Shown: positions 1 to 64,000, counted from the stretch's first letter. The stretch is 64,000 bases of DNA from IMGVR_UViG_3300046003_007892:124001-188000, one strand, 5' to 3'. Translations and numbers: made by a program. The notes: generated by a model from the sequence alone, not told the origin.

Positions 1-219
1 GGTCTGGTGGCTGAGATAAAACGAGATGCAGTCCGTGTGGGTCTCGAAGTTGACGGTGAAAATCAGGAAAGCGTCATCGGCCACGGAGATGACGTCAATG
101 TCCTTGAACTGATACCACAAGGTCTGCCCGCGATACCTAGAGCGTACTTCGCAGAAATCTTTCACGCTGCCGGTCATATAGAACCGGTAGGCAAACGGTT
201 CTCCGGTCTCGAACTTCAC
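1..219 (-). CDS. Hypothetical protein, 3'-truncated by window edge; member of small F-x4-D-x3-F-x-L family
   Basis: GTG at 219 overlaps the TGA of 216..446; open to the window edge; contains NFETHTDCISFYLSH. Confidence 0.6.
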   Translation of the reverse strand, partial: MKFETGEPFAYRFYMTGSVKDFCEVRSRYRGQTLWYQFKDIDVISVADDAFLIFTVNFETHTDCISFYLSHQT

Positions 220-446
220 TGGCCGACCATCTTGATGTGGCTGATTCGACATTCGGCGGCGTGACGGAGGAAGAACTCGACGGCGGCAGCCTCGCTCTCG
301 AACTCTTTGTTCACGACGAAATAAATCGTGCTGTCTTCCTCTACAATGGTTCCCTTGGTGAGACCAGTGGTGACGAGGACATCGACATCCCCGGTGAGAA
401 ACATGTCCTTCAACGGTCGCAAAAAGAACCGATACCGGTAGGCCAT
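216..446 (-). CDS. Hypothetical protein (small-family member)
   Basis: ATG 446 in ATGA overlap with upstream stop; EFESEAAAVEFFLRH. Confidence 0.7.
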   Translation of the reverse strand: MAYRYRFFLRPLKDMFLTGDVDVLVTTGLTKGTIVEEDSTIYFVVNKEFESEAAAVEFFLRHAAECRISHIKMVGQ

Positions 447-931
447 CAGTCTTCGGTGTTCTCGGTCAGCCCCATGAGCATGACGAGTCGCTCCCATTGG
501 CCCCGGTAGTCGTCGTTAGCCAGGATGGCGTCGAGCATGATCTGGAAGTCGCAACCCTTCTCGGCCGCGTTCAGGATGTTGGTCACCATGTCGATGTCGG
601 ACTGGTTGTTCTCCGTCGAGGCAAGCTCGCTGTCGAGTTCCTCTGACCGGGTAAACTGCCAACGCAGAGGGATTCGCCGCTCTAGCCCGCCCATGGAGAG
701 CATATTGAAGAAATTGCTGACCCGCTCGTTATTGCTACGCAGAAGAGCCACGTGTTCGGCGTGCTGGGACTTCAGTCTCGTGATCTCCGACATCCACCGT
801 TGCTCGGCGGCCTGCTCGATGGCGAAAGTGTCGGGAGTCTGCGAGGCCATCTGGATGAGGGCGGCGCGGAGATCATCAGAGCCGCCCTGCGAGTTGAGGG
901 CGTCGTTCATGTCGTCGTTGGTTTGGGTCAT
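446..931 (-). CDS. Hypothetical protein
   Basis: 161-aa ORF, AAGGA SD, coupled to the downstream ORF. Confidence 0.7.
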   Translation of the reverse strand: MTQTNDDMNDALNSQGGSDDLRAALIQMASQTPDTFAIEQAAEQRWMSEITRLKSQHAEHVALLRSNNERVSNFFNMLSMGGLERRIPLRWQFTRSEELDSELASTENNQSDIDMVTNILNAAEKGCDFQIMLDAILANDDYRGQWERLVMLMGLTENTED

Positions 932-951
932 TCGTCCTTTCGGCCGACGAC

Positions 952-1263
952 TTAAGCGGTCGGCTCGGTGGTGATCTTCACGCTATGCTGGCCGTGTTGG
1001 GCGCAGAAAGCGGTAGCGCGATCAACGCGCTGGTTTGCGACTTCACGGGGGTAGGTCCCCACGGTGGCGCGCTTCTTGTCCTGAATGGTCGCCGCCAGGG
1101 ACTTGGCCTCGGAGGCTTCCTTGTAGAAGATGGCCGCCAGCAGGGCGATCAGGAACTGCGGCGGCGCCGGGGTTCCATCCTCATTGTGAACGATGACGCG
1201 CCACAGCTTCGGCATCGAGAGCCGTTGCTTGGTACGGGATTCGGTCATCGTATCGTCGGACAA
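952..1263 (-). CDS. clpS: ClpS-like protease adaptor (divergent)
   Basis: PKLWRVIVHNEDGT...IF...A...ATVGTYPREVA...KITTEP follows the ClpS pattern; start could be ATG 1248. Confidence 0.8.
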   Translation of the reverse strand: MSDDTMTESRTKQRLSMPKLWRVIVHNEDGTPAPPQFLIALLAAIFYKEASEAKSLAATIQDKKRATVGTYPREVANQRVDRATAFCAQHGQHSVKITTEPTA

Positions 1264-1320
1264 GGGACACCTCTGAAAAACTTGAAATCAGAGCATGACC
1301 CCAAAACGCGATTTGGTCAA

Positions 1321-1352
1321 CTAAAAAAGACGGCCCCGAGAGGCCGCCTCCT
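1321..1352 (-). terminator. Intrinsic terminator after rpsU
   Basis: Minus strand GGCGGCC-tctcgg-GGCCGTC followed by T6. Confidence 0.85.
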
Positions 1353-1579
1353 TATGCGTTCTCGGCAGCGAGACGCTTGGCTTTGGCGACCCGGCGCGTG
1401 CCTTCGGCTGCCTTGCGACGACGAACCGTGGACGGTTTCTCGAAGAATTGGCGAGCACGAATTTCCTTGAGAATGCCCTCTTGCTTGACCTTGCGGTTCA
1501 GCAAACGGATGGCCTTCTCAATGTTGTTGTTGCGGACTTCGACCAGAAGGCCCCGCTTTTCAAAAGACTTTACAGCCAC
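1352..1579 (-). CDS. rpsU: Ribosomal protein bS21
   Basis: VEVRNNNIEKAIRLLNRKVKQEGILKEIRARQFFEKPSTVRRRK; GGAG SD; GTG start. Confidence 0.95.
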   Translation of the reverse strand: MAVKSFEKRGLLVEVRNNNIEKAIRLLNRKVKQEGILKEIRARQFFEKPSTVRRRKAAEGTRRVAKAKRLAAENA

Positions 1580-1620
1580 GAAAATAACTCCAAGTATTAC
1601 CCCTGCGGCAATACTATGAA

Positions 1621-1650
1621 ATTATAGGTCTTTACTGTATTGGTTGTCAA
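1621..1650 (-). promoter_or_regulatory. Sigma70-type promoter for rpsU
   Basis: TTGACA-N18-TATAAT on minus strand. Confidence 0.8.
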
Positions 1651-1653
1651 ATA

Positions 1654-2190
1654 TTATTGATGGCGTTCTTTGTAGATGTCAGCCTTCGACTTGACCGGAG
1701 CCAGGACGGCTTGCATGTCGCGACCACCATCGGCGAGGGGTTTGTCGAGCTTGTGCTCTCCGACCATCCCAAGGAAGGAATCGACTGTCGCTCGACCGAT
1801 ATCCTTGTGGGCCCGTTCGCGGCCACGGAAGCGGACCACGATCTTGACCTTGTTGCCTTCAGCGAGGAACCCTGCGGCCCGCTTCGCCTTGACGAGAAGA
1901 TCGTTGTCGTCGGTGCCCGGCCGTAGCTGAACTTCCTTGACCTCAATCGTTAGCTCCCGCTGGCGGCGGGCAAGCTCTCGCTCCTGTTTCTTTTTCTCGA
2001 AGACAAACTTCCCGGCGTCCATGATGCGGCAGACCGGGATATCCCCGCTCCCGATTTGAACAACGTCAAGGCCTTGGTGGCGGGCACTGTTGAGGGCTTC
2101 CTTCAACAGATACACACCCATCTGCTTGCCGCTGTCATCTACCAACCGGACCTTCAGGGCCCGGATTTTATCATTCACGAATACGCTCAC
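1654..2190 (-). CDS. infC: Translation initiation factor IF-3
   Basis: VNDKIRALKVRLVD...VCRIMDAGKF...KEVQLRPGTDDND...NKVKIVVRFRGRE; GTG start. Confidence 0.97.
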   Translation of the reverse strand: MSVFVNDKIRALKVRLVDDSGKQMGVYLLKEALNSARHQGLDVVQIGSGDIPVCRIMDAGKFVFEKKKQERELARRQRELTIEVKEVQLRPGTDDNDLLVKAKRAAGFLAEGNKVKIVVRFRGRERAHKDIGRATVDSFLGMVGEHKLDKPLADGGRDMQAVLAPVKSKADIYKERHQ

Positions 2191-2198
2191 GCGAGAGT

Positions 2199-3479
2199 TT
2201 AGCTTTCTACTACGACTGGGGTTGGGGTTGGCTCCACCGGCTTAGTCGGCCCAGTCGGGGAGTGTTCGAGGTGCGGTTGCTCGTGATTGGTCACGACGCC
2301 CTCGTGGACCCGAACCGTTCCGACGCCGTCGTTGCGGAGATCGGGAAGGCGGAACTGGGTCTTCATCAGGATAGTTTCGATGACGCTGCGGAGGCCGCGT
2401 GCGCCGGTCTTTTGGTCGATGGCCCGCTTGGCGATAGCCAGGAGGGCGTTGTCTTCGAAGACGAGATCGACTTCGTCGATCTTGAACAGCTTGGCGAACT
2501 GACGGATGACCGCGTTCTTCGGCTTGGTGAGGATGTGGACCAGTTGCTCCTCAGAGAGTTCATCGAGCACGGCGATGACCGGTAGGCGGCCAACCATTTC
2601 AGGGATGAGGCCGAACTTGACGAGATGGCTGGGCTGGATGTGGACCATGACTTCCGACAGCGGGCGATTGCCCTTGGCGCCGACGTTTGAAGCCGAGAAC
2701 CCGATGGTCGCGCCGGATTTCTCCATGTCCTTCTGAACGACCTTGTCGAGACCGACGAAGGCGCCGCCAACGATGAACAGGATGTTCTTGGTGTTGATCT
2801 TGATCATCGTGTGGTTGGCATTCTTCTTGCCACCCGAAGGAGGAACGTAAACTTCCGAGCCTTCGATGATCTTCAGCAGGGCCTGCTGCACGCCCTCGCC
2901 CGACACGTCGCGCGTTCCTGAGCCGCCAGCTTCCTTGGCTTTTTTCTTGTCGATCTCGTCGATGTAGATGATGCCCCGCTCGGCTTTCTCGACGTCGTGG
3001 TTGCACGACTGAAGGAGACGAGTGATGATCGACTCGACGTCGTCACCCACGTATCCGGCTTCGGTCAGCGAGGTCGCATCGGCGATGGCGAACGGGACGT
3101 CCAGGTAACGGGCGATGGACTGGGCGATCAGAGTCTTGCCCGAGCCAGTCGGGCCCAGCAAGAGGATGTTGGATTTTTCGATTTCGACGTCGTCGATGAT
3201 CGGATATTCAAGACGCTTGTAGTGGTTGTAGACCGCTACGGCGAGGGTCTCTTTGGCCGAATCCTGGCCGATGACGTATTGGTCGAGATGGTCTTTGATT
3301 GTCTGAGGGGTGGGGAGGGATTTCTTTTCCACCTCTTCGTTGGATTTGACCGTCTCGTTCATGACGGAGAGGCAAAGGTTTACGCACTCATCACAGATAT
3401 AGACACTGGGTCCGGCGATCAACTTTTTCACTTCCGTTGCGCTCTTCGAGCAGAAGGAGCAGTGCAGGGAATCAGACAT
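2199..3479 (-). CDS. clpX: ClpX AAA+ unfoldase
   Basis: Zn finger CSFC..ICDEC, Walker [36 protein letters not shown] loop, TGARGLR. Confidence 0.98.
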
Positions 3480-3509
3480 TTCAAATCCTTACTGGGAATA
3501 CTGTAGTAG

Positions 3510-3516
3510 TATTTAG
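3510..3516 (-). promoter_or_regulatory. Late-type promoter CTAAATA upstream of clpX
   Basis: Motif recurs 13 times upstream of genes; here followed by an SD-containing leader. Confidence 0.65.
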
Positions 3517-3546
3517 GAAAGCCGAGGCGGCTTCAATAATTACGAC

Positions 3547-4752
3547 CTAGGACGGGTCATTATCCCGTGGTTGAAAGTTTTCAGCCGTAAGCCACCCAGT
3601 ATCGACCATTTCTTGCTCAGATTTGTCGCTTTCGTGAACGGCGGCGACAATTTCTTCCAGGAGGTGAGGATTGTTTTCCAGGATGGTAAGCACCTGTTCC
3701 TTGGCCGATACTGAACTTTCTTCGGCAACTGTGGACTGAATTTCCGGCTCAGCTTCGGGTGTGTCCGCTACCGTATCGTCTTGACTCGCCAGAGCTTCTT
3801 TGGCAGCGATTTCAAAAATCGATGGTTCCTGGAGGAATGCCGATAGGCGTTCGTTCGGTGCCGGGACGAGTGGGATGACATCCTCGTAGGAAACCGGTCG
3901 TTCATCTTCCGGGATGAAGTCGTCCTCTGGGGAATCTTCTTCGATGACATCGGTCTCGCTGAGGTCTTCCTCGACTGGTTCCTGAACGGCTTCCACGACC
4001 ACCGGCTTCGGTTGGCGAGAACGTGACCATTCTCCAAGCGTGATCGTGCCTGAGATCATCAGGACGATAGCCAGAGGGTCGAAGGCGAACATCAGTGTTC
4101 CGATGACGGCTTGAACGGCTGCCGTGGGGTCTTTGAAGCCCATGGTGGTCAGGGGGCCCAGCTTGGCGGTGGCGGCGTTGGCCTGACTCCGCAAAGGTGC
4201 CATCTCGACGTTCTTGGCGGTGATCTGCGCGTTCAGGGCGGCGATCTCTCTGGAGATGCGATCACGGTCCCGGCGTTGTTGGCTCATGAACGTCGTTGCG
4301 CCCCTGGCCGAGCCGCCCGCAAGATAGGTGTCCACGGTCTTGTTGATGTTGGCTTGCTGGCGTTCCAGTTCCGTCCGTTGGGCGAGCAACTGGTCAAGTT
4401 GAGCCTGATGACTTTCAACCTGCATCGTGATCTCGGCCGCAGGCGCCTTCTGGTCGAGATGGGCCTTCATCAGATAGCCGTAGATGCCCAAGCTCGTGAT
4501 CAGCATCAGGGCGATGACCGCTGCGCAGAGGTAGAAGCGGTGGAACTTGCTGACGAGGGGGTTCTTCCAGTTGGAATGGACCCAACCCGCAGCGACGAGC
4601 TTGCTGACTTCGAGGACGACGCCCATGATGGCGACCGGCAAGAATGCAGCCGAGAACAAAGCAGCCAGTCCGACCACGCTGAAATAAGCCGCAACAGCGG
4701 AGATCGCCACGGCACAAAACAGGGTCAAGGACCCGACGAGAAGTTTTTGCAA
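3547..4752 (-). CDS. Membrane protein with coiled coil and acidic tail
   Basis: N-terminal hydrophobic helices, Q/E-rich heptads, further TM segment, D/E-rich C-terminus; start uncertain. Confidence 0.75.
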   Translation of the reverse strand: MQKLLVGSLTLFCAVAISAVAAYFSVVGLAALFSAAFLPVAIMGVVLEVSKLVAAGWVHSNWKNPLVSKFHRFYLCAAVIALMLITSLGIYGYLMKAHLDQKAPAAEITMQVESHQAQLDQLLAQRTELERQQANINKTVDTYLAGGSARGATTFMSQQRRDRDRISREIAALNAQITAKNVEMAPLRSQANAATAKLGPLTTMGFKDPTAAVQAVIGTLMFAFDPLAIVLMISGTITLGEWSRSRQPKPVVVEAVQEPVEEDLSETDVIEEDSPEDDFIPEDERPVSYEDVIPLVPAPNERLSAFLQEPSIFEIAAKEALASQDDTVADTPEAEPEIQSTVAEESSVSAKEQVLTILENNPHLLEEIVAAVHESDKSEQEMVDTGWLTAENFQPRDNDPS

Positions 4753-4756
4753 AGGT

Positions 4757-5143
4757 TTAGCCTTCTTTCACCAAAGTCAGGCCATGCTCACGATCAAGGA
4801 ACTTGTATTCAACCTTGACTGTCTCAAACACGCCTAGAGCTTCGATCACCATATCTGTGTCTAGCTCAGAGCAGGTGTAAAGATCAAATTGAAGAACAGC
4901 CGGAACGCATTCGTCCCATGAGTGCATGCCGATGTGGCTAGTCTCAATGATGGCGTCGGCGGTCAGTCCACGATTACCTTCTACTGGACAATAACGTGCA
5001 CGCGGCGCGGCGAGTTCTTTCATCCCGATATCCTTGATCAGCTTGGACATCCAAGCACAAACAGCGGCAATGTCCTTCTCCAGCGGAGGATTCATGACCT
5101 CGGCGCGGACAATGAGGTGTTGGTGGCGGTTATCGGGTGTCAT
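4757..5143 (-). CDS. speD: Pyruvoyl-dependent AdoMet decarboxylase-like proenzyme
   Basis: IIETSHIGMHSWDE...FDLYTC matches the ESH.S.HTWPE...DxFTC pattern. Confidence 0.85.
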   Translation of the reverse strand: MTPDNRHQHLIVRAEVMNPPLEKDIAAVCAWMSKLIKDIGMKELAAPRARYCPVEGNRGLTADAIIETSHIGMHSWDECVPAVLQFDLYTCSELDTDMVIEALGVFETVKVEYKFLDREHGLTLVKEG

Positions 5144-5212
5144 TATTCGTGAACGACCTCTCTAAAAGTAGTGGAACCGGAAATACTATCTAGGTTGTAG
5201 TATAGGTGCGAA

Positions 5213-5743
5213 TTAAATCGCGGTGACTGTGATGGCCGCTTCGGCTGCGGCAAGGTTTGCCGCCAGAGAACCCACGTCGATCTTCTCGATGCGAGTGCCA
5301 AAGCGGGCAACGTTGGTCGTGAGGCCAGCGTCATTCTCGGAGGCGGTTGCGGTGGGGTCGAAATAGTCTCCAGACTCGATACGGTTCGTCAGCAGAGAGC
5401 GGGCGATCACGCGCTTGAGCGCAGCGGCGCCGACCAGACCTTCGGCAGCCAAGCAATCCTCGCCGTGTTCGCTCACCAGAGTGAACGCGAACGTGGTGGC
5501 GTCCGTGTTGGCGTCAGCGTCCGACGTCACCGAGGTGACGTAGAGGTTGCCCATCATGCCCAGCATCCCGATCATCATTTCGTAGCGGGAGTTGCCGCGT
5601 TCCTTGGCGAGAGATGCGGCAACATCGGCAGCGAAATCGTCTTCGGCCATGTATTGTTCGATTTTTTTATTGTCGATGAAACCGTCGCCATCGGTTGCCC
5701 CGACCAGCGTTGTGATTTCAACTTCATAGGTTTTGCTCGCCAT
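5213..5743 (-). CDS. Hypothetical protein, probably virion structural
   Basis: Ala/Thr-rich ORF with GGAG SD, downstream of ATAAATA. Confidence 0.7.
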   Translation of the reverse strand: MASKTYEVEITTLVGATDGDGFIDNKKIEQYMAEDDFAADVAASLAKERGNSRYEMMIGMLGMMGNLYVTSVTSDADANTDATTFAFTLVSEHGEDCLAAEGLVGAAALKRVIARSLLTNRIESGDYFDPTATASENDAGLTTNVARFGTRIEKIDVGSLAANLAAAEAAITVTAI

Positions 5744-5768
5744 GGGGTATCTCCAGAATCCAGTCAGT

Positions 5769-5775
5769 TATTTAT
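5769..5775 (-). promoter_or_regulatory. Late-type promoter ATAAATA
   Basis: Recurrent motif. Confidence 0.6.
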
Positions 5776-5862
5776 CGTAATGCACTGTCCACGATTGTAT
5801 TTTGACTGTCGGGACTCTGCTTTGATAAATGGTTTGCAGACACCCTGTGTAAACGAGACCTA

Positions 5863-7731
5863 ATGACAACGACCAAAGAGTGGAAAAAGCTCAGCCCATA
5901 TCAACAAGCCCGCCAACGGACAGAGATGTGGCTAGGCTCACGCGACCCCCATACGCAATCCATTCTCGAATATACCGAGGATGGACCGGTCTCGGTTTCG
6001 ACGACCTGGGTCCCGGCCCTGTTCACCGCGTTCCGCGAACTCTTCGACAACGCTCTCGACGAAGTCGTCTCGCACGGCAACGGTGACCGCATCGACGTCA
6101 GCTATGATGAGACCAGCAAGGTGTTCAGCATCCGAGACAACGGACGCGGTGTCCCCATCGAATGGGACGAGACCGAACAGAAATATGCCGCCACCGTCCT
6201 CCTATCTGAGCAGAACGCGGGACGGAACTTCGAGGATGACCGTGGTGCGACTCGCGGTCTGAATGGCGTCGGCGGCGCCGTGGTCAATTTCACCTCGGAA
6301 TATTTCCTCGCACACATCATTCGTGGCGGTCAGTCCTTCACCCAGAGGTTCGTCGAAGGTTTGGAGCACGTCGCCGAAGACCCCGTCATCCTTCCGGCCA
6401 AGAAATCCGACGTCAACGGGACCCGCATCGAGTTCAAGCTCTCGAAGAAAGTCTTCAAGGACATGCGCCTGCCCGAATCGTTCATTCGTTCGCGAATGTT
6501 CGAGGCCGCCCTCTGCTACCCGAATCTCAAGATTTTCTACAACGGCAAGCAGGTGAAAACGCGCGGCGTCGAGAAAGACCTGTTCCCGAAAAGGAAGCCC
6601 ATCACGGTCGAGATCGACGAGCCCGGTTTCCGCTCACGCTTCTGGTTGGTCCCGCAGTTCTTTGCCGATGGAACCGAGACCTCCCACAGTCTCGTCAACG
6701 CCATCCCGATGTTCAATGGCGGCGTGCACATCGACACCTTCAAGCGGATGTTCTTCTCCGGGCTCATCAACGCGCTGGCCAAGGAATCGAAAAAGCGCAA
6801 GCTGACGCCGAACCGCTCCGACCTCGCGGACGGAATGCTGATCTACAACATCACCGAGATGGATGCCCCGCATTTCGACAGCCAGTCGAAGACCCGAGTC
6901 ATCAACGAAGGGGTGAACAAGATCGTCACCGCCGCGCTCGACAACCCGGATTTCTTCAAGAACGTCATCCGCAAAAATGGTGAATGGATTGAGGACGTCT
7001 ACAAGCGGTGCGCCGAGCGGACCCTGAAGAAAGAATCGTCGGAAATCTCCAAGCTGGCCAAGAAGGGCGGCAAGGTCCGCGTGGCCAAACTCAAGGACGC
7101 CACCCACTCCGACCGCCAGCAGTGCAGCCTCTACATCACCGAGGGCGATTCGGCCGTTGGTGGTCTCGTCGATGCCCGCGACGCCCGCATCCATGCCGCC
7201 ATGCCCCTGAAGGGGAAGGTGATGAATGTGCACGGCATGTCGCCCAAGCAGATTTACGAGAACGAAGAACTGGCCAGGATGATGAACGCCATCGGGCTCG
7301 TGCCCGGCCAGCGCGTGAACCGCCATCTGCTCCGCTATGGCCGCGTCTACATCACCTGCGACGCCGACGAGGACGGTAAGTCGATCACCGGCCTGCTGAC
7401 CAACTTCTTCTACCTGAACTGGCCGGAGCTTTTCGAGGCCGACCGCCCGTTCATCCACGTCTTCGACACCCCGCTCATCATTGCGGCGAAAGGCAAAGAG
7501 CGGAAGTATTGGTACGCCGACAATGAGCACACGTTCAAGCAGGAAGATTTCAAGGGCTGGGAGATCACCCGTGCCAAGGGTCTGGCCCAGTTGAAGAAAC
7601 CGGACTGGCAGTTCGCGCTCAATAATCCGAAGTCCATCCCGCTCACCGATGACGGCGACCTCAATGCCGCCTTGTCACTGATCTTTGACCCCAAAAAAGC
7701 CGACGCCCGCAAAGAGTGGATTGGCATCTAA
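5863..7731 (+). CDS. DNA topoisomerase II large (ATPase+TOPRIM) subunit, T4 gp39/60-like
   Basis: FRELFDNALDE, DNGRGVP, GLNGVG, EGDSA, PLKGK, DADEDG. Confidence 0.97.
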   Translation: MTTTKEWKKLSPYQQARQRTEMWLGSRDPHTQSILEYTEDGPVSVSTTWVPALFTAFRELFDNALDEVVSHGNGDRIDVSYDETSKVFSIRDNGRGVPIEWDETEQKYAATVLLSEQNAGRNFEDDRGATRGLNGVGGAVVNFTSEYFLAHIIRGGQSFTQRFVEGLEHVAEDPVILPAKKSDVNGTRIEFKLSKKVFKDMRLPESFIRSRMFEAALCYPNLKIFYNGKQVKTRGVEKDLFPKRKPITVEIDEPGFRSRFWLVPQFFADGTETSHSLVNAIPMFNGGVHIDTFKRMFFSGLINALAKESKKRKLTPNRSDLADGMLIYNITEMDAPHFDSQSKTRVINEGVNKIVTAALDNPDFFKNVIRKNGEWIEDVYKRCAERTLKKESSEISKLAKKGGKVRVAKLKDATHSDRQQCSLYITEGDSAVGGLVDARDARIHAAMPLKGKVMNVHGMSPKQIYENEELARMMNAIGLVPGQRVNRHLLRYGRVYITCDADEDGKSITGLLTNFFYLNWPELFEADRPFIHVFDTPLIIAAKGKERKYWYADNEHTFKQEDFKGWEITRAKGLAQLKKPDWQFALNNPKSIPLTDDGDLNAALSLIFDPKKADARKEWIGI

Positions 7732-7734
7732 GAC

Positions 7735-9078
7735 ATGAAAACTTCAGAATATATTCTCAAGACCAACCGCGAATATTCCCTCTACGTCTGCTCGCAGCGG
7801 GCCATCCCCAATATCGAAGACGGGCTCAAACCCTCTCAGCGGATGCCGTTGTGGCTGCTGCGGAACAAGGCCGGGAAGATCAAGGTCTCGGCTCTCTCGG
7901 GCATGCTGGCGGCCGAGAAAATCTACAATCACGGTGAGATGTCGGCCAACAACGCCATCTCCCTCCTGGCGGCGCCGTTCAAGAACAACAACTGCCTCAT
8001 CGAAGGCGTCGGTATGTTCGGCAGCCGCGTGGTTCCCGATGGCATCGGGGCCCCTCGTTATGTCGAGGTCGCCCGTGCCGCCATCTCAGAGAAGGTTCTC
8101 TACCGGGACCTCGATCTCGTTCCCCAGACGGAGAACTACGACGCTTCGACCATGCAGCCCATCCACATGCTGCCCATCATCCCTCTGGTGCTCCTCAACG
8201 GCATTGAGGGCATCGCGGTCGGTTGGTCCACCTCCATCCTGCCCAGGTCTCTGAAGGCCATCGTAGACGCCAGCATCGCCGCCCTTGAAGGCAAGAAGAT
8301 CAAGACCCTGGTGCCCCACTACGGCCGGTATGACGTCAGCGTCGCGCCTCTGGCCGTCAACCAGTGGGAAATCCGTGGCAAGGTCAAGATCGAAGACACC
8401 TCGACGATTCGCGTCACCGAGCTTCCTCCGGGCCTGCACGTCGAGAACTTCCTCAAGCGTCTCGACGAGATGGAAGACCGCGATCAGATCACCGGCTTCA
8501 CCGACAACTCATCCGAGGCCATCGACATCGTCGTCCGTTTCAAGCGCGGCACCCTGAAAGCATGGGACGAGGAGTCGGCCATCGACTTCCTCAAGCTGAA
8601 GGAGAAAGTCACCGAGCGCATCACCGTCGTCGATTTCGGCGGGCAGTCCATCCGCACCTATGAGAATGCCGAAGAGGTCGTCAAGGCTTTCGTCCAGTGG
8701 CGTCTGGGTTGGTATTCAAAGCGGTTCGACAAGATGCTCGCCGACGCCGTCTATGAGGTCAACTACTGGCGAGTCCTCAAGGCCCTGTTCGATGACGGCT
8801 TCACCAAACGACTCGGCACGTTCGCCGACAGGTCAGCCGTTGAAGCCGACGTCGAAAAGGTCTCGAAGAAGGTTAAGCTCAACCTGGACGCCAAGCAGTT
8901 GGACCGTGTCGTCAACCTCCCGACCTACCGGTGGACGAAGGCGTTCGAGGCCGACGTGGATGCCAAGATCATCGACATCGACGGGGCCATCTCCGACTAT
9001 CAGGCCATTCTGTCATCGCCGGACCTCCTCAAGTCCGTCTACGCGGGGGAACTCGACGAACTGCGGAAGAAAATCTGA
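7735..9078 (+). CDS. DNA topoisomerase II breakage-reunion subunit, T4 gp52-like
   Basis: RAIPNIEDGLKPSQR, YNHGEMS, GAPRY (catalytic Tyr), LLNGIEGIAVGWST; no CTD. Confidence 0.97.
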   Translation: MKTSEYILKTNREYSLYVCSQRAIPNIEDGLKPSQRMPLWLLRNKAGKIKVSALSGMLAAEKIYNHGEMSANNAISLLAAPFKNNNCLIEGVGMFGSRVVPDGIGAPRYVEVARAAISEKVLYRDLDLVPQTENYDASTMQPIHMLPIIPLVLLNGIEGIAVGWSTSILPRSLKAIVDASIAALEGKKIKTLVPHYGRYDVSVAPLAVNQWEIRGKVKIEDTSTIRVTELPPGLHVENFLKRLDEMEDRDQITGFTDNSSEAIDIVVRFKRGTLKAWDEESAIDFLKLKEKVTERITVVDFGGQSIRTYENAEEVVKAFVQWRLGWYSKRFDKMLADAVYEVNYWRVLKALFDDGFTKRLGTFADRSAVEADVEKVSKKVKLNLDAKQLDRVVNLPTYRWTKAFEADVDAKIIDIDGAISDYQAILSSPDLLKSVYAGELDELRKKI

Positions 9079-9256
9079 TGGTGGTGTTCGTCGTCGGAAC
9101 CGCGCTGTTCCTGTCTGTCATCATCGGCGTTCTCGCGGCCAAATGAATACGGTGTGACCGGGTCCTGCGGGGTCCGGTCATCGGTCGTGTCCTACCAGCT
9201 AACATTTTTTGGGTAGGGTATTGCGGCTCAATCGGCTTCACCGTATAGGTTCGGAA

Positions 9257-9529
9257 ATGATAGTAGATTTCGTACCCCCAACAAAAAAATATCGTTTTGG
9301 AACAGCGAGTAAGAGTGCGCGGCTCACCGACAGCATCGTGATTGCGATTCGTCAGGCTGACCCGAGAATTTCGTGCAAAACCCTTGGCGAACGCTACGGA
9401 TGTTCGCACGTTTCGGTATGGAAGGCCCGCACAGGCGCGTCCTGGAAGCACGTCCCCATGTACGCCCCCGTGATCGATCATTCGCTGGACGGTGAAACCG
9501 GTTACCTCGAACTCCAAACCGGGACTTGA
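9257..9529 (+). CDS. Stand-alone HTH resembling the DNA-binding tail of HNH homing endonucleases
   Basis: ARLTDSIVIAIR...TLGERYGCSHVSVWKARTGASWKHV. Confidence 0.6.
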   Translation: MIVDFVPPTKKYRFGTASKSARLTDSIVIAIRQADPRISCKTLGERYGCSHVSVWKARTGASWKHVPMYAPVIDHSLDGETGYLELQTGT

Positions 9530-9560
9530 AGGAGTCGGAAATGCCATCTATCGTGGCACC

Positions 9561-9782
9561 ATGACCATCAAGAACATCACCCACTGCTATCCGCCCGGTT
9601 TCGAGGACGGAGACGACGATGCGAAGACCTACGACGTCATCCAGTACGCAGACGGCACGGTGGTCATCCACAGCGAGTCCACCAGCCAGACCCTGACCGC
9701 CAAGGAAGGTGTTCCGCAGGAATTCCGTTCGGCGGTGACGCTCGGCAAGAAGCTGGCGAAACAGGCTATAGGGTGGCGATGA
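9561..9782 (+). CDS. Hypothetical protein
   Basis: 73-aa ORF with phage-like codon usage. Confidence 0.55.
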   Translation: MTIKNITHCYPPGFEDGDDDAKTYDVIQYADGTVVIHSESTSQTLTAKEGVPQEFRSAVTLGKKLAKQAIGWR

Positions 9783-10155
9783 TCTCGGCCTGAGGACAAC
9801 CGCGCTTCACGGCGGCCGGAGTGGCGGGGAGTTCGCCGATCAGGATGACTTTGATCGTCAGGTTCTTGCAGTCGATGACGTGCGAATCACACATGAACCC
9901 GTCCGAGTAGATTACGAGTTCGCCCTGGCCGCAGTCGTGCTTGTCCGCCCAATCGACGACCGGCTGGAACAGGGTTCCCCCACCAGAACGCAGACGCTGG
10001 CTCCGAAGCGAGCCCACGCAGGTCTCGGACATAACCTCCGTTGTGAATGTGCAGACGAAATCGAGGGGATGGCCGCGCTTCTCGATATCGGAGACCACCG
10101 CTTCCAGCGTCTCCGCCGTGATTCCACCCGACACGTCGATGGCGAACAGTCTCAT
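9766..10155 (-). CDS. Stand-alone vWA-like (MIDAS) protein
   Basis: AIDVSGGI, GGGTLF, VIYSDG. Confidence 0.75.
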   Translation of the reverse strand: MRLFAIDVSGGITAETLEAVVSDIEKRGHPLDFVCTFTTEVMSETCVGSLRSQRLRSGGGTLFQPVVDWADKHDCGQGELVIYSDGFMCDSHVIDCKNLTIKVILIGELPATPAAVKRGCPQAEIIATL

Positions 10156-10589
10156 GCGCGGGTTTCCTTGCGGGCTGCTTTCTGGCGAGCCAGGGACCGC
10201 TGGCGGTCACGTACCTTCTTGCGGATAATGTTCATGGTCGTGACGTCCATGAGTTCGACGGAGAACTCGTCGGCGGGGCCGTTGTATTCGGCCATCAGGG
10301 CGCCGACCAGACGCTCTGCCGGAGTGGCGAGCGGGAACACGCGTTCGCGGACGATGCAGGACGTGTCGTGCGCGAGTTTGAACTTGGCCGCGTCGATCTC
10401 GGACAGCCAGATGGGCCGCTCGTAGACGTCGGCGAGGGTATGGGAGTTCGAGCGGAACACGTAGAGGACCGTCGAATGATTGTGGGCGAACTTCCACGTC
10501 GGGCAGTTGTCGTCCAGCCATGCGATCACGGTCGGCCACACCGACGAGTGCAGACGGACGTTCAGGAACGCGGTGTTAGGGCGGCTCAC
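10152..10589 (-). CDS. Hypothetical protein (small-family member)
   Basis: GTGA overlap; VIAWLDDNCPTW...WLSEIDAAKFKLAH. Confidence 0.7.
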   Translation of the reverse strand: MSRPNTAFLNVRLHSSVWPTVIAWLDDNCPTWKFAHNHSTVLYVFRSNSHTLADVYERPIWLSEIDAAKFKLAHDTSCIVRERVFPLATPAERLVGALMAEYNGPADEFSVELMDVTTMNIIRKKVRDRQRSLARQKAARKETRA

Positions 10590-10891
10590 AGGCTCGTCCT
10601 CAGGCCGGTCACGCGCTCGAAGACGGGGCGGAGTTGGTCGTTGAAGAGACCATCGACCTTCTCGACCTCGGTGACTTCGAGGTTGGTCGGCGAGTAGCGC
10701 GAGAACGTGATGTTGTAGAGATCGGCCCCGGTGAGTTCGATGGTCACGCGGTTGATGCGCTTGAGGGCGCGGCCGATCTGGAACTGAAGGCTGGTCGGCG
10801 TGGACTGAAGGTTCTTCGCGCCGGTCATGGCAGCGAAGCGGCTTCCGCCAAGCTGGTTCAGGATGGTGTGGGCGACGGTTTGATCGGACAT
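10586..10891 (-). CDS. Conserved phage hypothetical protein
   Basis: TILNQLGG..FAAMTGAKN...DLYNITF...QLRPVFERVTGLRTSL. Confidence 0.75.
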   Translation of the reverse strand: MSDQTVAHTILNQLGGSRFAAMTGAKNLQSTPTSLQFQIGRALKRINRVTIELTGADLYNITFSRYSPTNLEVTEVEKVDGLFNDQLRPVFERVTGLRTSL

Positions 10892-11253
10892 CAGATTGCC
10901 ACCACGCCGCAGGTGACTTCACCGAACATGGCCGGGGTGCCGTTCAGGGGCGGGAAGATTTTGCGGAACTGGCCGGGGAGGACGCGGTCGGGCTGGTCTT
11001 CGCCGCCGATGACGACGCGGTCCACCAGGATGCGGTAGCGTTGGCATCCTTCGAGACGGTCATTCCCGATGGCCTCCAGCACGCCTTCCACATAGGCGGC
11101 GCGCTCGCTGTCGGTTTCCATCCCGAGCACGACGTTGCCGGGAGTGATGAGCGGGAAGTCGAAGGACCGGACCCGCTGGCCGACCGTCAGGGTCTTGCCA
11201 TAGATGTCGGTCGTCGAGGTCAGGGTGGCGGGGTCAAACGTCGGGTTCGTCAT
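10891..11253 (-). CDS. Hypothetical protein
   Basis: GGAG SD; coupled stop/start. Confidence 0.65.
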   Translation of the reverse strand: MTNPTFDPATLTSTTDIYGKTLTVGQRVRSFDFPLITPGNVVLGMETDSERAAYVEGVLEAIGNDRLEGCQRYRILVDRVVIGGEDQPDRVLPGQFRKIFPPLNGTPAMFGEVTCGVVAI

Positions 11254-11312
11254 GGCGATCTCCTCAAACTTGACTCGTTTTCGCATGCCGCGAAAATCTT
11301 GTCAAGTAAATA

Positions 11313-11453
11313 TCAGTGACCCTTGCGCGGACCCTTCGGCGGCTGGTTCATGCGGTGGAAGTTCTTGACCGGCTTGCCCGGAAGGGCACCGGCCTCGAAA
11401 CGGCTCCAGCGGCCATAGTTGTCCGAGAACCTGATGTTGAAGATCATGTTCAT
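11313..11453 (-). CDS. Small hypothetical protein (46 aa)
   Basis: ATGA overlap with upstream stop; MNMIFNIRFSDNYGRW. Confidence 0.45.
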   Translation of the reverse strand: MNMIFNIRFSDNYGRWSRFEAGALPGKPVKNFHRMNQPPKGPRKGH

Positions 11454-11740
11454 GTGTAGGCCTCCAGCATGTCGGCGGCGCGGCGAATGGCGCGCTCATA
11501 GTCGAGATCGGCGGACGGGTCGGCGGGCAGGTGCTTGCGCAGATCGGCCACGAGTTCATCCCGCTCGGTGACGCGGAGTTCGGCCAGGAGCTTCTTGAAG
11601 TCCTTGATGGCCGCGTCGCGGTCGGGCGTCAGCACGTGCAGGGCCTGCAAGTTGGCGATGTGACCCTCGGTCTGCTTGATCATGTGTTCGGTCGGGGCGC
11701 CGCTGGCGACGAGTACCCGCATCCCTTTGGCGAAATCCAT
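11450..11740 (-). CDS. Hypothetical protein
   Basis: TGATG coupling, GGGAGG SD. Confidence 0.65.
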   Translation of the reverse strand: MDFAKGMRVLVASGAPTEHMIKQTEGHIANLQALHVLTPDRDAAIKDFKKLLAELRVTERDELVADLRKHLPADPSADLDYERAIRRAADMLEAYT

Positions 11741-12036
11741 CACGCCCTCCCTGCCATAACGTTGTCGTAGTGTTCCTGGCCGTAGGCCCTGATGTAGGAG
11801 GCCTTGATGATCTCGGCCTTCCGGTTCTTCAAGACGGTGGCGCACATATCGAGCGAGTCGCCCGCCGAGATTTGCTCGAAGCCTTCGCGCCAGACGATCT
11901 TGGTGTGGCCGAACTTCACCACGGAGCCGCGCCCGTATTCGTCCACGACGATGGCGGCGGTCTTGGGGTCACGGCAGGAGGCGACATAGACGCCGTCCGG
12001 GCCGAACACTTTCCAGTCGTGGGATTCGCGAGCCAT
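11740..12036 (-). CDS. Hypothetical protein
   Basis: AAGGAG SD; upstream TTGACA-N16-TAGGTG. Confidence 0.7.
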   Translation of the reverse strand: MARESHDWKVFGPDGVYVASCRDPKTAAIVVDEYGRGSVVKFGHTKIVWREGFEQISAGDSLDMCATVLKNRKAEIIKASYIRAYGQEHYDNVMAGRA

Positions 12037-12098
12037 CAGTTTCTCCTTCACGACCATCACCTAGCATGGTTCGGCAAGGTGTCAATGTTTATTTGACA

Positions 12099-12130
12099 AA
12101 AAAGGGCCCCCACGCTTGCGAGGACCCCTC
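12099..12130 (-). terminator. Intrinsic terminator
   Basis: GC-rich hairpin followed by T6 on minus strand. Confidence 0.65.
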
Positions 12131-12139
12131 CGACCAGAT

Positions 12140-12235
12140 TTAGCGATGCTTCACGAGATACTGAGCGGTTCCTCTCGGGTGTTTCCGAGCGTCTCGCCAC
12201 GCGTTGTCACCGGTCTTTCTTTTTTGCCCAACCAC
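12140..12235 (-). other. Short transcription unit: 31-aa basic peptide or structured sRNA
   Basis: TTGACA at 12258-12263 and terminator at 12099-12130 bracket GTG..TAA encoding VVGQKRKTGDNAWRDARKHPRGTAQYLVKHR. Confidence 0.35.
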
Positions 12236-12402
12236 TCTGGATGCTGCCCCATTTCCTGTCAAGTAAATATTTCACTTTTCTGAAAAAGTATTTTGACCTC
12301 AAGGGGTTAACTATGGCTAAATAGGTTCACACGGGAATTCACCCGTGGTGGGCAGGAAGACCTCTCAAGACGGAGAGGCAGCTAAGACCCACAAGGAGAA
12401 AT

Positions 12403-13053
12403 ATGACTGCTACCCCACAAGGGCGGCGCGTAAATGCGCATGCCATAAAATCCCCCACAATCGAAACCCCCACCATCATCGAGTTTATCCTCGACGAGAC
12501 CGGCTCCATGGGTGTCTGCAAAGATGCTGTCGTGGCCGGGTTCAACGACTACATAGAAGAACAGCGAAGTGTGCCGGGCCTGTGCCAGATCACACTGACC
12601 AAGTTCGAGGGCGGCAAGCTCGTCACGCCGTATCAAGACCTCGACATCGGGCTCGTGCCCCTCATGACTGACCGGATGTTCAATCCTGGTGGCATGACCA
12701 ACCTCTACGATGCCATCGGCGAGCGGATAGCTTCCGTTCAAGAGCGCACTCGGGATTGGTCTGTGACGCCAAACGTCCTGATCGTCGTCATGACTGACGG
12801 TGCCGACAACCAGAGCCGGGACTATTCACACAAGGCCATCAAATCGGTCCTGTGGTCCCACCAGCGTCTGGGCTGGACGTGCGTCTATCTGGGCGCACAG
12901 GAAGGAGCGATGAAGATCGCCTCCGGCCTCGGCTTCAAAGAAGGCAACATCAAATGCTTCAAGCAAGCACAGATGAAAGAGACCATGCGTGATCTCTCTG
13001 CCGCCACCACGGTCTACCGCACTCAACCTGCTACCGCAGCAGCGTTCTTCTAA
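12403..13053 (+). CDS. vWA domain protein
   Basis: FILDETGSM, GGMTNLYDAIG, VMTDGADNQS; AAGGAG SD. Confidence 0.92.
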   Translation: MTATPQGRRVNAHAIKSPTIETPTIIEFILDETGSMGVCKDAVVAGFNDYIEEQRSVPGLCQITLTKFEGGKLVTPYQDLDIGLVPLMTDRMFNPGGMTNLYDAIGERIASVQERTRDWSVTPNVLIVVMTDGADNQSRDYSHKAIKSVLWSHQRLGWTCVYLGAQEGAMKIASGLGFKEGNIKCFKQAQMKETMRDLSAATTVYRTQPATAAAFF

Positions 13054-13063
13054 GGATAACGAA

Positions 13064-13954
13064 ATGAAAACCAACGAATTTGAAATCCGGCTCCTGATCA
13101 AGGGCCGCCCGGTCGTCGAATACCCCCACAACGGACGCACCTTCATTGAAGGTCGCGAAGGTAGTGAGTTCGAGATCGAGTTCATCAATCACCGCGCTGA
13201 GCGAGTCGAAGCCCTCATCTCCGTCGATGGCCTTTCGGTCACGGACGGCAAGACCGCTGGCATCGAGTCCACCGGCTATCTCGTCGAGCCAAACGGTCGC
13301 ATCACCATTCCGGGCTGGAAGCTCAACAACGAAGCCGTGGCGAAGTTCTTCTTCTCCGGCAAGAACAAATCCTACTCCACCCAGACGACCGGGTCGTCGG
13401 CCAACAACGGCGTCATCGGCGCCATGGTCTTCAGGGAGCGTTACGTTCTGCCCGTGCATGTGGCTCCTCCGGGCGTCTATCACCAGTACCTGCGCGGTGG
13501 CGTTTGGGGCGGGTCGGCAGGAGACGTCAACACCACGCTGATCGGCATGAACGGTGGTTCTGGTCTCGACGCGGATACCCTGGATGGCTTCGGAGTGGCG
13601 TCGTTCACCTCCGCAATGGCCTGTTCTGCTCCTCTTGAGCGGTCGCGGGCGGCTGCTCCCCCGAGCGGGGCTCGTCGCAAGGGTATCGCCACAACCCTTC
13701 AGAACACTCGGCCGGAAACCGTGACCTTGAACCAACTCGGCACTGGCTTCGGTCGCGCTGAGGAGTTCGCCACCACGGTGGTGTCGTTCGAACGCGGTGA
13801 TCTGGCTGCCCAGATCGTCGTCTACTACGACAACGCTCAAGGCCTGAAGGCTCGGGGCATCCAGGTCGGTCGTCCGTCGCGGCTCAAGTATGCTGTGGAG
13901 CCTCAGGCATTCCCTGGCATGGGCTGCACGCCGCCGAAAGACTGGCGGGCGTAA
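13064..13954 (+). CDS. Conserved hypothetical protein (beta-rich N-domain), vWA neighbour
   Basis: ISVDGLSV..G...GYLV....IPGW...F.F...SY...GVIGAMVFRE; strong codon bias. Confidence 0.8.
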   Translation: MKTNEFEIRLLIKGRPVVEYPHNGRTFIEGREGSEFEIEFINHRAERVEALISVDGLSVTDGKTAGIESTGYLVEPNGRITIPGWKLNNEAVAKFFFSGKNKSYSTQTTGSSANNGVIGAMVFRERYVLPVHVAPPGVYHQYLRGGVWGGSAGDVNTTLIGMNGGSGLDADTLDGFGVASFTSAMACSAPLERSRAAAPPSGARRKGIATTLQNTRPETVTLNQLGTGFGRAEEFATTVVSFERGDLAAQIVVYYDNAQGLKARGIQVGRPSRLKYAVEPQAFPGMGCTPPKDWRA

Positions 13955-13960
13955 TAAATA

Positions 13961-13993
13961 AGGGGGAGGGGTTTCGGCCCCTCCTTTCTTTTT
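13961..13993 (+). terminator. Intrinsic terminator
   Basis: GGAGGGG-tttcgg-CCCCTCC then T-rich run. Confidence 0.85.
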
Positions 13994-13996
13994 ATG

Positions 13997-14025
13997 TTGA
14001 CACCCTGAGTGGTATCGCCTACATT
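13997..14025 (+). promoter_or_regulatory. Sigma70-type promoter
   Basis: TTGACA-N17-TACATT. Confidence 0.75.
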
Positions 14026-14066
14026 CAAATCTCAACCCCGGCTCGGGTTCGCCCCGGCCACCTTTC

Positions 14067-14199
14067 GGAGACTACCGTCGTGACCATGTAGATTGCTACT
14101 AACGACATTCTGACCGACCACCAGATCGACTCCCCGTGCCTCCCGCACGGTACGGAGCCGGTCTTTTTTTGTGCCCGGAGTTCGCTCCAATGGAAATGA
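14067..14199 (+). promoter_or_regulatory. Attenuator-like leader: amber-interrupted uORF, terminator and SD-sequestering hairpin
   Basis: GGAG-N9-GTG ACC ATG TAG; readthrough frame stays open to TGA 14197-14199 overlapping ATG 14196; hairpin 14134-14150 and T7 at 14164-14170; GGAG-TTCG-CTCC at 14177-14188. Confidence 0.55.
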
Positions 14200-14525
14200 A
14201 GGATGACTTCTATGACGACAATCTAGATCGCACCTACAACGAATCGGACCTGGAGATACACGCTCTCCTGTTCGATGATGATGATGACTACGAGTGGGAA
14301 GACAGGCCCGCCATAGCCACTATCCGACAGCAGTATCCGGGCTGGTACTTGATGAAGATCATCAACTACTCGGCTCCCAAGCTCGCTGAAATCGAGAAGT
14401 GGCTCGAAGACAATACGAGGGGGCGTTGGGCCCGCATCGGTTGGTCTTCAGGCTGTGCCTACACGGTCGGTCTCGCTTTCGAGAACGACTACGACACCCT
14501 CCTCTACAAGCTGCAATGGCAGTGA
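14190..14525 (+). CDS. Hypothetical protein (small-family member)
   Basis: IEKWLEDNTRGRW...AFENDYDTLLYKLQW; start 14190 or 14196. Confidence 0.75.
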   Translation: MEMKDDFYDDNLDRTYNESDLEIHALLFDDDDDYEWEDRPAIATIRQQYPGWYLMKIINYSAPKLAEIEKWLEDNTRGRWARIGWSSGCAYTVGLAFENDYDTLLYKLQWQ

Positions 14526-14551
14526 AACTCATCTCATCAAAGGAAAACACC

Positions 14552-15124
14552 ATGTCTGCTCTGAACCTCAAGCCCACTTTCACCGACCGCGAATCCTACA
14601 AGGCCTGGATTGCCTCGTGGCGGGCCGCCTACCGCGAAATGTCCCAGGACATCCGCACGCGGAAATACAAGCTCAAGGACGCCCAGCGGGCCGAAGAGAG
14701 CAACGCCGGAACCCTTCAGGCCCAGCTTCGTCAGCACCGCCACATGGCGGCCAAGATGATGATGCTCCGTGAGGAGGCCACGCAGCGTCGTGACCGAATC
14801 CTGGGCATGCACAAAGCCCTGAAGGAACAGTTCGACTCGTTCCCGCTCGACCTCGGCACCTGCAAGAACGTCGATTTCCACTTCAACAAGGGTCACATCG
14901 AATTCCCCTTCCTGCCCATGTGGGCTCTGAAGGTGAAGGGCCAGACCTTCTACGTCCACAACATCGAGTCCGAGGCTCCGTGGAATACCCACGAGCGTTC
15001 CTCGGGTTCGACCAAGGGCGTGCTCCGCTTCAAGAAATGCAACATCGTGATCGATCAGTCCGGCACTGCTCGCATCACGGAGGCCGTCGATTTTTTCGTT
15101 GACGAAATGGCGGAGGCAGCATAG
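14552..15124 (+). CDS. Hypothetical protein
   Basis: AAAGGA SD; FHFNK...PMWALKVKGQTFYV...TKG; ends TAG GAG TAA. Confidence 0.8.
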   Translation: MSALNLKPTFTDRESYKAWIASWRAAYREMSQDIRTRKYKLKDAQRAEESNAGTLQAQLRQHRHMAAKMMMLREEATQRRDRILGMHKALKEQFDSFPLDLGTCKNVDFHFNKGHIEFPFLPMWALKVKGQTFYVHNIESEAPWNTHERSSGSTKGVLRFKKCNIVIDQSGTARITEAVDFFVDEMAEAA

Positions 15125-15417
15125 GAGTAAAGGACTGAGAGTGTCTTGGAGGCCGAGACCGCATTCTGGAACTAAGCGACTTCCCGCAAGGGACGCTCCA
15201 GATGCCCGAACGCTAGCCAAGTAGTCCTCCAAGCGGAGGCAAGAAGTGGGCGCACATCCTGCCGCACTCTCTAGACCCGGCGACGGGTCGAGGTAGAAGC
15301 TCTGAAGCACAAGGAAATCCTCTCGGGGATAGTGTGCCCTCGGAATTGGCGGCTCTTAGCGGGGTCGTCATGTAGCCGGGGAGGTATGGAGGTGAAAATC
15401 CCCCTGAGCATCTATTA
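15125..15417 (+). ncRNA. Unidentified ~290-nt structured RNA with predicted pseudoknot
   Basis: GNRA hairpins (tccc-GCAA-ggga, gacccg-GCGA-cgggtc, ggt-GAAA-atc); crossing helices 15131-36/15223-28 and 15137-44/15264-71; no plausible ORF. Confidence 0.7.
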
Positions 15418-15418
15418 C

Positions 15419-15487
15419 GCGCCCGAAAGGCCTATCCTGGGCTTCTAACCCCCAAGGGTGAGGTTTCGATTACCTCCGGGCGCACCA
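15419..15487 (+). tRNA. D-armless tRNA-like element; anticodon CUA by register (UCU alternative)
   Basis: Acceptor GCGCCCG/CGGGCGC+A+CCA; T arm GAGGT-TTCGATT-ACCTC; anticodon stem TGGG/CCCA; only 12 nt replace the D arm. Confidence 0.7.
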
Positions 15488-15494
15488 TTTTGAG

Positions 15495-15530
15495 GAAAGG
15501 CGGGGACCAGCGGGTCTCCGCCTTTCTTTC
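15495..15530 (+). terminator. Strong hairpin, probable terminator
   Basis: GAAAGGCGGGGACC-agcg-GGTCTCCGCCTTTC then TTTC. Confidence 0.75.
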
Positions 15531-15654
15531 ACAGGCTTCGGTGGCTTGGGAACCTGGGACCCAAGCGACTGTTGAGCCGCCATTGTCTTCGGAGGTGGCG
15601 GTGTGGGGGCGGTATGGATTTGGCGGCGCCGCTGGCCTGCCGTCCCCAACCAGC

Positions 15655-15730
15655 GCGTCGTTAGCTCAGATGGTAGAGCATCGGCTTCTAACACCGAGGG
15701 TCACGGGTTCGAGTCCCGTCCGACGCGCCA
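15655..15730 (+). tRNA. tRNA with CUA anticodon (amber suppressor candidate)
   Basis: 76 nt; D stem GCTC/GAGC; anticodon stem TCGG/CCGA with C31-A39 mismatch puts CTA at 34-36 (15688-15690); T arm ACGGG/CCCGT; G73, encoded CCA. Confidence 0.85.
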
Positions 15731-15783
15731 TTTCCTTTACAATAAATCTTGCCTTTGCTGCATTGCGATGGTATCCCTATTTT

Positions 15784-16371
15784 ATGCAAAATAGTAATGT
15801 CTCTTTGGTCCGAGCAGATGGCTCGCCCCGCATCCGCGTCAACCTGGACGTCGATGGCGTCATGTGTGATTTCGATGGCTGGTGCCGCACCAACTACGGT
15901 GGCGGCTCGCGCGAACTCTCGTTCGAAAACCCCGATGGCAGCATCCTGACTGGCGACGAAGCCCTGTGGGCCTATGTCGATCAGCACCCGGAGTTCTGGC
16001 TCGACATGCCGTTCTTCTACGGTGCCGACGAAATCATGGACATCTGCCGCCCCTACGGCGTCCGGTTCCTGACCGGCTGCCCGCGCGATGAGAATCGTTT
16101 CGCTCGCGCCTCGGCCGAAAAGGTCCAGAAACTGAACGGCAAGTTCCCCGGCATCGAAGTCGTCACGTGCTGGTCGAAGCACAAGATGCTCCACATGCAG
16201 GAGCCCGGCGACATCCTGGTCGATGATTTCATCGCCAACATTCGCCGCTGGGAAAAGGCGGGCGGCTGCGCGGTCTACTTCAAGACCCACAAGCAGGCCG
16301 TGTCCGATCTCCGTTCGGCTCTGGCTCGTCAGTTCCCCGACATCAAAGCGGGCGAGCGCGTCTGGGTGTGA
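15784..16371 (+). CDS. HAD-family 5'(3')-deoxyribonucleotidase-like
   Basis: NLDVDGVMCDF, FLTG, ILVDD...N...W..AGG. Confidence 0.88.
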   Translation: MQNSNVSLVRADGSPRIRVNLDVDGVMCDFDGWCRTNYGGGSRELSFENPDGSILTGDEALWAYVDQHPEFWLDMPFFYGADEIMDICRPYGVRFLTGCPRDENRFARASAEKVQKLNGKFPGIEVVTCWSKHKMLHMQEPGDILVDDFIANIRRWEKAGGCAVYFKTHKQAVSDLRSALARQFPDIKAGERVWV

Positions 16372-16757
16372 TGACCACGGTCCTCTATCCTCTGTCACCA
16401 CGCCAGAAGATCATGGCCTTGATCATTCACGCCCATGCGGCTGTACTGAATAAGAAAAGCCGGTCGTATCCCGACGCAGATTTCGGCGACATCGACTGGT
16501 TTTTCGAGGTCAAAGAGTTCGGCTACACGATGAACTTCAGACTATCGAGTCCTCACGAAATCATGACCCGTGACTGGAAGGTCTATATGGACCCTTCTCT
16601 TCAGGATATGAATTTCGTAGCCAACACCGATGACTTCGGATATTTCACCAAATCGTTCTGGCAACTCTACAGAGACGTCAACGCGGTCTTCGCCAAAGAG
16701 CCGACGCCCGACTGGTTGGTGCCTCGTCTGAAGAAAATAGGGGGCTGTCATCCCTAA
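16368..16757 (+). CDS. Hypothetical protein
   Basis: GTGA coupling; 129 aa. Confidence 0.65.
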   Translation: MMTTVLYPLSPRQKIMALIIHAHAAVLNKKSRSYPDADFGDIDWFFEVKEFGYTMNFRLSSPHEIMTRDWKVYMDPSLQDMNFVANTDDFGYFTKSFWQLYRDVNAVFAKEPTPDWLVPRLKKIGGCHP

Positions 16758-17013
16758 GGCGCGAAAGAAAAAATGTTTCCGGCGCCTCTACACGCCGGAC
16801 TCGACCGGACTCGAATTCCGTTTCGATTTCGTTCGTCCGCTGGGTTCTCGGGCGCGGGCAACGCACCCTCTACGGGATGACCAGTTGCAGGAAATGTGGG
16901 GGCATTGGAGCCGTGACAGCATCGAGCTAGATGACGAGCGGCAGATGATCTCGCTCTACTTTGAGGATGAACGTGATTTTGTCCTCGCCAGCCTGACAAT
17001 TCCCGCAGAATAA
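16750..17013 (+). CDS. Probable small-family protein lacking a canonical start codon
   Basis: Frame open 16741-17013 ending LYFEDERDFVLASLTIPAE; possible ATC start after GGGGG. Confidence 0.45.
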   Translation: MPKARKKKCFRRLYTPDSTGLEFRFDFVRPLGSRARATHPLRDDQLQEMWGHWSRDSIELDDERQMISLYFEDERDFVLASLTIPAE

Positions 17014-17055
17014 GCTTGCCAGGATGGCAACGGGCCTGTAAGGAAAGATTTCTAC

Positions 17056-17146
17056 GCGAGGGTGCCAGAGCATTCAAATGGGCCGGACTGCAAATCCGGT
17101 GGAGCCAATAACTCCTACGAAGGTGCGAATCCTTCCCCTCGCTCCA
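17056..17146 (+). tRNA. tRNA-Cys(GCA) with long variable arm (class II / Tyr-like scaffold)
   Basis: Acceptor GCGAGGG/CCCTCGC, U73, CCA; CCGGA-CTGCAAA-TCCGG; V-arm GGAG-ccaataa-CTCC; T arm GAAGG-TGCGAAT-CCTTC. Confidence 0.88.
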
Positions 17147-17164
17147 CCCTTTCTGGAGCCAGTC

Positions 17165-17641
17165 GTGAATGTCGTAGACGAACACGAATACGGCGACGAC
17201 GGCTACCTTCTCGAAATTCGCGACTGGTGGGGCGGAGAAAGCATCGGTGCCTTCGGTCATATCCCCATCAAGGAAGTCGCCACGCAGGCTCGGCGCGACG
17301 GTAGGTCGTTCGGCTCCCAGGTTCGCGACATCCGTGCATCGGAAGGCTACTACCTGAAATCCATCAACTACGGCGCCTACCATGAACTTCGAGTTGAGTT
17401 CGAAGGTCGGGCGGGTCGCCGGACCATAACCTTGGCTGAAATCTCGGACGCCGTCTACCGCACGTTTTTGGAGTTCAGCGTTTCGTTCGAGAAACCTTGG
17501 ACGTCGATGGTGGTCAGAGCCAGGAACAAACTCCCGGAAGGCTTCATCGTTGGTTTTCAGAGCGACGCCGACCTGACCAAATACATCATGATGCTGGACG
17601 CCGCGATTGCCAGCCTGAACAAACCCTTTATAGTCAAGTAG
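17165..17641 (+). CDS. Hypothetical protein (small-family motif at C-terminus)
   Basis: GGAG SD, GTG start; [16 protein letters not shown]. Confidence 0.7.
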
Positions 17642-17649
17642 GCCCCAAG

Positions 17650-19596
17650 ATGAGCAAGTATCGCACCCACACCTGTGGCAAAGTAGACAAATGGACCGCT
17701 GGCGTCCGGGTCAAGCTCTCCGGCTGGGTCCATTCGCGTCGCGATCACGGTGGCCTGTGCTTCATCGATCTCCGGGACAACTACGGCATCGTCCAACTCG
17801 TCGCCCACCCCGAGAGCCCCGCTTTCGCTATCCTCAACGATGTCCGCCTCGAAAGCGTGATCTGCGTCGAGGGACCGGTGATTATGCGGGCCAAGGAACA
17901 CGTCAACGCCAATCTGGCTTCCGGCGAGGTCGAGGTTCAGGTCATGGCCTGCGAAGTTCTCAGCGAAGCCGAACCCCTTCCGGTGCCGGTCGTGCCGCCG
18001 CGCAACAAGGAAGGTGAGGAAGTCCTCTACCCGGAAGAGCTTCGCCTCAAGCACCGCTATCTCGACCTCCGCCGTGACGCCCTGCACCGCAACATTCTCC
18101 TCCGCAGCGACGTCATCGCTCATATTCGCGAGGGCATGATCTATCAGGGATTCCGGGAGTTTCAGACCCCCATCCTGACCGCCTCTTCGCCCGAGGGGGC
18201 GCGGGACTTCCTGGTGCCCTCCAGGGTCCATCCGGGCCAGTATTACGCCCTCCCGCAGGCCCCGCAGCAGTTCAAGCAACTCCTCATGGTCGCGGGCTTC
18301 GACCGCTATTTCCAGATCGCTCCCTGTTTCCGCGACGAGTCCGCGCGTGCCGACCGCAGCCCTGGTGAGTTCTACCAACTCGACATCGAGATGTCGTTCG
18401 TCGAGCAGGACGAAGTCTTCGCTGTCGCCGAAAAGATTCTGTCGAGCACCTTCGAAAAGTTCGCCCCCAAAGGCATGACCGTCGATCAGGCGCCCTACGT
18501 CCGTATTCCCTACCGGGAATCCATTCAGCGTTTCGGCTCCGACAAGCCCGATCTCCGAAACCCTCTGGAGTTCCGTGACGTCACCGAAACTTTCCGGGAC
18601 GGTGACTTCCCGTTCTTCGCCGACATGATCGCCAAGGACCCCGAGGCCCGCGTCTGGGGCATCGTGGCTTACGACAAGCAGTATCTGCAAGGCCTGCACG
18701 ACCCTCTGCTCCCCGAAGGCTATCCACTGGTCACGTCGGGTTTCTGCAAGAAAATGGACCAGTGGGCCAAAGACGAGGGACGGGGTCTGGCTTATATCCG
18801 CTACGCCGACGACCCCTATGTCGATGGCGTGACCCCCTATGCCCATCGCCCGCATGGGCCGGTGGCGAACAAGATCGGCGAAGACGCGGCTGGCAAGATC
18901 GGCCAGGACTTCAACATCCTCGACGCCAACGAGTGTGCCATCTTCTTCGTCGCGGGGCGGCCGGATGAGATGTATAAGTTCGCCGGACTGGTGCGCACCA
19001 AGCTGGGAGAAGAACTCGACCTGATCGAGAAGAATGCCTTCAGGTTCTGTTGGGTGGTTGACTTTCCCATGTTCGAACTCAACGACGAAGGCCGGGTGGA
19101 TTTCTCCCACAACCCCTTCTCGATGCCACAGGGCGAGATGGACGCTCTGGAGAACCAGAACCCGCTCGACATTCTCGCCTATCAATACGACATCGTCTGC
19201 AACGGCATCGAACTCTGCTCGGGCGGCATTCGGAACCACAAGCCGGAGATCATGCTCAAGGCTTTCGAGATCGCCGGGTATGGGCCCGAGATTGTCGAGC
19301 AGCAGTTCGGCGGTATGCTCAATGCTTTCCGCTACGGGGCTCCCCCGCATGGCGGCATGGCGCCCGGTATCGACCGCATCGTCATGCTCCTGGCTGGTGA
19401 GGAGAGCATCCGCGACGTCATCGCCTTCCCGCTCAACCAGCAGGGCCAGGATTTGATGATGAACGCGCCCGCGCCGCCGACCGAGAAACAGGTTCGGGAA
19501 CTCGGCCTGAAGGTTCGTCTCAAGGATGGGCCGCACCTCATCGACGGCAAGACCGCAGACGTCAAGAACGGCGTCATCACGGTGGTGCAGGGGTAG
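17650..19596 (+). CDS. aspS: Aspartyl-tRNA synthetase, probably non-discriminating
   Basis: YRTHTCG, RRDHGG (His at the ND position), [35 protein letters not shown]. Confidence 0.98.
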
Positions 19597-19597
19597 C

Positions 19598-19912
19598 GTG
19601 AGGGGCATCGAACAACAGACGGTGTATGACAAGCCGCCGCCTGCGGTGGGTGTCCTCGCGGCTGCGCTGAACATCAGCATCCCGGAGGCCAAGGCGGCTC
19701 TTCGGGAGTTGATCTCCGCAGGCTACGTCATCGCCCCGCGTGAGCCTACAAACTCGATGCTGGTCGCCTACTTCGAATCCTACGGCAAAGTTGCCACCAA
19801 CCCGAATACGTTCGTGGTCGGTATTGGAAAAGCTCGGCGGCGATGGGCGGCGATGGGCAAAGCGGGAACAGCGGTCGCGCTCTCGACAAAGGCTATCCCA
19901 GATGAAACGTGA
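19598..19912 (+). CDS. Hypothetical protein
   Basis: GTG start 1 nt after the aspS stop. Confidence 0.6.
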   Translation: MRGIEQQTVYDKPPPAVGVLAAALNISIPEAKAALRELISAGYVIAPREPTNSMLVAYFESYGKVATNPNTFVVGIGKARRRWAAMGKAGTAVALSTKAIPDET

Positions 19913-20120
19913 TCTAGAAGCCATCGACGCCGCGACCGACGCTGCCGCAAAGGTGGTGTCGGCTCGCCTGCCGGAGATCATCCGCGAGCACATGGGCCGT
20001 GACATGACTTTCGCCGAGGTCATCCGTGCCGGTAATGCCGCTGTGCCCGACCCGGCCGCTGGGAGGTGCCGTGCGGCGATCTCGGTTGAACTCTATAAGG
20101 AAACGATGGCCCGCCTATGA
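19902..20120 (+). CDS. Hypothetical protein
   Basis: Overlap-coupled ORF. Confidence 0.55.
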   Translation: MKRDLEAIDAATDAAAKVVSARLPEIIREHMGRDMTFAEVIRAGNAAVPDPAAGRCRAAISVELYKETMARL

Positions 20121-20506
20121 TCGACATCGACGACGAGGACAGCGAAGAAAAAGTCTGGGATGATTTCCAGAAAAACGGGTCAGCTTCGATCAGCATCAAC
20201 GGCGAGGTCGTGACCCTGACCGAACTCTTCTTCTACCGAGAGCCCGACAACCAAATCTTTTGGGCCGGGTACGTGGAGCCGCGTCGTGGTCGCGGTGGCG
20301 GCTGTGAAGACCTCAACATCCCCGACAAAGCCTTAGAGGCGATCTGTCCTGGACTGGGCATACACTGGAACACGTGCGAGCAGGGGCACGAAGTCGGCGA
20401 GCCCATCTACATGGGACGGAACAAACGGTCTCAGCAGCCCTACGATGAGGCGGAAATGAAGAGAATCGAGGCCATCTTCGTCTCGAAGGGTTTCCGGGTC
20501 CTCTAA
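20117..20506 (+). CDS. Hypothetical protein
   Basis: ATGA coupling. Confidence 0.65.
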   Translation: MIDIDDEDSEEKVWDDFQKNGSASISINGEVVTLTELFFYREPDNQIFWAGYVEPRRGRGGGCEDLNIPDKALEAICPGLGIHWNTCEQGHEVGEPIYMGRNKRSQQPYDEAEMKRIEAIFVSKGFRVL

Positions 20507-20509
20507 CAT

Positions 20510-20541
20510 TTACTTGACAAGTCATCGCGGCATGCTACTGT
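20510..20541 (+). promoter_or_regulatory. Early-type promoter ACTTGACAAG-class
   Basis: TTGACA-N16-TACTGT; first 20 nt identical to 62407-62426. Confidence 0.75.
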
Positions 20542-20568
20542 GCGGCATCGCTTCACAGGATTGTCCCG

Positions 20569-21426
20569 ATGATCGTCGCCCCGCACCTTCACCTCGCCCT
20601 CTTCTGCCTCGTCAGTTTCCAGGTCTGGACTCGCGAAGACCGCGCGTGGGTGGTCGGCGCCAAGGATGAGATCGACCTCGATTTTGAGGGCGTGCAGGAA
20701 CTGATCGACCTCGGTCTCGTGGACCGTCAGGTGAACCCCAAGCAAGGCGCCAACGTCGGCAACACGTGGCTGCGCGTCGATGACTACGACAGCCCGGCCA
20801 ATAAGGCGTTCGACGAGACGTTCGCTGTCCATCCCCTGCCGGAACATCCGGGCCTGTGGGCCATCGGCGACTGGGATGAGGGCACGAACACCATCTACGT
20901 CCCGGCACCGGAAGGCAGCGTCCAAGGCGAAAACGGCGTCTTCGACAGCGAATCGAACGGTTGCCTCATGATGCCGGTCAATACGCCGGTCCCGCGTCTC
21001 CGCAACGCCTTCAACGAAGACCTCAGGATGTGGGGGCCGACGACCGAGAGAAACGCCTACTATGCGCGTTTCCGGGGTTCGAAGCGGCGTCACAATGTCG
21101 GCTACGCCGACGCCTCCATGCTGGCCACGCTGCGGTGTATCATCGAAGATGAGGTCTACTCGTCGGGTCACCTCTACTGCGTGGGGGTCGAGGACAAGTT
21201 CAAGGGCACGGGCAAGTATGCCCCTATTCTCGACAGCAGTGCCCTGTATGTGATGCTTCGCTTCGGCATTGCGGAAGTCACCCGCGAATACGAGCGCGGC
21301 GTCTCCAGCGAGGGCTACGGCGTCACCGACCTGGGCCGCAAGGTCTACGAAATCCTGATGGCCAACTACGACAAGTTGGCCGACAAGAAACGCTACGAAG
21401 AAATCGCCAAAGCGATGGGGTGGTAA
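20569..21426 (+). CDS. Hypothetical protein
   Basis: 285 aa, strong codon bias. Confidence 0.75.
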   Translation: MIVAPHLHLALFCLVSFQVWTREDRAWVVGAKDEIDLDFEGVQELIDLGLVDRQVNPKQGANVGNTWLRVDDYDSPANKAFDETFAVHPLPEHPGLWAIGDWDEGTNTIYVPAPEGSVQGENGVFDSESNGCLMMPVNTPVPRLRNAFNEDLRMWGPTTERNAYYARFRGSKRRHNVGYADASMLATLRCIIEDEVYSSGHLYCVGVEDKFKGTGKYAPILDSSALYVMLRFGIAEVTREYERGVSSEGYGVTDLGRKVYEILMANYDKLADKKRYEEIAKAMGW

Positions 21427-21427
21427 G

Positions 21428-21730
21428 ATGGCCCAGACGGGAAGACTTGTTCGGAAAACCGACCACGACACCGACGCCGGTATTCTGGCCGTCTACAGCA
21501 ATGGCCTGACCGGAAAGTTCGTCTGCCTCTACGACGGTGCCGCGCAGGGTCTGGACACCGACGCGGGGAAATACACCCTGCTGTGCACCTGCCACGGCCT
21601 GACGCTGTCCCACAACAACCGCGCCCAAGCGGCGCAGATGGCCCGCAACCCGACTGAATGGTGCGAGGAGTGCCGCGATGCGGACGACGAACTCCAAGCC
21701 CTGGCGGCCAAGATCAAAGGAGAACTGTAA
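21428..21730 (+). CDS. Hypothetical protein with possible Zn-binding motif
   Basis: CTCHG...WCEEC. Confidence 0.7.
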   Translation: MAQTGRLVRKTDHDTDAGILAVYSNGLTGKFVCLYDGAAQGLDTDAGKYTLLCTCHGLTLSHNNRAQAAQMARNPTEWCEECRDADDELQALAAKIKGEL

Positions 21731-21936
21731 TGCGTCTCGGCGAACTCAAGAAACAGATCGGCGACCATCCGGGCTCCGTCTTCGCTTGGTCGAACCTCCT
21801 CGATAGCTGGGTTGCCCAACAGAAGGGCAGTCTCAAGGATGCGCTCGACCACAAGTTCGAGAAGAAACGCAACGTCGAGACCTACATGAAGATCGAGCCC
21901 GCGACCGGGCGTCTGGTCCACGACCGCGAAGACTGA
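21730..21936 (+). CDS. Hypothetical protein
   Basis: TAATG coupling, GGAG SD. Confidence 0.65.
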   Translation: MRLGELKKQIGDHPGSVFAWSNLLDSWVAQQKGSLKDALDHKFEKKRNVETYMKIEPATGRLVHDRED

Positions 21937-21972
21937 CTTGACATTACCATCGGGGCGAGTATTGGGTATCGT

Positions 21973-22287
21973 ATGGAATGGTTCACCGAAAAATATGCAG
22001 CCCTGATGGCCAACGAAGTTTTCGTCTCGTTGGCCATGAGCGTGATCGCAGCCGTTGGCTCCACCATGCTGGTCGTCATGCCCCTCCTGGTCTGGTGCGC
22101 ATGGCGGGTGCGGAAGCACATGGCCGACATGGTCAACTGGGACGTCGTCCGCGTCGTCACCACGCAGGCCCACGAATATCAGATTCATCGAACCACCGGC
22201 AAGCGACGTGTGACCTCGCGTCTCATCCCCGTTCCGCCCATCGACAAAGACTGGCTGGCCGGTCGCACGGAGAAACTCCATGACTGA
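21973..22287 (+). CDS. Hypothetical membrane protein
   Basis: One TM segment; upstream TTGACA promoter. Confidence 0.65.
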   Translation: MEWFTEKYAALMANEVFVSLAMSVIAAVGSTMLVVMPLLVWCAWRVRKHMADMVNWDVVRVVTTQAHEYQIHRTTGKRRVTSRLIPVPPIDKDWLAGRTEKLHD

Positions 22288-22960
22288 CGCTCCAATCAAG
22301 ACGGCGGCCGAAATAAGCCGCGAGTATCGTCGCAGCCTCAACAAATGGCAGATCGCTTTTCTGTATCTGTTCTGCGCTTGCGCCATCGCCTTCCTTGTTG
22401 TGATCATCGCCGCCGTGAACGGTTTCCTACCGGAATCGTATCTCAAGACGGCGGTCGAGACTTTTCCGTGGGTCATCGGGCCGATCTTTGGCGCCATCAT
22501 GGTCTTTCAAACCATGAGCATCATTGCCGAAGGCAAAGCCTTACTGGCGAGAGATGTGCGCATCGCCGCCCTGATGGCCCGCCGCTACAAAATCTACACA
22601 GTGGTCTCCCGTGAGGCCATGGCCAAGATGGGCGACGAGGTCGGCAAGATGTTCGCACAGGGCGGACACGCCGCCCTTCATGCTTGGTGGGATTCCTTCA
22701 CTCGCTTCCCCCTGTTTGCTAAGGCGTACAAGGACAGCCAGCACGCTTTCAAGATCACTCTGGTCGTGGACACCGATGCGGAGCTTGAGGCCCTCTACGA
22801 GGCCTTCCAGCCGATTTGCGGGGTATCCCTGGTTCGAGACGCCGGGTTCACCGTTTTCAAGGAGCCCACGATCACCTGTTTGGGCATCGGCCCCATCGCC
22901 GACGAGGACCGGGGTGCGCTGGCCGACCTGAAGACCCTGAGGCCCGCCAAGTCGAAATGA
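22280..22960 (+). CDS. Pth2-type peptidyl-tRNA hydrolase with N-terminal two-TM extension
   Basis: GKMFAQGGHA, KITLVV, VRDAGFT, TITCLGIGP; two hydrophobic helices in the first 85 aa. Confidence 0.88.
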   Translation: MTDAPIKTAAEISREYRRSLNKWQIAFLYLFCACAIAFLVVIIAAVNGFLPESYLKTAVETFPWVIGPIFGAIMVFQTMSIIAEGKALLARDVRIAALMARRYKIYTVVSREAMAKMGDEVGKMFAQGGHAALHAWWDSFTRFPLFAKAYKDSQHAFKITLVVDTDAELEALYEAFQPICGVSLVRDAGFTVFKEPTITCLGIGPIADEDRGALADLKTLRPAKSK

Positions 22961-23325
22961 GTTGGCCCCCTCGCTATCTCGATATCCACAACTACTTCAA
23001 CGAGGATGAATTCCGCTCGTTGGGGTATGTGGATATCGGCCTCTTCACGCAGGCCGAACTCGTTGATGAGGATAGGCGGGTCGATCTGTCCCGCGTCGGC
23101 TTCCCCTACATCTTCCGAATCGAAGACACCGACCGCACGAGCGCATTCACCCTCGCCGTGGCGAACATGATCTTCGCCCAGCCGGGTCTCCTCGAACGCT
23201 GGACGTCGCTCCGGGTGGGGAGCGAGATCATCATGGGGTTCACGACCGCGCTCGAAGTGACCAAGTTCCGCCTCATGGTGGACCCCCTTCTGGCCGAGTA
23301 TCAATTTCAGATTCCCGATGATTGA
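22957..23325 (+). CDS. Hypothetical protein (small-family-like)
   Basis: ATGA coupling; GFTTALEVTKFRLMV. Confidence 0.65.
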   Translation: MSWPPRYLDIHNYFNEDEFRSLGYVDIGLFTQAELVDEDRRVDLSRVGFPYIFRIEDTDRTSAFTLAVANMIFAQPGLLERWTSLRVGSEIIMGFTTALEVTKFRLMVDPLLAEYQFQIPDD

Positions 23326-23785
23326 ATTCCTCACCCCGGTCGAGGATGACCACTTCCTTCGCGGCGCCCCAGCCGAGCCCCTGTTCTGCGACTGGTTCAT
23401 CCCCGAGCATTTCACCCATCTGGGCTACCAACCGCTGGCGGAATGCGGGCCCGTCATGAGCCAGGAAGACGGTGAGAACATCATCGACCTGACGCCCAGC
23501 GGCTTCGTACATTTCATGAAGATTCCGCGTGGTCGAGACCAGATCGCGTTCGGGAACGCGGTCGGTTCGGTCATCATCGACCAGAGTCTTTCGATGCGGT
23601 TTACGTCGATCAATGCCCGCTACGTTGGGGGCGTGTACGACAAGAGTATCGCCCACAAAAACGCCGCACGGCCCACGCTCCACGACGGCGACGGCTATAT
23701 CATGCTCACCAAGTTGTCCGAACTCGCCAAACTCAAGATGCTTATATTGCAAGTCACTGAGGACTATGGTTATCGTTTCAGATGA
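23318..23785 (+). CDS. Hypothetical protein (small-family-like)
   Basis: Overlap coupling; MLTKLSELAKLKML. Confidence 0.65.
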   Translation: MIEFLTPVEDDHFLRGAPAEPLFCDWFIPEHFTHLGYQPLAECGPVMSQEDGENIIDLTPSGFVHFMKIPRGRDQIAFGNAVGSVIIDQSLSMRFTSINARYVGGVYDKSIAHKNAARPTLHDGDGYIMLTKLSELAKLKMLILQVTEDYGYRFR

Positions 23786-24177
23786 CCTACAAATGCCCCG
23801 GCGACGAAAAGCAGCCGAACAACTGGTTCAATCCCGTCACCTTCAAGCCGTATGGCTACGTCGATTACATCGACCTTCGCGATAAAGGTTTCGAGACCCT
23901 GGTCAGCACTGACGGGGAGCGGCGAGAGTGGTCATTCGACACCGCTGCCGTGGGTTTCATGAAGGAATGCTATAGCATCTCTGGAGATCAGAGAACCATG
24001 GACATCATGATGGAGGAATTGGCCGTTCTCCTGATAGAGTACGGTCTCGTCATGCAACCCTGGTCCTCTGTGACCATACGGGGGACCGTCATGATGTTCT
24101 TTACCGACAAAAAAGATTTGACCAAGCTCCTCTTCATTGGAGACCCGGTTTTGGGAAAAATCCCTGACGCCGAATGA
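23782..24177 (+). CDS. Hypothetical protein (small-family member)
   Basis: MFFTDKKDLTKLLFI. Confidence 0.65.
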   Translation: MTYKCPGDEKQPNNWFNPVTFKPYGYVDYIDLRDKGFETLVSTDGERREWSFDTAAVGFMKECYSISGDQRTMDIMMEELAVLLIEYGLVMQPWSSVTIRGTVMMFFTDKKDLTKLLFIGDPVLGKIPDAE

Positions 24178-24179
24178 AT

Positions 24180-24209
24180 ACTTGACAAGTATCCATTATC
24201 CCCTACACT
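24180..24209 (+). promoter_or_regulatory. Early-type promoter ACTTGACAAG-class
   Basis: TTGACA-N16-TACACT. Confidence 0.7.
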
Positions 24210-24223
24210 GGCGTGAGGAGGAT

Positions 24224-24634
24224 ATGATGAAAACCACGACTTTGGATTTGGTGATGGACAAGCCGCTCGCCAACGCCCCGTATGTGCGCCCGCAAGAGAT
24301 GGCGCCCGCGTCGATGAACGGCATCATCTTCGGCGTTCGGTCGCGCATCCTGGTCCGCTCCGCCGATTATCTGCTGGTCTGGGTTCCCGGCCACACCATC
24401 TATCTGAATCGCATGCAGGGCTCGGGCTATGGCTCGTCGTCCCTCCAGGTCGTCGGCAACAAGCGGCCGGTCCAGTATTACCGCACGCTGGTTCGCGGTG
24501 GTCGTCTCAATGAGGCGATGCTCAAGAGCAAGGCGGTCGAGATCGACGAACTCTTCGGTGAAGGAACTGCTGCCGCCATCGATCTCAAAGCCACCTTCGC
24601 CCTCGGCACGCCCGACTGGTTCCAGCCCCGGTGA
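24224..24634 (+). CDS. Hypothetical protein
   Basis: GAGGAGG SD. Confidence 0.7.
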   Translation: MMKTTTLDLVMDKPLANAPYVRPQEMAPASMNGIIFGVRSRILVRSADYLLVWVPGHTIYLNRMQGSGYGSSSLQVVGNKRPVQYYRTLVRGGRLNEAMLKSKAVEIDELFGEGTAAAIDLKATFALGTPDWFQPR

Positions 24635-24909
24635 AGAAAACCACCTACGAGTATGGGGTCCACGAGACCAATGCGGAGGCCTGTCAGTTCGTGGTCTGCT
24701 TCCCGGTACGCCGACATGCAGGGCGTCACTGGGGCGACCGCAAGCTGATCATGAAATGGCTGCGCAACAACGCCCCCAAGGGCAGCTACCTCACGCCGTC
24801 GCACAACTTCCGCAACGAAGCCGGGGAAGAAATCTGGATGGTTCGCGTTGAGACCTTCACGCTCGCCACCGCCCTCTACTTGGTCTTCGGTGAAGGTTTC
24901 GGCGGGTAG
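24631..24909 (+). CDS. Hypothetical protein (small-family-like)
   Basis: LIMKWLRNN...VRVETFTLATALYLVF. Confidence 0.6.
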   Translation: MKKTTYEYGVHETNAEACQFVVCFPVRRHAGRHWGDRKLIMKWLRNNAPKGSYLTPSHNFRNEAGEEIWMVRVETFTLATALYLVFGEGFGG

Positions 24910-26570
24910 ACGGAGTCCACGATCTTCTTCAGAACGCCGCCGTGGCGGTCGTAGGCGCACGCGCCGATAGCACTCGTTCGGTCCAGCTTCTGGACGGCCA
25001 TCTTCATCTGCGCTGGCGTGAATTCCTTCTGCGGCATGTAGCCGACCATCTGCATCCGGTTGTAGGGCTCAAGCTTGTCCAGGAAATTTAGGAAGATCGG
25101 CATCGGGATGCGGTTGGCCTCATAGGAGGCATAATACTTTCTCGCGAACATTTCGACGTCGTGATCGAGTGTCGCTTGCAGGATAAACGGCGGGACGTCG
25201 CCGGGACCACCAGTCCAGGATTCAAGAACGTGGGGGTCGCGGGCAATCAGGGTTTCCATGTTGGCTTGGCTCATCCGCAGGCCCTGGTAATATTTTCTGA
25301 ACTTCTCGTGGTTCTGGAGAATGAACTGCTGAACTCCAGCGGACAGCTTGCGGCCGACTGCGCGGCGAGGCGTCTCTGAGATGATCTCGATCACCTGCTT
25401 GTCTCCAAACGGAGCGATGCTCATGATGAGATTGTCAGTCTCCCCCATGGCGCACAACGGGTCAGCCATGATGCGGTCCTGCACGGACTTCGGAAGATCG
25501 CTCCACTGTATACCATTGTTGCCCAGACCGGACAGCACGATAGACGACGTGTAGAGGAATGAGATGATCTCATCGTCGGACAGTTTGCCTTGCCGCATCT
25601 GGTTGATGAAAATCTGCGGCTTGGCCGACCAGATTGCACGGTTGGACTTCGGCTCGTTGCCTTCGTAGCGGTTATTGACCGTCTGGAGGAGCTTGATGCC
25701 CTTCATGGACATGAAGACAGCCTGCGAGGGCTCGTTCTCGTGGATGATGCCCTGGCCCTCGTGCTTGGACCAGTCGTAGTCCAGGACGCCGTCGTAGCCC
25801 ATCTTGCGAAGAATCTTGTTCCAGTCCAGAGACGGGTTGAGGCTTTCTTCGTCGTCGGCCCAAGAATTCTGGGTCTCGTATTCGTCGAGGTCGCGATGAT
25901 ATTGCTCTACCGCCCCCGCGTGGGTCTCCAGTGCCTCTTCCCATTCGTCTTCGCTGTCGAAGTCCTCGTATTCTGGCTCGTCGGGCCATTCCGGGCGGGT
26001 CAGGTCGGGGTCCACGAGACGCATCTTCGTTTTTTCGAGTGCGGCCTTGTAGAGAACATTCCACAGGGCGCCGCCCTCGGTATCTACGGGGAGATCGTCA
26101 TCCGGGACTTCGTTGAACTCCGAAGATGCGTAGCGGACATCCGATACGCTCACCTTGGCGAGGTCGAGAACATTCAGCGACGGGCTGATCTCGAATACCT
26201 GGATGTATGGAGCCGTGGAAGCGAACTCGACGCCGCCTTTGCCCTTATGGAGCACGTAGTCGATAGGGTAGGCGTAGATGCCCAGCGGTGTCCGATAGCT
26301 GGACTGGGGGTTGATGCCCAGTTTGGCTCCACGGGTATTGTGGGTCTTACCGGATGCGCCCGAGACGCCGCCGTCGCGGAAGTTCTTGCCTTCGATCTTG
26401 CCGCCGTAACTGCCAGCCTTGCCCATATGGGTCAGGTTGCCGACGTCTTCCGTGTAGGAGACGAACACGTCCTTTCGGCCCTCGTAGGGACGAAGCTGAT
26501 CTTCAATCGAACGCTTGAAGTTCTGGTCGGGATTCCGTCGCTGTTCGAGGAGGATTTCGTGGAAACGCAT
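24876..26570 (-). CDS. Putative internal head protein with ART-like motifs and acidic insert
   Basis: MRFHEILLE N-terminus; PLGIYAYP, GYDGVLDY, GIIHENEPSQAVF; CTAAATA 4 nt upstream of ATG. Confidence 0.75.
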   Translation of the reverse strand: MRFHEILLEQRRNPDQNFKRSIEDQLRPYEGRKDVFVSYTEDVGNLTHMGKAGSYGGKIEGKNFRDGGVSGASGKTHNTRGAKLGINPQSSYRTPLGIYAYPIDYVLHKGKGGVEFASTAPYIQVFEISPSLNVLDLAKVSVSDVRYASSEFNEVPDDDLPVDTEGGALWNVLYKAALEKTKMRLVDPDLTRPEWPDEPEYEDFDSEDEWEEALETHAGAVEQYHRDLDEYETQNSWADDEESLNPSLDWNKILRKMGYDGVLDYDWSKHEGQGIIHENEPSQAVFMSMKGIKLLQTVNNRYEGNEPKSNRAIWSAKPQIFINQMRQGKLSDDEIISFLYTSSIVLSGLGNNGIQWSDLPKSVQDRIMADPLCAMGETDNLIMSIAPFGDKQVIEIISETPRRAVGRKLSAGVQQFILQNHEKFRKYYQGLRMSQANMETLIARDPHVLESWTGGPGDVPPFILQATLDHDVEMFARKYYASYEANRIPMPIFLNFLDKLEPYNRMQMVGYMPQKEFTPAQMKMAVQKLDRTSAIGACAYDRHGGVLKKIVDSVYPPKPSPKTK

Positions 26571-26574
26571 CCAC

Positions 26575-26581
26575 TATTTAG
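26575..26581 (-). promoter_or_regulatory. Late promoter, leaderless configuration
   Basis: CTAAATA-GTGG-ATG; the TAA is also the stop of 26578..26994. Confidence 0.7.
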
Positions 26582-26994
26582 ACCGGGTCGCTGACCTCGA
26601 ACGAGTCGAAAATAAAAACGAGACGGTGAACCTGGGGGTTGCCGTCCATGGTGTTCATATTCATGTCGGTGACCGCGTGCGTGTAGAGACGGCAGCCGAG
26701 AAAGTTTCTCGTCGCCCCCTTCTCTCTCTTGCCCTGCCGATTGATATTGTGGGGCGTCATTCGAACCGCGACTTTGCTGGCCTCGTCATTGGAACCTCGG
26801 GACGACGCCATGCGGCCGATCATCCTGACGATGCGTCCGTCGAGATCATCGGCGGCAGCTAGCCAAACCCGATGAGCGGTGAGATCAAATCCGATTTCGT
26901 GGACATGGTTGGCCCAGATGCTCGGCTCATCGGCCAGCATGAGCATCATTCCAGTCACATCCACCACGAACCTGTTGGACGCGGTTCTGGTCAT
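26578..26994 (-). CDS. Hypothetical protein, paralog of 26991..27464
   Basis: RFVVDV...HRLVFIFDSFEV aligns by eye with its neighbour. Confidence 0.7.
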   Translation of the reverse strand: MTRTASNRFVVDVTGMMLMLADEPSIWANHVHEIGFDLTAHRVWLAAADDLDGRIVRMIGRMASSRGSNDEASKVAVRMTPHNINRQGKREKGATRNFLGCRLYTHAVTDMNMNTMDGNPQVHRLVFIFDSFEVSDPV

Positions 26995-27464
26995 CGGCCG
27001 CCCTTGCGGAGCTTGATCGGTTTCGTCTTCGGCAAACGGACCTCGAACAGCCCGTAGGTGAACGTCAGACGATGCGAGATCATGACCCGCTCGGATTCAT
27101 AGTCGCGCCTCATCGGCGTGATGCGGTCGTGCCGTTTCAGCACGAGATCGCTGAACACCTTGGTGTGCCCCTCTGTGAATTCGTCCGGGTCACCCTTGAC
27201 CGAAATCGTGAGCCCGTCTGGACAGTGGAGGCGCGACATCATCATGGCCACCTGACCATGGCGGTCCTCCGAGACGGTGAACCTTACGGTTTTCTTCGCG
27301 ACGTTGAAGTGGATGTTCCACACGAACCGACCGATATCTTCGCAGTCGTTGAGGGCCAGGAAGACCGAGTTGACGGTGACCTCGAAGTCTTGGTTGAGGG
27401 CCGTGAAATCGTCATCCTCTCCAAGAAAATGTTCGTCCTCGGGGTCGTACTTGTAGACGCTCAC
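26991..27464 (-). CDS. Hypothetical protein, paralog of 26578..26994
   Basis: DFEVTV...HRLTFTYGLFEV. Confidence 0.7.
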   Translation of the reverse strand: MSVYKYDPEDEHFLGEDDDFTALNQDFEVTVNSVFLALNDCEDIGRFVWNIHFNVAKKTVRFTVSEDRHGQVAMMMSRLHCPDGLTISVKGDPDEFTEGHTKVFSDLVLKRHDRITPMRRDYESERVMISHRLTFTYGLFEVRLPKTKPIKLRKGGR

Positions 27465-28072
27465 GCGCCCTTCTCCCCATGGATGGCTTTCACGAGGGCC
27501 ATCTGCGTGGTGAGCAGATGCTTGATGTTCTCGTAGGCGGCCTCCTGGTCGGGGAAGAGGCGACGAGCCTTCTTGATCATCGGCAGGAAGAACTCCTCGC
27601 CCTCAGCCACGTAGGCGAGTTGTTTCTTGGCATTGAAAACGCCCACCATGGAGTTGAAGTTGTGGCCCCGGTCGGCGCCCTTGCCGATGCTCGCATAGGG
27701 GTCTTGAGCGATGCTGGCGAAAACCTCGGTAGGGTTGCGTTTGACGCCCTTGAACTCCTTGGTCATCGCCCAGACAGAGGTCGCGACATCCTCGCCGAAG
27801 CGGCGGGCCTGTTCGTCGCGCGCAATCCCATAGTCTTCGGAGACGTCGTGGAGGAGACAGACCGTCAGGGTCTTCTCCATGTCGCGCAGCGCGGGCAGGG
27901 TGCGGACGTAGTGGCAGATCGCGATCTGATGACTGAACTCCGGCGTGACGCCGTCCTTGCGGAAGCCATTGTGATGGAAAGCTGCGAACTCCATGGCCTC
28001 TAGGGCGAGGTTGTAGCCTCGACCCAGAAGCCAGTATCGGAGGGCGATTTCTTGTTTCTTGAGAGGGTCCAT
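27461..28072 (-). CDS. HD-domain RelA/SpoT-type hydrolase (Mesh1/small alarmone hydrolase-like)
   Basis: AAFHH.G.RKDGVTPEFSH, LLHDVSED, KGADRGHN. Confidence 0.88.
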   Translation of the reverse strand: MDPLKKQEIALRYWLLGRGYNLALEAMEFAAFHHNGFRKDGVTPEFSHQIAICHYVRTLPALRDMEKTLTVCLLHDVSEDYGIARDEQARRFGEDVATSVWAMTKEFKGVKRNPTEVFASIAQDPYASIGKGADRGHNFNSMVGVFNAKKQLAYVAEGEEFFLPMIKKARRLFPDQEAAYENIKHLLTTQMALVKAIHGEKGA

Positions 28073-28102
28073 GACTTCATGATGGCTCCTTACTCAGGAT
28101 TG

Positions 28103-28789
28103 TCAAGAAGAAGGAGCATCAATTCCCGCAAGTCTGGCAAGAATTTCGCAGTCGCCTACGTTGACCTCGACCAGACCCATTGCTTCGGTGCGGTCAGCGA
28201 AGCATTTGTTCGCAGCTTCGGCCACAGCGACACCCGCATCGCGCTTGCCGTTGTCATATCCCTTGCCTTGTCCGAAGTGATGACCGAGGCCGAACATGAC
28301 GGCGCAGACGAACGTCAGAAGGAGTATGCTGCTGACGATCTCAACCACGCTGTGCTCGCCGGGTTTCTTGACGACGGGCTTGGGCTTCGGGGCATTGGTG
28401 ACGAGGGCGGCAGCCGGTGACACAGCCTCATTGAGGATTTGGCGAGAGCCGGAAAGACCCAGTCGATCACCTAGAGGGCTGTAGCCGTCGCTGATCAACG
28501 GCGCGATCAGACGAAGCTTGTTCAGTTTATCGATTCGGCTGTTTTCCAGTTTGGTGACGTCGAGGAGACCGCGCTCGACCGCAAACGACGTGGCGCCGAG
28601 AACATCACCGATCTCGTCGTGGATGAGGTCCAGGTTGGTCCTCTTCGATTTGTCGTCGGGATTGTAGGAGTCGTAGCCGTGGCGGAGGGTCTTGCCGATG
28701 ATCTGCACGACTTCGCCGCACTCTTCTGACAGGACGCCGATCTCGTATTGATGAGCAAGTTTCTCGGGATGGGGATGACGATTGGACAA
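28103..28789 (-). CDS. MazG-like NTP pyrophosphohydrolase fused to a C-terminal TM region
   Basis: LSEECGEVVQIIGKTLRHG...DEIGDVL; then SILLLTFVCAVMFGLG. Confidence 0.8.
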   Translation of the reverse strand: MSNRHPHPEKLAHQYEIGVLSEECGEVVQIIGKTLRHGYDSYNPDDKSKRTNLDLIHDEIGDVLGATSFAVERGLLDVTKLENSRIDKLNKLRLIAPLISDGYSPLGDRLGLSGSRQILNEAVSPAAALVTNAPKPKPVVKKPGEHSVVEIVSSILLLTFVCAVMFGLGHHFGQGKGYDNGKRDAGVAVAEAANKCFADRTEAMGLVEVNVGDCEILARLAGIDAPSS

Positions 28790-28842
28790 AATATGACCTA
28801 GTGGGACGTGGTTATAGGTCTGTTGCTGTCCCTCAATACGAC

Positions 28843-28867
28843 AAAAGACCGGGGATTAACCCCGGCC
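28843..28867 (-). terminator. Intrinsic terminator
   Basis: GGCCGGGG-ttaat-CCCCGGTC-TTTT on minus strand. Confidence 0.8.
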
Positions 28868-28909
28868 TTATGGTAACCGATAGGGTTCGGCAGAGCCGAA
28901 TTAAATCGA

Positions 28910-29218
28910 TCAGACGGCGCGCAGCGTCGGCGTTGTTTTGCCGCGTTGAATGCCGAACGGTTCTCCCGCGACCTGAAGGGCCTGCTTGGCGGTTTGCAGC
29001 GCGGCGAGGGCCTCGCCGATTTTGTTGATCTGGATGGTCTCCAGTCCAGCCCGCGTCTTCGACAGCGCAGTCAGGCGCGTGATCGAATCGTTGACGACCA
29101 GCAGGTTGCTCGTCAGTTCCTGTTCCAGGAGAGCAGGCAGGGACTGCGAGATCGAATTGATCTGGTCGATCACCGAGAGATCGGTTGTCGGGGCGACAGA
29201 TGCGGGAATTGCGGACAT
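28910..29218 (-). CDS. Small coiled-coil-like protein downstream of the large ncRNA
   Basis: GAGGAGG SD; L/I/A/Q-rich heptads. Confidence 0.75.
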   Translation of the reverse strand: MSAIPASVAPTTDLSVIDQINSISQSLPALLEQELTSNLLVVNDSITRLTALSKTRAGLETIQINKIGEALAALQTAKQALQVAGEPFGIQRGKTTPTLRAV

Positions 29219-29284
29219 GGGTTCCTCCTCAGGAATTTCACAGGATGGTCACAGAATATCCGGTTTCCCAAATTTGGAAAGGTT

Positions 29285-29938
29285 TTTTTCGGACTACGAG
29301 ATGTCCGACTGTCGTCGTCCATCTGCTTCTGTTCGTCTCACTCGCAAGCTCGTTCGCTTGAACATCAGCAATTCAGACACTTAAACAAACAAGTCATCAT
29401 CCCTAGATCGCGAAGCATCACTTTTATCCCCCTATGATTCTGGAGGTCCCCATAGGGGCAGAATCATAGAAGGAAAAGTAATCAGACACCCTGAGTCGGC
29501 TCATGACCAGCCACATCAGCCGCGATGTCGTTTTACGGACGGCTGGCGGTTCCCCGCTACCAGCATGAGCGGCCCAATCCCGGCGAGCTTACTATGGTGA
29601 ACGAGACCTCAGCTTGTTCCTCTGGATATCGATCAGGTCGATTTAATCCCCAGGAGCCTATGTCTCAGCGTGCTATTTTTGTGCCGAACGGTTATGGAAT
29701 TGCTTCCAAGCTTACACGGAGGGCGATGGGCGGACCCCACGTGCACGGATAGACGTCAAGCGTTAGACGTAGCTATCCTCTTTGTTTAAGTGCCTTTTCG
29801 CGAATACGAACTCCGCCGAGGGGCTGACCGCTGGGAAGCAAATCACCTCACTGGTCGTCCTACCCTGTAGCCGGTCATTCTTCCCGACTTTCAGTGTTGA
29901 GGCGGGCATCACCTCTAGTAGCCCTGGACGCGCTATGT
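29285..29938 (-). ncRNA. Unidentified ~650-nt highly structured RNA
   Basis: Own promoter; no credible ORF; 12-bp long-range helix 29378-89/29781-92; 11-bp helix 29432-42/29459-69 extended by G-U only on the minus strand; GGAA and GCAA GNRA loops; G(CUUG)C loop with tandem GA pairs. Confidence 0.8.
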
Positions 29939-29945
29939 AGGGGTA

Positions 29946-29975
29946 ACTATAGAATCGAATCCTCGGAGTCGTCAA
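29946..29975 (-). promoter_or_regulatory. Sigma70-type promoter for the large ncRNA
   Basis: TTGACG-N18-TATAGT. Confidence 0.75.
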
Positions 29976-29993
29976 ATAGAATCAGAGGTTGTA

Positions 29994-30803
29994 TTAGCGG
30001 CACCCCATGGCGCGTCTATACTGTGCGAAGTTTGCTTGCACCCATTGGATTACTACGCTCATGTCGTCGTTCACGAACAGAGGCCGCAATCCCCTGTTCT
30101 GGTTTTTGTTTATCACCTTCCAGGTCCCGCCATCGTTGGCGATGAAGACGATATCGCGGGGGTCAACGTCTGCTCCCCAGAACACGATCTGTTCTTCCTG
30201 ATCGCCGTGGTGGTCACACTTGACGCCTGAGTTCATGAACATGACGGCCTCTCGCCCATACTTGCTGCCGCTGTCGGCATTGCGGTAGTTGGCGTCGTAG
30301 GCGAAATTGTAGCCGCCGTGCTTTTTTGCCTCGTCTGAGAACCACGTAGTCAGCCCGAGCTTGTCCATCTCGTCCATTCCGTACTTGAAACCATAGAGGG
30401 AGATTTCGCGGGCGTTGTCCGAAAAATGGATGAGCCACGTCGTGCGAGGAATCAGGCGATCTTTCCCGAGTGTCATGTGGGCGGTGGTCGGGGCATCGGC
30501 CGGGTCGTGGTGCAAGATCGTACCGATGATATCCTGGGCGCATTCTTTCTGGATGTGCTCGGGGAGCTTGTAGAAAAAATCGGCATCATACGTGATGGAG
30601 TTGGCGAGATCGTTCCAGGTGACCTCTTCGCCCGCCGCCTCATTGGTCTCGTCGGGATAGTTGTCCACGAGCCATGACGCGATATGACTCCAGTGCTGGT
30701 AGGGGTCGAAATCTCCACCCTTCATGTACTGGAGGAAATTCGTGTTGTCGGGAGAATACTTCTCCATCACGGACTCGGCGACGATTTCGAAGTAGGTTTT
30801 CAT
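29994..30803 (-). CDS. Putative internal head protein, ART-like C-domain
   Basis: MKTYFEIVAE resembles the T4 capsid-targeting sequence; WLIHFS...NFAY...DQEEQIVFW; ATAAATA 5 nt upstream. Confidence 0.75.
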   Translation of the reverse strand: MKTYFEIVAESVMEKYSPDNTNFLQYMKGGDFDPYQHWSHIASWLVDNYPDETNEAAGEEVTWNDLANSITYDADFFYKLPEHIQKECAQDIIGTILHHDPADAPTTAHMTLGKDRLIPRTTWLIHFSDNAREISLYGFKYGMDEMDKLGLTTWFSDEAKKHGGYNFAYDANYRNADSGSKYGREAVMFMNSGVKCDHHGDQEEQIVFWGADVDPRDIVFIANDGGTWKVINKNQNRGLRPLFVNDDMSVVIQWVQANFAQYRRAMGCR

Positions 30804-30808
30804 CCACC

Positions 30809-30815
30809 TATTTAT
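30809..30815 (-). promoter_or_regulatory. Late promoter, leaderless configuration
   Basis: ATAAATA-GGTGG-ATG. Confidence 0.7.
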
Positions 30816-30850
30816 TGACTGGCCGGGCCCGGTTGTCCTATCGCTCCCGT

Positions 30851-31261
30851 ATGAACATGTCATTTGAGAGCCACGGCTTCACCTACCTGATCGGGCACCC
30901 GATCACCAAAATCGAAATCGGCAACTCGGGTGCCTATCTGCGTCTGACTGCCTTCGGCGTCGAGTATGCATTCGGAGCCTTCGGTGACTGCTGCTCGCAT
31001 AGTTGGATTGAGCACATCGACGGCGTCGCCGCTTTGCATTCTGGAATCGTTGAGGTCGAAGAAGTCACCCAGACCGTAGACGAGAAAGACAACCGGGACG
31101 AACTCGTTCAGGTGTATTTCTACAAGCTCATTACTGCGCTCGGAAATGTCACCATCGAGATGCGGAATGCCAGCAACGGCTACTACGGTGGCTGGCTGGA
31201 GACTTGCCCGCACGGCACTCCAAAGGACGTCGTGTGGAAGACCATCACGGAGGATTTCTGA
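30851..31261 (+). CDS. Conserved phage hypothetical protein
   Basis: GDCCSHSW...EMRNASNGYYGGWL. Confidence 0.75.
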   Translation: MNMSFESHGFTYLIGHPITKIEIGNSGAYLRLTAFGVEYAFGAFGDCCSHSWIEHIDGVAALHSGIVEVEEVTQTVDEKDNRDELVQVYFYKLITALGNVTIEMRNASNGYYGGWLETCPHGTPKDVVWKTITEDF

Positions 31262-31530
31262 TGCTAACCGCGAGTGATCGTGCCCTCCAACTCGCCTTGC
31301 TGGTTCTCGTCGTCCCATACGCGATTTTGTGTTGGGTGGTGGCTCCATGCTTCCTGCTTTTTGCCGCGATAATAACGCTCGGCGCCGCCTTGCTCGACCG
31401 GTGCGGCTTCGAAGAGTTCTCCGGGATGTTCATCGTCACGCTGTTTGTCGTCACATCGCCGTTCCGCTTCGTGTTCGACCGAATCTACGCAGCCGTGTTG
31501 GGTCGCGAACACGAGTGGAAGTTTCACTAA
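31261..31530 (+). CDS. Hypothetical membrane protein
   Basis: Two or three hydrophobic helices; TGATG coupling. Confidence 0.65.
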   Translation: MLTASDRALQLALLVLVVPYAILCWVVAPCFLLFAAIITLGAALLDRCGFEEFSGMFIVTLFVVTSPFRFVFDRIYAAVLGREHEWKFH

Positions 31531-31533
31531 ATA
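31527..31533 (+). promoter_or_regulatory. Late promoter, leaderless configuration
   Basis: CTAAATA-TGGA-ATG; the TAA is the upstream stop. Confidence 0.7.
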
Positions 31534-31537
31534 TGGA

Positions 31538-32122
31538 ATGCGTCTGACCGAACTCTCTATCCCGCACGACCGCGAAGAACTCTCGCTGGAACTCATGGTC
31601 GCAGGCTACAGTCCGTTGGGTTCCGGCGACTTCGCCGATGTCTACCACAAGCCCGGCGCCGCCTACGTCCTAAAGGTTTTCGAGCCTCGCGACGAAGCCT
31701 ATCGGGCATTCCTGACCCTGGCCCGCTCCCATCAGGACAACCCGCATTTCCCGAAGATCATCGGGAAGCTCGTAAATATCAAAAACAAATGGTTCGCTGT
31801 TCGGCTCGAAAAGCTGGAGCGGTATCGCTACGACAGCACTCTGATCTACCGCTACATTCGCTGGCGGGATGAGCGAGGCAAGCATGACCCGCAGGGTATG
31901 TTCGCGATGGAACTCGAAGACGCGTTCGAGTTCATGGAGGAATACCCGAAACTCCAAGAAGCATGCGATCTCATCATCGACAATCTCCTCACGCAGGGCG
32001 GCCAATCCCTGGCCGGTCATGTGCCGGATTTCCGTCAGGACATCCGCAACGACAACATCATGATGCGGGGAAATACCATCGTGATCGTTGACCCTATCGT
32101 GCCCAACAAAGAGATGAAGTAG
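31538..32122 (+). CDS. Protein kinase-like fold enzyme, putative head cargo
   Basis: LGSGDFADVY, VLKV, DIRNDNIM (DxxxxN), IVIVDP; MRLTE N-terminus. Confidence 0.8.
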   Translation: MRLTELSIPHDREELSLELMVAGYSPLGSGDFADVYHKPGAAYVLKVFEPRDEAYRAFLTLARSHQDNPHFPKIIGKLVNIKNKWFAVRLEKLERYRYDSTLIYRYIRWRDERGKHDPQGMFAMELEDAFEFMEEYPKLQEACDLIIDNLLTQGGQSLAGHVPDFRQDIRNDNIMMRGNTIVIVDPIVPNKEMK

Positions 32123-32132
32123 CGGATAGAAG

Positions 32133-32160
32133 AAAGGCCCGGACTTGCGTCCGGGCCCCT
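32133..32160. terminator. Hairpin between convergent genes
   Basis: GGCCCGGA-cttgcg-TCCGGGCC. Confidence 0.7.
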
Positions 32161-32161
32161 C

Positions 32162-32707
32162 TCAAAATCCTCTCAATCTTACAAAAACGTGCTGACCATT
32201 CCTCCAGGAGTGGAGCGGGTTTCGGGCCCAAGATGGTCTGACGCTGACGTTATGGAAGTGGGTAGCCCCTCCGGTCGGGTCGCCTGACGTGGCGAGATCG
32301 GTCCCATAGAGGGTATCGTAGGCGAGTTGCTGGGAAGCCAGCCAAGCAGAGCGTTCGCGGGGAATGATTCCGCCAACCGGGCGGGTCGTCCACGTGAACT
32401 GTCCGTCATCCCATACGACGCCGCATACTGTTTGCGGAAAACGAGGGGATTCGGAACGGTTGAGAACTACGTGCGCTACGGCACGTCGGCCGTCGATGTC
32501 ACGGACACCTCGGGCTTCATGATAGATAGTCAGAGCGAGACAAAGAAACTCACGACGCTCGTTATCTTGCAGTTCCTGGGCTTGTTGGAACACGGGCACC
32601 TGACTACTCAGGGGTCCCATCTTCCATGCGTTCGCGAACGCGGTAGTAGACGTAAAGAGTGAAATGACTACTGCCGCAGCCGCGAGAGCGGCTTTGGATA
32701 TCTTCAA
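32162..32707 (-). CDS. Secreted SleB/Hydrolase_2-family cell wall hydrolase
   Basis: Signal peptide; CLALTIYHEARG, AVAHVVLNR, FPQTVCGVV, QFTWT, GGATHFH; late motif at 32736-32742. Confidence 0.92.
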   Translation of the reverse strand: MKISKAALAAAAVVISLFTSTTAFANAWKMGPLSSQVPVFQQAQELQDNERREFLCLALTIYHEARGVRDIDGRRAVAHVVLNRSESPRFPQTVCGVVWDDGQFTWTTRPVGGIIPRERSAWLASQQLAYDTLYGTDLATSGDPTGGATHFHNVSVRPSWARNPLHSWRNGQHVFVRLRGF

Positions 32708-32797
32708 AATAGCGGTCCTTTTGCTGTTGAAGGGTTATTTAGGCATTTTGGTTGCCCAAATGTCAAAATCAGCGTGGCGCGCATTGTCGCAGCCAGT

Positions 32798-32923
32798 TCA
32801 CTGGCGGTGTTTCTGCCATGCGGAGATGCCCCACAGGGTGCCGACGAGGGCGCCGATCACGTAGCCGAGACCGAATGCGGGCATGGAAATGTTGGCGAGT
32901 TGGTCTGCTGTCAGGCCGTACAT
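32798..32923 (-). CDS. Small single-TM protein
   Basis: GGAG SD; FGLGYVIGALVGTLWGISAW. Confidence 0.5.
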   Translation of the reverse strand: MYGLTADQLANISMPAFGLGYVIGALVGTLWGISAWQKHRQ

Positions 32924-33067
32924 TTTCTGCTCCGAAACAATTTGATCGCGTGGGGAATAAACTCGTATAACCAAACCAGACGGAAACGTTCCGAGCCCGG
33001 CGTTCTGCAAATCATACCACGGGTTCTCATATTACAGCAAGGCTTCATTATTTTGTCCGCCAACACT

Positions 33068-33445
33068 TTGAACAATAACAACAATCGCCCGAGCACGGGT
33101 CCCCGCAAGCCCCGTTCGGAGACGGCTGTTCGTTCACCGAAAGCGGTGCGCCGCCTGTCGGACCCGGACGCCATCCACGATTTCGTCAAGCCCCTGCGGG
33201 ACCTCGTCGAATCCTTCGGTCTGCACGTCAAGCCGACCGTGCACGTCAATGGCCCGTCGTCGGACGCCGCCATCATCGTCGTCGATTTCGGCTCACCGCT
33301 CGTCCAGGTCCGCCTCAACTCCGAGCAGTCCGGTGAACTCGCTGCCCGCCTGCGCCGCCTCACCAAGGAATTCTACCAAGGCGAAGTCAACGTCCGCATC
33401 GGCGTCGATAACCAGAACGGCATTCACTGGTCGGCTCTCGCTTAA
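33068..33445 (+). CDS. Hypothetical protein
   Basis: Strong codon bias; start uncertain (TTG). Confidence 0.65.
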   Translation: MNNNNNRPSTGPRKPRSETAVRSPKAVRRLSDPDAIHDFVKPLRDLVESFGLHVKPTVHVNGPSSDAAIIVVDFGSPLVQVRLNSEQSGELAARLRRLTKEFYQGEVNVRIGVDNQNGIHWSALA

Positions 33446-33476
33446 TACTTGACAAGTTTTGCAACTGGTCTACAAG
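33445..33476 (+). promoter_or_regulatory. Early-type promoter ACTTGACAAG-class
   Basis: TTGACA-N16-TACAAG. Confidence 0.6.
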
Positions 33477-33518
33477 GGGGTTCCGAGCAATCGGAACCCT
33501 TTTTGGTTGGAGAGCGGC

Positions 33519-33746
33519 GTGAAGTTTTCTGAGGCTCCGGGTTCATCTCTACCCAACGACAGCAGTGGCTGGACCGTTATGGCGTGGATTGTCGGGCTAT
33601 TTTTCTGGAACGTCCGGGACTTCATTTTCGACGTTCCCCATGACCCCACCCATCTCGTCGTCGCTTTCCTGTGTGTGTTCGTCGTCGCATTGCAGATTTC
33701 CCTGAATCGCCTCACTGCGATCATTCGCGGCCTGGAAGGAAAATAA
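33519..33746 (+). CDS. Small two-TM protein
   Basis: GGAG SD, GTG start, two hydrophobic segments. Confidence 0.55.
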   Translation: MKFSEAPGSSLPNDSSGWTVMAWIVGLFFWNVRDFIFDVPHDPTHLVVAFLCVFVVALQISLNRLTAIIRGLEGK

Positions 33747-33747
33747 G

Positions 33748-34044
33748 ATGTCGCTTCATTTCGAACCCGTATCGACCACGGTCGCTCGCGTCGGCTATCG
33801 TGCTGGCAGGGCCCGCGACGTGAATCTCATCCGCTACGCCGTCTATAGCGACGGCGTCTTTGTCGGCCATGTCGCCAATGAAATGGTCACCTTCGAAAAG
33901 AGCCGTCCGGGCAAAAACTATGTGGACCGCCGCTGGCAGTCCCCGCGCTGGAAGTTCTACGAAGAGGACAGCGTGCGGTGCCGCGTCTATTTCGAAACCC
34001 GAGATCGGGCAGTGGCTGAGCTTCTCGCTCAAGTCGCCGCGTAA
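33748..34044 (+). CDS. Hypothetical protein
   Basis: GGAAGGA SD. Confidence 0.65.
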   Translation: MSLHFEPVSTTVARVGYRAGRARDVNLIRYAVYSDGVFVGHVANEMVTFEKSRPGKNYVDRRWQSPRWKFYEEDSVRCRVYFETRDRAVAELLAQVAA

Positions 34045-34124
34045 TTTTGGGTAAACGAAGCCTCTTGCAAACCTGCCAATATAGGTTGTAGTTTGCGACT
34101 CCCTGCCTCAAGGAGTCACCCCAC

Positions 34125-34592
34125 ATGGTCACCAAGCCACCCAGGAAAAACAACCTCAACCTCGCGGCGCAACCGTCCGCTCAGGGCTATCGCTTCATCG
34201 ACAAAGACCCCGACATGGAAGTCGTCGTCGCCGCGATTGCCAACTCGGGCCTCACGGTCGAAGCCATCAGCGAAATGACTGAACGGCAAGGCAACAAGGT
34301 CTCCGCCGCCGCCATGGTGGGCTGGATGTACGGCAAAACCAAGCGTCCCCAGAACTACACCCTCACCGCCGTCATGCAGGCTCTGGGCTATAATCGGAAG
34401 TGGATGGAAGCCAACATGGCCCCGACCGTCTCCATCGCCGTCGCCACCGCCGCCGTGGACAACATGGTGTCGAAGTTCAAGCTCAAAGGCGGTCTGCCGC
34501 CTCGGGGCCAGAAGGGCAAGACGGCCAAGAAAGCCCTCAAGGGAAAGACGGCCAAGTCCGGTAAACCGAAAGCCTTGGAGGCGACATCGTGA
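34125..34592 (+). CDS. Cro/XRE-like HTH protein with Lys-rich tail
   Basis: GLTVEAISE...VSAAAMVGWMYGKTKRPQNYTLTAVMQALG; AAGGAG SD. Confidence 0.7.
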   Translation: MVTKPPRKNNLNLAAQPSAQGYRFIDKDPDMEVVVAAIANSGLTVEAISEMTERQGNKVSAAAMVGWMYGKTKRPQNYTLTAVMQALGYNRKWMEANMAPTVSIAVATAAVDNMVSKFKLKGGLPPRGQKGKTAKKALKGKTAKSGKPKALEATS

Positions 34593-35653
34593 TCGACCCC
34601 AAGCACCTCTCGGAGTTCATCACCTCCCCCGACGCCACCGATATCATGCAGGCTTTCTCCTCCATGGACCAGGGGCCCTTCAGAGCCTCGCTGGTGGCTC
34701 ACCTGATGACGATGTCGTCCATGGCCGCCATGACCGCGAACGCCGCTCCAGCACCCGTTCCCGCGCCCCCTGCACCGGTCCCCGACCGACCGTTCGTCTC
34801 CGAGACTGTGGAAGGACGGATTCTGGAGCGTAAGCTTCGGGGCGAGACCATTCGCAGCATCGAGAAGTCGGAGAACGTCTCCTTCCGTTTCGTTCGCACC
34901 GTTCTGGACAAAGCGTCCAAGCAAGGCGTGGACGTCGGTCGCCTCCCGGCCAAAGCCCCTGCGGCCAAAGCCCCTCCGGCCAAGCACACACTGAGCAAGG
35001 AAGATCGCGGCCTGCGTCGCAAGGAAGCCATCCGTCTTCGCTACCTCGGGATGGGTCCCAAGGAGATCGCCGTTCAACTCGACATGTCGATTGGCAACGT
35101 CGGGAATGCGATCTGGGCCGCGAAGACTGGCGACAAAGGAGAGCCCGTCACGGTCTTTCCCGATATCGACGAGACCATCCTGGCGGGAAGCATCCCCGGA
35201 CCATTCAATGTGAAGTCTTCGGGGAAACGGTTCGTCTGGGCTGATCATCCCGAGATCGAGCACGCCGTGATCGACCGCTTTCTTCAGGGCGAACGAGCCA
35301 GCACCCTGATGAAGTTCATCCGCGAGCAATCCGGCGACGACATCACCGAGAACATGGTTCTGGGCCGTCTCTACAACCGCCGCCCTGAGTTCCCCGTCGA
35401 AGTCCTCCGCGATGGTCCGATCTCGTGGATGGAGGCGTGGACGATCATGTCGGTGGTGAACAAGTCCCCCGAGGGCTGGCTGACCAAACTGTCTGATCGT
35501 CTCGGTCTTCGGGAGCGCATCACGCCGCCGCAGGATATCAACGCGATTGCGGCGCCGGAGAAGATCGCACTCATTCGGTCGGCCTACCACGCGACCATTC
35601 TCGCGCGGGGAAATACGGGAACGGTTGCCCAAACGGTCGCCCAAACGGCCTGA
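34589..35653 (+). CDS. Multi-HTH DNA-binding protein (LuxR/sigma4-like and GcrA-like HTHs)
   Basis: GMGPKEIAVQLDMSIGNV; W...LQGERASTL...ITENMVLGRLYNR. Confidence 0.6.
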   Translation: MIDPKHLSEFITSPDATDIMQAFSSMDQGPFRASLVAHLMTMSSMAAMTANAAPAPVPAPPAPVPDRPFVSETVEGRILERKLRGETIRSIEKSENVSFRFVRTVLDKASKQGVDVGRLPAKAPAAKAPPAKHTLSKEDRGLRRKEAIRLRYLGMGPKEIAVQLDMSIGNVGNAIWAAKTGDKGEPVTVFPDIDETILAGSIPGPFNVKSSGKRFVWADHPEIEHAVIDRFLQGERASTLMKFIREQSGDDITENMVLGRLYNRRPEFPVEVLRDGPISWMEAWTIMSVVNKSPEGWLTKLSDRLGLRERITPPQDINAIAAPEKIALIRSAYHATILARGNTGTVAQTVAQTA

Positions 35654-35698
35654 CCCAACGATGGCCCCGGTGGTGCAAGCCACCGGGGTTCTGTCCGT

Positions 35699-35705
35699 CT
35701 AAATA
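35699..35705 (+). promoter_or_regulatory. Late promoter, leaderless configuration
   Basis: CTAAATA-AGCC-GTG. Confidence 0.65.
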
Positions 35706-35709
35706 AGCC

Positions 35710-36480
35710 GTGCGCATAGCGGTATGTATATCTGGGCAGTTGCGAAACTGGGACCAATGCGGAGCATGGTGGGAACCTCTGTTCTCCCATCTCGCCCCCA
35801 CGTATGACGTCTTCGTCCACACCTGGGATTACCGCACGGAGCCGGGCAGCACGGTCTCGGCCCCGGTCTCCGATATCGAACTCGCCGCCTTTCGGGATTG
35901 CTTTGACCCAGTCGCCATGCAGGTTAGCCCTGCGGCCGATTATGCGTGGCTGGACGAACGAGCAGCCAGGATTCCCAACACCTGCCACCTCGTCACACCC
36001 GGACGACCATCGACCCAGCACGCCAGCCAGTTCGATTCGATGCGGCGAGCCTTCCATCTCAAACGAGAGCACGAGATCGCCGAGGGGTTCCTCTACGACA
36101 TCGTCATACGCGCCCGCACAGACATTCGCATAACCAAGCCCCAGCCCCTTGCGGCTCCAGGACGCGACACCGTCATGGGTGAACTGTTCCGTCGTCTTGC
36201 GTGGCGGCACACCCATTTCTCCGACCGTTTCTTCATCTCCGATTCGGTGACGGCGGACAAGATCGGCAACGTCTTCGCTGCCCTCCCCATGATTCGCTCC
36301 GGCGTTTTCTTTGAACCCGACAAGGACATCACGCCCGAGACCGTTCTGCATTTCTACCTTCGAATGCTGGGACTCAAAATTCAATCTATCGACGTCGCCA
36401 CCCGCCTCGTTCGATCATCTCAATACGCCGCCGCCCAGTGCGAGCTTGGGCGCGGACTGGGAGCCCATGAAACGATCTAG
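35710..36480 (+). CDS. Putative glycosyltransferase-like protein
   Basis: RIAVCISGQLR...DVFVHTWD...YDIVIRARTD...SDRFF. Confidence 0.7.
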   Translation: MRIAVCISGQLRNWDQCGAWWEPLFSHLAPTYDVFVHTWDYRTEPGSTVSAPVSDIELAAFRDCFDPVAMQVSPAADYAWLDERAARIPNTCHLVTPGRPSTQHASQFDSMRRAFHLKREHEIAEGFLYDIVIRARTDIRITKPQPLAAPGRDTVMGELFRRLAWRHTHFSDRFFISDSVTADKIGNVFAALPMIRSGVFFEPDKDITPETVLHFYLRMLGLKIQSIDVATRLVRSSQYAAAQCELGRGLGAHETI

Positions 36481-37183
36481 AATTGCCGTCTGCCTATCGG
36501 GCCAGCCCCGCACGTGGAAGACCTGTGCGGCCAACATTCGAGCTTTCTTCGACCCGGCCGGAGACGTGGATTATTTCATCTCGACCTGGACGCGGAACAC
36601 ATGGTGGAACGACGGTCAGGCGTACCTCGAAGATGCCGACACTGAAGGACTATCTGAGGCTTTCAACCCTGTTGCTCTACGGATTGAACCCCTGCCTAAG
36701 AAATTCGGATGGAACGGTCTATTCGATTCGTTCACTTCTAGTGTGCATGATAAGAAAAGTCATGAAATCGCGAACTCTTTCCTGTATGATGTTGTAGTAA
36801 AAGGCCGGTTGGATTGCGTATTTGATCCTCGCTTGACGTTCAAGCCCGGCGCAGTAGAGTCCATGACCGCCTATTCTGTAAATCATATGGAGAGAATGCC
36901 CCACGAATACTATGGGGCCAATTTCTCCGACATGTGGTTCCACTCTGGAACCATGGAGATGGACATCCTCGCCGACTGCATGCGGGATGCCGACATCATC
37001 GAGCACGAGGACTACGGCCCCGGAGTTCTTCTCTGGAACCACATGACCAAGTATCGCATCCATCCAAGCTATTCTCCCGCGATGGTGCACAACACCATCG
37101 TCCGCAAGGAGTTCGAGCATCTCGACGGCCTCGTGGATTACGAGGAGATCAGGGACCGCTTCAAGGGCTGGGTGGGACGATGA
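36467..37183 (+). CDS. Putative glycosyltransferase-like protein (paralog)
   Basis: RIAVCLSGQPR...DYFISTW...YDVVVKGRLD...SDMWF. Confidence 0.7.
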   Translation: MKRSRIAVCLSGQPRTWKTCAANIRAFFDPAGDVDYFISTWTRNTWWNDGQAYLEDADTEGLSEAFNPVALRIEPLPKKFGWNGLFDSFTSSVHDKKSHEIANSFLYDVVVKGRLDCVFDPRLTFKPGAVESMTAYSVNHMERMPHEYYGANFSDMWFHSGTMEMDILADCMRDADIIEHEDYGPGVLLWNHMTKYRIHPSYSPAMVHNTIVRKEFEHLDGLVDYEEIRDRFKGWVGR

Positions 37184-38766
37184 CCGAGACTGTAGTCATC
37201 CTCGCTGCGGGATACGGGAGCCGCATGGGACCCTACGCGGACAAAATCGCCAAGACCCTCTTGCCGGTCGGCCAGAAAGCTGTGGTGAGTCACATCATCG
37301 ACCGCTTCGACCCCCAGACCCATTTCGTGATCGCGGTCGGTCATCTCGGGACGCAGATCAAATCCTATATCGCGATGGCGCACCCTCGGCTCAACGTCAC
37401 CTTCGTGGACGTCGATATCACTGCGGCGCCCGACTCCACTTTCGGACCAAACGCGGCCGGTCCCGGCACCACCCTCTTGGCCTGTCGCCCCGACCTCGGT
37501 GAAGGCCCGTTCTTTCTCGTGACCGGAGACACCCTGTTCGAACTTCCCGCCGACCTGACGGGCAACTGGGTTGGCATTCAGCACGTCGATGATCAGACCG
37601 AATACTGCAATGTCGTCCTCGACGGCGACATGGTCATAGAGGTGGCGGACAAGGTCGAGAAACCAGGAAGCATGGCCTGGACTGGTCTTGCCCACATCGA
37701 AGATCACAGCTTCCTCGACAAGCTCGACTACGCGTCAAACACCGGCCTTCCGCCTAGCGTGGTCAGATGGTTGAACGTGCGGACCAACCAGGAGAACTCC
37801 CTCTCGCGGGGTATCCGCCACCTGACCGATATGGGCACCCTCAAAGGACGTTGCCATGAGTGGTCGGACACGGGCACCTATGCGAAATACCGAGCAGTCG
37901 CAGGGGCAGAGGGGACATTCGCCTTCGAGAAAGAGGGTGAGTTCCTCTATCGGGTCGGAGATAGAATCGTAAAATATTTTGAGAATCCCAAGATTGCCTA
38001 TGATCGCGTCTGCAAGGCGACCATGCGGGAGGACGTCTTCCCCAAGATCGTCGGCTCCAGTGGGTCCTTCTATGCATACGAGTTCGTCCCCGGCCGGACC
38101 CTATACGAAGGTCTGACGCCGGGGCGTTTCATTGAACTCACCCTCTTTCTTCACGACCGGGTCTGGGACCCCAACGGCGACCCCGTGCACCCAACGCTCG
38201 TTCATGATTTCTATGTCCGCAAGACTGAAGCTCGTCTCGCGGCCTTCATGGAACGGAACCCCGATTTCGAAGAGGCCGAGTGCGTTAACGGTTTCGAAGT
38301 CAGACCCATCGCGGAACTCCTTCTGACCATTCCCGCGCACGAGGGCGTGAAGTCTTTCATCCACGGTGATTTGCAGTTCGACAACATCATCGACGACGGA
38401 ACAAAGTTCACCCTGATTGACTGGCGGCAGGATTTCGCAGGCCGGGTCGAGTACGGCGATCTCTACTACGATTTCGCAAAACTCCTGGCTGGCATATGGG
38501 TGGATTTCAGAGCCGTGAAAACCATTCAGCCAACCGTGGACGGTGGTCGAACGACAACCCTGTCATGCTTGCCGTCGATTGGTAACACGCTCGCCTACGC
38601 GTCGATTCTACAGGCAGCGGCGGCGCGGTATGATCTGGATTTCGCTGTCGTGAAAAAAATCACCGGCCTCATCTACTTGAATATGGCGGGACTCCACAAC
38701 AATCCGCTAGACTTGTATTTCTACAGTCTAGCTCAAGTGGTCCTCTCCGGTTATGATCTCGCGTAA
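37180..38766 (+). CDS. Nucleotidyltransferase + APH/choline-kinase-like fusion
   Basis: ILAAGYGSRM...KTLLPVG; IHGDLQFDNII...LIDWR...GDLYYDFAKL. Confidence 0.88.
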   Translation: MTETVVILAAGYGSRMGPYADKIAKTLLPVGQKAVVSHIIDRFDPQTHFVIAVGHLGTQIKSYIAMAHPRLNVTFVDVDITAAPDSTFGPNAAGPGTTLLACRPDLGEGPFFLVTGDTLFELPADLTGNWVGIQHVDDQTEYCNVVLDGDMVIEVADKVEKPGSMAWTGLAHIEDHSFLDKLDYASNTGLPPSVVRWLNVRTNQENSLSRGIRHLTDMGTLKGRCHEWSDTGTYAKYRAVAGAEGTFAFEKEGEFLYRVGDRIVKYFENPKIAYDRVCKATMREDVFPKIVGSSGSFYAYEFVPGRTLYEGLTPGRFIELTLFLHDRVWDPNGDPVHPTLVHDFYVRKTEARLAAFMERNPDFEEAECVNGFEVRPIAELLLTIPAHEGVKSFIHGDLQFDNIIDDGTKFTLIDWRQDFAGRVEYGDLYYDFAKLLAGIWVDFRAVKTIQPTVDGGRTTTLSCLPSIGNTLAYASILQAAAARYDLDFAVVKKITGLIYLNMAGLHNNPLDLYFYSLAQVVLSGYDLA

Positions 38767-39223
38767 GCCCCAGCATCTCATCTTCGACGTCGATGGCGTA
38801 TTCACTGACGGGAAGTTCTACTACACCGCTGACGGCAAAGTCATGAAGGCGTTCTGCTGCCAGGATAGCGATGGTCTCAGAGACCTCATGGGCGAGTTCA
38901 ACATCCATCTCATCACCGCCGACAAGAACGGCTTCGAAATCTCTCAGGTGCGGGCCAAGGATATGGGATTCCCCATCCATCTGGTCCCCAACGCAGACCG
39001 TGCCGCGCACGTTGCCCACTACGTCAAGTTCGGTGGTGCGATCTTCATGGGTGACTCGATGACGGACATCCCGGCCCTCAGGGAGGCCACCTACGCCATC
39101 GTCCCCAAACAGTCCCGCATCGAAGTCCGCGATGAAGCCGACTACGTGACCGCCTACGCTGGCGGAGAGGGCGCCGTCTTGGACGCCTGCCTGCATCTGA
39201 AAGAGAAGTTCCGAGCCCGCTAA
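38753..39223 (+). CDS. KdsC/YrbI-family HAD sugar-phosphate phosphatase
   Basis: IFDVDGVFTDG, KAF...D..G, FMGDSMTD. Confidence 0.88.
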   Translation: MISRKPQHLIFDVDGVFTDGKFYYTADGKVMKAFCCQDSDGLRDLMGEFNIHLITADKNGFEISQVRAKDMGFPIHLVPNADRAAHVAHYVKFGGAIFMGDSMTDIPALREATYAIVPKQSRIEVRDEADYVTAYAGGEGAVLDACLHLKEKFRAR

Positions 39224-39226
39224 ATA
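39220..39226 (+). promoter_or_regulatory. Late promoter, leaderless configuration
   Basis: CTAAATA-TGGC-ATG; the TAA is the upstream stop. Confidence 0.7.
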
Positions 39227-39230
39227 TGGC

Positions 39231-39740
39231 ATGCGATATGCCGAACTGAGCGAGAAGTGGGTTGGGGCCGTCAAGACCAAATGGTCCAACGATCACATCG
39301 ACCTCTACATGGACCCGTCGCGGGCTGAGTTCATGAAACTCATGAAGGAATGGGGCACCGCCGCCCGCGCACTCGTGTCCACGCAGGGCAACCTTCTTTT
39401 CTGGCATATGGACCAAGCCCTCCACAGCGAGGCCGCAATGTCGATTGAAGGTCACGCCTGGGTCCCCGCCCATCTTGTCCTGTATCCGCCCGGCAACGAA
39501 TGTTCGATCATCATCAACGAGTTCGAGAACTTCATGTGGGATGACGACTTCGATGACGCCAACGGCGGTGGCTATAAACCCCTGCTGACCCGCGTCGTCT
39601 CGACCCTTCAGGCCAACGAGCATCTCCAGCGCATCTACGGCACGGTCGAACTCTGGGGTCTCGCCGAAGACCGTGGTCTCGACAATCCCTACATCGCCAT
39701 CACGCCGGAATGGCTGGCTGCCAACGTGGTGAAGAAATGA
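39231..39740 (+). CDS. Putative internal head protein (domain shared with 41296..42525)
   Basis: MRYAELSE; LYMDPS...ARAL...FW...ALH. Confidence 0.7.
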   Translation: MRYAELSEKWVGAVKTKWSNDHIDLYMDPSRAEFMKLMKEWGTAARALVSTQGNLLFWHMDQALHSEAAMSIEGHAWVPAHLVLYPPGNECSIIINEFENFMWDDDFDDANGGGYKPLLTRVVSTLQANEHLQRIYGTVELWGLAEDRGLDNPYIAITPEWLAANVVKK

Positions 39741-40294
39741 AGTTCGACGACATCCTCCTCCATGAAGCGGTCGGCGACGACTACCTCTATCACGGCACCG
39801 ACTGCGACAACGCCGAGAGCATCCTGCACGCCAACGTCCTGCGCGGAGAGACCGATCACCATTCCACCACCCTGATGCCCATCAAGGGTTTGAACCGGGC
39901 CCACCCCCTGCCATTCCGGGCCAAGGAGGTCGAGCAGAACGGCCGAGTTTGGGGAGTGTCGCTGACCAGGAGCCTGAGGTTCGCCCGGCAGTGGACATCC
40001 GGCTGGGGTGCCGTCTTCGTCCTAGATCGGAAGAAGCTGGCAACCCGTCATCGGTTCGTCCCCATCGACTACGACAAGAATCGCCGCGAGGCCGAGGAGT
40101 TCCTTCTCGGGAGCATCGAGAGCCTTGATGACTTCCTGGTCCGCATCGAGATCAGCGGCGAAGCACACGAAACCCTTCTGGAAGCCAACGAGGATTTTCT
40201 CGACGGTCAGAAGCCCAACGAACTTCTCCTCGCGCACCCCAAGCTTGTCGTGGTCGGCAAGGCGTGGAACATCAATGGGATGGTGAATACCTAG
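39737..40294 (+). CDS. ART-like putative head protein
   Basis: MKFDDILLHE; YLYHGT, VSLTRS..FA, EAEEF. Confidence 0.65.
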   Translation: MKFDDILLHEAVGDDYLYHGTDCDNAESILHANVLRGETDHHSTTLMPIKGLNRAHPLPFRAKEVEQNGRVWGVSLTRSLRFARQWTSGWGAVFVLDRKKLATRHRFVPIDYDKNRREAEEFLLGSIESLDDFLVRIEISGEAHETLLEANEDFLDGQKPNELLLAHPKLVVVGKAWNINGMVNT

Positions 40295-40596
40295 TCGCGA
40301 GGCGGCACATAGAAGCCGTAGCGAATGCGCTCCCGGCGAATTTGCTCGTCGGCCATCGCCTGCTCGTCGTTGAGGTCTTTGTAGATGCCCCAGCGAAGAA
40401 CCCGCCACATTCCACTACCGAGTTTCTCGACCATCGCCTGAGCTTCCTCCTGCGAGCAGAAGCCAGCATAGACGGAGTTGGTCCCGGCACCAACGACGTA
40501 GATGCCGTTGCGGTCCTGCCACTCGGTCCAGGTCCCCTTCACGATCTTGTCGTTCGGGGTCATGCTCTGTTCGACGATGTCTATGATTTCGCGCAT
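40291..40596 (-). CDS. Hypothetical protein with head-cargo-like N-terminus
   Basis: MREIIDIVE. Confidence 0.65.
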   Translation of the reverse strand: MREIIDIVEQSMTPNDKIVKGTWTEWQDRNGIYVVGAGTNSVYAGFCSQEEAQAMVEKLGSGMWRVLRWGIYKDLNDEQAMADEQIRRERIRYGFYVPPRD

Positions 40597-40603
40597 ACCG
40601 CCT

Positions 40604-41299
40604 TTAAGCAGTGTAGGTAATATTTGTCAAGTTAATAGGTTTCTCATTGAGGAGATCGTATCTCTCGATCACGCTCTGAACAAACAGGGGAGAACCCTTG
40701 AGGACGCGAAGTTCGTATTCGTTCTCGCCGGTTTCCCAATCCATCCCGGCCATGATGGTGTGGTGCCAGTCAATGTGGGATGGGTCTACGACGGCGTGGA
40801 TGACCACGTTGACGCCTTCGGACTTGAGATCGCTCCAGACGGGTTCGAAATCCCAAGCATGGGGGTCGTAGGTCCAGTAGATGCCCAAGCTGGTCTGGCC
40901 GATGCGCTGGACGGTAGCCGCCCAGTTGGTCGGGACCTTCATGATGCGGTGGATGGAATACAGGCCGGAATGTTTCTCAATAGCGGTCAGGCGTGCGATG
41001 ACCTCGTCGTAGCGATTGTCGCACCACCACATCGCAAACGCACGGAACTCCGGCGTATCCTGGACGTCGATATCTTCCATGTCCGCGAATTGATCGGGGA
41101 ACGGATAGTTGAAATCACCCTCTCGCCAGTATTCAATCATGCGTGCGCCATTGTCGGAACCCTGGAACTTGCCCGGATAGGCCGCATGCGCTTGATCATC
41201 CCAGAAGAGACCCTGAACGAGGCTGTCCGTCATCTTGGCGCAGATGGCAGCCTTGTCCGTGGCGCCGACGCTTTCCGCGAGCGTGATCAAATGTCTCAT
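40604..41299 (-). CDS. ART-like putative head protein
   Basis: MRHLITLAE; IHRIM, SLGIYWT, ENEYEL. Confidence 0.65.
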   Translation of the reverse strand: MRHLITLAESVGATDKAAICAKMTDSLVQGLFWDDQAHAAYPGKFQGSDNGARMIEYWREGDFNYPFPDQFADMEDIDVQDTPEFRAFAMWWCDNRYDEVIARLTAIEKHSGLYSIHRIMKVPTNWAATVQRIGQTSLGIYWTYDPHAWDFEPVWSDLKSEGVNVVIHAVVDPSHIDWHHTIMAGMDWETGENEYELRVLKGSPLFVQSVIERYDLLNEKPINLTNITYTA

Positions 41300-42525
41300 C
41301 GGAACTCGTAGGGACGCAGTCCCGAGAAGAGTTTCTTGAAGGCCGGGTTGGCGAGCATCTGAGCGGCCGAGTGCTTCGGCACGTAGACGAACACGTCGCC
41401 GGTCGTGAAGAAGGCCATCTTGGAAGTTCCGCCGATTTCGCCCGCCGCATCGCCGAGGAGTTTGTCGAAGTCCGTGGCGGCCATGAAGGGAGCAACGGTG
41501 GTGATGTCGTCGGTCATCTGACGGTAAATCTGTTGGTGGATGGCTGAGTTGGCGTCCCAGATATAGACCGACGCCCCGAACGTGACGCCACGGACGAGGC
41601 CGTATTTGGCGTTAGCGATGAGGCTCCTGGTCGTGTTCGGTGTGGGGTCGATATGAACGATGACTTCGCGGTCCCGGACATCGAACTTCTCCATCCGTTC
41701 CGTCAGGGGGCGAGCCGATTTTCGCAACATCAAATCGCTGTCGGCGTCGAACTCAAATCCGAGACGTTCATACCAGCTTTCAAGATCGATCTGGCCGAGC
41801 GCATTCGTGTTGTCGTCCTCGGCGTTTCCGAACTCGACATCCGATCTAGGGAACAACTCCAGGTCCACGCTGAGTTGATCAGCCGTCCGCATAAGGTCGG
41901 TCATGATCTGGCGACCCTTCCCATCATGGCGTTCGCCAGCCGGAACATGGAGCCATCGAATTTCTACGGTGTCGTGGTTGAGCGCAATGAGCTTCAGGTT
42001 GCTGCGGTGATATTTTTCCGCCATCGCCTTGATGAGCGCAGCAGCGTTGCCGGTGTTCTCGATCAGGGAGCGTTTCATCTCCTCAGAGACGTCGATGATG
42101 CGCGGATTGAACATTCGCTGGAACGCCGGGTTGCCCATCAGGTCGCCCTCGGCACCAGCGGCGACATAGAAGAAACCGACCTCGGGGTCTTCGATGAAGG
42201 TGAAGAAGTTGGCCTTCTCGTATTCCCGACGCGCATCATCGACCACCGTTTGGAGATCAAAGCCCATCATGAACAGGCGGACCTCGTGGAACTGGTCTGT
42301 AACCTGACGCCAGATGTCGGCGTGGATAGCCTTGCTGGCATCCCAGAAGAAAATGTCGTTGTTGACCGCAAAGCCACGCACCATGCCGAACTGCGCATTG
42401 GCCAGCAGGGCTTCCAGCGTGTTCGCGGTTGGATTGCTGTGCACGACAACGTCGCGGCCACGAACATCAAACTGTTCGGCGCGCTCCGTGAGGTCGGACT
42501 CAGCGAGAGATATGAACTGACGCAT
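41296..42525 (-). CDS. Putative head polyprotein: repeat domain - GNAT - repeat domain
   Basis: MRQFISLAE; WLHVPAGERHDGKGRQIM...WYERLGF (GNAT); two copies of LTER..FDVR.R.V.VH..PT.NT...L.ANA..G.VRG. Confidence 0.78.
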   Translation of the reverse strand: MRQFISLAESDLTERAEQFDVRGRDVVVHSNPTANTLEALLANAQFGMVRGFAVNNDIFFWDASKAIHADIWRQVTDQFHEVRLFMMGFDLQTVVDDARREYEKANFFTFIEDPEVGFFYVAAGAEGDLMGNPAFQRMFNPRIIDVSEEMKRSLIENTGNAAALIKAMAEKYHRSNLKLIALNHDTVEIRWLHVPAGERHDGKGRQIMTDLMRTADQLSVDLELFPRSDVEFGNAEDDNTNALGQIDLESWYERLGFEFDADSDLMLRKSARPLTERMEKFDVRDREVIVHIDPTPNTTRSLIANAKYGLVRGVTFGASVYIWDANSAIHQQIYRQMTDDITTVAPFMAATDFDKLLGDAAGEIGGTSKMAFFTTGDVFVYVPKHSAAQMLANPAFKKLFSGLRPYEFR

Positions 42526-43064
42526 TACTCGTCTTCATGCCACGTCTGGGGATTGCCGTAGAAATGGCGAATCTGTTGTGCATCAGCGGGGTCCTGCATG
42601 TCAAACACTGCTTGACGGGACAGTCCCTCGACGTTCTTCAACCATCCATCCACGATGAAGCGATCATCTACCACGGCGAAGGCGTGACCGTCGCAATAGT
42701 CGGCCAGCGCGGATTCGTCGTTGTCCTCATAGTTGATTCCGCCTGCGCCATGCATCCAGAACCCCATTTTCTTGGCTCGCTCCGGTAGGGCGGCGACAAC
42801 GAAGCGGGCCCAACTATCACAGAACACGGCGGGGCCATGGTCTCCCATGACGTGTTGCCCGCCGCCCATGGCGTCGTATTCTTCATCGGAAAGATCATTG
42901 ATCTCGGGGGTGGACTCGTCGTGATCATCGAACTCGATGCTGTTTGGATAGTTGGACTCATCTCCGAAATAGTCTTCGAGTTCGGCCTTGACCTGGAGGG
43001 CCGTCTTAGGAGGCGTGGCGTCTCGGTGGCGAGCCATGGCTTCGAGGAGGTTGGCGTATCTCAA
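42525..43064 (-). CDS. Putative head protein
   Basis: TTG in TTGA overlap; RYANLLE; C...A...GHAF..VDD.FIVDGW could be a papain-like triad. Confidence 0.65.
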   Translation of the reverse strand: MRYANLLEAMARHRDATPPKTALQVKAELEDYFGDESNYPNSIEFDDHDESTPEINDLSDEEYDAMGGGQHVMGDHGPAVFCDSWARFVVAALPERAKKMGFWMHGAGGINYEDNDESALADYCDGHAFAVVDDRFIVDGWLKNVEGLSRQAVFDMQDPADAQQIRHFYGNPQTWHEDE

Positions 43065-43513
43065 CGGTTTTCTCCGATGCGGTCCCATAGGCCATCGAGT
43101 TTGCCACCGATGACCGTGCGGTAGAGGAACTGGTAGCCGTCGTCGCGGAGTTTATCGAAAGCCTGCACGTCTTCGTGCCGGTTATCGCAGATGAAATCTC
43201 CCCGGTCGGTGGTCACGCACAGGACGGCGTGACCCTCATTTTCTTCAGTCTTGCAGACAGTAAAGAGAAGCGCGGATGCGGGGAACCCCGCCTTGAGGAG
43301 CATGTCGAGTTTGTAGAGGGTGATGCCGTCACAATCCTCGATCTTGTCGCTAGCAACATCGCGCGGGAAATCCCAGCGTTCGATGACGCCCCAGGTCTCC
43401 TCGTCCGAGGTCCACACGACCTCATTGCCCAGACGATTGACGCGTCGGAGTTCAGCCCATGCCTTGGTGGTCAGGACGAGACGATTATTTCCATCAACGG
43501 TGTATTTCAGCAT
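43061..43513 (-). CDS. Transglutaminase-like cysteine peptidase (BTLCP/LapG-like)
   Basis: RVN...W...D...W...EDCDGITLYK...GHAVLCV.T..GD.ICDN. Confidence 0.85.
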   Translation of the reverse strand: MLKYTVDGNNRLVLTTKAWAELRRVNRLGNEVVWTSDEETWGVIERWDFPRDVASDKIEDCDGITLYKLDMLLKAGFPASALLFTVCKTEENEGHAVLCVTTDRGDFICDNRHEDVQAFDKLRDDGYQFLYRTVIGGKLDGLWDRIGENR

Positions 43514-43695
43514 TGTTCGAACTCCGGGTTGCGCTCGCAGAACTCTGTCGCCGCTGGGGGAGTTGTGACCCTGCCCTGCGTTTCCATGTGCTCAGCACAG
43601 GGCAGGCCGGGCTCTGGAGTGCAGTGATCGTATTTGGGTTGTTCAGTACAGCCCAAGACAAACAGCGTGGCGAGGATAGCAAAAGCAGCTTTCAT
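43507..43695 (-). CDS. Small lipoprotein
   Basis: MKAAFAILATLFVLGC lipobox; leaderless after CTAAATA. Confidence 0.75.
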   Translation of the reverse strand: MKAAFAILATLFVLGCTEQPKYDHCTPEPGLPCAEHMETQGRVTTPPAATEFCERNPEFEQC

Positions 43696-43700
43696 GCTGC

Positions 43701-43741
43701 TATTTAGACAAAGAAAATCCAGATAAGGTGGAGGATAAATA
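43701..43741. promoter_or_regulatory. Back-to-back late promoters
   Basis: TAAATA on minus strand at 43701-06 and on plus strand at 43736-41. Confidence 0.7.
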
Positions 43742-43769
43742 CCCAAAACACACCGTTTTGGAGAAACCA

Positions 43770-44267
43770 ATGTCTAAGAAACCCGCATGGCTCGAAGTAG
43801 CCGAACGTTACATCGGCACGAAAGAATATCCCGGCGCCGGAAACAACCCCGTCATCCTCCAGTGGGCCAGCAAGACCGCCCGCTTCCTCGGTATTTCCTA
43901 CAAACAGGACAGCGTGCCGTGGTGTGGCCTCTTCACTGCATTCTGCATCAACGAAGTAGGTCTGGTGCCGGTCAAGGTCGCGGTTCGCGCGTCCGAGTGG
44001 GCCAAGTTCGGCGTCGCCGTTCGGGAACCCGTTCTCGGAGCTATCGCGGTCTTCACCCGCGAGGGTGGTGGTCACGTCGGCTTCGTTGTCGGCCATGACG
44101 CCGACGCCCTGCACGTTCTCGGTGGCAACCAATCTGACGCCGTCAACGTCCAGCGTATCGCGAAGTCGCGCTGCTCTGCGATGCGCTACCCGGCCGGTCT
44201 CCCGACCCCGCGTCCGCTCGCACATTCGACCCTGGCTGATTCCCGTCTGAGCACCAACGAAGCCTAA
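43770..44267 (+). CDS. TIGR02594-family NlpC/P60-like peptidoglycan peptidase (endolysin candidate)
   Basis: WLEVA...GTKEYPG..NNP.I, PWCG.F, GGGHVGF, VLGGNQ. Confidence 0.9.
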   Translation: MSKKPAWLEVAERYIGTKEYPGAGNNPVILQWASKTARFLGISYKQDSVPWCGLFTAFCINEVGLVPVKVAVRASEWAKFGVAVREPVLGAIAVFTREGGGHVGFVVGHDADALHVLGGNQSDAVNVQRIAKSRCSAMRYPAGLPTPRPLAHSTLADSRLSTNEA

Positions 44268-44641
44268 TGCGCGATCTGATCAAGCTGGCCGAAGGCCTGC
44301 GGCTCCTGACCCTCTACCACGGCACCTGCGCGCACAACGCGAAGATGATCTGTAAGGATGGTTGGCAGCCGCATTCCGGGGCTCCCTACGGGGCCTCACA
44401 CGGCGGCCAGTCTGATTATCTCTACATGAGTACCGACGAGGAAGACGCTCTTTGGTTTGCCGAAGAGCAGGGCTGCACGACGGTCATTCAGGTCATCAAC
44501 GTCCCCATCGATTACTTGATAGTGGACCCCGAAGACGGTTGCTCTGAGACAGTCGAGGAAGAAATCTCGGGACCGTATCCGGGCAAGGTTGCTTTGACTC
44601 GCGCCCTTGGTCCCGAACACTTCATTCTTTCTCAGGTCTAA
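44267..44641 (+). CDS. ART-like putative head protein
   Basis: MRDLIKLAE; LYHGT, LYMSTD...A..FA. Confidence 0.65.
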   Translation: MRDLIKLAEGLRLLTLYHGTCAHNAKMICKDGWQPHSGAPYGASHGGQSDYLYMSTDEEDALWFAEEQGCTTVIQVINVPIDYLIVDPEDGCSETVEEEISGPYPGKVALTRALGPEHFILSQV

Positions 44642-44644
44642 ATA
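44638..44644 (+). promoter_or_regulatory. Late promoter, leaderless configuration
   Basis: CTAAATA-GCTG-ATG; the TAA is the upstream stop. Confidence 0.7.
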
Positions 44645-44648
44645 GCTG

Positions 44649-45983
44649 ATGATCAGAGAACTCGACTACTGGTATGGCGCGCAGACGAAGCGTTTCCTCG
44701 AACAAATCGTCCGCGCCTTCTCGGGCTATCAATACATGACCGGCTGGCGCAATGGCGACGAGCCCCAGTTGAAGATGGTCCCATGCCGGGTCGATTCTCG
44801 TGATCGCCTCGTCGGTCACATCATGCGCAACAACTCGGAGAACACCCTCCTGGCGGCGCCGATGATCACGGTGTCCCACACCGGCCTGACGATGCGCCGT
44901 GAGGACGTTCAGAACCTGACCCACATCGACACGCTCCAAATTCACGAGCGCGAGGTTGATGAGAACGGCGAGTACACGGGCAGATCGGGGAACCGCTACA
45001 CCGTGGAACGCCTGATGCCCCGGCCATTCAACATGCTGGTCAGCGTCGATATCTGGACCTCAAACCTGGACCAGAAGCATCAACTCCTGGAACAAATCCT
45101 GACCGTGATTGTCCCCACGTTCGAAATTCAGAACTCCGACAATCCGCTGGATTGGACAGCCAAGACGCACGTCGAGGTCGAGGACATCAACTGGTCCTCT
45201 CGTCAAATCCCCATCGGAACTGGCGGAGAGAACGATCTCGAAATCGCGACCATCACCCTGCGGGTTCCGATCTGGCTCTCTCCTCCGGCCAAGATCACCC
45301 AACAGCGTCGCATCGAGAAAATCATCACGAACATTCACGACGACACCATTGAGGGTGACACCGGCTCACCACACGTCGTGACGCCGGGCAACCACCGCAT
45401 CAGTGTCTCGGGCGACACCATTACTCTGCTGGGCTCCAAGGGAGCACTGAAGAATGACGCGAACGAATTCCACTCGTGGGCTGATTTGATCAACGACTAT
45501 TCGAAAGACCTTCGCCCGACCCTGAGCCAACTTCGTCTGAGCAAGAACCTCGTTCTCGAAGACGAAGACGAGATCGTGGGAACGCTTCAGTACGACAACG
45601 CGCACCCGAACAAACTCTTCTGGCAGATCGACCCCGACACCCTACCGTCCAACACCCTCTCGCCGGTTCTGGCGATCATCGACCCACTGCGGAACTGGCC
45701 CGATAACGGCCTGCCGGTTAGTGCCTCCGGTCAACGCTATCTGGTGGTCTCTGCGGTCGGTGCTTCCACTCAAGCTTGGGGCAACCTCGTCGCGTCTGAA
45801 AATGACATCATCCAATACAACAATGGTCAATGGTCGGTCGTGTTCGACGCCAGCGTGGCCATTACTGAGCGGCACTATATGGTAAACCTGAACAGAAGCA
45901 AGCAGTTGAAATGGACGGGAGAGAACTGGGTCGTGGCCATTGACGGTGACTATGCTCCCGGATATTGGCGTCTCGTGCTCTGA
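44649..45983 (+). CDS. Tail completion/sheath stabiliser (T4 gp15-like) with C-terminal extension
   Basis: YWYGAQTKRF...F, VP, MPRPFNM...DIWTSN.DQK.QLLEQIL, WT...EL. Confidence 0.7.
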   Translation: MIRELDYWYGAQTKRFLEQIVRAFSGYQYMTGWRNGDEPQLKMVPCRVDSRDRLVGHIMRNNSENTLLAAPMITVSHTGLTMRREDVQNLTHIDTLQIHEREVDENGEYTGRSGNRYTVERLMPRPFNMLVSVDIWTSNLDQKHQLLEQILTVIVPTFEIQNSDNPLDWTAKTHVEVEDINWSSRQIPIGTGGENDLEIATITLRVPIWLSPPAKITQQRRIEKIITNIHDDTIEGDTGSPHVVTPGNHRISVSGDTITLLGSKGALKNDANEFHSWADLINDYSKDLRPTLSQLRLSKNLVLEDEDEIVGTLQYDNAHPNKLFWQIDPDTLPSNTLSPVLAIIDPLRNWPDNGLPVSASGQRYLVVSAVGASTQAWGNLVASENDIIQYNNGQWSVVFDASVAITERHYMVNLNRSKQLKWTGENWVVAIDGDYAPGYWRLVL

Positions 45984-46055
45984 GTTTGTCAAATAAATGC
46001 TTGACTAGGTTTTTGACTCGTCCTATACATGTTCTCACACCGCTGGAGAACACCG

Positions 46056-46577
46056 ATGACCGACCGCAAATACCTCTCGTGCTCCGAAACCGCGAAGATC
46101 ATTCGGGCCGCCCTCAAGGAGAGCTTCCCCGGCGTCAAGTTCTCGGTTAGGAGCCAGACCTACGCGGGCGGTGCCTCGATCAACATCGGCTACCGGGACG
46201 GCCCTGCCGCCAAGCTCGTCGAAGCCATCACGAGCAAGTTCGAAGCTGCCTCGTTCGACGGCATGCAGGACTTGAAGACCTACAACCGCCACACCTACGA
46301 GGGCCGTGAAGTTTCGTTCGGCGCCGACTACATCTTCGTGCGCCGCGAGACGTCCCATGACGCCCTGGCCGCCGCCAAGGACCGCGCTGACACCCTGCGG
46401 GAAACCGACGTTCAGGCTTACTGCGACGCCGTGAACGGCAACCGCGATCTCGTCTATCGTCACGGTCCCGAGGACGGCGAACTCAACTATCGGGCTTGGG
46501 CCGAGTTCTTCGCTCTCAGCTACCCGGTCAAGCCCAGCCCGACTGCCGACAAGGTCGTCATGGTCCAGAAGGGCTAG
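46056..46577 (+). CDS. LPD29-like domain protein
   Basis: ETAKIIRAALKESFPGVKFSVRS..YAGGASI...FDGMQD...FGADYIFV.R; own TTGACT-N17-TATACA promoter. Confidence 0.75.
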   Translation: MTDRKYLSCSETAKIIRAALKESFPGVKFSVRSQTYAGGASINIGYRDGPAAKLVEAITSKFEAASFDGMQDLKTYNRHTYEGREVSFGADYIFVRRETSHDALAAAKDRADTLRETDVQAYCDAVNGNRDLVYRHGPEDGELNYRAWAEFFALSYPVKPSPTADKVVMVQKG

Positions 46578-46855
46578 TAGAAGAGCGGCTCTCCCCGATG
46601 CGGGTGAGCCGGTTCTTCGCGAGGCGAGGACGGCGTTGTCCGCACATAGGCGGCTGGTGGCTCCGCGTAGGTTCCTTGTGGGGGAACGCTCATGACTGCT
46701 TGCGCGGGCGGGGCCACGACCACAATCCTGACCTCCGGGTCAACGACGGTCGGCATCCGACGATCAGGCTCGGGAGGCCTGATGTCCTTGGCGAGCCAAA
46801 GGCCAGCCAGCACGGCAGAGCCCACGAGACCGATCACAAACATGACTTTCCGCAT
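46574..46855 (-). CDS. Hypothetical protein, N-terminal TM, Pro-rich
   Basis: GGAGG SD. Confidence 0.55.
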   Translation of the reverse strand: MRKVMFVIGLVGSAVLAGLWLAKDIRPPEPDRRMPTVVDPEVRIVVVAPPAQAVMSVPPQGTYAEPPAAYVRTTPSSPREEPAHPHRGEPLFY

Positions 46856-47017
46856 ACTGTCCTCCTGACGAGCCAACGGAAATCTCATTGGTCCGTTCCG
46901 CGTCAATAGCCTGGGATTGTGGAAATAACCAGAAGATTTCGTGGTGCGAAAAAACCGTTGCACGTCTGGCTAGTATATGGGATAGAGGTAATCTCGCTTT
47001 CCCCTTGAGGACTTACC

Positions 47018-47452
47018 ATGCCTGTTCAGAGCCGCGACGAACGCATCGACGCCGACCCAACCATCGAAACCATCGAGAAAAAGATCAAGGGCAAGGTCGT
47101 CTACGTCGCCGACAAAGCCAAGGGGGATTTCCTCGCCAAGGCGGTGCTGGTTTCGCGTGGCGCGGACACCAACATGATCGTCCACCTGGAATGGAAGGGC
47201 AAGGACGGCGGCCTTCGGCGCGACACGGCCCCCTACGCCAACATCCGAACGCTCGACGAGGTCGCCTCGGCCCTGAAGTCGGCGGCCACGGACGCGGTCT
47301 CGCGTGAGAACGTCGAGCGCACCGTCACCGACCTTTACGCCAAGGCCAAGACGCTGGTCCCGGACACCCGCCTTCTGCGCGGCACCGCGATGGCGGCCTT
47401 CGGCATCTTCATGGAGCGGGTCAACCGCCGCAAGGGCGACGACACGAAATGA
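47018..47452 (+). CDS. Hypothetical protein
   Basis: GAGG SD, strong codon bias. Confidence 0.7.
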   Translation: MPVQSRDERIDADPTIETIEKKIKGKVVYVADKAKGDFLAKAVLVSRGADTNMIVHLEWKGKDGGLRRDTAPYANIRTLDEVASALKSAATDAVSRENVERTVTDLYAKAKTLVPDTRLLRGTAMAAFGIFMERVNRRKGDDTK

Positions 47453-47892
47453 TCGAGTATCCGGCCTCATTCTATTGTGCGGTCGGAGAAGGTCATATCC
47501 GGGACCGCAGGCAAGACGGCGAATGGCGGTGGTTCACCATCGACGACCAACACGGTCTGGCCATTCCCCTGATTGCTCTGCGGGCCAACGAAGTCGATGC
47601 GAGCGGCGATCTCTCATACACGGGTCGCTTCGCCAATCTGGTTGAGGATGATCTCGGTCTCGCCGTTGTGGTCATGATCGATTTCTCCCTCAAGCACCAT
47701 CAGGCGTTTCTGAACGACATTTTTCGTTTCGTCGTTGAATCCGGTTCCCCTTGGACGATGCGGGTGGCCCGCCAACTTGAGGTGGCCCCCGTGCAGATGA
47801 TCATCGGGACGGCATGCTTCCGCACCTATGCGGCCATGTTCGAGCAGTGGCCGAAGGACGTCCTCGACGCAACCGACCCCGCCTACCGATAG
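47449..47892 (+). CDS. Hypothetical protein
   Basis: ATGA coupling. Confidence 0.65.
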   Translation: MIEYPASFYCAVGEGHIRDRRQDGEWRWFTIDDQHGLAIPLIALRANEVDASGDLSYTGRFANLVEDDLGLAVVVMIDFSLKHHQAFLNDIFRFVVESGSPWTMRVARQLEVAPVQMIIGTACFRTYAAMFEQWPKDVLDATDPAYR

Positions 47893-47899
47893 GGCCATC

Positions 47900-48808
47900 A
47901 TGTATTCGAAAATCAGAGACCTCCATAACGTAGCCGACGCGGTGTCTGATCGCACGGCACCGGACTCCGTCGTCAACCAAGAGATCGATTCGGCTTGCCG
48001 GGACGTGCCCGGATATCGGTCTCTCGACTATGCGGGTTCCTCGGAAAATGCTCTGGTTCTTGTTTCCCTCCTGGCCGGGACCCGCGTTCGTGTCCTGATC
48101 GATTCGGACCCAGACCGCAGCCCCGAATGGCGATGCCTCATCCGTCTTTCAGGAGAGGATGGGACCTCGGCCCAAGGGTTGACCCATCACAGCATGGCGC
48201 GCGCTATTCTGCGTGCTCTGTTCGCCCACATAGCGAACCAGTGCAGTCATACCTGGACACCAGCCATGGCCAGCTATGGCATGTATTGTGGCACCTGTGG
48301 GGTGTTCTCGACGGCGGTGTTCGACGGCGATGACCCGGTCGAGAAGGTCGTGAACCAAAAATCCATCATCGACGTCATTGATACCCCCGAGGCCCCCAAG
48401 GGAAGTCAACGATTTCGGGGTGAACTCGGTGAGCTTTATCATTGGGCTTCTCAGCACATCGACCGCACACCCAAGCTCCCGTGCGCCGTCACCGATATGA
48501 CCCCGAGGGAGTTCAAGATTTTCGAGGTCACCGCCTACGCGTGCGGGTTCGGCCTGTTCATCCGCGATCTTCTTCACGCCCGCCTTGTGCGCGAGCAGTC
48601 TGAATCCGTGACCGACGCTCTCAATGCGGCGGCAGAGGCTATCGGGACCTGGGTGTGCACCTACGCCTCTGACATGTGCTCAGAGGAAGACGTTGTCGAA
48701 GCCCAGAATCGCATCGCCGAAGGCGGCGGCACGCTCGCCTATACGGCCGAGGTGGGGCGCCGCATCCAGAACGCCATTGATGACATCAAAGGGCGGAAGG
48801 ATGTCTGA
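47900..48808 (+). CDS. Hypothetical protein
   Basis: 302-aa ORF. Confidence 0.65.
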   Translation: MYSKIRDLHNVADAVSDRTAPDSVVNQEIDSACRDVPGYRSLDYAGSSENALVLVSLLAGTRVRVLIDSDPDRSPEWRCLIRLSGEDGTSAQGLTHHSMARAILRALFAHIANQCSHTWTPAMASYGMYCGTCGVFSTAVFDGDDPVEKVVNQKSIIDVIDTPEAPKGSQRFRGELGELYHWASQHIDRTPKLPCAVTDMTPREFKIFEVTAYACGFGLFIRDLLHARLVREQSESVTDALNAAAEAIGTWVCTYASDMCSEEDVVEAQNRIAEGGGTLAYTAEVGRRIQNAIDDIKGRKDV

Positions 48809-49562
48809 CGCCGAACTCCTCCTTGACCCCAAACACAGAGGCGAAGTCTCGCGGGTGCTCCGCAGTGCCTTGGAGATCAAGGACCGTGACCGCCACATCA
48901 TGGCGGTCTACCAGAAAGCCTTGGAGGCTATCGAGCACCATGGCACCAACACACAGTCGGCCTTCGTTGGTCACGTCCGTGGCGTCGTCCGCTACGCCTT
49001 GGGCGAAGTCCAGCGTCTCAAGAAAGAAAACACCACCGCCGACCATGAGATCGCCGTCAATCCCAAGATCGCCGCCATCGTCGAAGAGTGCTGGCGGTAT
49101 TGGGAACAGGTCAAGGGGAACTGCGGCGACGACATCAACATCGAAAACCAGGAGTTCAACGTCGGGCTCATCTCGTCTTGGGTTCGGGCCACGCATTCTC
49201 TGTCGAAGGCTCCCGGCGAATACATGATCTACGAGAAAGACCTGGACGCTGACTTGATCTTCGACGAAGCCGCTGTCGCCTATCTCCTCGCCCAGCAAGG
49301 GACCACGACATTCAAGACCGATGCGGCCACTTACGTGGACATGTCGGGAATCACGACAGCCATGACCGAGATGGTCAAAATCCTTCTGTCGATCTCCCGC
49401 GTCCGCATCATTCTCATGAACCGTACCATGAAGGAGTTCGCCCGCGAGGCCGAGCACACCGAGCACAAACTCCGGCAGGAGAACATGCTCCTCAGGGCAG
49501 AGCGGGACCAACTCAAGAAGCGGCTCGACAAATATGAGCCGGACATTAAGTCAACGATGTAG
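48801..49562 (+). CDS. Hypothetical coiled-coil protein
   Basis: GGAAGG SD; C-terminal heptads. Confidence 0.7.
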   Translation: MSDAELLLDPKHRGEVSRVLRSALEIKDRDRHIMAVYQKALEAIEHHGTNTQSAFVGHVRGVVRYALGEVQRLKKENTTADHEIAVNPKIAAIVEECWRYWEQVKGNCGDDINIENQEFNVGLISSWVRATHSLSKAPGEYMIYEKDLDADLIFDEAAVAYLLAQQGTTTFKTDAATYVDMSGITTAMTEMVKILLSISRVRIILMNRTMKEFAREAEHTEHKLRQENMLLRAERDQLKKRLDKYEPDIKSTM

Positions 49563-49640
49563 CCCTAAATAATCTCAAGCCGGTTGACGAGCGACCCGCG
49601 CGCAGTTACCATTTTTTGGTAGCCCGAGATTGGTTTGAAA

Positions 49641-49844
49641 ATGATCGATTGTCTGCATCGTCCCGCGCCCTTCCACCGCATCCTCGTGGACGGCGTCATA
49701 GGCGTCATCCACAAGATCACCCATGGCCCAAAAAACACTAGACTTATCGTAGTGGTTGTGGGTAAAACAGAGCTTACAATTCCCTTCGCGGCCCTTGCTT
49801 GGGACGCGACGAATGCGCTCTGGAGACCTTTGTGCACGATCTGA
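49641..49844 (+). CDS. Possible small hypothetical protein
   Basis: Follows TTGACG-N17-TACCAT; overlaps the serS start. Confidence 0.35.
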   Translation: MIDCLHRPAPFHRILVDGVIGVIHKITHGPKNTRLIVVVVGKTELTIPFAALAWDATNALWRPLCTI

Positions 49845-51151
49845 AAGCAATCACGTCTGACCCCGAAGCATTCATCACCCGGTCGTTGGGTCGAGTGGAT
49901 GCCCAAAGGGTCAAGCAGATTGCCGAACTTCATAGTGGCGCCAAGACTCATCTTCGCATCGTCGAAGAGGCCGCAGCAAACATAAAGCATCTGAGCCGTC
50001 AGATTGGCCCTCTGATGCGAGACCCCGTCGCCAACGCAGAGCAGATCGCGGAACTCAAGTCCCAGGTCGCCGGGTTCAAGGACGCCGAGGTGCGCTCGGC
50101 CGCCCATCACGAAAAGCTCGAAGAAGCGGCACAGGCCGCTGCTCTGGCACTCCCCAACCTGCCCGCGCCAGACGTCCCATTCGGCGTTGGTGAGGAAGAC
50201 AACGTCCAGACCGCAATCTGGGGCGATCTACCCGTGATCGCCAACCCGCTCGATCACGTCGCCATCGGCGAGCGTCTCGGGATGGATTTCGAACAGACGG
50301 TCAAGATGTCGGGCTCGCGCTATGTCACCCTGCGGGGCTCTCTGGCCCGACTGGAACGCGTGCTCGGGCAGTTCATGCTAGACACCCACGTCGCCAACGG
50401 TTGGGAAGAGGTCACGCCACCCCACATCGTCAAGCCCGACGCCATGTTGGGCACGGGTCAGCTTCCCAAGTTTGGCCACGACATGTTCCATACCGGAGAG
50501 ACTGATCTCTGGACCGAGGACACCCGTTTCCTTATCCCGACCGCCGAGGTCTCCCTGACCAATCTGGTCCGCGAAACCCTGATGGACGCGGAACCCCAGC
50601 ACCGCATGGTTGCCCTGACGCCCTGCTACCGCCGCGAAGCTGGTTCGTCGGGTCGTGACACCAAGGGGATGATTCGCCTCCACCAGTTCAACAAGGTCGA
50701 GTTGGTTTCGGTCGTCGCCGCCGAGCATTCGGAAGCCGAACATATCCACATGCTGGAAGCCGCCGAAGGCATCCTGCGTCTGCTCGGCCTGCCGTTCCGC
50801 CGCATTCTCCTGTGCAGCGGTGACATGGGCTTCTCGGCTCGCAAGACGTTCGATCTCGAAGTTTGGGTCCCGAGCCAGGACACCTATCGGGAGATTTCGT
50901 CGATTTCGAACTGCGGTGACTTCCAAGCTCGCCGCATGGATGCTCGCTGCCGTCGCGGGAGCCGGTCGGACCCGCACCGCAAGGGAACTGACTTCGTCCA
51001 TACCCTCAACGGGTCTGGCGTCGCTGTTGGCCGCGCCCTCGTGGCCATTCTGGAAAACTATCAGGAGCCGGACGGCAACGTCCGCATCCCTGGCGTCCTG
51101 CAAGATCGTCTCGGTGGTGCCGAACTCCTCACCCCGGAAGGTTTCAAATGA
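49832..51151 (+). CDS. serS: Seryl-tRNA synthetase
   Basis: GTG-HDLKAI start with GGAG SD; LIPTAEV, CYRREAGS.GRDT.GMIR.HQF.KVE, EISSISNC.DFQARR, HTLNGSG.AVGR. Confidence 0.98.
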   Translation: MHDLKAITSDPEAFITRSLGRVDAQRVKQIAELHSGAKTHLRIVEEAAANIKHLSRQIGPLMRDPVANAEQIAELKSQVAGFKDAEVRSAAHHEKLEEAAQAAALALPNLPAPDVPFGVGEEDNVQTAIWGDLPVIANPLDHVAIGERLGMDFEQTVKMSGSRYVTLRGSLARLERVLGQFMLDTHVANGWEEVTPPHIVKPDAMLGTGQLPKFGHDMFHTGETDLWTEDTRFLIPTAEVSLTNLVRETLMDAEPQHRMVALTPCYRREAGSSGRDTKGMIRLHQFNKVELVSVVAAEHSEAEHIHMLEAAEGILRLLGLPFRRILLCSGDMGFSARKTFDLEVWVPSQDTYREISSISNCGDFQARRMDARCRRGSRSDPHRKGTDFVHTLNGSGVAVGRALVAILENYQEPDGNVRIPGVLQDRLGGAELLTPEGFK

Positions 51152-51312
51152 GTGAAGACGAAACGCTGACCGAGGACGTCAAGCGCGCATATCAGATTTC
51201 TCGTAATTCCACTGGTTTCTCTGGCGATGCCTTGGCGTCAGTGGTGGCTGGTGTTTTGACCGTCATGGCGATCAACCGTCTCACACAGGCGATTCAAGAC
51301 CGTGAGGAATAG
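51148..51312 (+). CDS. Small hypothetical protein
   Basis: ATGA coupling to serS. Confidence 0.5.
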   Translation: MSEDETLTEDVKRAYQISRNSTGFSGDALASVVAGVLTVMAINRLTQAIQDREE

Positions 51313-51547
51313 CGTCCCGCACGACAAGCTCTCGCCGGGCTTCTGGTATATCCATATCGACGTCAAACCCTTTTATTCTATCGTGGAAATCACGCGAGAT
51401 ATCACCGGGTTCACCAACACCGGAGAGATCATCTTCGGTGATTTGGTCGTGTGGTCCATGGACCATGAAGGCAATCACGAACTCGGGGCCTACTGCCCTG
51501 ACCAGTTCATCGGTCTCGTTCCCGCCCCTCTGCAAGCAATGCCATGA
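51302..51547 (+). CDS. Hypothetical protein
   Basis: Overlap-coupled. Confidence 0.55.
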   Translation: MRNSVPHDKLSPGFWYIHIDVKPFYSIVEITRDITGFTNTGEIIFGDLVVWSMDHEGNHELGAYCPDQFIGLVPAPLQAMP

Positions 51548-51717
51548 GAAACATTCTCGAATACCCCATCACCGACGAGGAAATGCTCAACGCCATCGAC
51601 CGTGCAATTTCGGAGGTCGATTTCAGCACGCTCGCCATGGGGGACATGCATTTGGCTTCCCTTCACGCCGCGCGCGCCCGCCTTCTCGCGACCTTTGAAG
51701 TTCCTCCTTCAATTTAG
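51544..51717 (+). CDS. Small hypothetical protein
   Basis: ATGA coupling; YPITDEEML. Confidence 0.5.
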   Translation: MRNILEYPITDEEMLNAIDRAISEVDFSTLAMGDMHLASLHAARARLLATFEVPPSI

Positions 51718-51751
51718 TTGACGAAAAAATGAAAGACGGTAGTTTGTCAGG

Positions 51752-53548
51752 ATGGATTTCCTGCCCTCTGCCGCTCTTCGCTCCTGGCCGCATCGCCAAG
51801 CCATCGACGTTCTGCGTCACGTCGTAAAGACGCGCCTGCCGAGTGCTGCTCTGAAGGACGCTATGGCCCTGCTGTCGCAGGGTCGGGTCGAGGAACTCAT
51901 CACTGCGTTCCCGGCACTGTCCGGGCGTCAGGTCACCTTCCAGACCGGCTACGGCCCTTCGGGTGCCCCGCACATCGGCACCTTCGCTGAAGTCGTGCGG
52001 ACCTCGTGGGTCCAGCACGCTTTCCGGCACCTGACTGGAGACCGCATCAAGACTGCCCTCTACGTCGTCAGCGATGACTTCGATGGTTTCCGCAAGGTTC
52101 CCGATGGTCTCCCGGCGTGGATGGAAGAGGATTTCGGAAAGCCCCTGACGAGCGTTCGGGACCCCGATGACATCTATGAGAGCTTCGGCGCCGCGAACAA
52201 CGCCAAGCTCCGTGCGTTCCTGGCCAACCTCGGCATCGAACATTTCTTCGTCTCGGCGACGCGGGCGTATGACTCCGGCGTTTTCAACGACGAACTCCTC
52301 AACGTCTTCGATCATCACGACGCCATCCTGGACATCATTCTCCCGACGCTTGGCGAAGAGCGGCGCGCGACTTACTGCGCCTTCATGCCCCTCTCGCAGG
52401 AGGGGCGTCTGCTCCAGACCGGAACCCGTCTATCGCAAAACCATCGCGGCTTGCTCCTCTACGATGACCGGTTCGGCTGCCAGACCGGCAACGTGGTCAC
52501 GGATGGCAACGCCAAGCTTCAATGGAAGGTCGATTGGGCCATGCGTTGGGCTGCGCTCGGCACCGACTACGAAATGTCGGGAAAGGACTTGATCGAGTCG
52601 GTCAAGATCGGCAACCAGATCGTGCGCGTTCTGGGCAGCCAACCGCCCGTGCAGATGACCTACGAGATGTTCCTCGACGAGAATGGCGAGAAGATCAGCA
52701 AGTCGCGGGGCAACGGCCTCTCGGTTGAGCAATGGCTCCGCTATGGCTCGCGCGAGGGTCTGTCCTACTTCATGTTCGGCAACCCCACGGCGGCGAAGAA
52801 GCTCCACGTTGGCGTCATCCCACGCGCCGAGGACGACTATCTCGAAGACCTGGAAGCAGTCACGCCGGATTCGCCGTCGTGGCATATCCACCGAGCCGCC
52901 CCGCCCGCGCCGCTCACCACCGAAACCTCCTACGCGATGTTGGTCAACATGGCGTCGGTTTCGCGCGCCCCGGACCCCGGCATCCTCCTCCAGTATCTGA
53001 GCCAGAATCGTCCCATCGCCGAGGAAGAGATCGCCCGCGTCCATGCCCTGGCGCAGACGGTGGTCAACTACTGTGCTGGTGAGGTCTATCCGCACATGAA
53101 GCCCCGCGTGGCGACCAAGATGGAGAAGGTTGCCCTCTACGAATTCGCCTATGAACTCGAACAGATGGCCGATGGCCTCACGGCTGAGGAATACCAGACG
53201 GTCGTCTACGAGGTAGGCAAGACGCGGGGCTATGCGGACGACCTCCGTGCATGGTTCCGGGTCATCTATGAGACCGTCTTCGGTTCCGAAGAGGGCCCGC
53301 GCATCGGAGCGTTCATCTGTGCCATCGGCCGCCTGAACGCCATCTCGCTTTTCAACGGCGTGCCGATGGCTCGCGACCCCTTCATTGGTCGCAACCCCAC
53401 CGAGGTGCGCGCGTGGGAGATCGCCCGCGAGGCGCACGGCCCAGATATCCCGAGCCCGCACGAAGGCATGCCGCCCTCGGTGTGGTGCGCATTCGTGGCT
53501 GCCGCCGAGAAGGAACTCGGGCTGAGCAAGGAAATCGGAAATGCTTGA
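51752..53548 (+). CDS. lysS: Class I lysyl-tRNA synthetase with C-terminal extension
   Basis: TGYGPSGAPHIGT, SDDFDGFRKVP, KLQWKVDWAMRW, GKDL, KISKSRGNG, GPRIGAF. Confidence 0.97.
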   Translation: MDFLPSAALRSWPHRQAIDVLRHVVKTRLPSAALKDAMALLSQGRVEELITAFPALSGRQVTFQTGYGPSGAPHIGTFAEVVRTSWVQHAFRHLTGDRIKTALYVVSDDFDGFRKVPDGLPAWMEEDFGKPLTSVRDPDDIYESFGAANNAKLRAFLANLGIEHFFVSATRAYDSGVFNDELLNVFDHHDAILDIILPTLGEERRATYCAFMPLSQEGRLLQTGTRLSQNHRGLLLYDDRFGCQTGNVVTDGNAKLQWKVDWAMRWAALGTDYEMSGKDLIESVKIGNQIVRVLGSQPPVQMTYEMFLDENGEKISKSRGNGLSVEQWLRYGSREGLSYFMFGNPTAAKKLHVGVIPRAEDDYLEDLEAVTPDSPSWHIHRAAPPAPLTTETSYAMLVNMASVSRAPDPGILLQYLSQNRPIAEEEIARVHALAQTVVNYCAGEVYPHMKPRVATKMEKVALYEFAYELEQMADGLTAEEYQTVVYEVGKTRGYADDLRAWFRVIYETVFGSEEGPRIGAFICAIGRLNAISLFNGVPMARDPFIGRNPTEVRAWEIAREAHGPDIPSPHEGMPPSVWCAFVAAAEKELGLSKEIGNA

Positions 53549-53855
53549 GTCGTCTGGAAGAATCACCCGCGATGCCCTGCGGTCCATGTGCGAGAACTTC
53601 ATCCATCGGGCAGAAGCCGAGGCCGACGAGACGCGTGAACGTCTCCTGGCCCGCGAGGGCGAGCGACGCCATGGCTGGTTCACGTCAACCGAAAAGCTCC
53701 TGACTGCGCGCAAGCACGAAATCGACGACGCGGTGGCGACGGTCCATGGTCCCCGGTTGGACCGCGCCCGCACGCTCCTCAATTTGGCCAACCACGACGA
53801 ACTCACTGATCTCCGCATCAGTGCAAACGATCTCGCATTCCTCGAAGGTGCCTAG
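53541..53855 (+). CDS. Hypothetical protein
   Basis: Overlap-coupled. Confidence 0.6.
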   Translation: MLESSGRITRDALRSMCENFIHRAEAEADETRERLLAREGERRHGWFTSTEKLLTARKHEIDDAVATVHGPRLDRARTLLNLANHDELTDLRISANDLAFLEGA

Positions 53856-53857
53856 GG

Positions 53858-54082
53858 ATGTTCGCGTTCACTGGTCGCATCGAAACCCATCTCGACGATG
53901 GTGGCCAAGCCCGCATCGCGGAAGACCTGTCCTGCGTGAGCATCGATCATCCAGAAATCTTTGTCCGATTGCAAAGCTGGCATGACGCGGACGACTGGGG
54001 CGACAAGGGCCCCCGCCACCCGGCCATGGACGAACTCGAAGGCCGTAAGGTGATGATCACCATTGAGATTTTGCCCGAATGA
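53858..54082 (+). CDS. Hypothetical protein
   Basis: FVRLQSW...H...ELEGRKVMITIE. Confidence 0.6.
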   Translation: MFAFTGRIETHLDDGGQARIAEDLSCVSIDHPEIFVRLQSWHDADDWGDKGPRHPAMDELEGRKVMITIEILPE

Positions 54083-54345
54083 AAAAGATCACGCTCGAAC
54101 TCGACCTCGATATCCCGGACGAGCTTATGGCTCTGACGAGTGACGCCCTCCTTCTTGCTGCCGCCTCCAACGTAGTTGGCTTCGCCATAAAGGGTCACCT
54201 CCTCACGGTCATATCCAACCTCGGAATCAAAGGACTGCCCGCAGAATCCCAAGCCATTCTGGATAGGAGCAACCTGTCCCACAATGGCTGGGCGGAAGTC
54301 CTCTCTGCCTGCACGGAAGACGCCATTCGAGTGAGGCCGAGATGA
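54079..54345 (+). CDS. Hypothetical protein
   Basis: ATGA coupling. Confidence 0.55.
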   Translation: MKKITLELDLDIPDELMALTSDALLLAAASNVVGFAIKGHLLTVISNLGIKGLPAESQAILDRSNLSHNGWAEVLSACTEDAIRVRPR

Positions 54346-54557
54346 AAAAAGTTCGCCTGAAATCTTTTCCGAAAAAGAACTCTCGCCGAGAGCAAAACCG
54401 GATTGCCCGGCTGATGGCGAGTGAGATTTTCGATGATGGTGGTTCGCCCGCTCGGCCGGTCGCTCCCGGTCAGACGCGCCAGGACTACGTGGAGAAGAAC
54501 TGGCGCGTCCACGAAGATCGCGCCCGCTCCGCCGTGACGCTGAACAAGAGATACTGA
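54342..54557 (+). CDS. Small basic hypothetical protein
   Basis: ATGA coupling. Confidence 0.55.
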   Translation: MKKVRLKSFPKKNSRREQNRIARLMASEIFDDGGSPARPVAPGQTRQDYVEKNWRVHEDRARSAVTLNKRY

Positions 54558-55033
54558 TGAAGACGCTGGAATGCTCTTTCAATCAGGAAGGCATCGGCAA
54601 GACGCTGTCGAACTTGACCTTCCATCCATTCACCTTCCGAGACATCCGTTTCGGGAGCATTGAAGGTTTCCTGCAATCGTTGAAGGTCCGCGACGCCGAC
54701 CGTGCCGCCGACGTTCGCGTGCTGGCCGGATACCGGGCGTGGAAGCTCGGTCAAGAGGGCAACTCCTGGCAGGATAGCCAGACCCTGTGGTTCGATGGCG
54801 CCGCCTACCCCCGCGCCTCGCGCGAGTATCGCGAACTCATCACCGCAGCCTATGATGCCTGCTTCGAGCAGAACGACGGCTTCGTCATCGCCCTGATCGA
54901 GAGCGGCGACAGTTGCCTCGTCCACACCATCGGGAATCACGACCAGACCCGCACGACCCTCACGGAGTGCGAATACATCTATCAACTCTATCGGCTCCGC
55001 GCCCGCGCTCAGCAAATCCTGCGGGAGGACTGA
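54557..55033 (+). CDS. NADAR-like protein
   Basis: LSNL..HPF.F....F.SIEGFLQSLK...A...G...AL..SG...L.H. Confidence 0.7.
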   Translation: MKTLECSFNQEGIGKTLSNLTFHPFTFRDIRFGSIEGFLQSLKVRDADRAADVRVLAGYRAWKLGQEGNSWQDSQTLWFDGAAYPRASREYRELITAAYDACFEQNDGFVIALIESGDSCLVHTIGNHDQTRTTLTECEYIYQLYRLRARAQQILRED

Positions 55034-55452
55034 TGTGGTATGATGAAGAGCGCATTTGCCAGTTCACGATGGTGGACCAGCCGCGCCCCGCCGACCTCAA
55101 CTACTTCAACCTGGGCCGTTTCTGCGGCCCCTATGGTTCCCTGCGCACTCACCTCAAGCTTCGTGACGTCAGCGACGCGACCATAATCGGCCGCCCTGAC
55201 CACAAGCTCCACATTCACGTCTACTATGAGGGCAGAGAGGTGTTGCAGGATTTGCGGCGGGTCGGCTCAGAGCTTGCGAAGATGGACGTAACTTTGCGCC
55301 CGTGGTCGGCAGTGCAGATCGCTCAGCATGGTCGGGGTGACGCTAACAAACACCTGATCGTTCTTATGTTCTCGTCCGAAATCGACGCCATTATTGTTTG
55401 CGGAATGGTACTCCCGTCTCCAACCAAGAAGGTCACCCATGCCGTTCGCTAA
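55033..55452 (+). CDS. Hypothetical protein (small-family member)
   Basis: LMFSSEIDAIIV. Confidence 0.65.
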   Translation: MWYDEERICQFTMVDQPRPADLNYFNLGRFCGPYGSLRTHLKLRDVSDATIIGRPDHKLHIHVYYEGREVLQDLRRVGSELAKMDVTLRPWSAVQIAQHGRGDANKHLIVLMFSSEIDAIIVCGMVLPSPTKKVTHAVR

Positions 55453-55870
55453 TCTGCAAGACCTCTTCAAGGGTGACATCGAACCCTACGAGTGCACCCG
55501 CGTCGGCATGGTGCCGAGACACGAAGTCAACCGTCCCGCCGAAGTGACGTCGTGGGACTGGCCCTATGATTTGATTCTACCGCACATCGGTGGTTTCTCC
55601 GGCCCTGGTTTCTCTGGTTTCACCAGCTATCTCATCTATCGGGATACCATCGACAATCATTTCGCCATCGCCAGTGCTTGCGCTGATCTGATCAGTGCTG
55701 GAACGGTTCTATCGCCCTGGTTGGCCTTGTGCGCTGATATGGACCGTGTCCAAATTTTGTTATTTTCCAATGACAAAGATCAGATTGTAATGCGCATGAT
55801 GATCGATGCAGAAATCATAGTGGTCGAACCAAAAAAACCCTATGCAAGTAATACCCGCCATGCTAGATAG
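55439..55870 (+). CDS. Hypothetical protein (small-family member)
   Basis: LLFSNDKDQIVMRM. Confidence 0.65.
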   Translation: MPFANLQDLFKGDIEPYECTRVGMVPRHEVNRPAEVTSWDWPYDLILPHIGGFSGPGFSGFTSYLIYRDTIDNHFAIASACADLISAGTVLSPWLALCADMDRVQILLFSNDKDQIVMRMMIDAEIIVVEPKKPYASNTRHAR

Positions 55871-55900
55871 CCCATCTGATCTAAGAAAGGTCCCTTGAAC

Positions 55901-57064
55901 ATGTCCGAACCCAAGCCCGTCAAAATCACTCCGACGCCGTCACGCAAGAAAGCCGAAACGCCCTCCGTGCAGCAGGCCACCATCCTGGCTGAAATCCCGG
56001 TCGCGGCCCCGCCCGCTCCGCCCATCCTGTCAGTGGCGCCGACCCGCTCAGCGGTCGCGGTCCAGCAGGCCCCGCTGTCCATCACGGAAATCTCCCAGAT
56101 GGGCGGAACCACGCTGGTCAAGACGGCGGCCATCTCGGGCAAGATCACGTCCGTCGCCAAGGCTGGCGACATGGACGAACTCGGCAAGCTGGTCGGCCAA
56201 CTCCTCATCAAGGCGAAGGAATACGACCCGAGCAAGCTCGGCAAGGGCGGCATTCTGGGCTGGTTCCGCAAGTCCAAGCAGCAACTGCTGAACCACTATC
56301 AGACCGTGGACCAACAGGTCGGCGGCCTCGTCATCGAAGTCGATAAGCGTGTCGGCTTCTTCCGTGGTCGCGTCGCCGATCTGGAAGAGATGTTCAACGC
56401 CAACGAAGAATATCACGAGGAACTCGGTCAGACCATCGCGGCCATGCAGGAGCGCGTCGAGTGGATGCGCAGCAACCAGCCGGTCGTGGACGAGGCCGAC
56501 GCCTTCTCGGCGCAGAAGGCCGCCGACTGGCAGCAGGTGATCACCTTCGCCGAGAAGCGCATCGACGACCTGAGGCGCGGGCAGATGCTGTCCGAGCAAA
56601 CCGGGCCGCAGATCAAGCTGATGGCGATGAACTCCATCGCGCTGTCGCAGACGTTCGACGACATCAAGGTCACCACCATCCCGACCCTGCAACGGACGTT
56701 CGCCCTCTACATCATTAACAAGGAACAGCAGCAAGGCGCGGACATGGCGGAGGCGGTGCGCAACACCACCAACGCGGCCATCATCCAGAACGCCGACCTG
56801 TTGAAGTCCAACACGTCCAAGGTCCACACTCAGCTTTCCAGGTCGAACATCGACATGAAGACGCTGGAGCACAACCAGCAGGCCGTGTTCGATTCCTTGA
56901 AGGAAGTCGAACGCATCCGCGCCGAAATGAAGTCCCGGCTGCAATCGGAGGCACCGAAGATCGAACGCCTGTCGGCCGATCTTCACACCCGCATGGCCGA
57001 GTATGGCCGCGCTCTGCCGGGCGGCAACTCCGCCAAGCAGATCGAACAAACCGCGACCTTCTAA
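55901..57064 (+). CDS. telA: TelA/KlaA-family toxic anion resistance protein
   Basis: Long helical ORF; GWFRK...YQTVDQQV...FAEKRIDDL...QIKLM..N..L...F...TIP. Confidence 0.85.
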   Translation: MSEPKPVKITPTPSRKKAETPSVQQATILAEIPVAAPPAPPILSVAPTRSAVAVQQAPLSITEISQMGGTTLVKTAAISGKITSVAKAGDMDELGKLVGQLLIKAKEYDPSKLGKGGILGWFRKSKQQLLNHYQTVDQQVGGLVIEVDKRVGFFRGRVADLEEMFNANEEYHEELGQTIAAMQERVEWMRSNQPVVDEADAFSAQKAADWQQVITFAEKRIDDLRRGQMLSEQTGPQIKLMAMNSIALSQTFDDIKVTTIPTLQRTFALYIINKEQQQGADMAEAVRNTTNAAIIQNADLLKSNTSKVHTQLSRSNIDMKTLEHNQQAVFDSLKEVERIRAEMKSRLQSEAPKIERLSADLHTRMAEYGRALPGGNSAKQIEQTATF

Positions 57065-57076
57065 GGGAAACCCAGA

Positions 57077-57829
57077 ATGCCCATCGAACTCGACAAGAAA
57101 GCCGAAACCGTTCAGCGCGTGCTGCTCGACAAGGGCTTGGCCACGGCGCCGACCATGCGTGTCGCCGTCGCCATCGACATCTCCTACTCGATGAAGGATG
57201 AATTCGAGGACGGCAGCGTCCAGAAAGTTCTCGACCAGCTTCTCGGCGTCGCCAAGACGTTCGATGATGACGGCGCCTTCGACATGTGGCAGTTCGACGA
57301 CCGCACCGATTACATCGGTCAGGCGTCGGAAGCCGACTACGGCACCTACGTGCGGTCCAAGCGTCTGGGCGTCCGGGGCGGCACCCTCTACTCGCCGTGC
57401 CTGCGCGATATCACGTCGCGGATGTTCGGCGCGGCGCAGACCCAGACGACCACCCAGAAGAAGGGCGGCTTCCTCGGCTTCGGCGCCAAAACCGTGCAGC
57501 AGACGGCGAACATCGGCGGCTCCGACGAGCCCGTCATGGTCCTGTTCATCACGGACGGGGCCCCGCAGGAAACCATCTCGGCTGTCCGGGCCGTGCTGAA
57601 GGACGCGCAGAAGCACAACATCTACTTCCAGATGATCGGCATCAACAACCAGGGAGAAGAGTTCGAGTTGCTCTCGACCCTGGCCGACGAGCTTCCCAAC
57701 GTCGGCTTCGTCAAGATGAACGGCTTCCGCAACACCGACGAGCAACTCTATCGCGCCATGATCACCGACGAACTCGTCGCGTGGGTGTCGAAGTTCGCCA
57801 CGTCGGCTGCGAAACCCGCCGTCGCCTGA
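57077..57829 (+). CDS. Ter-associated vWA protein
   Basis: AIDISYSM, FDDDG, GGTLYSP, FITDG, IYFQMIG. Confidence 0.88.
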   Translation: MPIELDKKAETVQRVLLDKGLATAPTMRVAVAIDISYSMKDEFEDGSVQKVLDQLLGVAKTFDDDGAFDMWQFDDRTDYIGQASEADYGTYVRSKRLGVRGGTLYSPCLRDITSRMFGAAQTQTTTQKKGGFLGFGAKTVQQTANIGGSDEPVMVLFITDGAPQETISAVRAVLKDAQKHNIYFQMIGINNQGEEFELLSTLADELPNVGFVKMNGFRNTDEQLYRAMITDELVAWVSKFATSAAKPAVA

Positions 57830-57924
57830 TTCACCCTGCCGGGGGCGGGCAGCCGCCCCCGGTTCCTTCTCTGCTCAAAGAGTGCATTTCTAGAAAAGGG
57901 GCCCAAGTGCCGCAACGATCTTTC

Positions 57925-58989
57925 ATGAGCTACTTCCGTGGCTCGTTCATTTTCGCCGTCATCGCCATCATCGCGGGCGGCGTCTATGGATACTATACGG
58001 GCGGCACCATCGCCGCCACGCTCACCATGGCGTGGGTCGTCGCCGTGCTGGCCGTCCTTGAGACGAGCCTGTCGTTCGACAACGCCGTCGTCAACGCCAC
58101 CATTCTGGAGAACTGGGATGACAAGTGGCGCCGCATCTTCCTGACCTGGGGTATCTGGATTGCCGTGTTCGGTATGCGGATTGTCTTCCCCATCGCGGTC
58201 GTCGCCATCGCGGCGAACATGAACCCCGTGGACGTCATCAACATCGCCCTGTTCGACCCGGCCACCTATGAGGCCAGGATGCACGAGGTCCATCACGAGG
58301 TCGCTTTCTTCGGCGGCGCCTTCCTCGCCATGGTCGGTCTGGCCTTTTTCTTTGAAGAGCGTCAGGTCTACTGGTGGGAAGCCCTTGAGAGCAAGCTCGG
58401 CAAGGCCGGTGAGATCGAAAGCCTGTCCGCCATTCTGGTCATTCTGGTCGCCGTCTTCGCGTCCGCTGGCCTCGGCGAAGAGCGCATCTCGGCCCTTCTG
58501 GCAGCCATCTTCGGCGTCGGCGCCTTCATCGCCGCCCACGCCATGGGGACCCTGCTCGGCGGTGGTGAGGACGACGGCACCGGCAAGAAGGTCATTCGTG
58601 CTGGCGTCGGTGGCTTCCTCTACATCGAACTGCTCGACGCATCCTTCTCCTTCGACGGCGTGATCGGCGCGTTCGCCCTGACGAACCTGCTGGTCATCAT
58701 CGCCCTCGGCTTGGGTGTCGGCGCCTTCTTCGTCCGCTCGATGACCATCTATCTGGTTGACAAGGGGACGCTGGCCGAGTTTCGTTACCTCGAACACGGG
58801 GCCTTCTACGCGATCATCGCACTGGCCGCGATCATGTTCCTGAGCGGCGTCGGCATCGAACTGCCCGAATGGATTACGGGTCTCATCGGCGCGGCGTTGA
58901 TCGGCGCAGCCCTCGGACACTCCATCCTGGCCAATCGCAAGGACAAGAAACTCGAACAAGCCCACGTGATCAATCAACCGGGCACCTGA
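57925..58989 (+). CDS. TerC-family (DUF475-type) membrane protein
   Basis: LETSLSFDNAVVNA, WGIWIAVFGMR, ELLDASFSFDGVIGAFA, YLEHGA.YAI. Confidence 0.93.
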   Translation: MSYFRGSFIFAVIAIIAGGVYGYYTGGTIAATLTMAWVVAVLAVLETSLSFDNAVVNATILENWDDKWRRIFLTWGIWIAVFGMRIVFPIAVVAIAANMNPVDVINIALFDPATYEARMHEVHHEVAFFGGAFLAMVGLAFFFEERQVYWWEALESKLGKAGEIESLSAILVILVAVFASAGLGEERISALLAAIFGVGAFIAAHAMGTLLGGGEDDGTGKKVIRAGVGGFLYIELLDASFSFDGVIGAFALTNLLVIIALGLGVGAFFVRSMTIYLVDKGTLAEFRYLEHGAFYAIIALAAIMFLSGVGIELPEWITGLIGAALIGAALGHSILANRKDKKLEQAHVINQPGT

Positions 58990-59061
58990 CAACCTCCGGG
59001 AGCCCGCCCTTTCTTGGGCTCTCACTCATCCTCTGTTCAACTCTCGAAGGACCATAAGACC

Positions 59062-59661
59062 ATGGGTATCAATCTCGACAAAGGCGGTCGCGTCGCTCTC
59101 GGCAAGGACGACGGCCACACCAAGTTCATCGTCGGCCTCGGCTGGAACGCCAATCCCGGCACCGGCGCCACCTATGACCTCGACGCCTCGGCCTTCGGCT
59201 GTGCGCCGGACGCTGGCGGCGACCCCCATCTGATCGGTGACGACTACTTCATCTACTACCGCAACCTCAACTCGCCGTGCGGCGGCATCACCCACTCGGG
59301 CGACAACCTGACCGGCGACGGCGATGGCGACGACGAGCAGATCGTTCTGGACCTGTCGAAGGTCCCGGCGCATCTCCAGGAAATCGCCTGCATGGTGACC
59401 ATCTACGACGCCGCCTCCAAGGGTCAGAACTTCGGCCAAGTCCGCGCCGCCTACATCCGCATCGTGGACGCCGAGACGAATGTCGAGGTCGCCCGCTACG
59501 ACCTGACCGAGGACTACCACGACTCGACCGCCATCCAGTTCGGCTCGGTCTACAAGAAGTCGGACGGCTCGTGGGCCTTCAAGGCCATCGGCCAGGGCTT
59601 CAACACCGATCTGCGCGGCCTGCTGGGCGTTTACGCCCCCAACGCGCAGGTGGTCGGCTAA
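59062..59661 (+). CDS. terD: TerD-family protein
   Basis: VGLGW, YDLDASA, HSGDNLTGDGDGDDEQI, IYDA..GQNFGQV, W.FKAIGQG. Confidence 0.95.
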   Translation: MGINLDKGGRVALGKDDGHTKFIVGLGWNANPGTGATYDLDASAFGCAPDAGGDPHLIGDDYFIYYRNLNSPCGGITHSGDNLTGDGDGDDEQIVLDLSKVPAHLQEIACMVTIYDAASKGQNFGQVRAAYIRIVDAETNVEVARYDLTEDYHDSTAIQFGSVYKKSDGSWAFKAIGQGFNTDLRGLLGVYAPNAQVVG

Positions 59662-59688
59662 CCCGCCCTCCCCGGCTGTTAGACGACG

Positions 59689-59719
59689 GAAAGGCGGGTC
59701 CTCGGGCCCGCCTTTTTTC
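59689..59719 (+). terminator. Intrinsic terminator ending the Ter operon
   Basis: GGCGGGTC-ctcg-GGCCCGCC-T6. Confidence 0.85.
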
Positions 59720-59800
59720 GTCCACCGAAATGTAAAATAAAGTCTGGACTTTTAACCTAGTTCCCCTTACGGTGGCAGAGGTGAGAATGGGAGTTCAAGA

Positions 59801-60823
59801 GTGGCGCGCGATAAGGGTTCAACGAAGAAGCTGAAAGCACAGGCGACGGATGTTGCCGGTGAACCCAAGCCTATCGCGCCAGCCTCCCAAGTTGTTGTTC
59901 CGTTCGTTCGGAACGGCGTCAATACCGAGCCGAAAGCTCTGGACCCGACCCGTTTCGAGCCCCGCGCCATCCGCCTCCCGGAGACCCACTTGACCCCGAA
60001 GCCGCCGAAGCCAATCGCGCCAGCAGCAGCCCTGCCGGAACCGGCCGCTCCGCGCTCGCTGATGGACCGGCTGCGCAACAACCCGCCGCCCGCTCCGAAG
60101 CCCCAGCCGGTGGCGCCGCCGCGCGCGTTGGCACCTCCCCGTCCTTCCCCTCCTCGTGTGGAGCCCGTCAAGCCCGTGCCAAATCCGTACAACGTCACGA
60201 TTGACGACAAGATCGACCGCCTGATGGAGCGCGCCTTCGAGATCGACCCCCAGACGACGTCGAACATTCGCTTCCGTCCCCGACTGGACAAAGCGGTCAG
60301 CCAGACCGCCCGCGAGTGGATGGACTGGGGCCAGCGCGGTCTTGAAACCCTCCGCACCGTGACGGTCAAGAACGCCGAGTTCGTCAACAAATACACGACC
60401 CTGAACGCCGCGCAGTGGATTCAGGAGACCCAGAACGCCGCGAACAAGCCGCCGTCCTTCATGGACCGCTTCAACCGCAAGCCCGTCTCCTTCTATGAAG
60501 GCCAGATGGACCGCATTCGCGCCGACCTCGCCGACCTCCTGGTTCCGCTGGAAGCCGAGATCGCCGATCTCCGCCCCCGCTTCGACACCCTGCGCTTGGA
60601 TGTCCTGACCTTCTCGGTCCTCTACGAGACCCTGTCGGACCCGCACGACATCCAGGTCGTGCAGACCCGTCAGCGCACGCTCGTGAATGGCCAGACGTCG
60701 GTCGCCCAACTCCTCCAGATGATGGAGAACACGCGGGCGTCGATCACCCAGAATATCCAAACCATCGACGACCTTCTGCTGACCCTGATTCCGCAGTGGA
60801 AGATGGCTGAGAGCCAGCGGTGA
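59801..60823 (+). CDS. Pro-rich N-terminus + helical domain, possibly a remote TelA paralog
   Basis: SFMDRFNR...YE.QMDRI..DL...Q.RQRTL...QL..M..T..S...NI..I...LIPQW parallels TelA. Confidence 0.6.
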   Translation: MARDKGSTKKLKAQATDVAGEPKPIAPASQVVVPFVRNGVNTEPKALDPTRFEPRAIRLPETHLTPKPPKPIAPAAALPEPAAPRSLMDRLRNNPPPAPKPQPVAPPRALAPPRPSPPRVEPVKPVPNPYNVTIDDKIDRLMERAFEIDPQTTSNIRFRPRLDKAVSQTAREWMDWGQRGLETLRTVTVKNAEFVNKYTTLNAAQWIQETQNAANKPPSFMDRFNRKPVSFYEGQMDRIRADLADLLVPLEAEIADLRPRFDTLRLDVLTFSVLYETLSDPHDIQVVQTRQRTLVNGQTSVAQLLQMMENTRASITQNIQTIDDLLLTLIPQWKMAESQR

Positions 60824-61278
60824 AACGGCGGCAGTTCACGCCCCACGCGTCGATCAAGCCCCTTCCGACCGTGCACCTCTGGGAGAATCGCAACTCGCTC
60901 ACGGGGCAGAACCCGCACGAGGTCAACTTCATCTACACGATCAAGGGTGCGCTTCGAAACGCCCGCACGCTGAAGCAATGGGGGAGCTACAAGCCCGCCA
61001 AGCCGCTCGCCCACAAAGTCGTGCTGGTGTTCAAAGAACCGCTGACTTCCCGCTGGCTGATGGATTCCCCGTTGCTCTCGCTGGTGGCGTGGTTGACCGA
61101 ACACAGCCGTTCGACATGGGAAATCTCGCCACCGTTTCGTGCGCCGATTGATTATACGGAGTTTCCGAGAAGAGAGAATCCGCCCCAGGTCACCGTGGGT
61201 CTGGCCGATCACACCGACTTCGTAGCTCTCATGTTGCTCGGTGAACAGGCCTTCTCCTATCTGGAGACCCGGCCATGA
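60820..61278 (+). CDS. Hypothetical protein (small-family member)
   Basis: LVAWLTEHSRSTW...GLADHTDFVALML. Confidence 0.65.
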   Translation: MKRRQFTPHASIKPLPTVHLWENRNSLTGQNPHEVNFIYTIKGALRNARTLKQWGSYKPAKPLAHKVVLVFKEPLTSRWLMDSPLLSLVAWLTEHSRSTWEISPPFRAPIDYTEFPRRENPPQVTVGLADHTDFVALMLLGEQAFSYLETRP

Positions 61279-61703
61279 TTCCCTGCTGGGAGGCGTTGAA
61301 TAATCGACCGGGCGTTGGGGTGTCTTCGAGAGACCATCTGGAACCCCGGACGGAAAATCAGAAACGTTTTGTGGAAGAACTCCACCCGACGCAGAACCCC
61401 TGCATGGGTCGCGTCCGCAACGGAGTAGACTTCCGTGGTGGCTACGATGAGACCCAGTATATCGAGGTCCAAATCGTCCCGCCCCAATATCCAGACGAGC
61501 CCGACTTGTCTGTGACTCCTCGTTGGGTCATGCTCAACATTCTGGGATGGCTCCACTACGAATCTCGGGGCCGGTGGCGTATTGAGGGCTGGGACAAGTT
61601 CAAGATCGGCATCTCCTTCTGGCACCCCAGTGATGCGGCCGAGTTCGCCATGAACCCGCAGGGTCTGGCGATGTATCTGGAGGACCGCATATGGAACTCC
61701 TGA
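61275..61703 (+). CDS. Hypothetical protein (small-family member)
   Basis: ILGWLHYESRGRW...SFWHPSDAAEFAM. Confidence 0.65.
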   Translation: MIPCWEALNNRPGVGVSSRDHLEPRTENQKRFVEELHPTQNPCMGRVRNGVDFRGGYDETQYIEVQIVPPQYPDEPDLSVTPRWVMLNILGWLHYESRGRWRIEGWDKFKIGISFWHPSDAAEFAMNPQGLAMYLEDRIWNS

Positions 61704-62008
61704 CCGAACACCTGACCGCCTATCTGGGTCAGCACCCCCTCCCTATCCCCGACTTTGGCGAGTTCTTCGAGTTCGCCATGCCGGGCGATTACGCCATGCT
61801 GGTTCTTCCGTGCGGACTCCACTGCCTTATGTGCGATAGCGGTGGCGGCCACGCCTTGCTCGTTCATGCCATGGAGCGCGACGGGCAAGCTTGGAAAGAT
61901 GTCGATTTCGACGAGGCAGACCCCGAGGCCAACATGCGCTGGGCCGACGACGAAGATCGCGCGGCCTTCGTCCTGACCTTGCTCGCCGCCACAAGGGGAA
62001 CCGCATGA
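61691..62008 (+). CDS. Hypothetical protein (small-family member)
   Basis: RWADDEDRAAFVLTL. Confidence 0.65.
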   Translation: MELLTEHLTAYLGQHPLPIPDFGEFFEFAMPGDYAMLVLPCGLHCLMCDSGGGHALLVHAMERDGQAWKDVDFDEADPEANMRWADDEDRAAFVLTLLAATRGTA

Positions 62009-62406
62009 CCGAGGCGTCAATCGAATGCCCGACGTGTGGGCGTCGGTCCTGGCACCCCAAGGACGTAGAGCACCAGTGGTGCGCCGCGTGTGAACGGTTC
62101 CACTGCCTAATGTTTTACCGGACGATGTTCCACATCGTCACCGTCAAGCCCCTGACGTTCATTTGCCGAATGATCGGAGATGGCCTCATTGACGGCGATC
62201 TTGAGGAAGATCGCATCTATACGCCCGCCAGTCATGGAATCCTTCCCCCGGATTCCAGACCCGGCGACATCTGCACCGCCTATATGAACATCAATGCCGT
62301 GCACCGCCACAAACGGTATGATGGGCTCATCCTCCACACCATTGAGCGACAATTCCGCGAGGGTGAACTACCGACGTGGGAAGACCTCATGGAGTCTGAA
62401 ACATAA
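62005..62406 (+). CDS. Hypothetical protein with N-terminal Zn ribbon
   Basis: CPTCG...WCAAC. Confidence 0.6.
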   Translation: MTEASIECPTCGRRSWHPKDVEHQWCAACERFHCLMFYRTMFHIVTVKPLTFICRMIGDGLIDGDLEEDRIYTPASHGILPPDSRPGDICTAYMNINAVHRHKRYDGLILHTIERQFREGELPTWEDLMESET

Positions 62407-62438
62407 TTACTTGACAAGTCATCGCGCTCGGCTATTGT
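62407..62438 (+). promoter_or_regulatory. Early-type promoter ACTTGACAAG-class
   Basis: TTGACA-N16-TATTGT. Confidence 0.75.
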
Positions 62439-62458
62439 GCCGCTGAACGGAGGACACA

Positions 62459-63097
62459 ATGGTTCGCAAGATCACCTATCGGGGTTTCAACATTTCGTTC
62501 TGGGACGCGGCTTTTGACGTCTTGGACGAAAATGGCGTCAACGCCATTCCGGGGAATCTGTCCTTCGAAACCGTCAAGGCGGCCAAGCTCGCCATTGACA
62601 TTCTTTCTGAGGTTTCCTGCCGCCATGGCGCCGGAACCCCCGAGGCCGTGAAAGAGTTCGACCGTCGTCACCGCCTGTCCCTGGCCCGCGCCGCGAACGC
62701 TGACCGGCTCGCCGAAGCGGCTGAGATCATGCTGCGTTCGGTCTCTGCTGACTTCCACAACGACCAGGAGGGCCTCGCCCTGCGGATGGTCTTGCAGGAT
62801 ATCGCCAAGGCCGCCGACCCGCGAGCCACCAGCACGGTGCCGGGCCAGCCGGACAAGATCGCCTTCTACATCAACGACGATGGCAGCCGGGTTGCGGCCG
62901 ACGTCGCCTATCCGGTGATCGAGAATGGCTACAAGGACCCCGTCGAGGTCGAGTTCGACGGTCGCGTCTACATCGTCCGCTTCCGCAACGGTTGCTCGGC
63001 CTATTCGATTTCGGCCAAGGATAAATGCGACGTGCCGGTAGATTCGGATGTCACCGGAGCCATCGCCGACTTGGCCCGCCCGCTCGCGTGCTGCTGA
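62459..63097 (+). CDS. Hypothetical protein
   Basis: GGAGG SD. Confidence 0.75.
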   Translation: MVRKITYRGFNISFWDAAFDVLDENGVNAIPGNLSFETVKAAKLAIDILSEVSCRHGAGTPEAVKEFDRRHRLSLARAANADRLAEAAEIMLRSVSADFHNDQEGLALRMVLQDIAKAADPRATSTVPGQPDKIAFYINDDGSRVAADVAYPVIENGYKDPVEVEFDGRVYIVRFRNGCSAYSISAKDKCDVPVDSDVTGAIADLARPLACC

Positions 63098-63140
63098 ACT
63101 ATTTTCTTGACAAGTAATGCAGATCGACTAGATTGACGTC

Positions 63141-63719
63141 ATGGCCCTGATTGACCCCCGCCCCGCACACACTCTTACGGCTCGCGACCGCAGCTATGCT
63201 GAAAAGCATGCCGCCTCTGGCGCCAAGATGCCGGTGCCGTGGTTCACCGGGTCCACGATGGCCCGCCCCCTCACTTTCCTGATCGATCAGATCGAGGAGA
63301 ACCGCCTGCGTCCCCTTCAGGAGGGCGAACGCTACTGTGGGCCCTTCATTCTGCCGCCCTTCCAGCGTCCGGCCACGTGGTCGCTCGAACAGAAGGTTGC
63401 CCTGATCGAATCCATCTGGGCCGGGCTCCCCATTGGCTCGCTGGTCGTCAACGTCGCTGAGACCTATGCCTCGCGCTTCTCGTCCTGGCTGATCGACGGG
63501 CAGCAGCGTGCGACCGCCATCACCGAATACGCCGCCGACGCCTTCCCGGTGAACGGATGCCTGTGGTCCGAACTCGCCGAGGTGGACCGCCGCGTGTTCC
63601 GCATGGCGAAGATCATTTCCGTCTATGAGACCAAGTTCGAGGACGAGGACGTCCTCCGCGAGGTCTACAACCGCCTCGCCTACGGGGGCACCGCCCACAC
63701 CGAAGAGCAACGGGCGTGA
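63141..63719 (+). CDS. Stand-alone DUF262 (ParB/Srx-like) protein
   Basis: LPPFQRPATW, LIESI..GLPIG, LIDGQQR.TAI; upstream TTGACA-N16-TAGATT. Confidence 0.88.
   Translation: MALIDPRPAHTLTARDRSYAEKHAASGAKMPVPWFTGSTMARPLTFLIDQIEENRLRPLQEGERYCGPFILPPFQRPATWSLEQKVALIESIWAGLPIGSLVVNVAETYASRFSSWLIDGQQRATAITEYAADAFPVNGCLWSELAEVDRRVFRMAKIISVYETKFEDEDVLREVYNRLAYGGTAHTEEQRA

Positions 63720-64000: not shown

What the first reader, a model, noticed from the sequence alone, without database searches (positions are those of the whole stretch)
35699..39223. Late four-gene sugar activation/transfer cluster
Seen: a leaderless late promoter, two RIAVC.SGQ.R paralogs, a nucleotidyltransferase-kinase fusion and a KdsC-type phosphatase, all overlap-coupled. 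Established: kinase + phosphatase + nucleotidyltransferase is the logic of NDP-heptose and CMP-Kdo/CDP-choline type pathways. Inference: virion glycosylation or host surface remodelling rather than early DNA modification.
Basis: partly seen in the sequence, partly recalled or inferred. Interest (0 to 1): 0.6.

Follow-up and report, generated by a model that had tools for sequence, protein, structure and literature searches.

The report
Phage sugar-activation and transfer operon
A giant lake-water phage carries a tightly packed four-gene unit that most likely makes an activated sugar and attaches it to an unknown target; its sugar-activating half resembles enzymes recently shown to build sugar-decorated phage DNA.

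Summary
Four + strand genes overlap by 14, 4 and 14 nt. They sit behind a CTAAATA box that lies 4 nt before a GTG start.

- **g1 and g2** are paralogs (28% identity). They have a GT-A glycosyltransferase fold and belong to DUF7796, a family found mostly in viruses.
- **g3** fuses a MurU/GlmU-like nucleotidyltransferase to an APH/choline-kinase-fold kinase.
- **g4** is a KdsC-type HAD phosphatase.

The closest characterised system is AfhE/AfhF of RB69-like phages. There a kinase makes a sugar 1,5-bisphosphate, a HAD phosphatase trims it to the sugar 1-phosphate, and a nucleotidyltransferase makes the UDP-sugar. Here the defining DNA features are missing from the 240 kb held:

- the only thymidylate synthase homolog is canonical;
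- there is no arabinose-5-phosphate isomerase;
- the transferases are GT-A, not GT-B.

Cellular relatives of g3 and g4 sit among sugar-phosphate enzymes and GT2 genes. In 54 of 80 viral loci, against 2 of 80 cellular loci, the fusion sits near tandem DUF7796 genes.

The TAAATA-N4-start box is real: 46 copies against 0-1 expected. It marks a tail gene and many genes with T4-like capsid-targeting N-termini, which supports late expression.

The sugar and the acceptor remain unknown. I file this as a new variant of a known kind.

The parts
35665..35688 (+). GC-rich hairpin (9-10 bp stem) after the upstream gene. It looks like a terminator and isolates the cluster from upstream transcription.
   Evidence: Sequence read. 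ViennaRNA fold of 35655-35700 gives -26.5 kcal/mol.
35699..35705 (+). CTAAATA box, like the core of a T4 late promoter, 4 nt before the GTG of g1. This leaves a leaderless or near-leaderless start.
   Evidence: Genome-wide enrichment is 46 against 0-1 expected. The box stays intact in four metagenome runs; the only nearby variant is 35706 A>C in the spacer.
35710..36480 (+). g1: DUF7796 'A-type' protein, 256 aa, GT-A fold, probable glycosyltransferase.
   Evidence: phrog_13607 at E 3e-14. AlphaFold2 model has pLDDT 92.4. Foldseek matches GT6 enzymes at prob 1.0, TM about 0.4. VIA-align gives Z 9-11.4 to many GT-A enzymes. 33 of 90 family members hit PF25072.
36467..37183 (+). g2: DUF7796 'B-type' paralog, 238 aa. 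A GGGAG sits 5-9 nt before its ATG.
   Evidence: 28% identity to g1, E 7e-18. A-then-B order is conserved in at least 30 viral loci. Junction sequence read.
37180..37929 (+). g3 N-terminal half: sugar-1-phosphate nucleotidyltransferase domain with the LAAGxGxRMG motif.
   Evidence: PF12804 and PF00483. NCBIfam Arch_glmU at 2e-14 and MurU at 2e-11, both far below their cut-offs. Best PDB match by sequence is 4y7t at E 8e-4. Motif residues are invariant across 28 family members.
37930..38766 (+). g3 C-terminal half: APH/choline-kinase-fold small-molecule kinase. The HGDLQFDN and DWRQDF catalytic motifs are intact.
   Evidence: PF01636 at 3e-10. Model pLDDT 88.4. Z 15.1 to LicA and APH(4)-Ia, 13.0 to glucosamine kinase, 11.8 to NahK. 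hhalign to RB69 ORF052c gives 91% probability.
38753..39223 (+). g4: KdsC-type (capless) HAD phosphatase, 156 aa. It has the DVDGV and GDSMTD motifs and no SD, and is coupled to g3 by a 14-nt overlap.
   Evidence: TIGR01670 at 4e-18. PDB KdsC chains at 2e-15 to 1e-9. 50% identical to the HAD that accompanies the fusion in 82 of 160 related loci.
39221..39226 (+). TAAATA box of the next gene (start 39231). It overlaps the stop codon of g4 and marks the 3' limit of the four-gene unit.

Best explanation
The four genes form one transcription unit driven by a T4-late-type TAAATA box. Together they make and use a nucleotide-activated sugar.

Proposed steps:
1. The kinase domain of g3 phosphorylates the anomeric position of a host-supplied sugar phosphate, giving a sugar 1,n-bisphosphate.
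2. The KdsC-type HAD phosphatase g4 removes the distal phosphate.
3. The nucleotidyltransferase domain of g3 converts the sugar 1-phosphate to an NDP-sugar. This is the order shown for AfhE/AfhF.
4. The two GT-A-fold DUF7796 paralogs g1 and g2 then transfer the sugar, probably in two successive or differently linked steps, onto a macromolecular acceptor.

What is shown: gene structure, domain identities, intact catalytic motifs, paralogy, the GT-A fold, conserved linkage with DUF7796 in phages, and purifying selection.

What is inferred: the order of reactions, by analogy with AfhE/AfhF; late timing; and the acceptor. I judge the acceptor most likely a virion component or another non-DNA glycan. 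The identity of the sugar is open. The upstream enzymes that accompany the fusion elsewhere (GatZ/KbaZ-like, cupin, shikimate-DH-like) are absent here, so the substrate should be a sugar phosphate the host already makes.
For: Architecture and motifs.

Link to AfhE:
- g3's best PHROG is phrog_4098. RB69 gp52:53 maps to that family at E 1e-118 and 1e-169.
- hhalign of the g3 family against the RB69 halves gives 79% and 91% probability.
- The AfhE/AfhF mechanism is described in PMC13326640.

Co-conservation of g3 and g4: the HAD cluster is present in 82 of 160 loci that hold the fusion.

Transferases:
- GT-A fold for g1.
- DUF7796 lies next to the fusion in 54 of 80 viral loci and 2 of 80 cellular loci.
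- The A-then-B order is conserved.

Functional constraint: 13 of 15 coding differences across four lake metagenomes are synonymous and there are no indels.

Late class:
- Box statistics.
- The box precedes the gp15-like tail gene at 44649.
- 17 of 47 box-bearing ORFs have a T4 capsid-targeting-like N-terminus, against 7 of 335 other ORFs (capsid-targeting properties from PMC9026906).

Non-DNA leaning:
- Canonical ThyA plus DHFR only.
- No SIS isomerase.
- Cellular neighbours are GT2, epimerase and methyltransferase genes.
- DUF7796 occurs in Catovirus, Tupanvirus, chlorovirus and CroV.
Against: - No enzyme here has been assayed.
- The kinase fold does not discriminate substrates. Choline kinase LicA ties for the best structural match.
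- DUF7796 has only one invariant Asp where GT-A enzymes carry DxD. Its Z-scores to nucleotidyltransferases (9.6-10.1) are close to those for glycosyltransferases (up to 11.4).
- g4 is not homologous to the AfhF-type HAD. Many viral cassettes lack any HAD, so the bisphosphate route is not the only possibility.
- No late sigma factor gp55 was found in the held sequence.
- The record is about 45% complete, so absent genes prove little.
- The regex for capsid-targeting N-termini was written after seeing the data.
- No RNA run holds the region.
Confidence: 0.5

Rival explanations
1. DNA hypermodification. g3 and g4 make an NDP-sugar, for example NDP-arabinose from host arabinose 5-phosphate. g1 and g2 then attach it to a hydroxylated pyrimidine in replicated phage DNA before packaging, as in RB69, DLP3 and HY126.
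For: The only characterised phage enzymes with g3's architecture do exactly this. The phage belongs to the T4 superfamily: it has topoisomerase II and a gp15-like gene, and its nearest isolates are Phosso and Atu_ph07. A Gram-negative host would supply arabinose 5-phosphate (established Kdo pathway knowledge). A late promoter is compatible, because group transfer to DNA occurs late (abstract of PMC13326640).
Against: The single TS homolog keeps the Asp and Asn that mark ordinary dTMP synthases (E. coli D169 and N177) and is followed by DHFR. No second TS homolog and no SIS isomerase lie in the 240 kb held. Known DNA arabinosyltransferases are GT-B, while g1 and g2 are GT-A. Only 1 of 80 related viral loci has a TS homolog within 10 kb, and it is canonical. 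The fusion family is common in bacteria and archaea, where it sits among glycan-type genes.
Confidence: 0.2
2. Host envelope remodelling. The NDP-sugar is used to alter host LPS, capsule or peptidoglycan precursors. This could work as an AmgK/MurU/MupP-like salvage or as a surface change that blocks superinfection or aids release.
For: The NTase domain's best solved relative by sequence is MurU. NCBIfam MurU aligns over the full domain. Kinase plus phosphatase plus NTase is also the logic of the Pseudomonas MurNAc recycling route (PMC5371409 listed; details from established knowledge). Cellular homologs lie near GT2 and epimerase genes.
Against: MurU and AmgK scores are far below the family cut-offs (44 bits against 250). 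g4 is KdsC-type, not MupP-type. A lytic phage gains little from remodelling the host surface late in infection. The tandem DUF7796 pair is almost confined to viruses (taxa).
Confidence: 0.15
3. LicCA-like phospho-alcohol activation. g3 makes CDP-choline or a related CDP-alcohol, and the product decorates a glycan.
For: Treponema LicCA has the same domain order (from memory). LicA ties for the top structural match of the kinase model at Z 15.1. Some source databases label family members 'choline kinase'.
Against: A sugar-phosphate-type phosphatase is translationally coupled to g3 and co-conserved with the family. GatZ/KbaZ-like, cupin (PMI-like) and shikimate-DH-like sugar enzymes are also co-conserved. 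No LicD transferase was found in the held record. The NTase domain scores best with sugar-1-phosphate enzymes.
Confidence: 0.05
4. DUF7796 proteins are not glycosyltransferases. They would be another kind of GT-A-fold enzyme, such as a nucleotidyl- or phosphosugar transferase. The operon would then make a modified nucleotide-sugar or a small molecule rather than a glycoconjugate.
For: There is no clear DxD motif. The conserved SGQxR loop after strand 1 recalls the GxGxR loop of nucleotidyltransferases (comparison by inspection). Z-scores to IspD, GlmU and Mth528 of 9.6-10.1 are near those for glycosyltransferases.
Against: The top Foldseek and VIA hits are glycosyltransferases of GT6, GT2 and GT62. 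Multi-copy tandem arrays are typical of glycan assembly loci. One giant-virus relative, in CroV, is annotated as a glycosyltransferase.
Confidence: 0.08

Closest known systems
AfhE/AfhF (RB69 gp52:53 and gp51; DLP3 gp82 and gp81): UDP-arabinose synthesis for arabinosyl-5-hydroxycytosine DNA (PMC13326640)
   Same: Both have a single polypeptide with an N-terminal MurU-like nucleotidyltransferase and a C-terminal APH-fold kinase, next to a small HAD phosphatase, in a T4-superfamily phage. g3's best PHROG is the AfhE family phrog_4098. Profile comparison gives 79% and 91% probability.
   Different: Identity is only about 23%. The phosphatase is a non-homologous HAD: KdsC-type here, phrog_1238 type there. 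No arabinose-5-phosphate isomerase and no 5-hydroxy-dCMP synthase signature were found. The transferases are GT-A DUF7796, not GT-B. The genes sit behind a late-type box, not inside the replication gene block.
Uncharacterised cellular and viral five-gene module: KdsC-like HAD, GatZ/KbaZ-like, cupin, NTase-kinase fusion, shikimate-DH-like
   Same: g3 is 35-41% identical over its full length to the bacterial fusions. g4 is up to 50% identical to the module's HAD. This is the true orthologous family of g3 and g4.
   Different: The window lacks the GatZ/KbaZ-like, cupin and shikimate-DH-like genes, both locally and in the 240 kb held. Its gene order, fusion directly followed by the HAD, is unusual. 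I found no published function for the module.
Large cassette of uncultured (IMG/VR) phages: radical SAM, DUF7796 A and B, DUF6071, cupin, fusion, SnoaL, SDH-like, GatZ-like, carbamoyltransferase
   Same: It has the same A-then-B DUF7796 pair upstream of the same fusion on the same strand.
   Different: The window holds a minimal four-gene version, with no radical SAM, DUF6071, carbamoyltransferase or sugar-rearranging enzymes nearby. Single homologs of two unnamed cassette families lie 34 and 46 kb downstream in the record, outside the window.
GDP-heptose (HddA/GmhB/HddC) and AmgK/MurU/MupP pathways
   Same: They share the chemical logic of anomeric kinase, HAD phosphatase and nucleotidyltransferase.
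   Different: HddA is a GHMP kinase (from established knowledge). The MurU and AmgK models score far below their cut-offs. g4 is neither GmhB-type nor MupP-type.
Virus-encoded GT-A glycosyltransferases of giant viruses, for example PBCV-1 A064R domain 1 (2p6w)
   Same: They share the GT-A fold (Z 9.6 to 2p6w). DUF7796-like models occur in chlorovirus, Catovirus, Tupanvirus and CroV.
   Different: There is no sequence-level relation to A064R. The acceptor and donor of DUF7796 are unknown.

Membership tests
AfhE-type bifunctional sugar-phosphate kinase / NDP-sugar pyrophosphorylase | N-terminal MurU/GlmU-like nucleotidyltransferase with a GxGxR loop, fused to a C-terminal APH-fold kinase with HxDxxxxN and a metal-binding Asp | tested here: met
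   The motifs LAAGYGSRMG, HGDLQFDN and DWRQDF are invariant in the family alignment.
AfhE-type bifunctional sugar-phosphate kinase / NDP-sugar pyrophosphorylase | Sequence membership in the family that holds RB69 gp52:53 (phrog_4098) | tested here: inconclusive
   g3 hits phrog_4098 at E 4e-15, but only over residues 390-511. hhalign gives 79% for the NTase half and 91% for the kinase half at about 23% identity. tblastn against phage genomes finds no RB69-like hit at 1e-5. g3 is a remote homolog, not a close member.
Afh DNA arabinosylation system | Thymidylate synthase homolog with Asn at E. coli position 169 (5-hydroxy-dCMP synthase) | tested here: not met
   One TS homolog lies in the 240 kb held. 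It keeps the Asp and Asn and is followed by DHFR. The record is only about 45% complete.
Afh DNA arabinosylation system | Phage arabinose-5-phosphate isomerase (SIS domain) beside the kinase/NTase | tested here: not met
   No PF01380 match in the held record.
Afh DNA arabinosylation system | GT-B fold DNA glycosyltransferases in the cluster | tested here: not met
   g1 has a GT-A fold and g2 is its paralog. The rest of the genome was not searched for GT-B genes.
KdsC (Kdo-8-phosphate phosphatase, TIGR01670 / NF007019) | Score above the curated family cut-off | tested here: not met
   65.8 bits against a cut-off of 106.95. The equivalog scores 60.9 against 208. g4 is a KdsC-type HAD, not a KdsC ortholog.
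KdsC (Kdo-8-phosphate phosphatase, TIGR01670 / NF007019) | HAD catalytic motifs (DxDGx nucleophile loop, GDxxxD) | tested here: met
   DVDGV at residues 12-16 and GDSMTD at residues 99-104 align with solved KdsC chains.
GT-A glycosyltransferases (here Pfam DUF7796, PF25072) | GT-A Rossmann-like fold | tested here: met
   Model pLDDT 92.4. Foldseek prob 1.0 to GT6 enzymes. Z 9-11.4 to GT2, GT6, GT62 and others.
GT-A glycosyltransferases (here Pfam DUF7796, PF25072) | DxD (or variant) metal and donor-binding motif after strand 4 | tested here: inconclusive
   There is one invariant Asp (D138 of g1, in R-x-R-x-D) at the expected place, with no second acidic residue. The position was judged from the secondary structure, not from a superposition.
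GT-A glycosyltransferases (here Pfam DUF7796, PF25072) | Direct match of g1 or g2 to PF25072 | tested here: not met
   g1 and g2 have no Pfam hit at E 0.1. 33 of 90 aligned relatives do match, and g1 matches phrog_13607. Membership is by profile kinship only.
LicCA (choline kinase / CTP:phosphocholine cytidylyltransferase) | LicD-type phosphocholine transferase partner and no need for a phosphatase | tested here: not met
   No PF04991 match in the held record. A phosphatase is coupled and co-conserved.
T4-type late promoter | TATAAATA-like -10 box without a -35 element, about 6 nt before the transcript start | tested here: inconclusive
   The VTAAATA box is enriched, with no upstream conservation. 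It is linked to a tail gene and to capsid-targeting-like genes. No gp55 was found in the held sequence and there is no transcript data.

The most novel reading that the evidence does not exclude
The DUF7796 A/B pair is a new, largely virus-specific GT-A glycosyltransferase family. Fed by an AfhE/AfhF-like activation pair, it decorates virion proteins of lake megaphages with a sugar made from a host sugar phosphate, or less likely their DNA. The window would be the minimal form of a glycosylation cassette conserved in more than 50 uncultured phage contigs.
Probability: 0.35. Interest if true: 0.75.

Novelty: new variant of a known kind. Interest (0 to 1): 0.55.

Why it matters
- **A wider role for the AfhE/AfhF chemistry.** If the model holds, this recently described route is one branch of a much wider family. 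I found at least 258 viral contigs and 270 species genomes that encode a relative of the fusion, including CPR bacteria and DPANN archaea. Their sugar product is unknown.
- **A testable role for DUF7796.** In phages the fusion is tied to a conserved pair of uncharacterised GT-A enzymes. That gives DUF7796 a specific hypothesis to test.
- **A compact system to reconstitute.** Four genes with no accessory enzymes make a small target for finding the sugar and the acceptor.
- **Consequences of the acceptor.** Virion or DNA glycosylation affects host range, defence evasion and immune recognition of phages, so knowing the acceptor matters.
- **A promoter class worth noting.** The near-leaderless TAAATA-N4-ATG class and the large set of capsid-targeting-like N-termini are useful features of Atu_ph07-like megaphages in their own right.

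Tried and rejected
Searches that found nothing useful:
- Megablast of the cluster and tblastn of g1 against 50,697 phage records gave no match.
- tblastn of g3 found only one marine virus, at 26% identity.
- The word search for g1 found 3 relatives only. I therefore used the exhaustive profile search, which found 5,264 representatives.
- The search for related loci with the DUF7796 alignment failed because no stretch was conserved enough. I reached linkage through the g3 family instead.
- A sequence search of the PDB with the DUF7796 profile gave chance hits only.
- The kinase domain alone against the PDB by sequence gave nothing.
- Literature searches for DUF7796 and for the gene combination found nothing.
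- The 'atlas' fold library was not available.

Families absent from the phage's own 240 kb: Shikimate_dh_N, GatZ_KbaZ-like, SIS, sheath, LicD, gp55 by protein and gp55 by phrog_234. Gp23 gave only a sub-threshold hit outside the window. Because the record is about 45% complete, these blanks are weak evidence.

RNA evidence: no RNA run holds the region, so timing and the 5' end could not be tested. The DNA contigs were used only for variation.

Readings considered and rejected:
- The NDP-heptose reading, because the kinase is the wrong class.
- The CMP-Kdo reading, because there is no KdsA or KdsB logic and Kdo is activated without a 1-phosphate.

Complex prediction was not used, because I do not claim that g1 and g2 bind each other.

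Full report
**Setting.** The window is bases 124001-188000 of a 240,363-bp IMG/VR virus record that CheckV rates as about 45% complete. The window encodes:
- topoisomerase II subunits;
- ClpX;
- three aminoacyl-tRNA synthetases;
- a TerC/DUF475 membrane protein;
- a T4 gp15-like tail protein.

By the topoisomerase large subunit, the nearest isolates are Sinorhizobium phage Phosso (469 kb) and Agrobacterium phage Atu_ph07 (490 kb), at about 50% identity. This is therefore an uncultured jumbo or mega phage of the T4 superfamily. Near-identical DNA occurs in several lake-water metagenomes from different studies.

**Observation.** Four + strand genes are present as described:
- g1 35710-36480;
- g2 36467-37183;
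- g3 37180-38766;
- g4 38753-39223.

They overlap by 14, 4 and 14 nt. The start of g1 is fixed: an in-frame TAA lies two codons upstream, and the conserved N-terminus begins at the GTG. g2 has a GGGAG 5-9 nt before its ATG, g3 has a purine-rich stretch, and g4 has no SD. g1 and g2 are paralogs (28% identity, E 7e-18). Contigs from four lake runs cover the unit with no indels. They show 15 coding differences, 13 of them synonymous; all 11 differences in g3 are silent. The genes are therefore under purifying selection.

**The promoter box.**
- CTAAATA sits 4 nt before the GTG of g1 and follows a -26.5 kcal/mol hairpin.
- Across the record TAAATA occurs 90 times, against 8-18 in Markov-1 simulations.
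- TAAATA followed after 4-5 nt by ATG or GTG occurs 46 times, against 0-1 expected.
- ATG at spacing 4 alone occurs 34 times.
- The base before the box is never T, and nothing resembling a -35 element is conserved upstream.

This matches the core of the T4 late promoter TATAAATA, which works without a -35 element (established knowledge of T4 gp55 promoters). It would place the transcript start at or just before the start codon.

Several lines tie the box to late genes:
- The box precedes the gp15-like tail gene at 44649.
- 17 of 47 box-bearing ORFs begin with M-R/K-x-aromatic or aliphatic...(L/I/V/M)-x-E, against 7 of 335 other predicted genes. I wrote that pattern after seeing the data.
- These N-termini look like the T4 capsid targeting sequence. 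There the first 10 residues of IPIII suffice, positions 4 and 7 target the protein, and positions 8 and 10 direct cleavage by the prohead protease (PMC9026906; PMC3012670).
- The topoisomerase, synthetase, ThyA and DHFR genes lack the box.

I could not find gp55 in the held half of the genome, and no RNA run holds the region. 'Late' and 'leaderless' are therefore well-founded inferences, not observations. The next gene (39231) has its own box overlapping the stop of g4, and no box lies inside the cluster. The four genes thus form one unit.

**g3 and g4.**
- g3 has an N-terminal nucleotidyltransferase domain (PF12804, PF00483). Its best NCBIfam models are Arch_glmU and MurU, both far below their cut-offs. 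Its best solved relative by sequence is 4y7t.
- g3 has a C-terminal APH-family kinase domain.
- A 28-member alignment shows that the GxGxR loop, the HGDLQFDN catalytic loop and the DWRQDF metal site are invariant.
- A model of the kinase half (pLDDT 88.4) matches LicA choline kinase and APH(4)-Ia at Z 15.1, glucosamine kinase at 13.0 and NahK at 11.8. The fold is certain; the substrate is not.
- g4 is a capless HAD of the KdsC type with intact DVDGV and GDSMTD motifs. It scores below the KdsC family cut-offs.

**The known precedent.** A 2026 paper shows that RB69, DLP3 and related phages carry arabinosylated 5-hydroxycytosine DNA (PMC13326640). It describes the donor pathway, as established for phage HY126:
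- an arabinose-5-phosphate isomerase;
- AfhE, a bifunctional enzyme with a MurU-like N-terminal domain and a kinase C-terminal domain, which phosphorylates arabinose 5-phosphate to the 1,5-bisphosphate and later makes UDP-arabinose;
- AfhF, a HAD phosphatase that removes the 5-phosphate.

The two halves of RB69 gp52:53 map to phrog_4098 (E 1e-118 and 1e-169), which is also g3's best PHROG. Profile comparison of the g3 family with the RB69 halves gives 79% and 91% probability at about 23% identity. The kinase alignment runs through the catalytic and metal loops. g4 shows no similarity to the RB69 phosphatase. g3 is therefore a remote homolog with the same architecture, paired with a non-orthologous phosphatase of the same superfamily. 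It works like AfhE/AfhF but is not a member of that system.

**The true family of g3 and g4.** Full-length relatives of g3 (35-41% identity) are common in bacteria and archaea and in viral contigs. At least 270 species genomes and 258 viral contigs hold one. I clustered all ORFs around 160 such loci.

The core module, shared by cells and viruses:

| Gene | Loci (of 160) |
|---|---|
| Fusion (g3 family) | 155 |
| GatZ/KbaZ-like protein | 133 |
| Small cupin related to the phosphomannose isomerase C-domain | 123 |
| Shikimate-DH-N-like dehydrogenase | 109 |
| KdsC-like HAD, to which g4 belongs (up to 50% identity) | 82 |

Cellular neighbours include GT2, epimerase, methyltransferase and SIS/HAD genes. 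This points to a rare sugar made from a ketose phosphate and used in a glycan.

The window's phage lacks the GatZ-like, cupin and dehydrogenase genes, both locally and in the 240 kb held. It should therefore start from a sugar phosphate that the host already makes.

**g1 and g2.**
- Pfam finds nothing, and PHROGs gives phrog_13607, of unknown function.
- The exhaustive profile search finds 5,264 representatives. 33 of 90 aligned members match DUF7796.
- The AlphaFold2 model of g1 (pLDDT 92.4) has a GT-A fold. Foldseek matches GT6 enzymes at probability 1.0, and VIA-align gives Z 9-11.4 to hyaluronan synthase, BoGT6a, Mnn9, chondroitin polymerase and many others.
- Predicted viral structures of the same family occur in uncultured tailed phages and cyanophage S-SKS1. 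They also occur in giant viruses: Catovirus, Fadolivirus, Tupanvirus, a chlorovirus and CroV. Atlas clusters are 67-100% viral.
- One Asp is invariant where GT-A enzymes carry DxD, and an SGQxR loop follows strand 1. The glycosyltransferase assignment is therefore likely but not proven.

**Linkage.** DUF7796 genes lie within 10 kb of the fusion in 54 of 80 viral loci but only 2 of 80 cellular loci. In at least 30 viral loci a g1-like gene is immediately followed by a g2-like gene, in that order. The pair is an old, order-conserved unit specific to phages.

Most of these loci are part of a larger cassette with radical SAM, DUF6071, carbamoyltransferase and SnoaL-like genes. The window holds the smallest version seen: A, B, fusion, HAD.

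**DNA or not.** The defining features of the DNA system were tested and not met in the sequence held:
- The only TS homolog keeps the Asp and Asn of ordinary thymidylate synthases and is followed by DHFR.
- There is no SIS isomerase.
- The transferases are GT-A, whereas the known DNA arabinosyltransferases are GT-B.
- Only one of 80 related viral loci has a TS homolog nearby, and it is canonical too.

Together with the cellular contexts and the giant-virus relatives, I judge a non-DNA acceptor more likely, most plausibly a virion component given the late-type box. The missing half of the genome and the absence of any assay keep the DNA reading alive at about 0.2.

**Verdict.** The acceptor claim is unproven. 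This is a new variant of a known kind, with a moderately interesting open question attached: what the phage-specific DUF7796 pair glycosylates, and with what sugar.

Noticed in passing
whole record; in the window e.g. 24876-26570(-), 29994-30863(-), 31538-32122(+), 39231-39740(+), 44649-45983(+): A promoter-like class VTAAATA-N4(-5)-ATG occurs 46 times in 240 kb, against 0-1 expected. It has no -35-like conservation, which implies near-leaderless mRNAs for about 13% of genes.
   Followed up: partly
window 29994-30863(-), 40604-41299(-), 41296-42525(-); many more outside the window, e.g. G000:18922-19698 and 73961-74326: About 17-24 proteins of varied length open with MK/MR-x-Y/F/L-...-(L/I)-x-E. 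This resembles the T4 capsid targeting sequence and its prohead protease cleavage site, and suggests an unusually large set of capsid-packaged (ejected) proteins. The link to T4 rests on N-terminal pattern only.
   Followed up: partly
window 11307 and 12264 (+); seven more copies in the record (G000:23527, 64074, 69401, 70146, 84435, 95786, 195816): A second repeated motif, cTTGTCAAGTAAATA, occurs 9 times at variable distance from start codons. It may be a different promoter class or a regulatory site.
   Followed up: no
window 15655-15730 (+): ARAGORN calls a tRNA with anticodon CUA (labelled Pyl, that is, an amber-reading tRNA) inside or overlapping an ORF at 15490-16371. TAG is used as a stop in the cluster (end of g1), so I assumed no recoding.
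   Followed up: no
window 17497-19596, 49799-51151, 51752-53548: Three aminoacyl-tRNA synthetase genes: a class II D/K/N type, SerRS and a class I LysRS. The window also holds ClpX (2199-3479, - strand) and a TerC/DUF475 membrane protein (57286-58989). This is typical megaphage cargo.
   Followed up: no
G000:190837-191604 (outside the window; L168:7-777): One protein combines a CHAP peptidase domain and a PAAR motif. It may be a tail-spike tip with a cell-wall hydrolase.
   Followed up: no
G000:192154-193293 and 193290-193811 (outside the window; L168): A canonical thymidylate synthase has two unaligned stretches of about 25-30 residues (query residues ~105-135 and ~185-210) relative to the best-matching solved chain. 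A DHFR gene follows it directly.
   Followed up: partly
loci L012, L014, L020-L071 (IMG/VR contigs): A conserved cassette of about 20 genes in uncultured phages. Its order is radical SAM, DUF7796 A/B, DUF6071, an unnamed 271-aa family, cupin, NTase-kinase fusion, SnoaL-like, SDH-like, GatZ/KbaZ-like, carbamoyltransferase, then several unnamed families. I found no publication on it.
   Followed up: partly
window 35706: The only variant near the g1 promoter in lake populations is A>C in the 4-nt spacer, seen in three of four runs. The TAAATA box and the GTG are unchanged.
   Followed up: yes
window 34589-35653 (+): The gene just upstream of the cluster encodes a 354-aa protein with a weak sigma-70 region 4-like helix-turn-helix (E 1e-4, below the cut-off). 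It may be a transcription factor.
   Followed up: no
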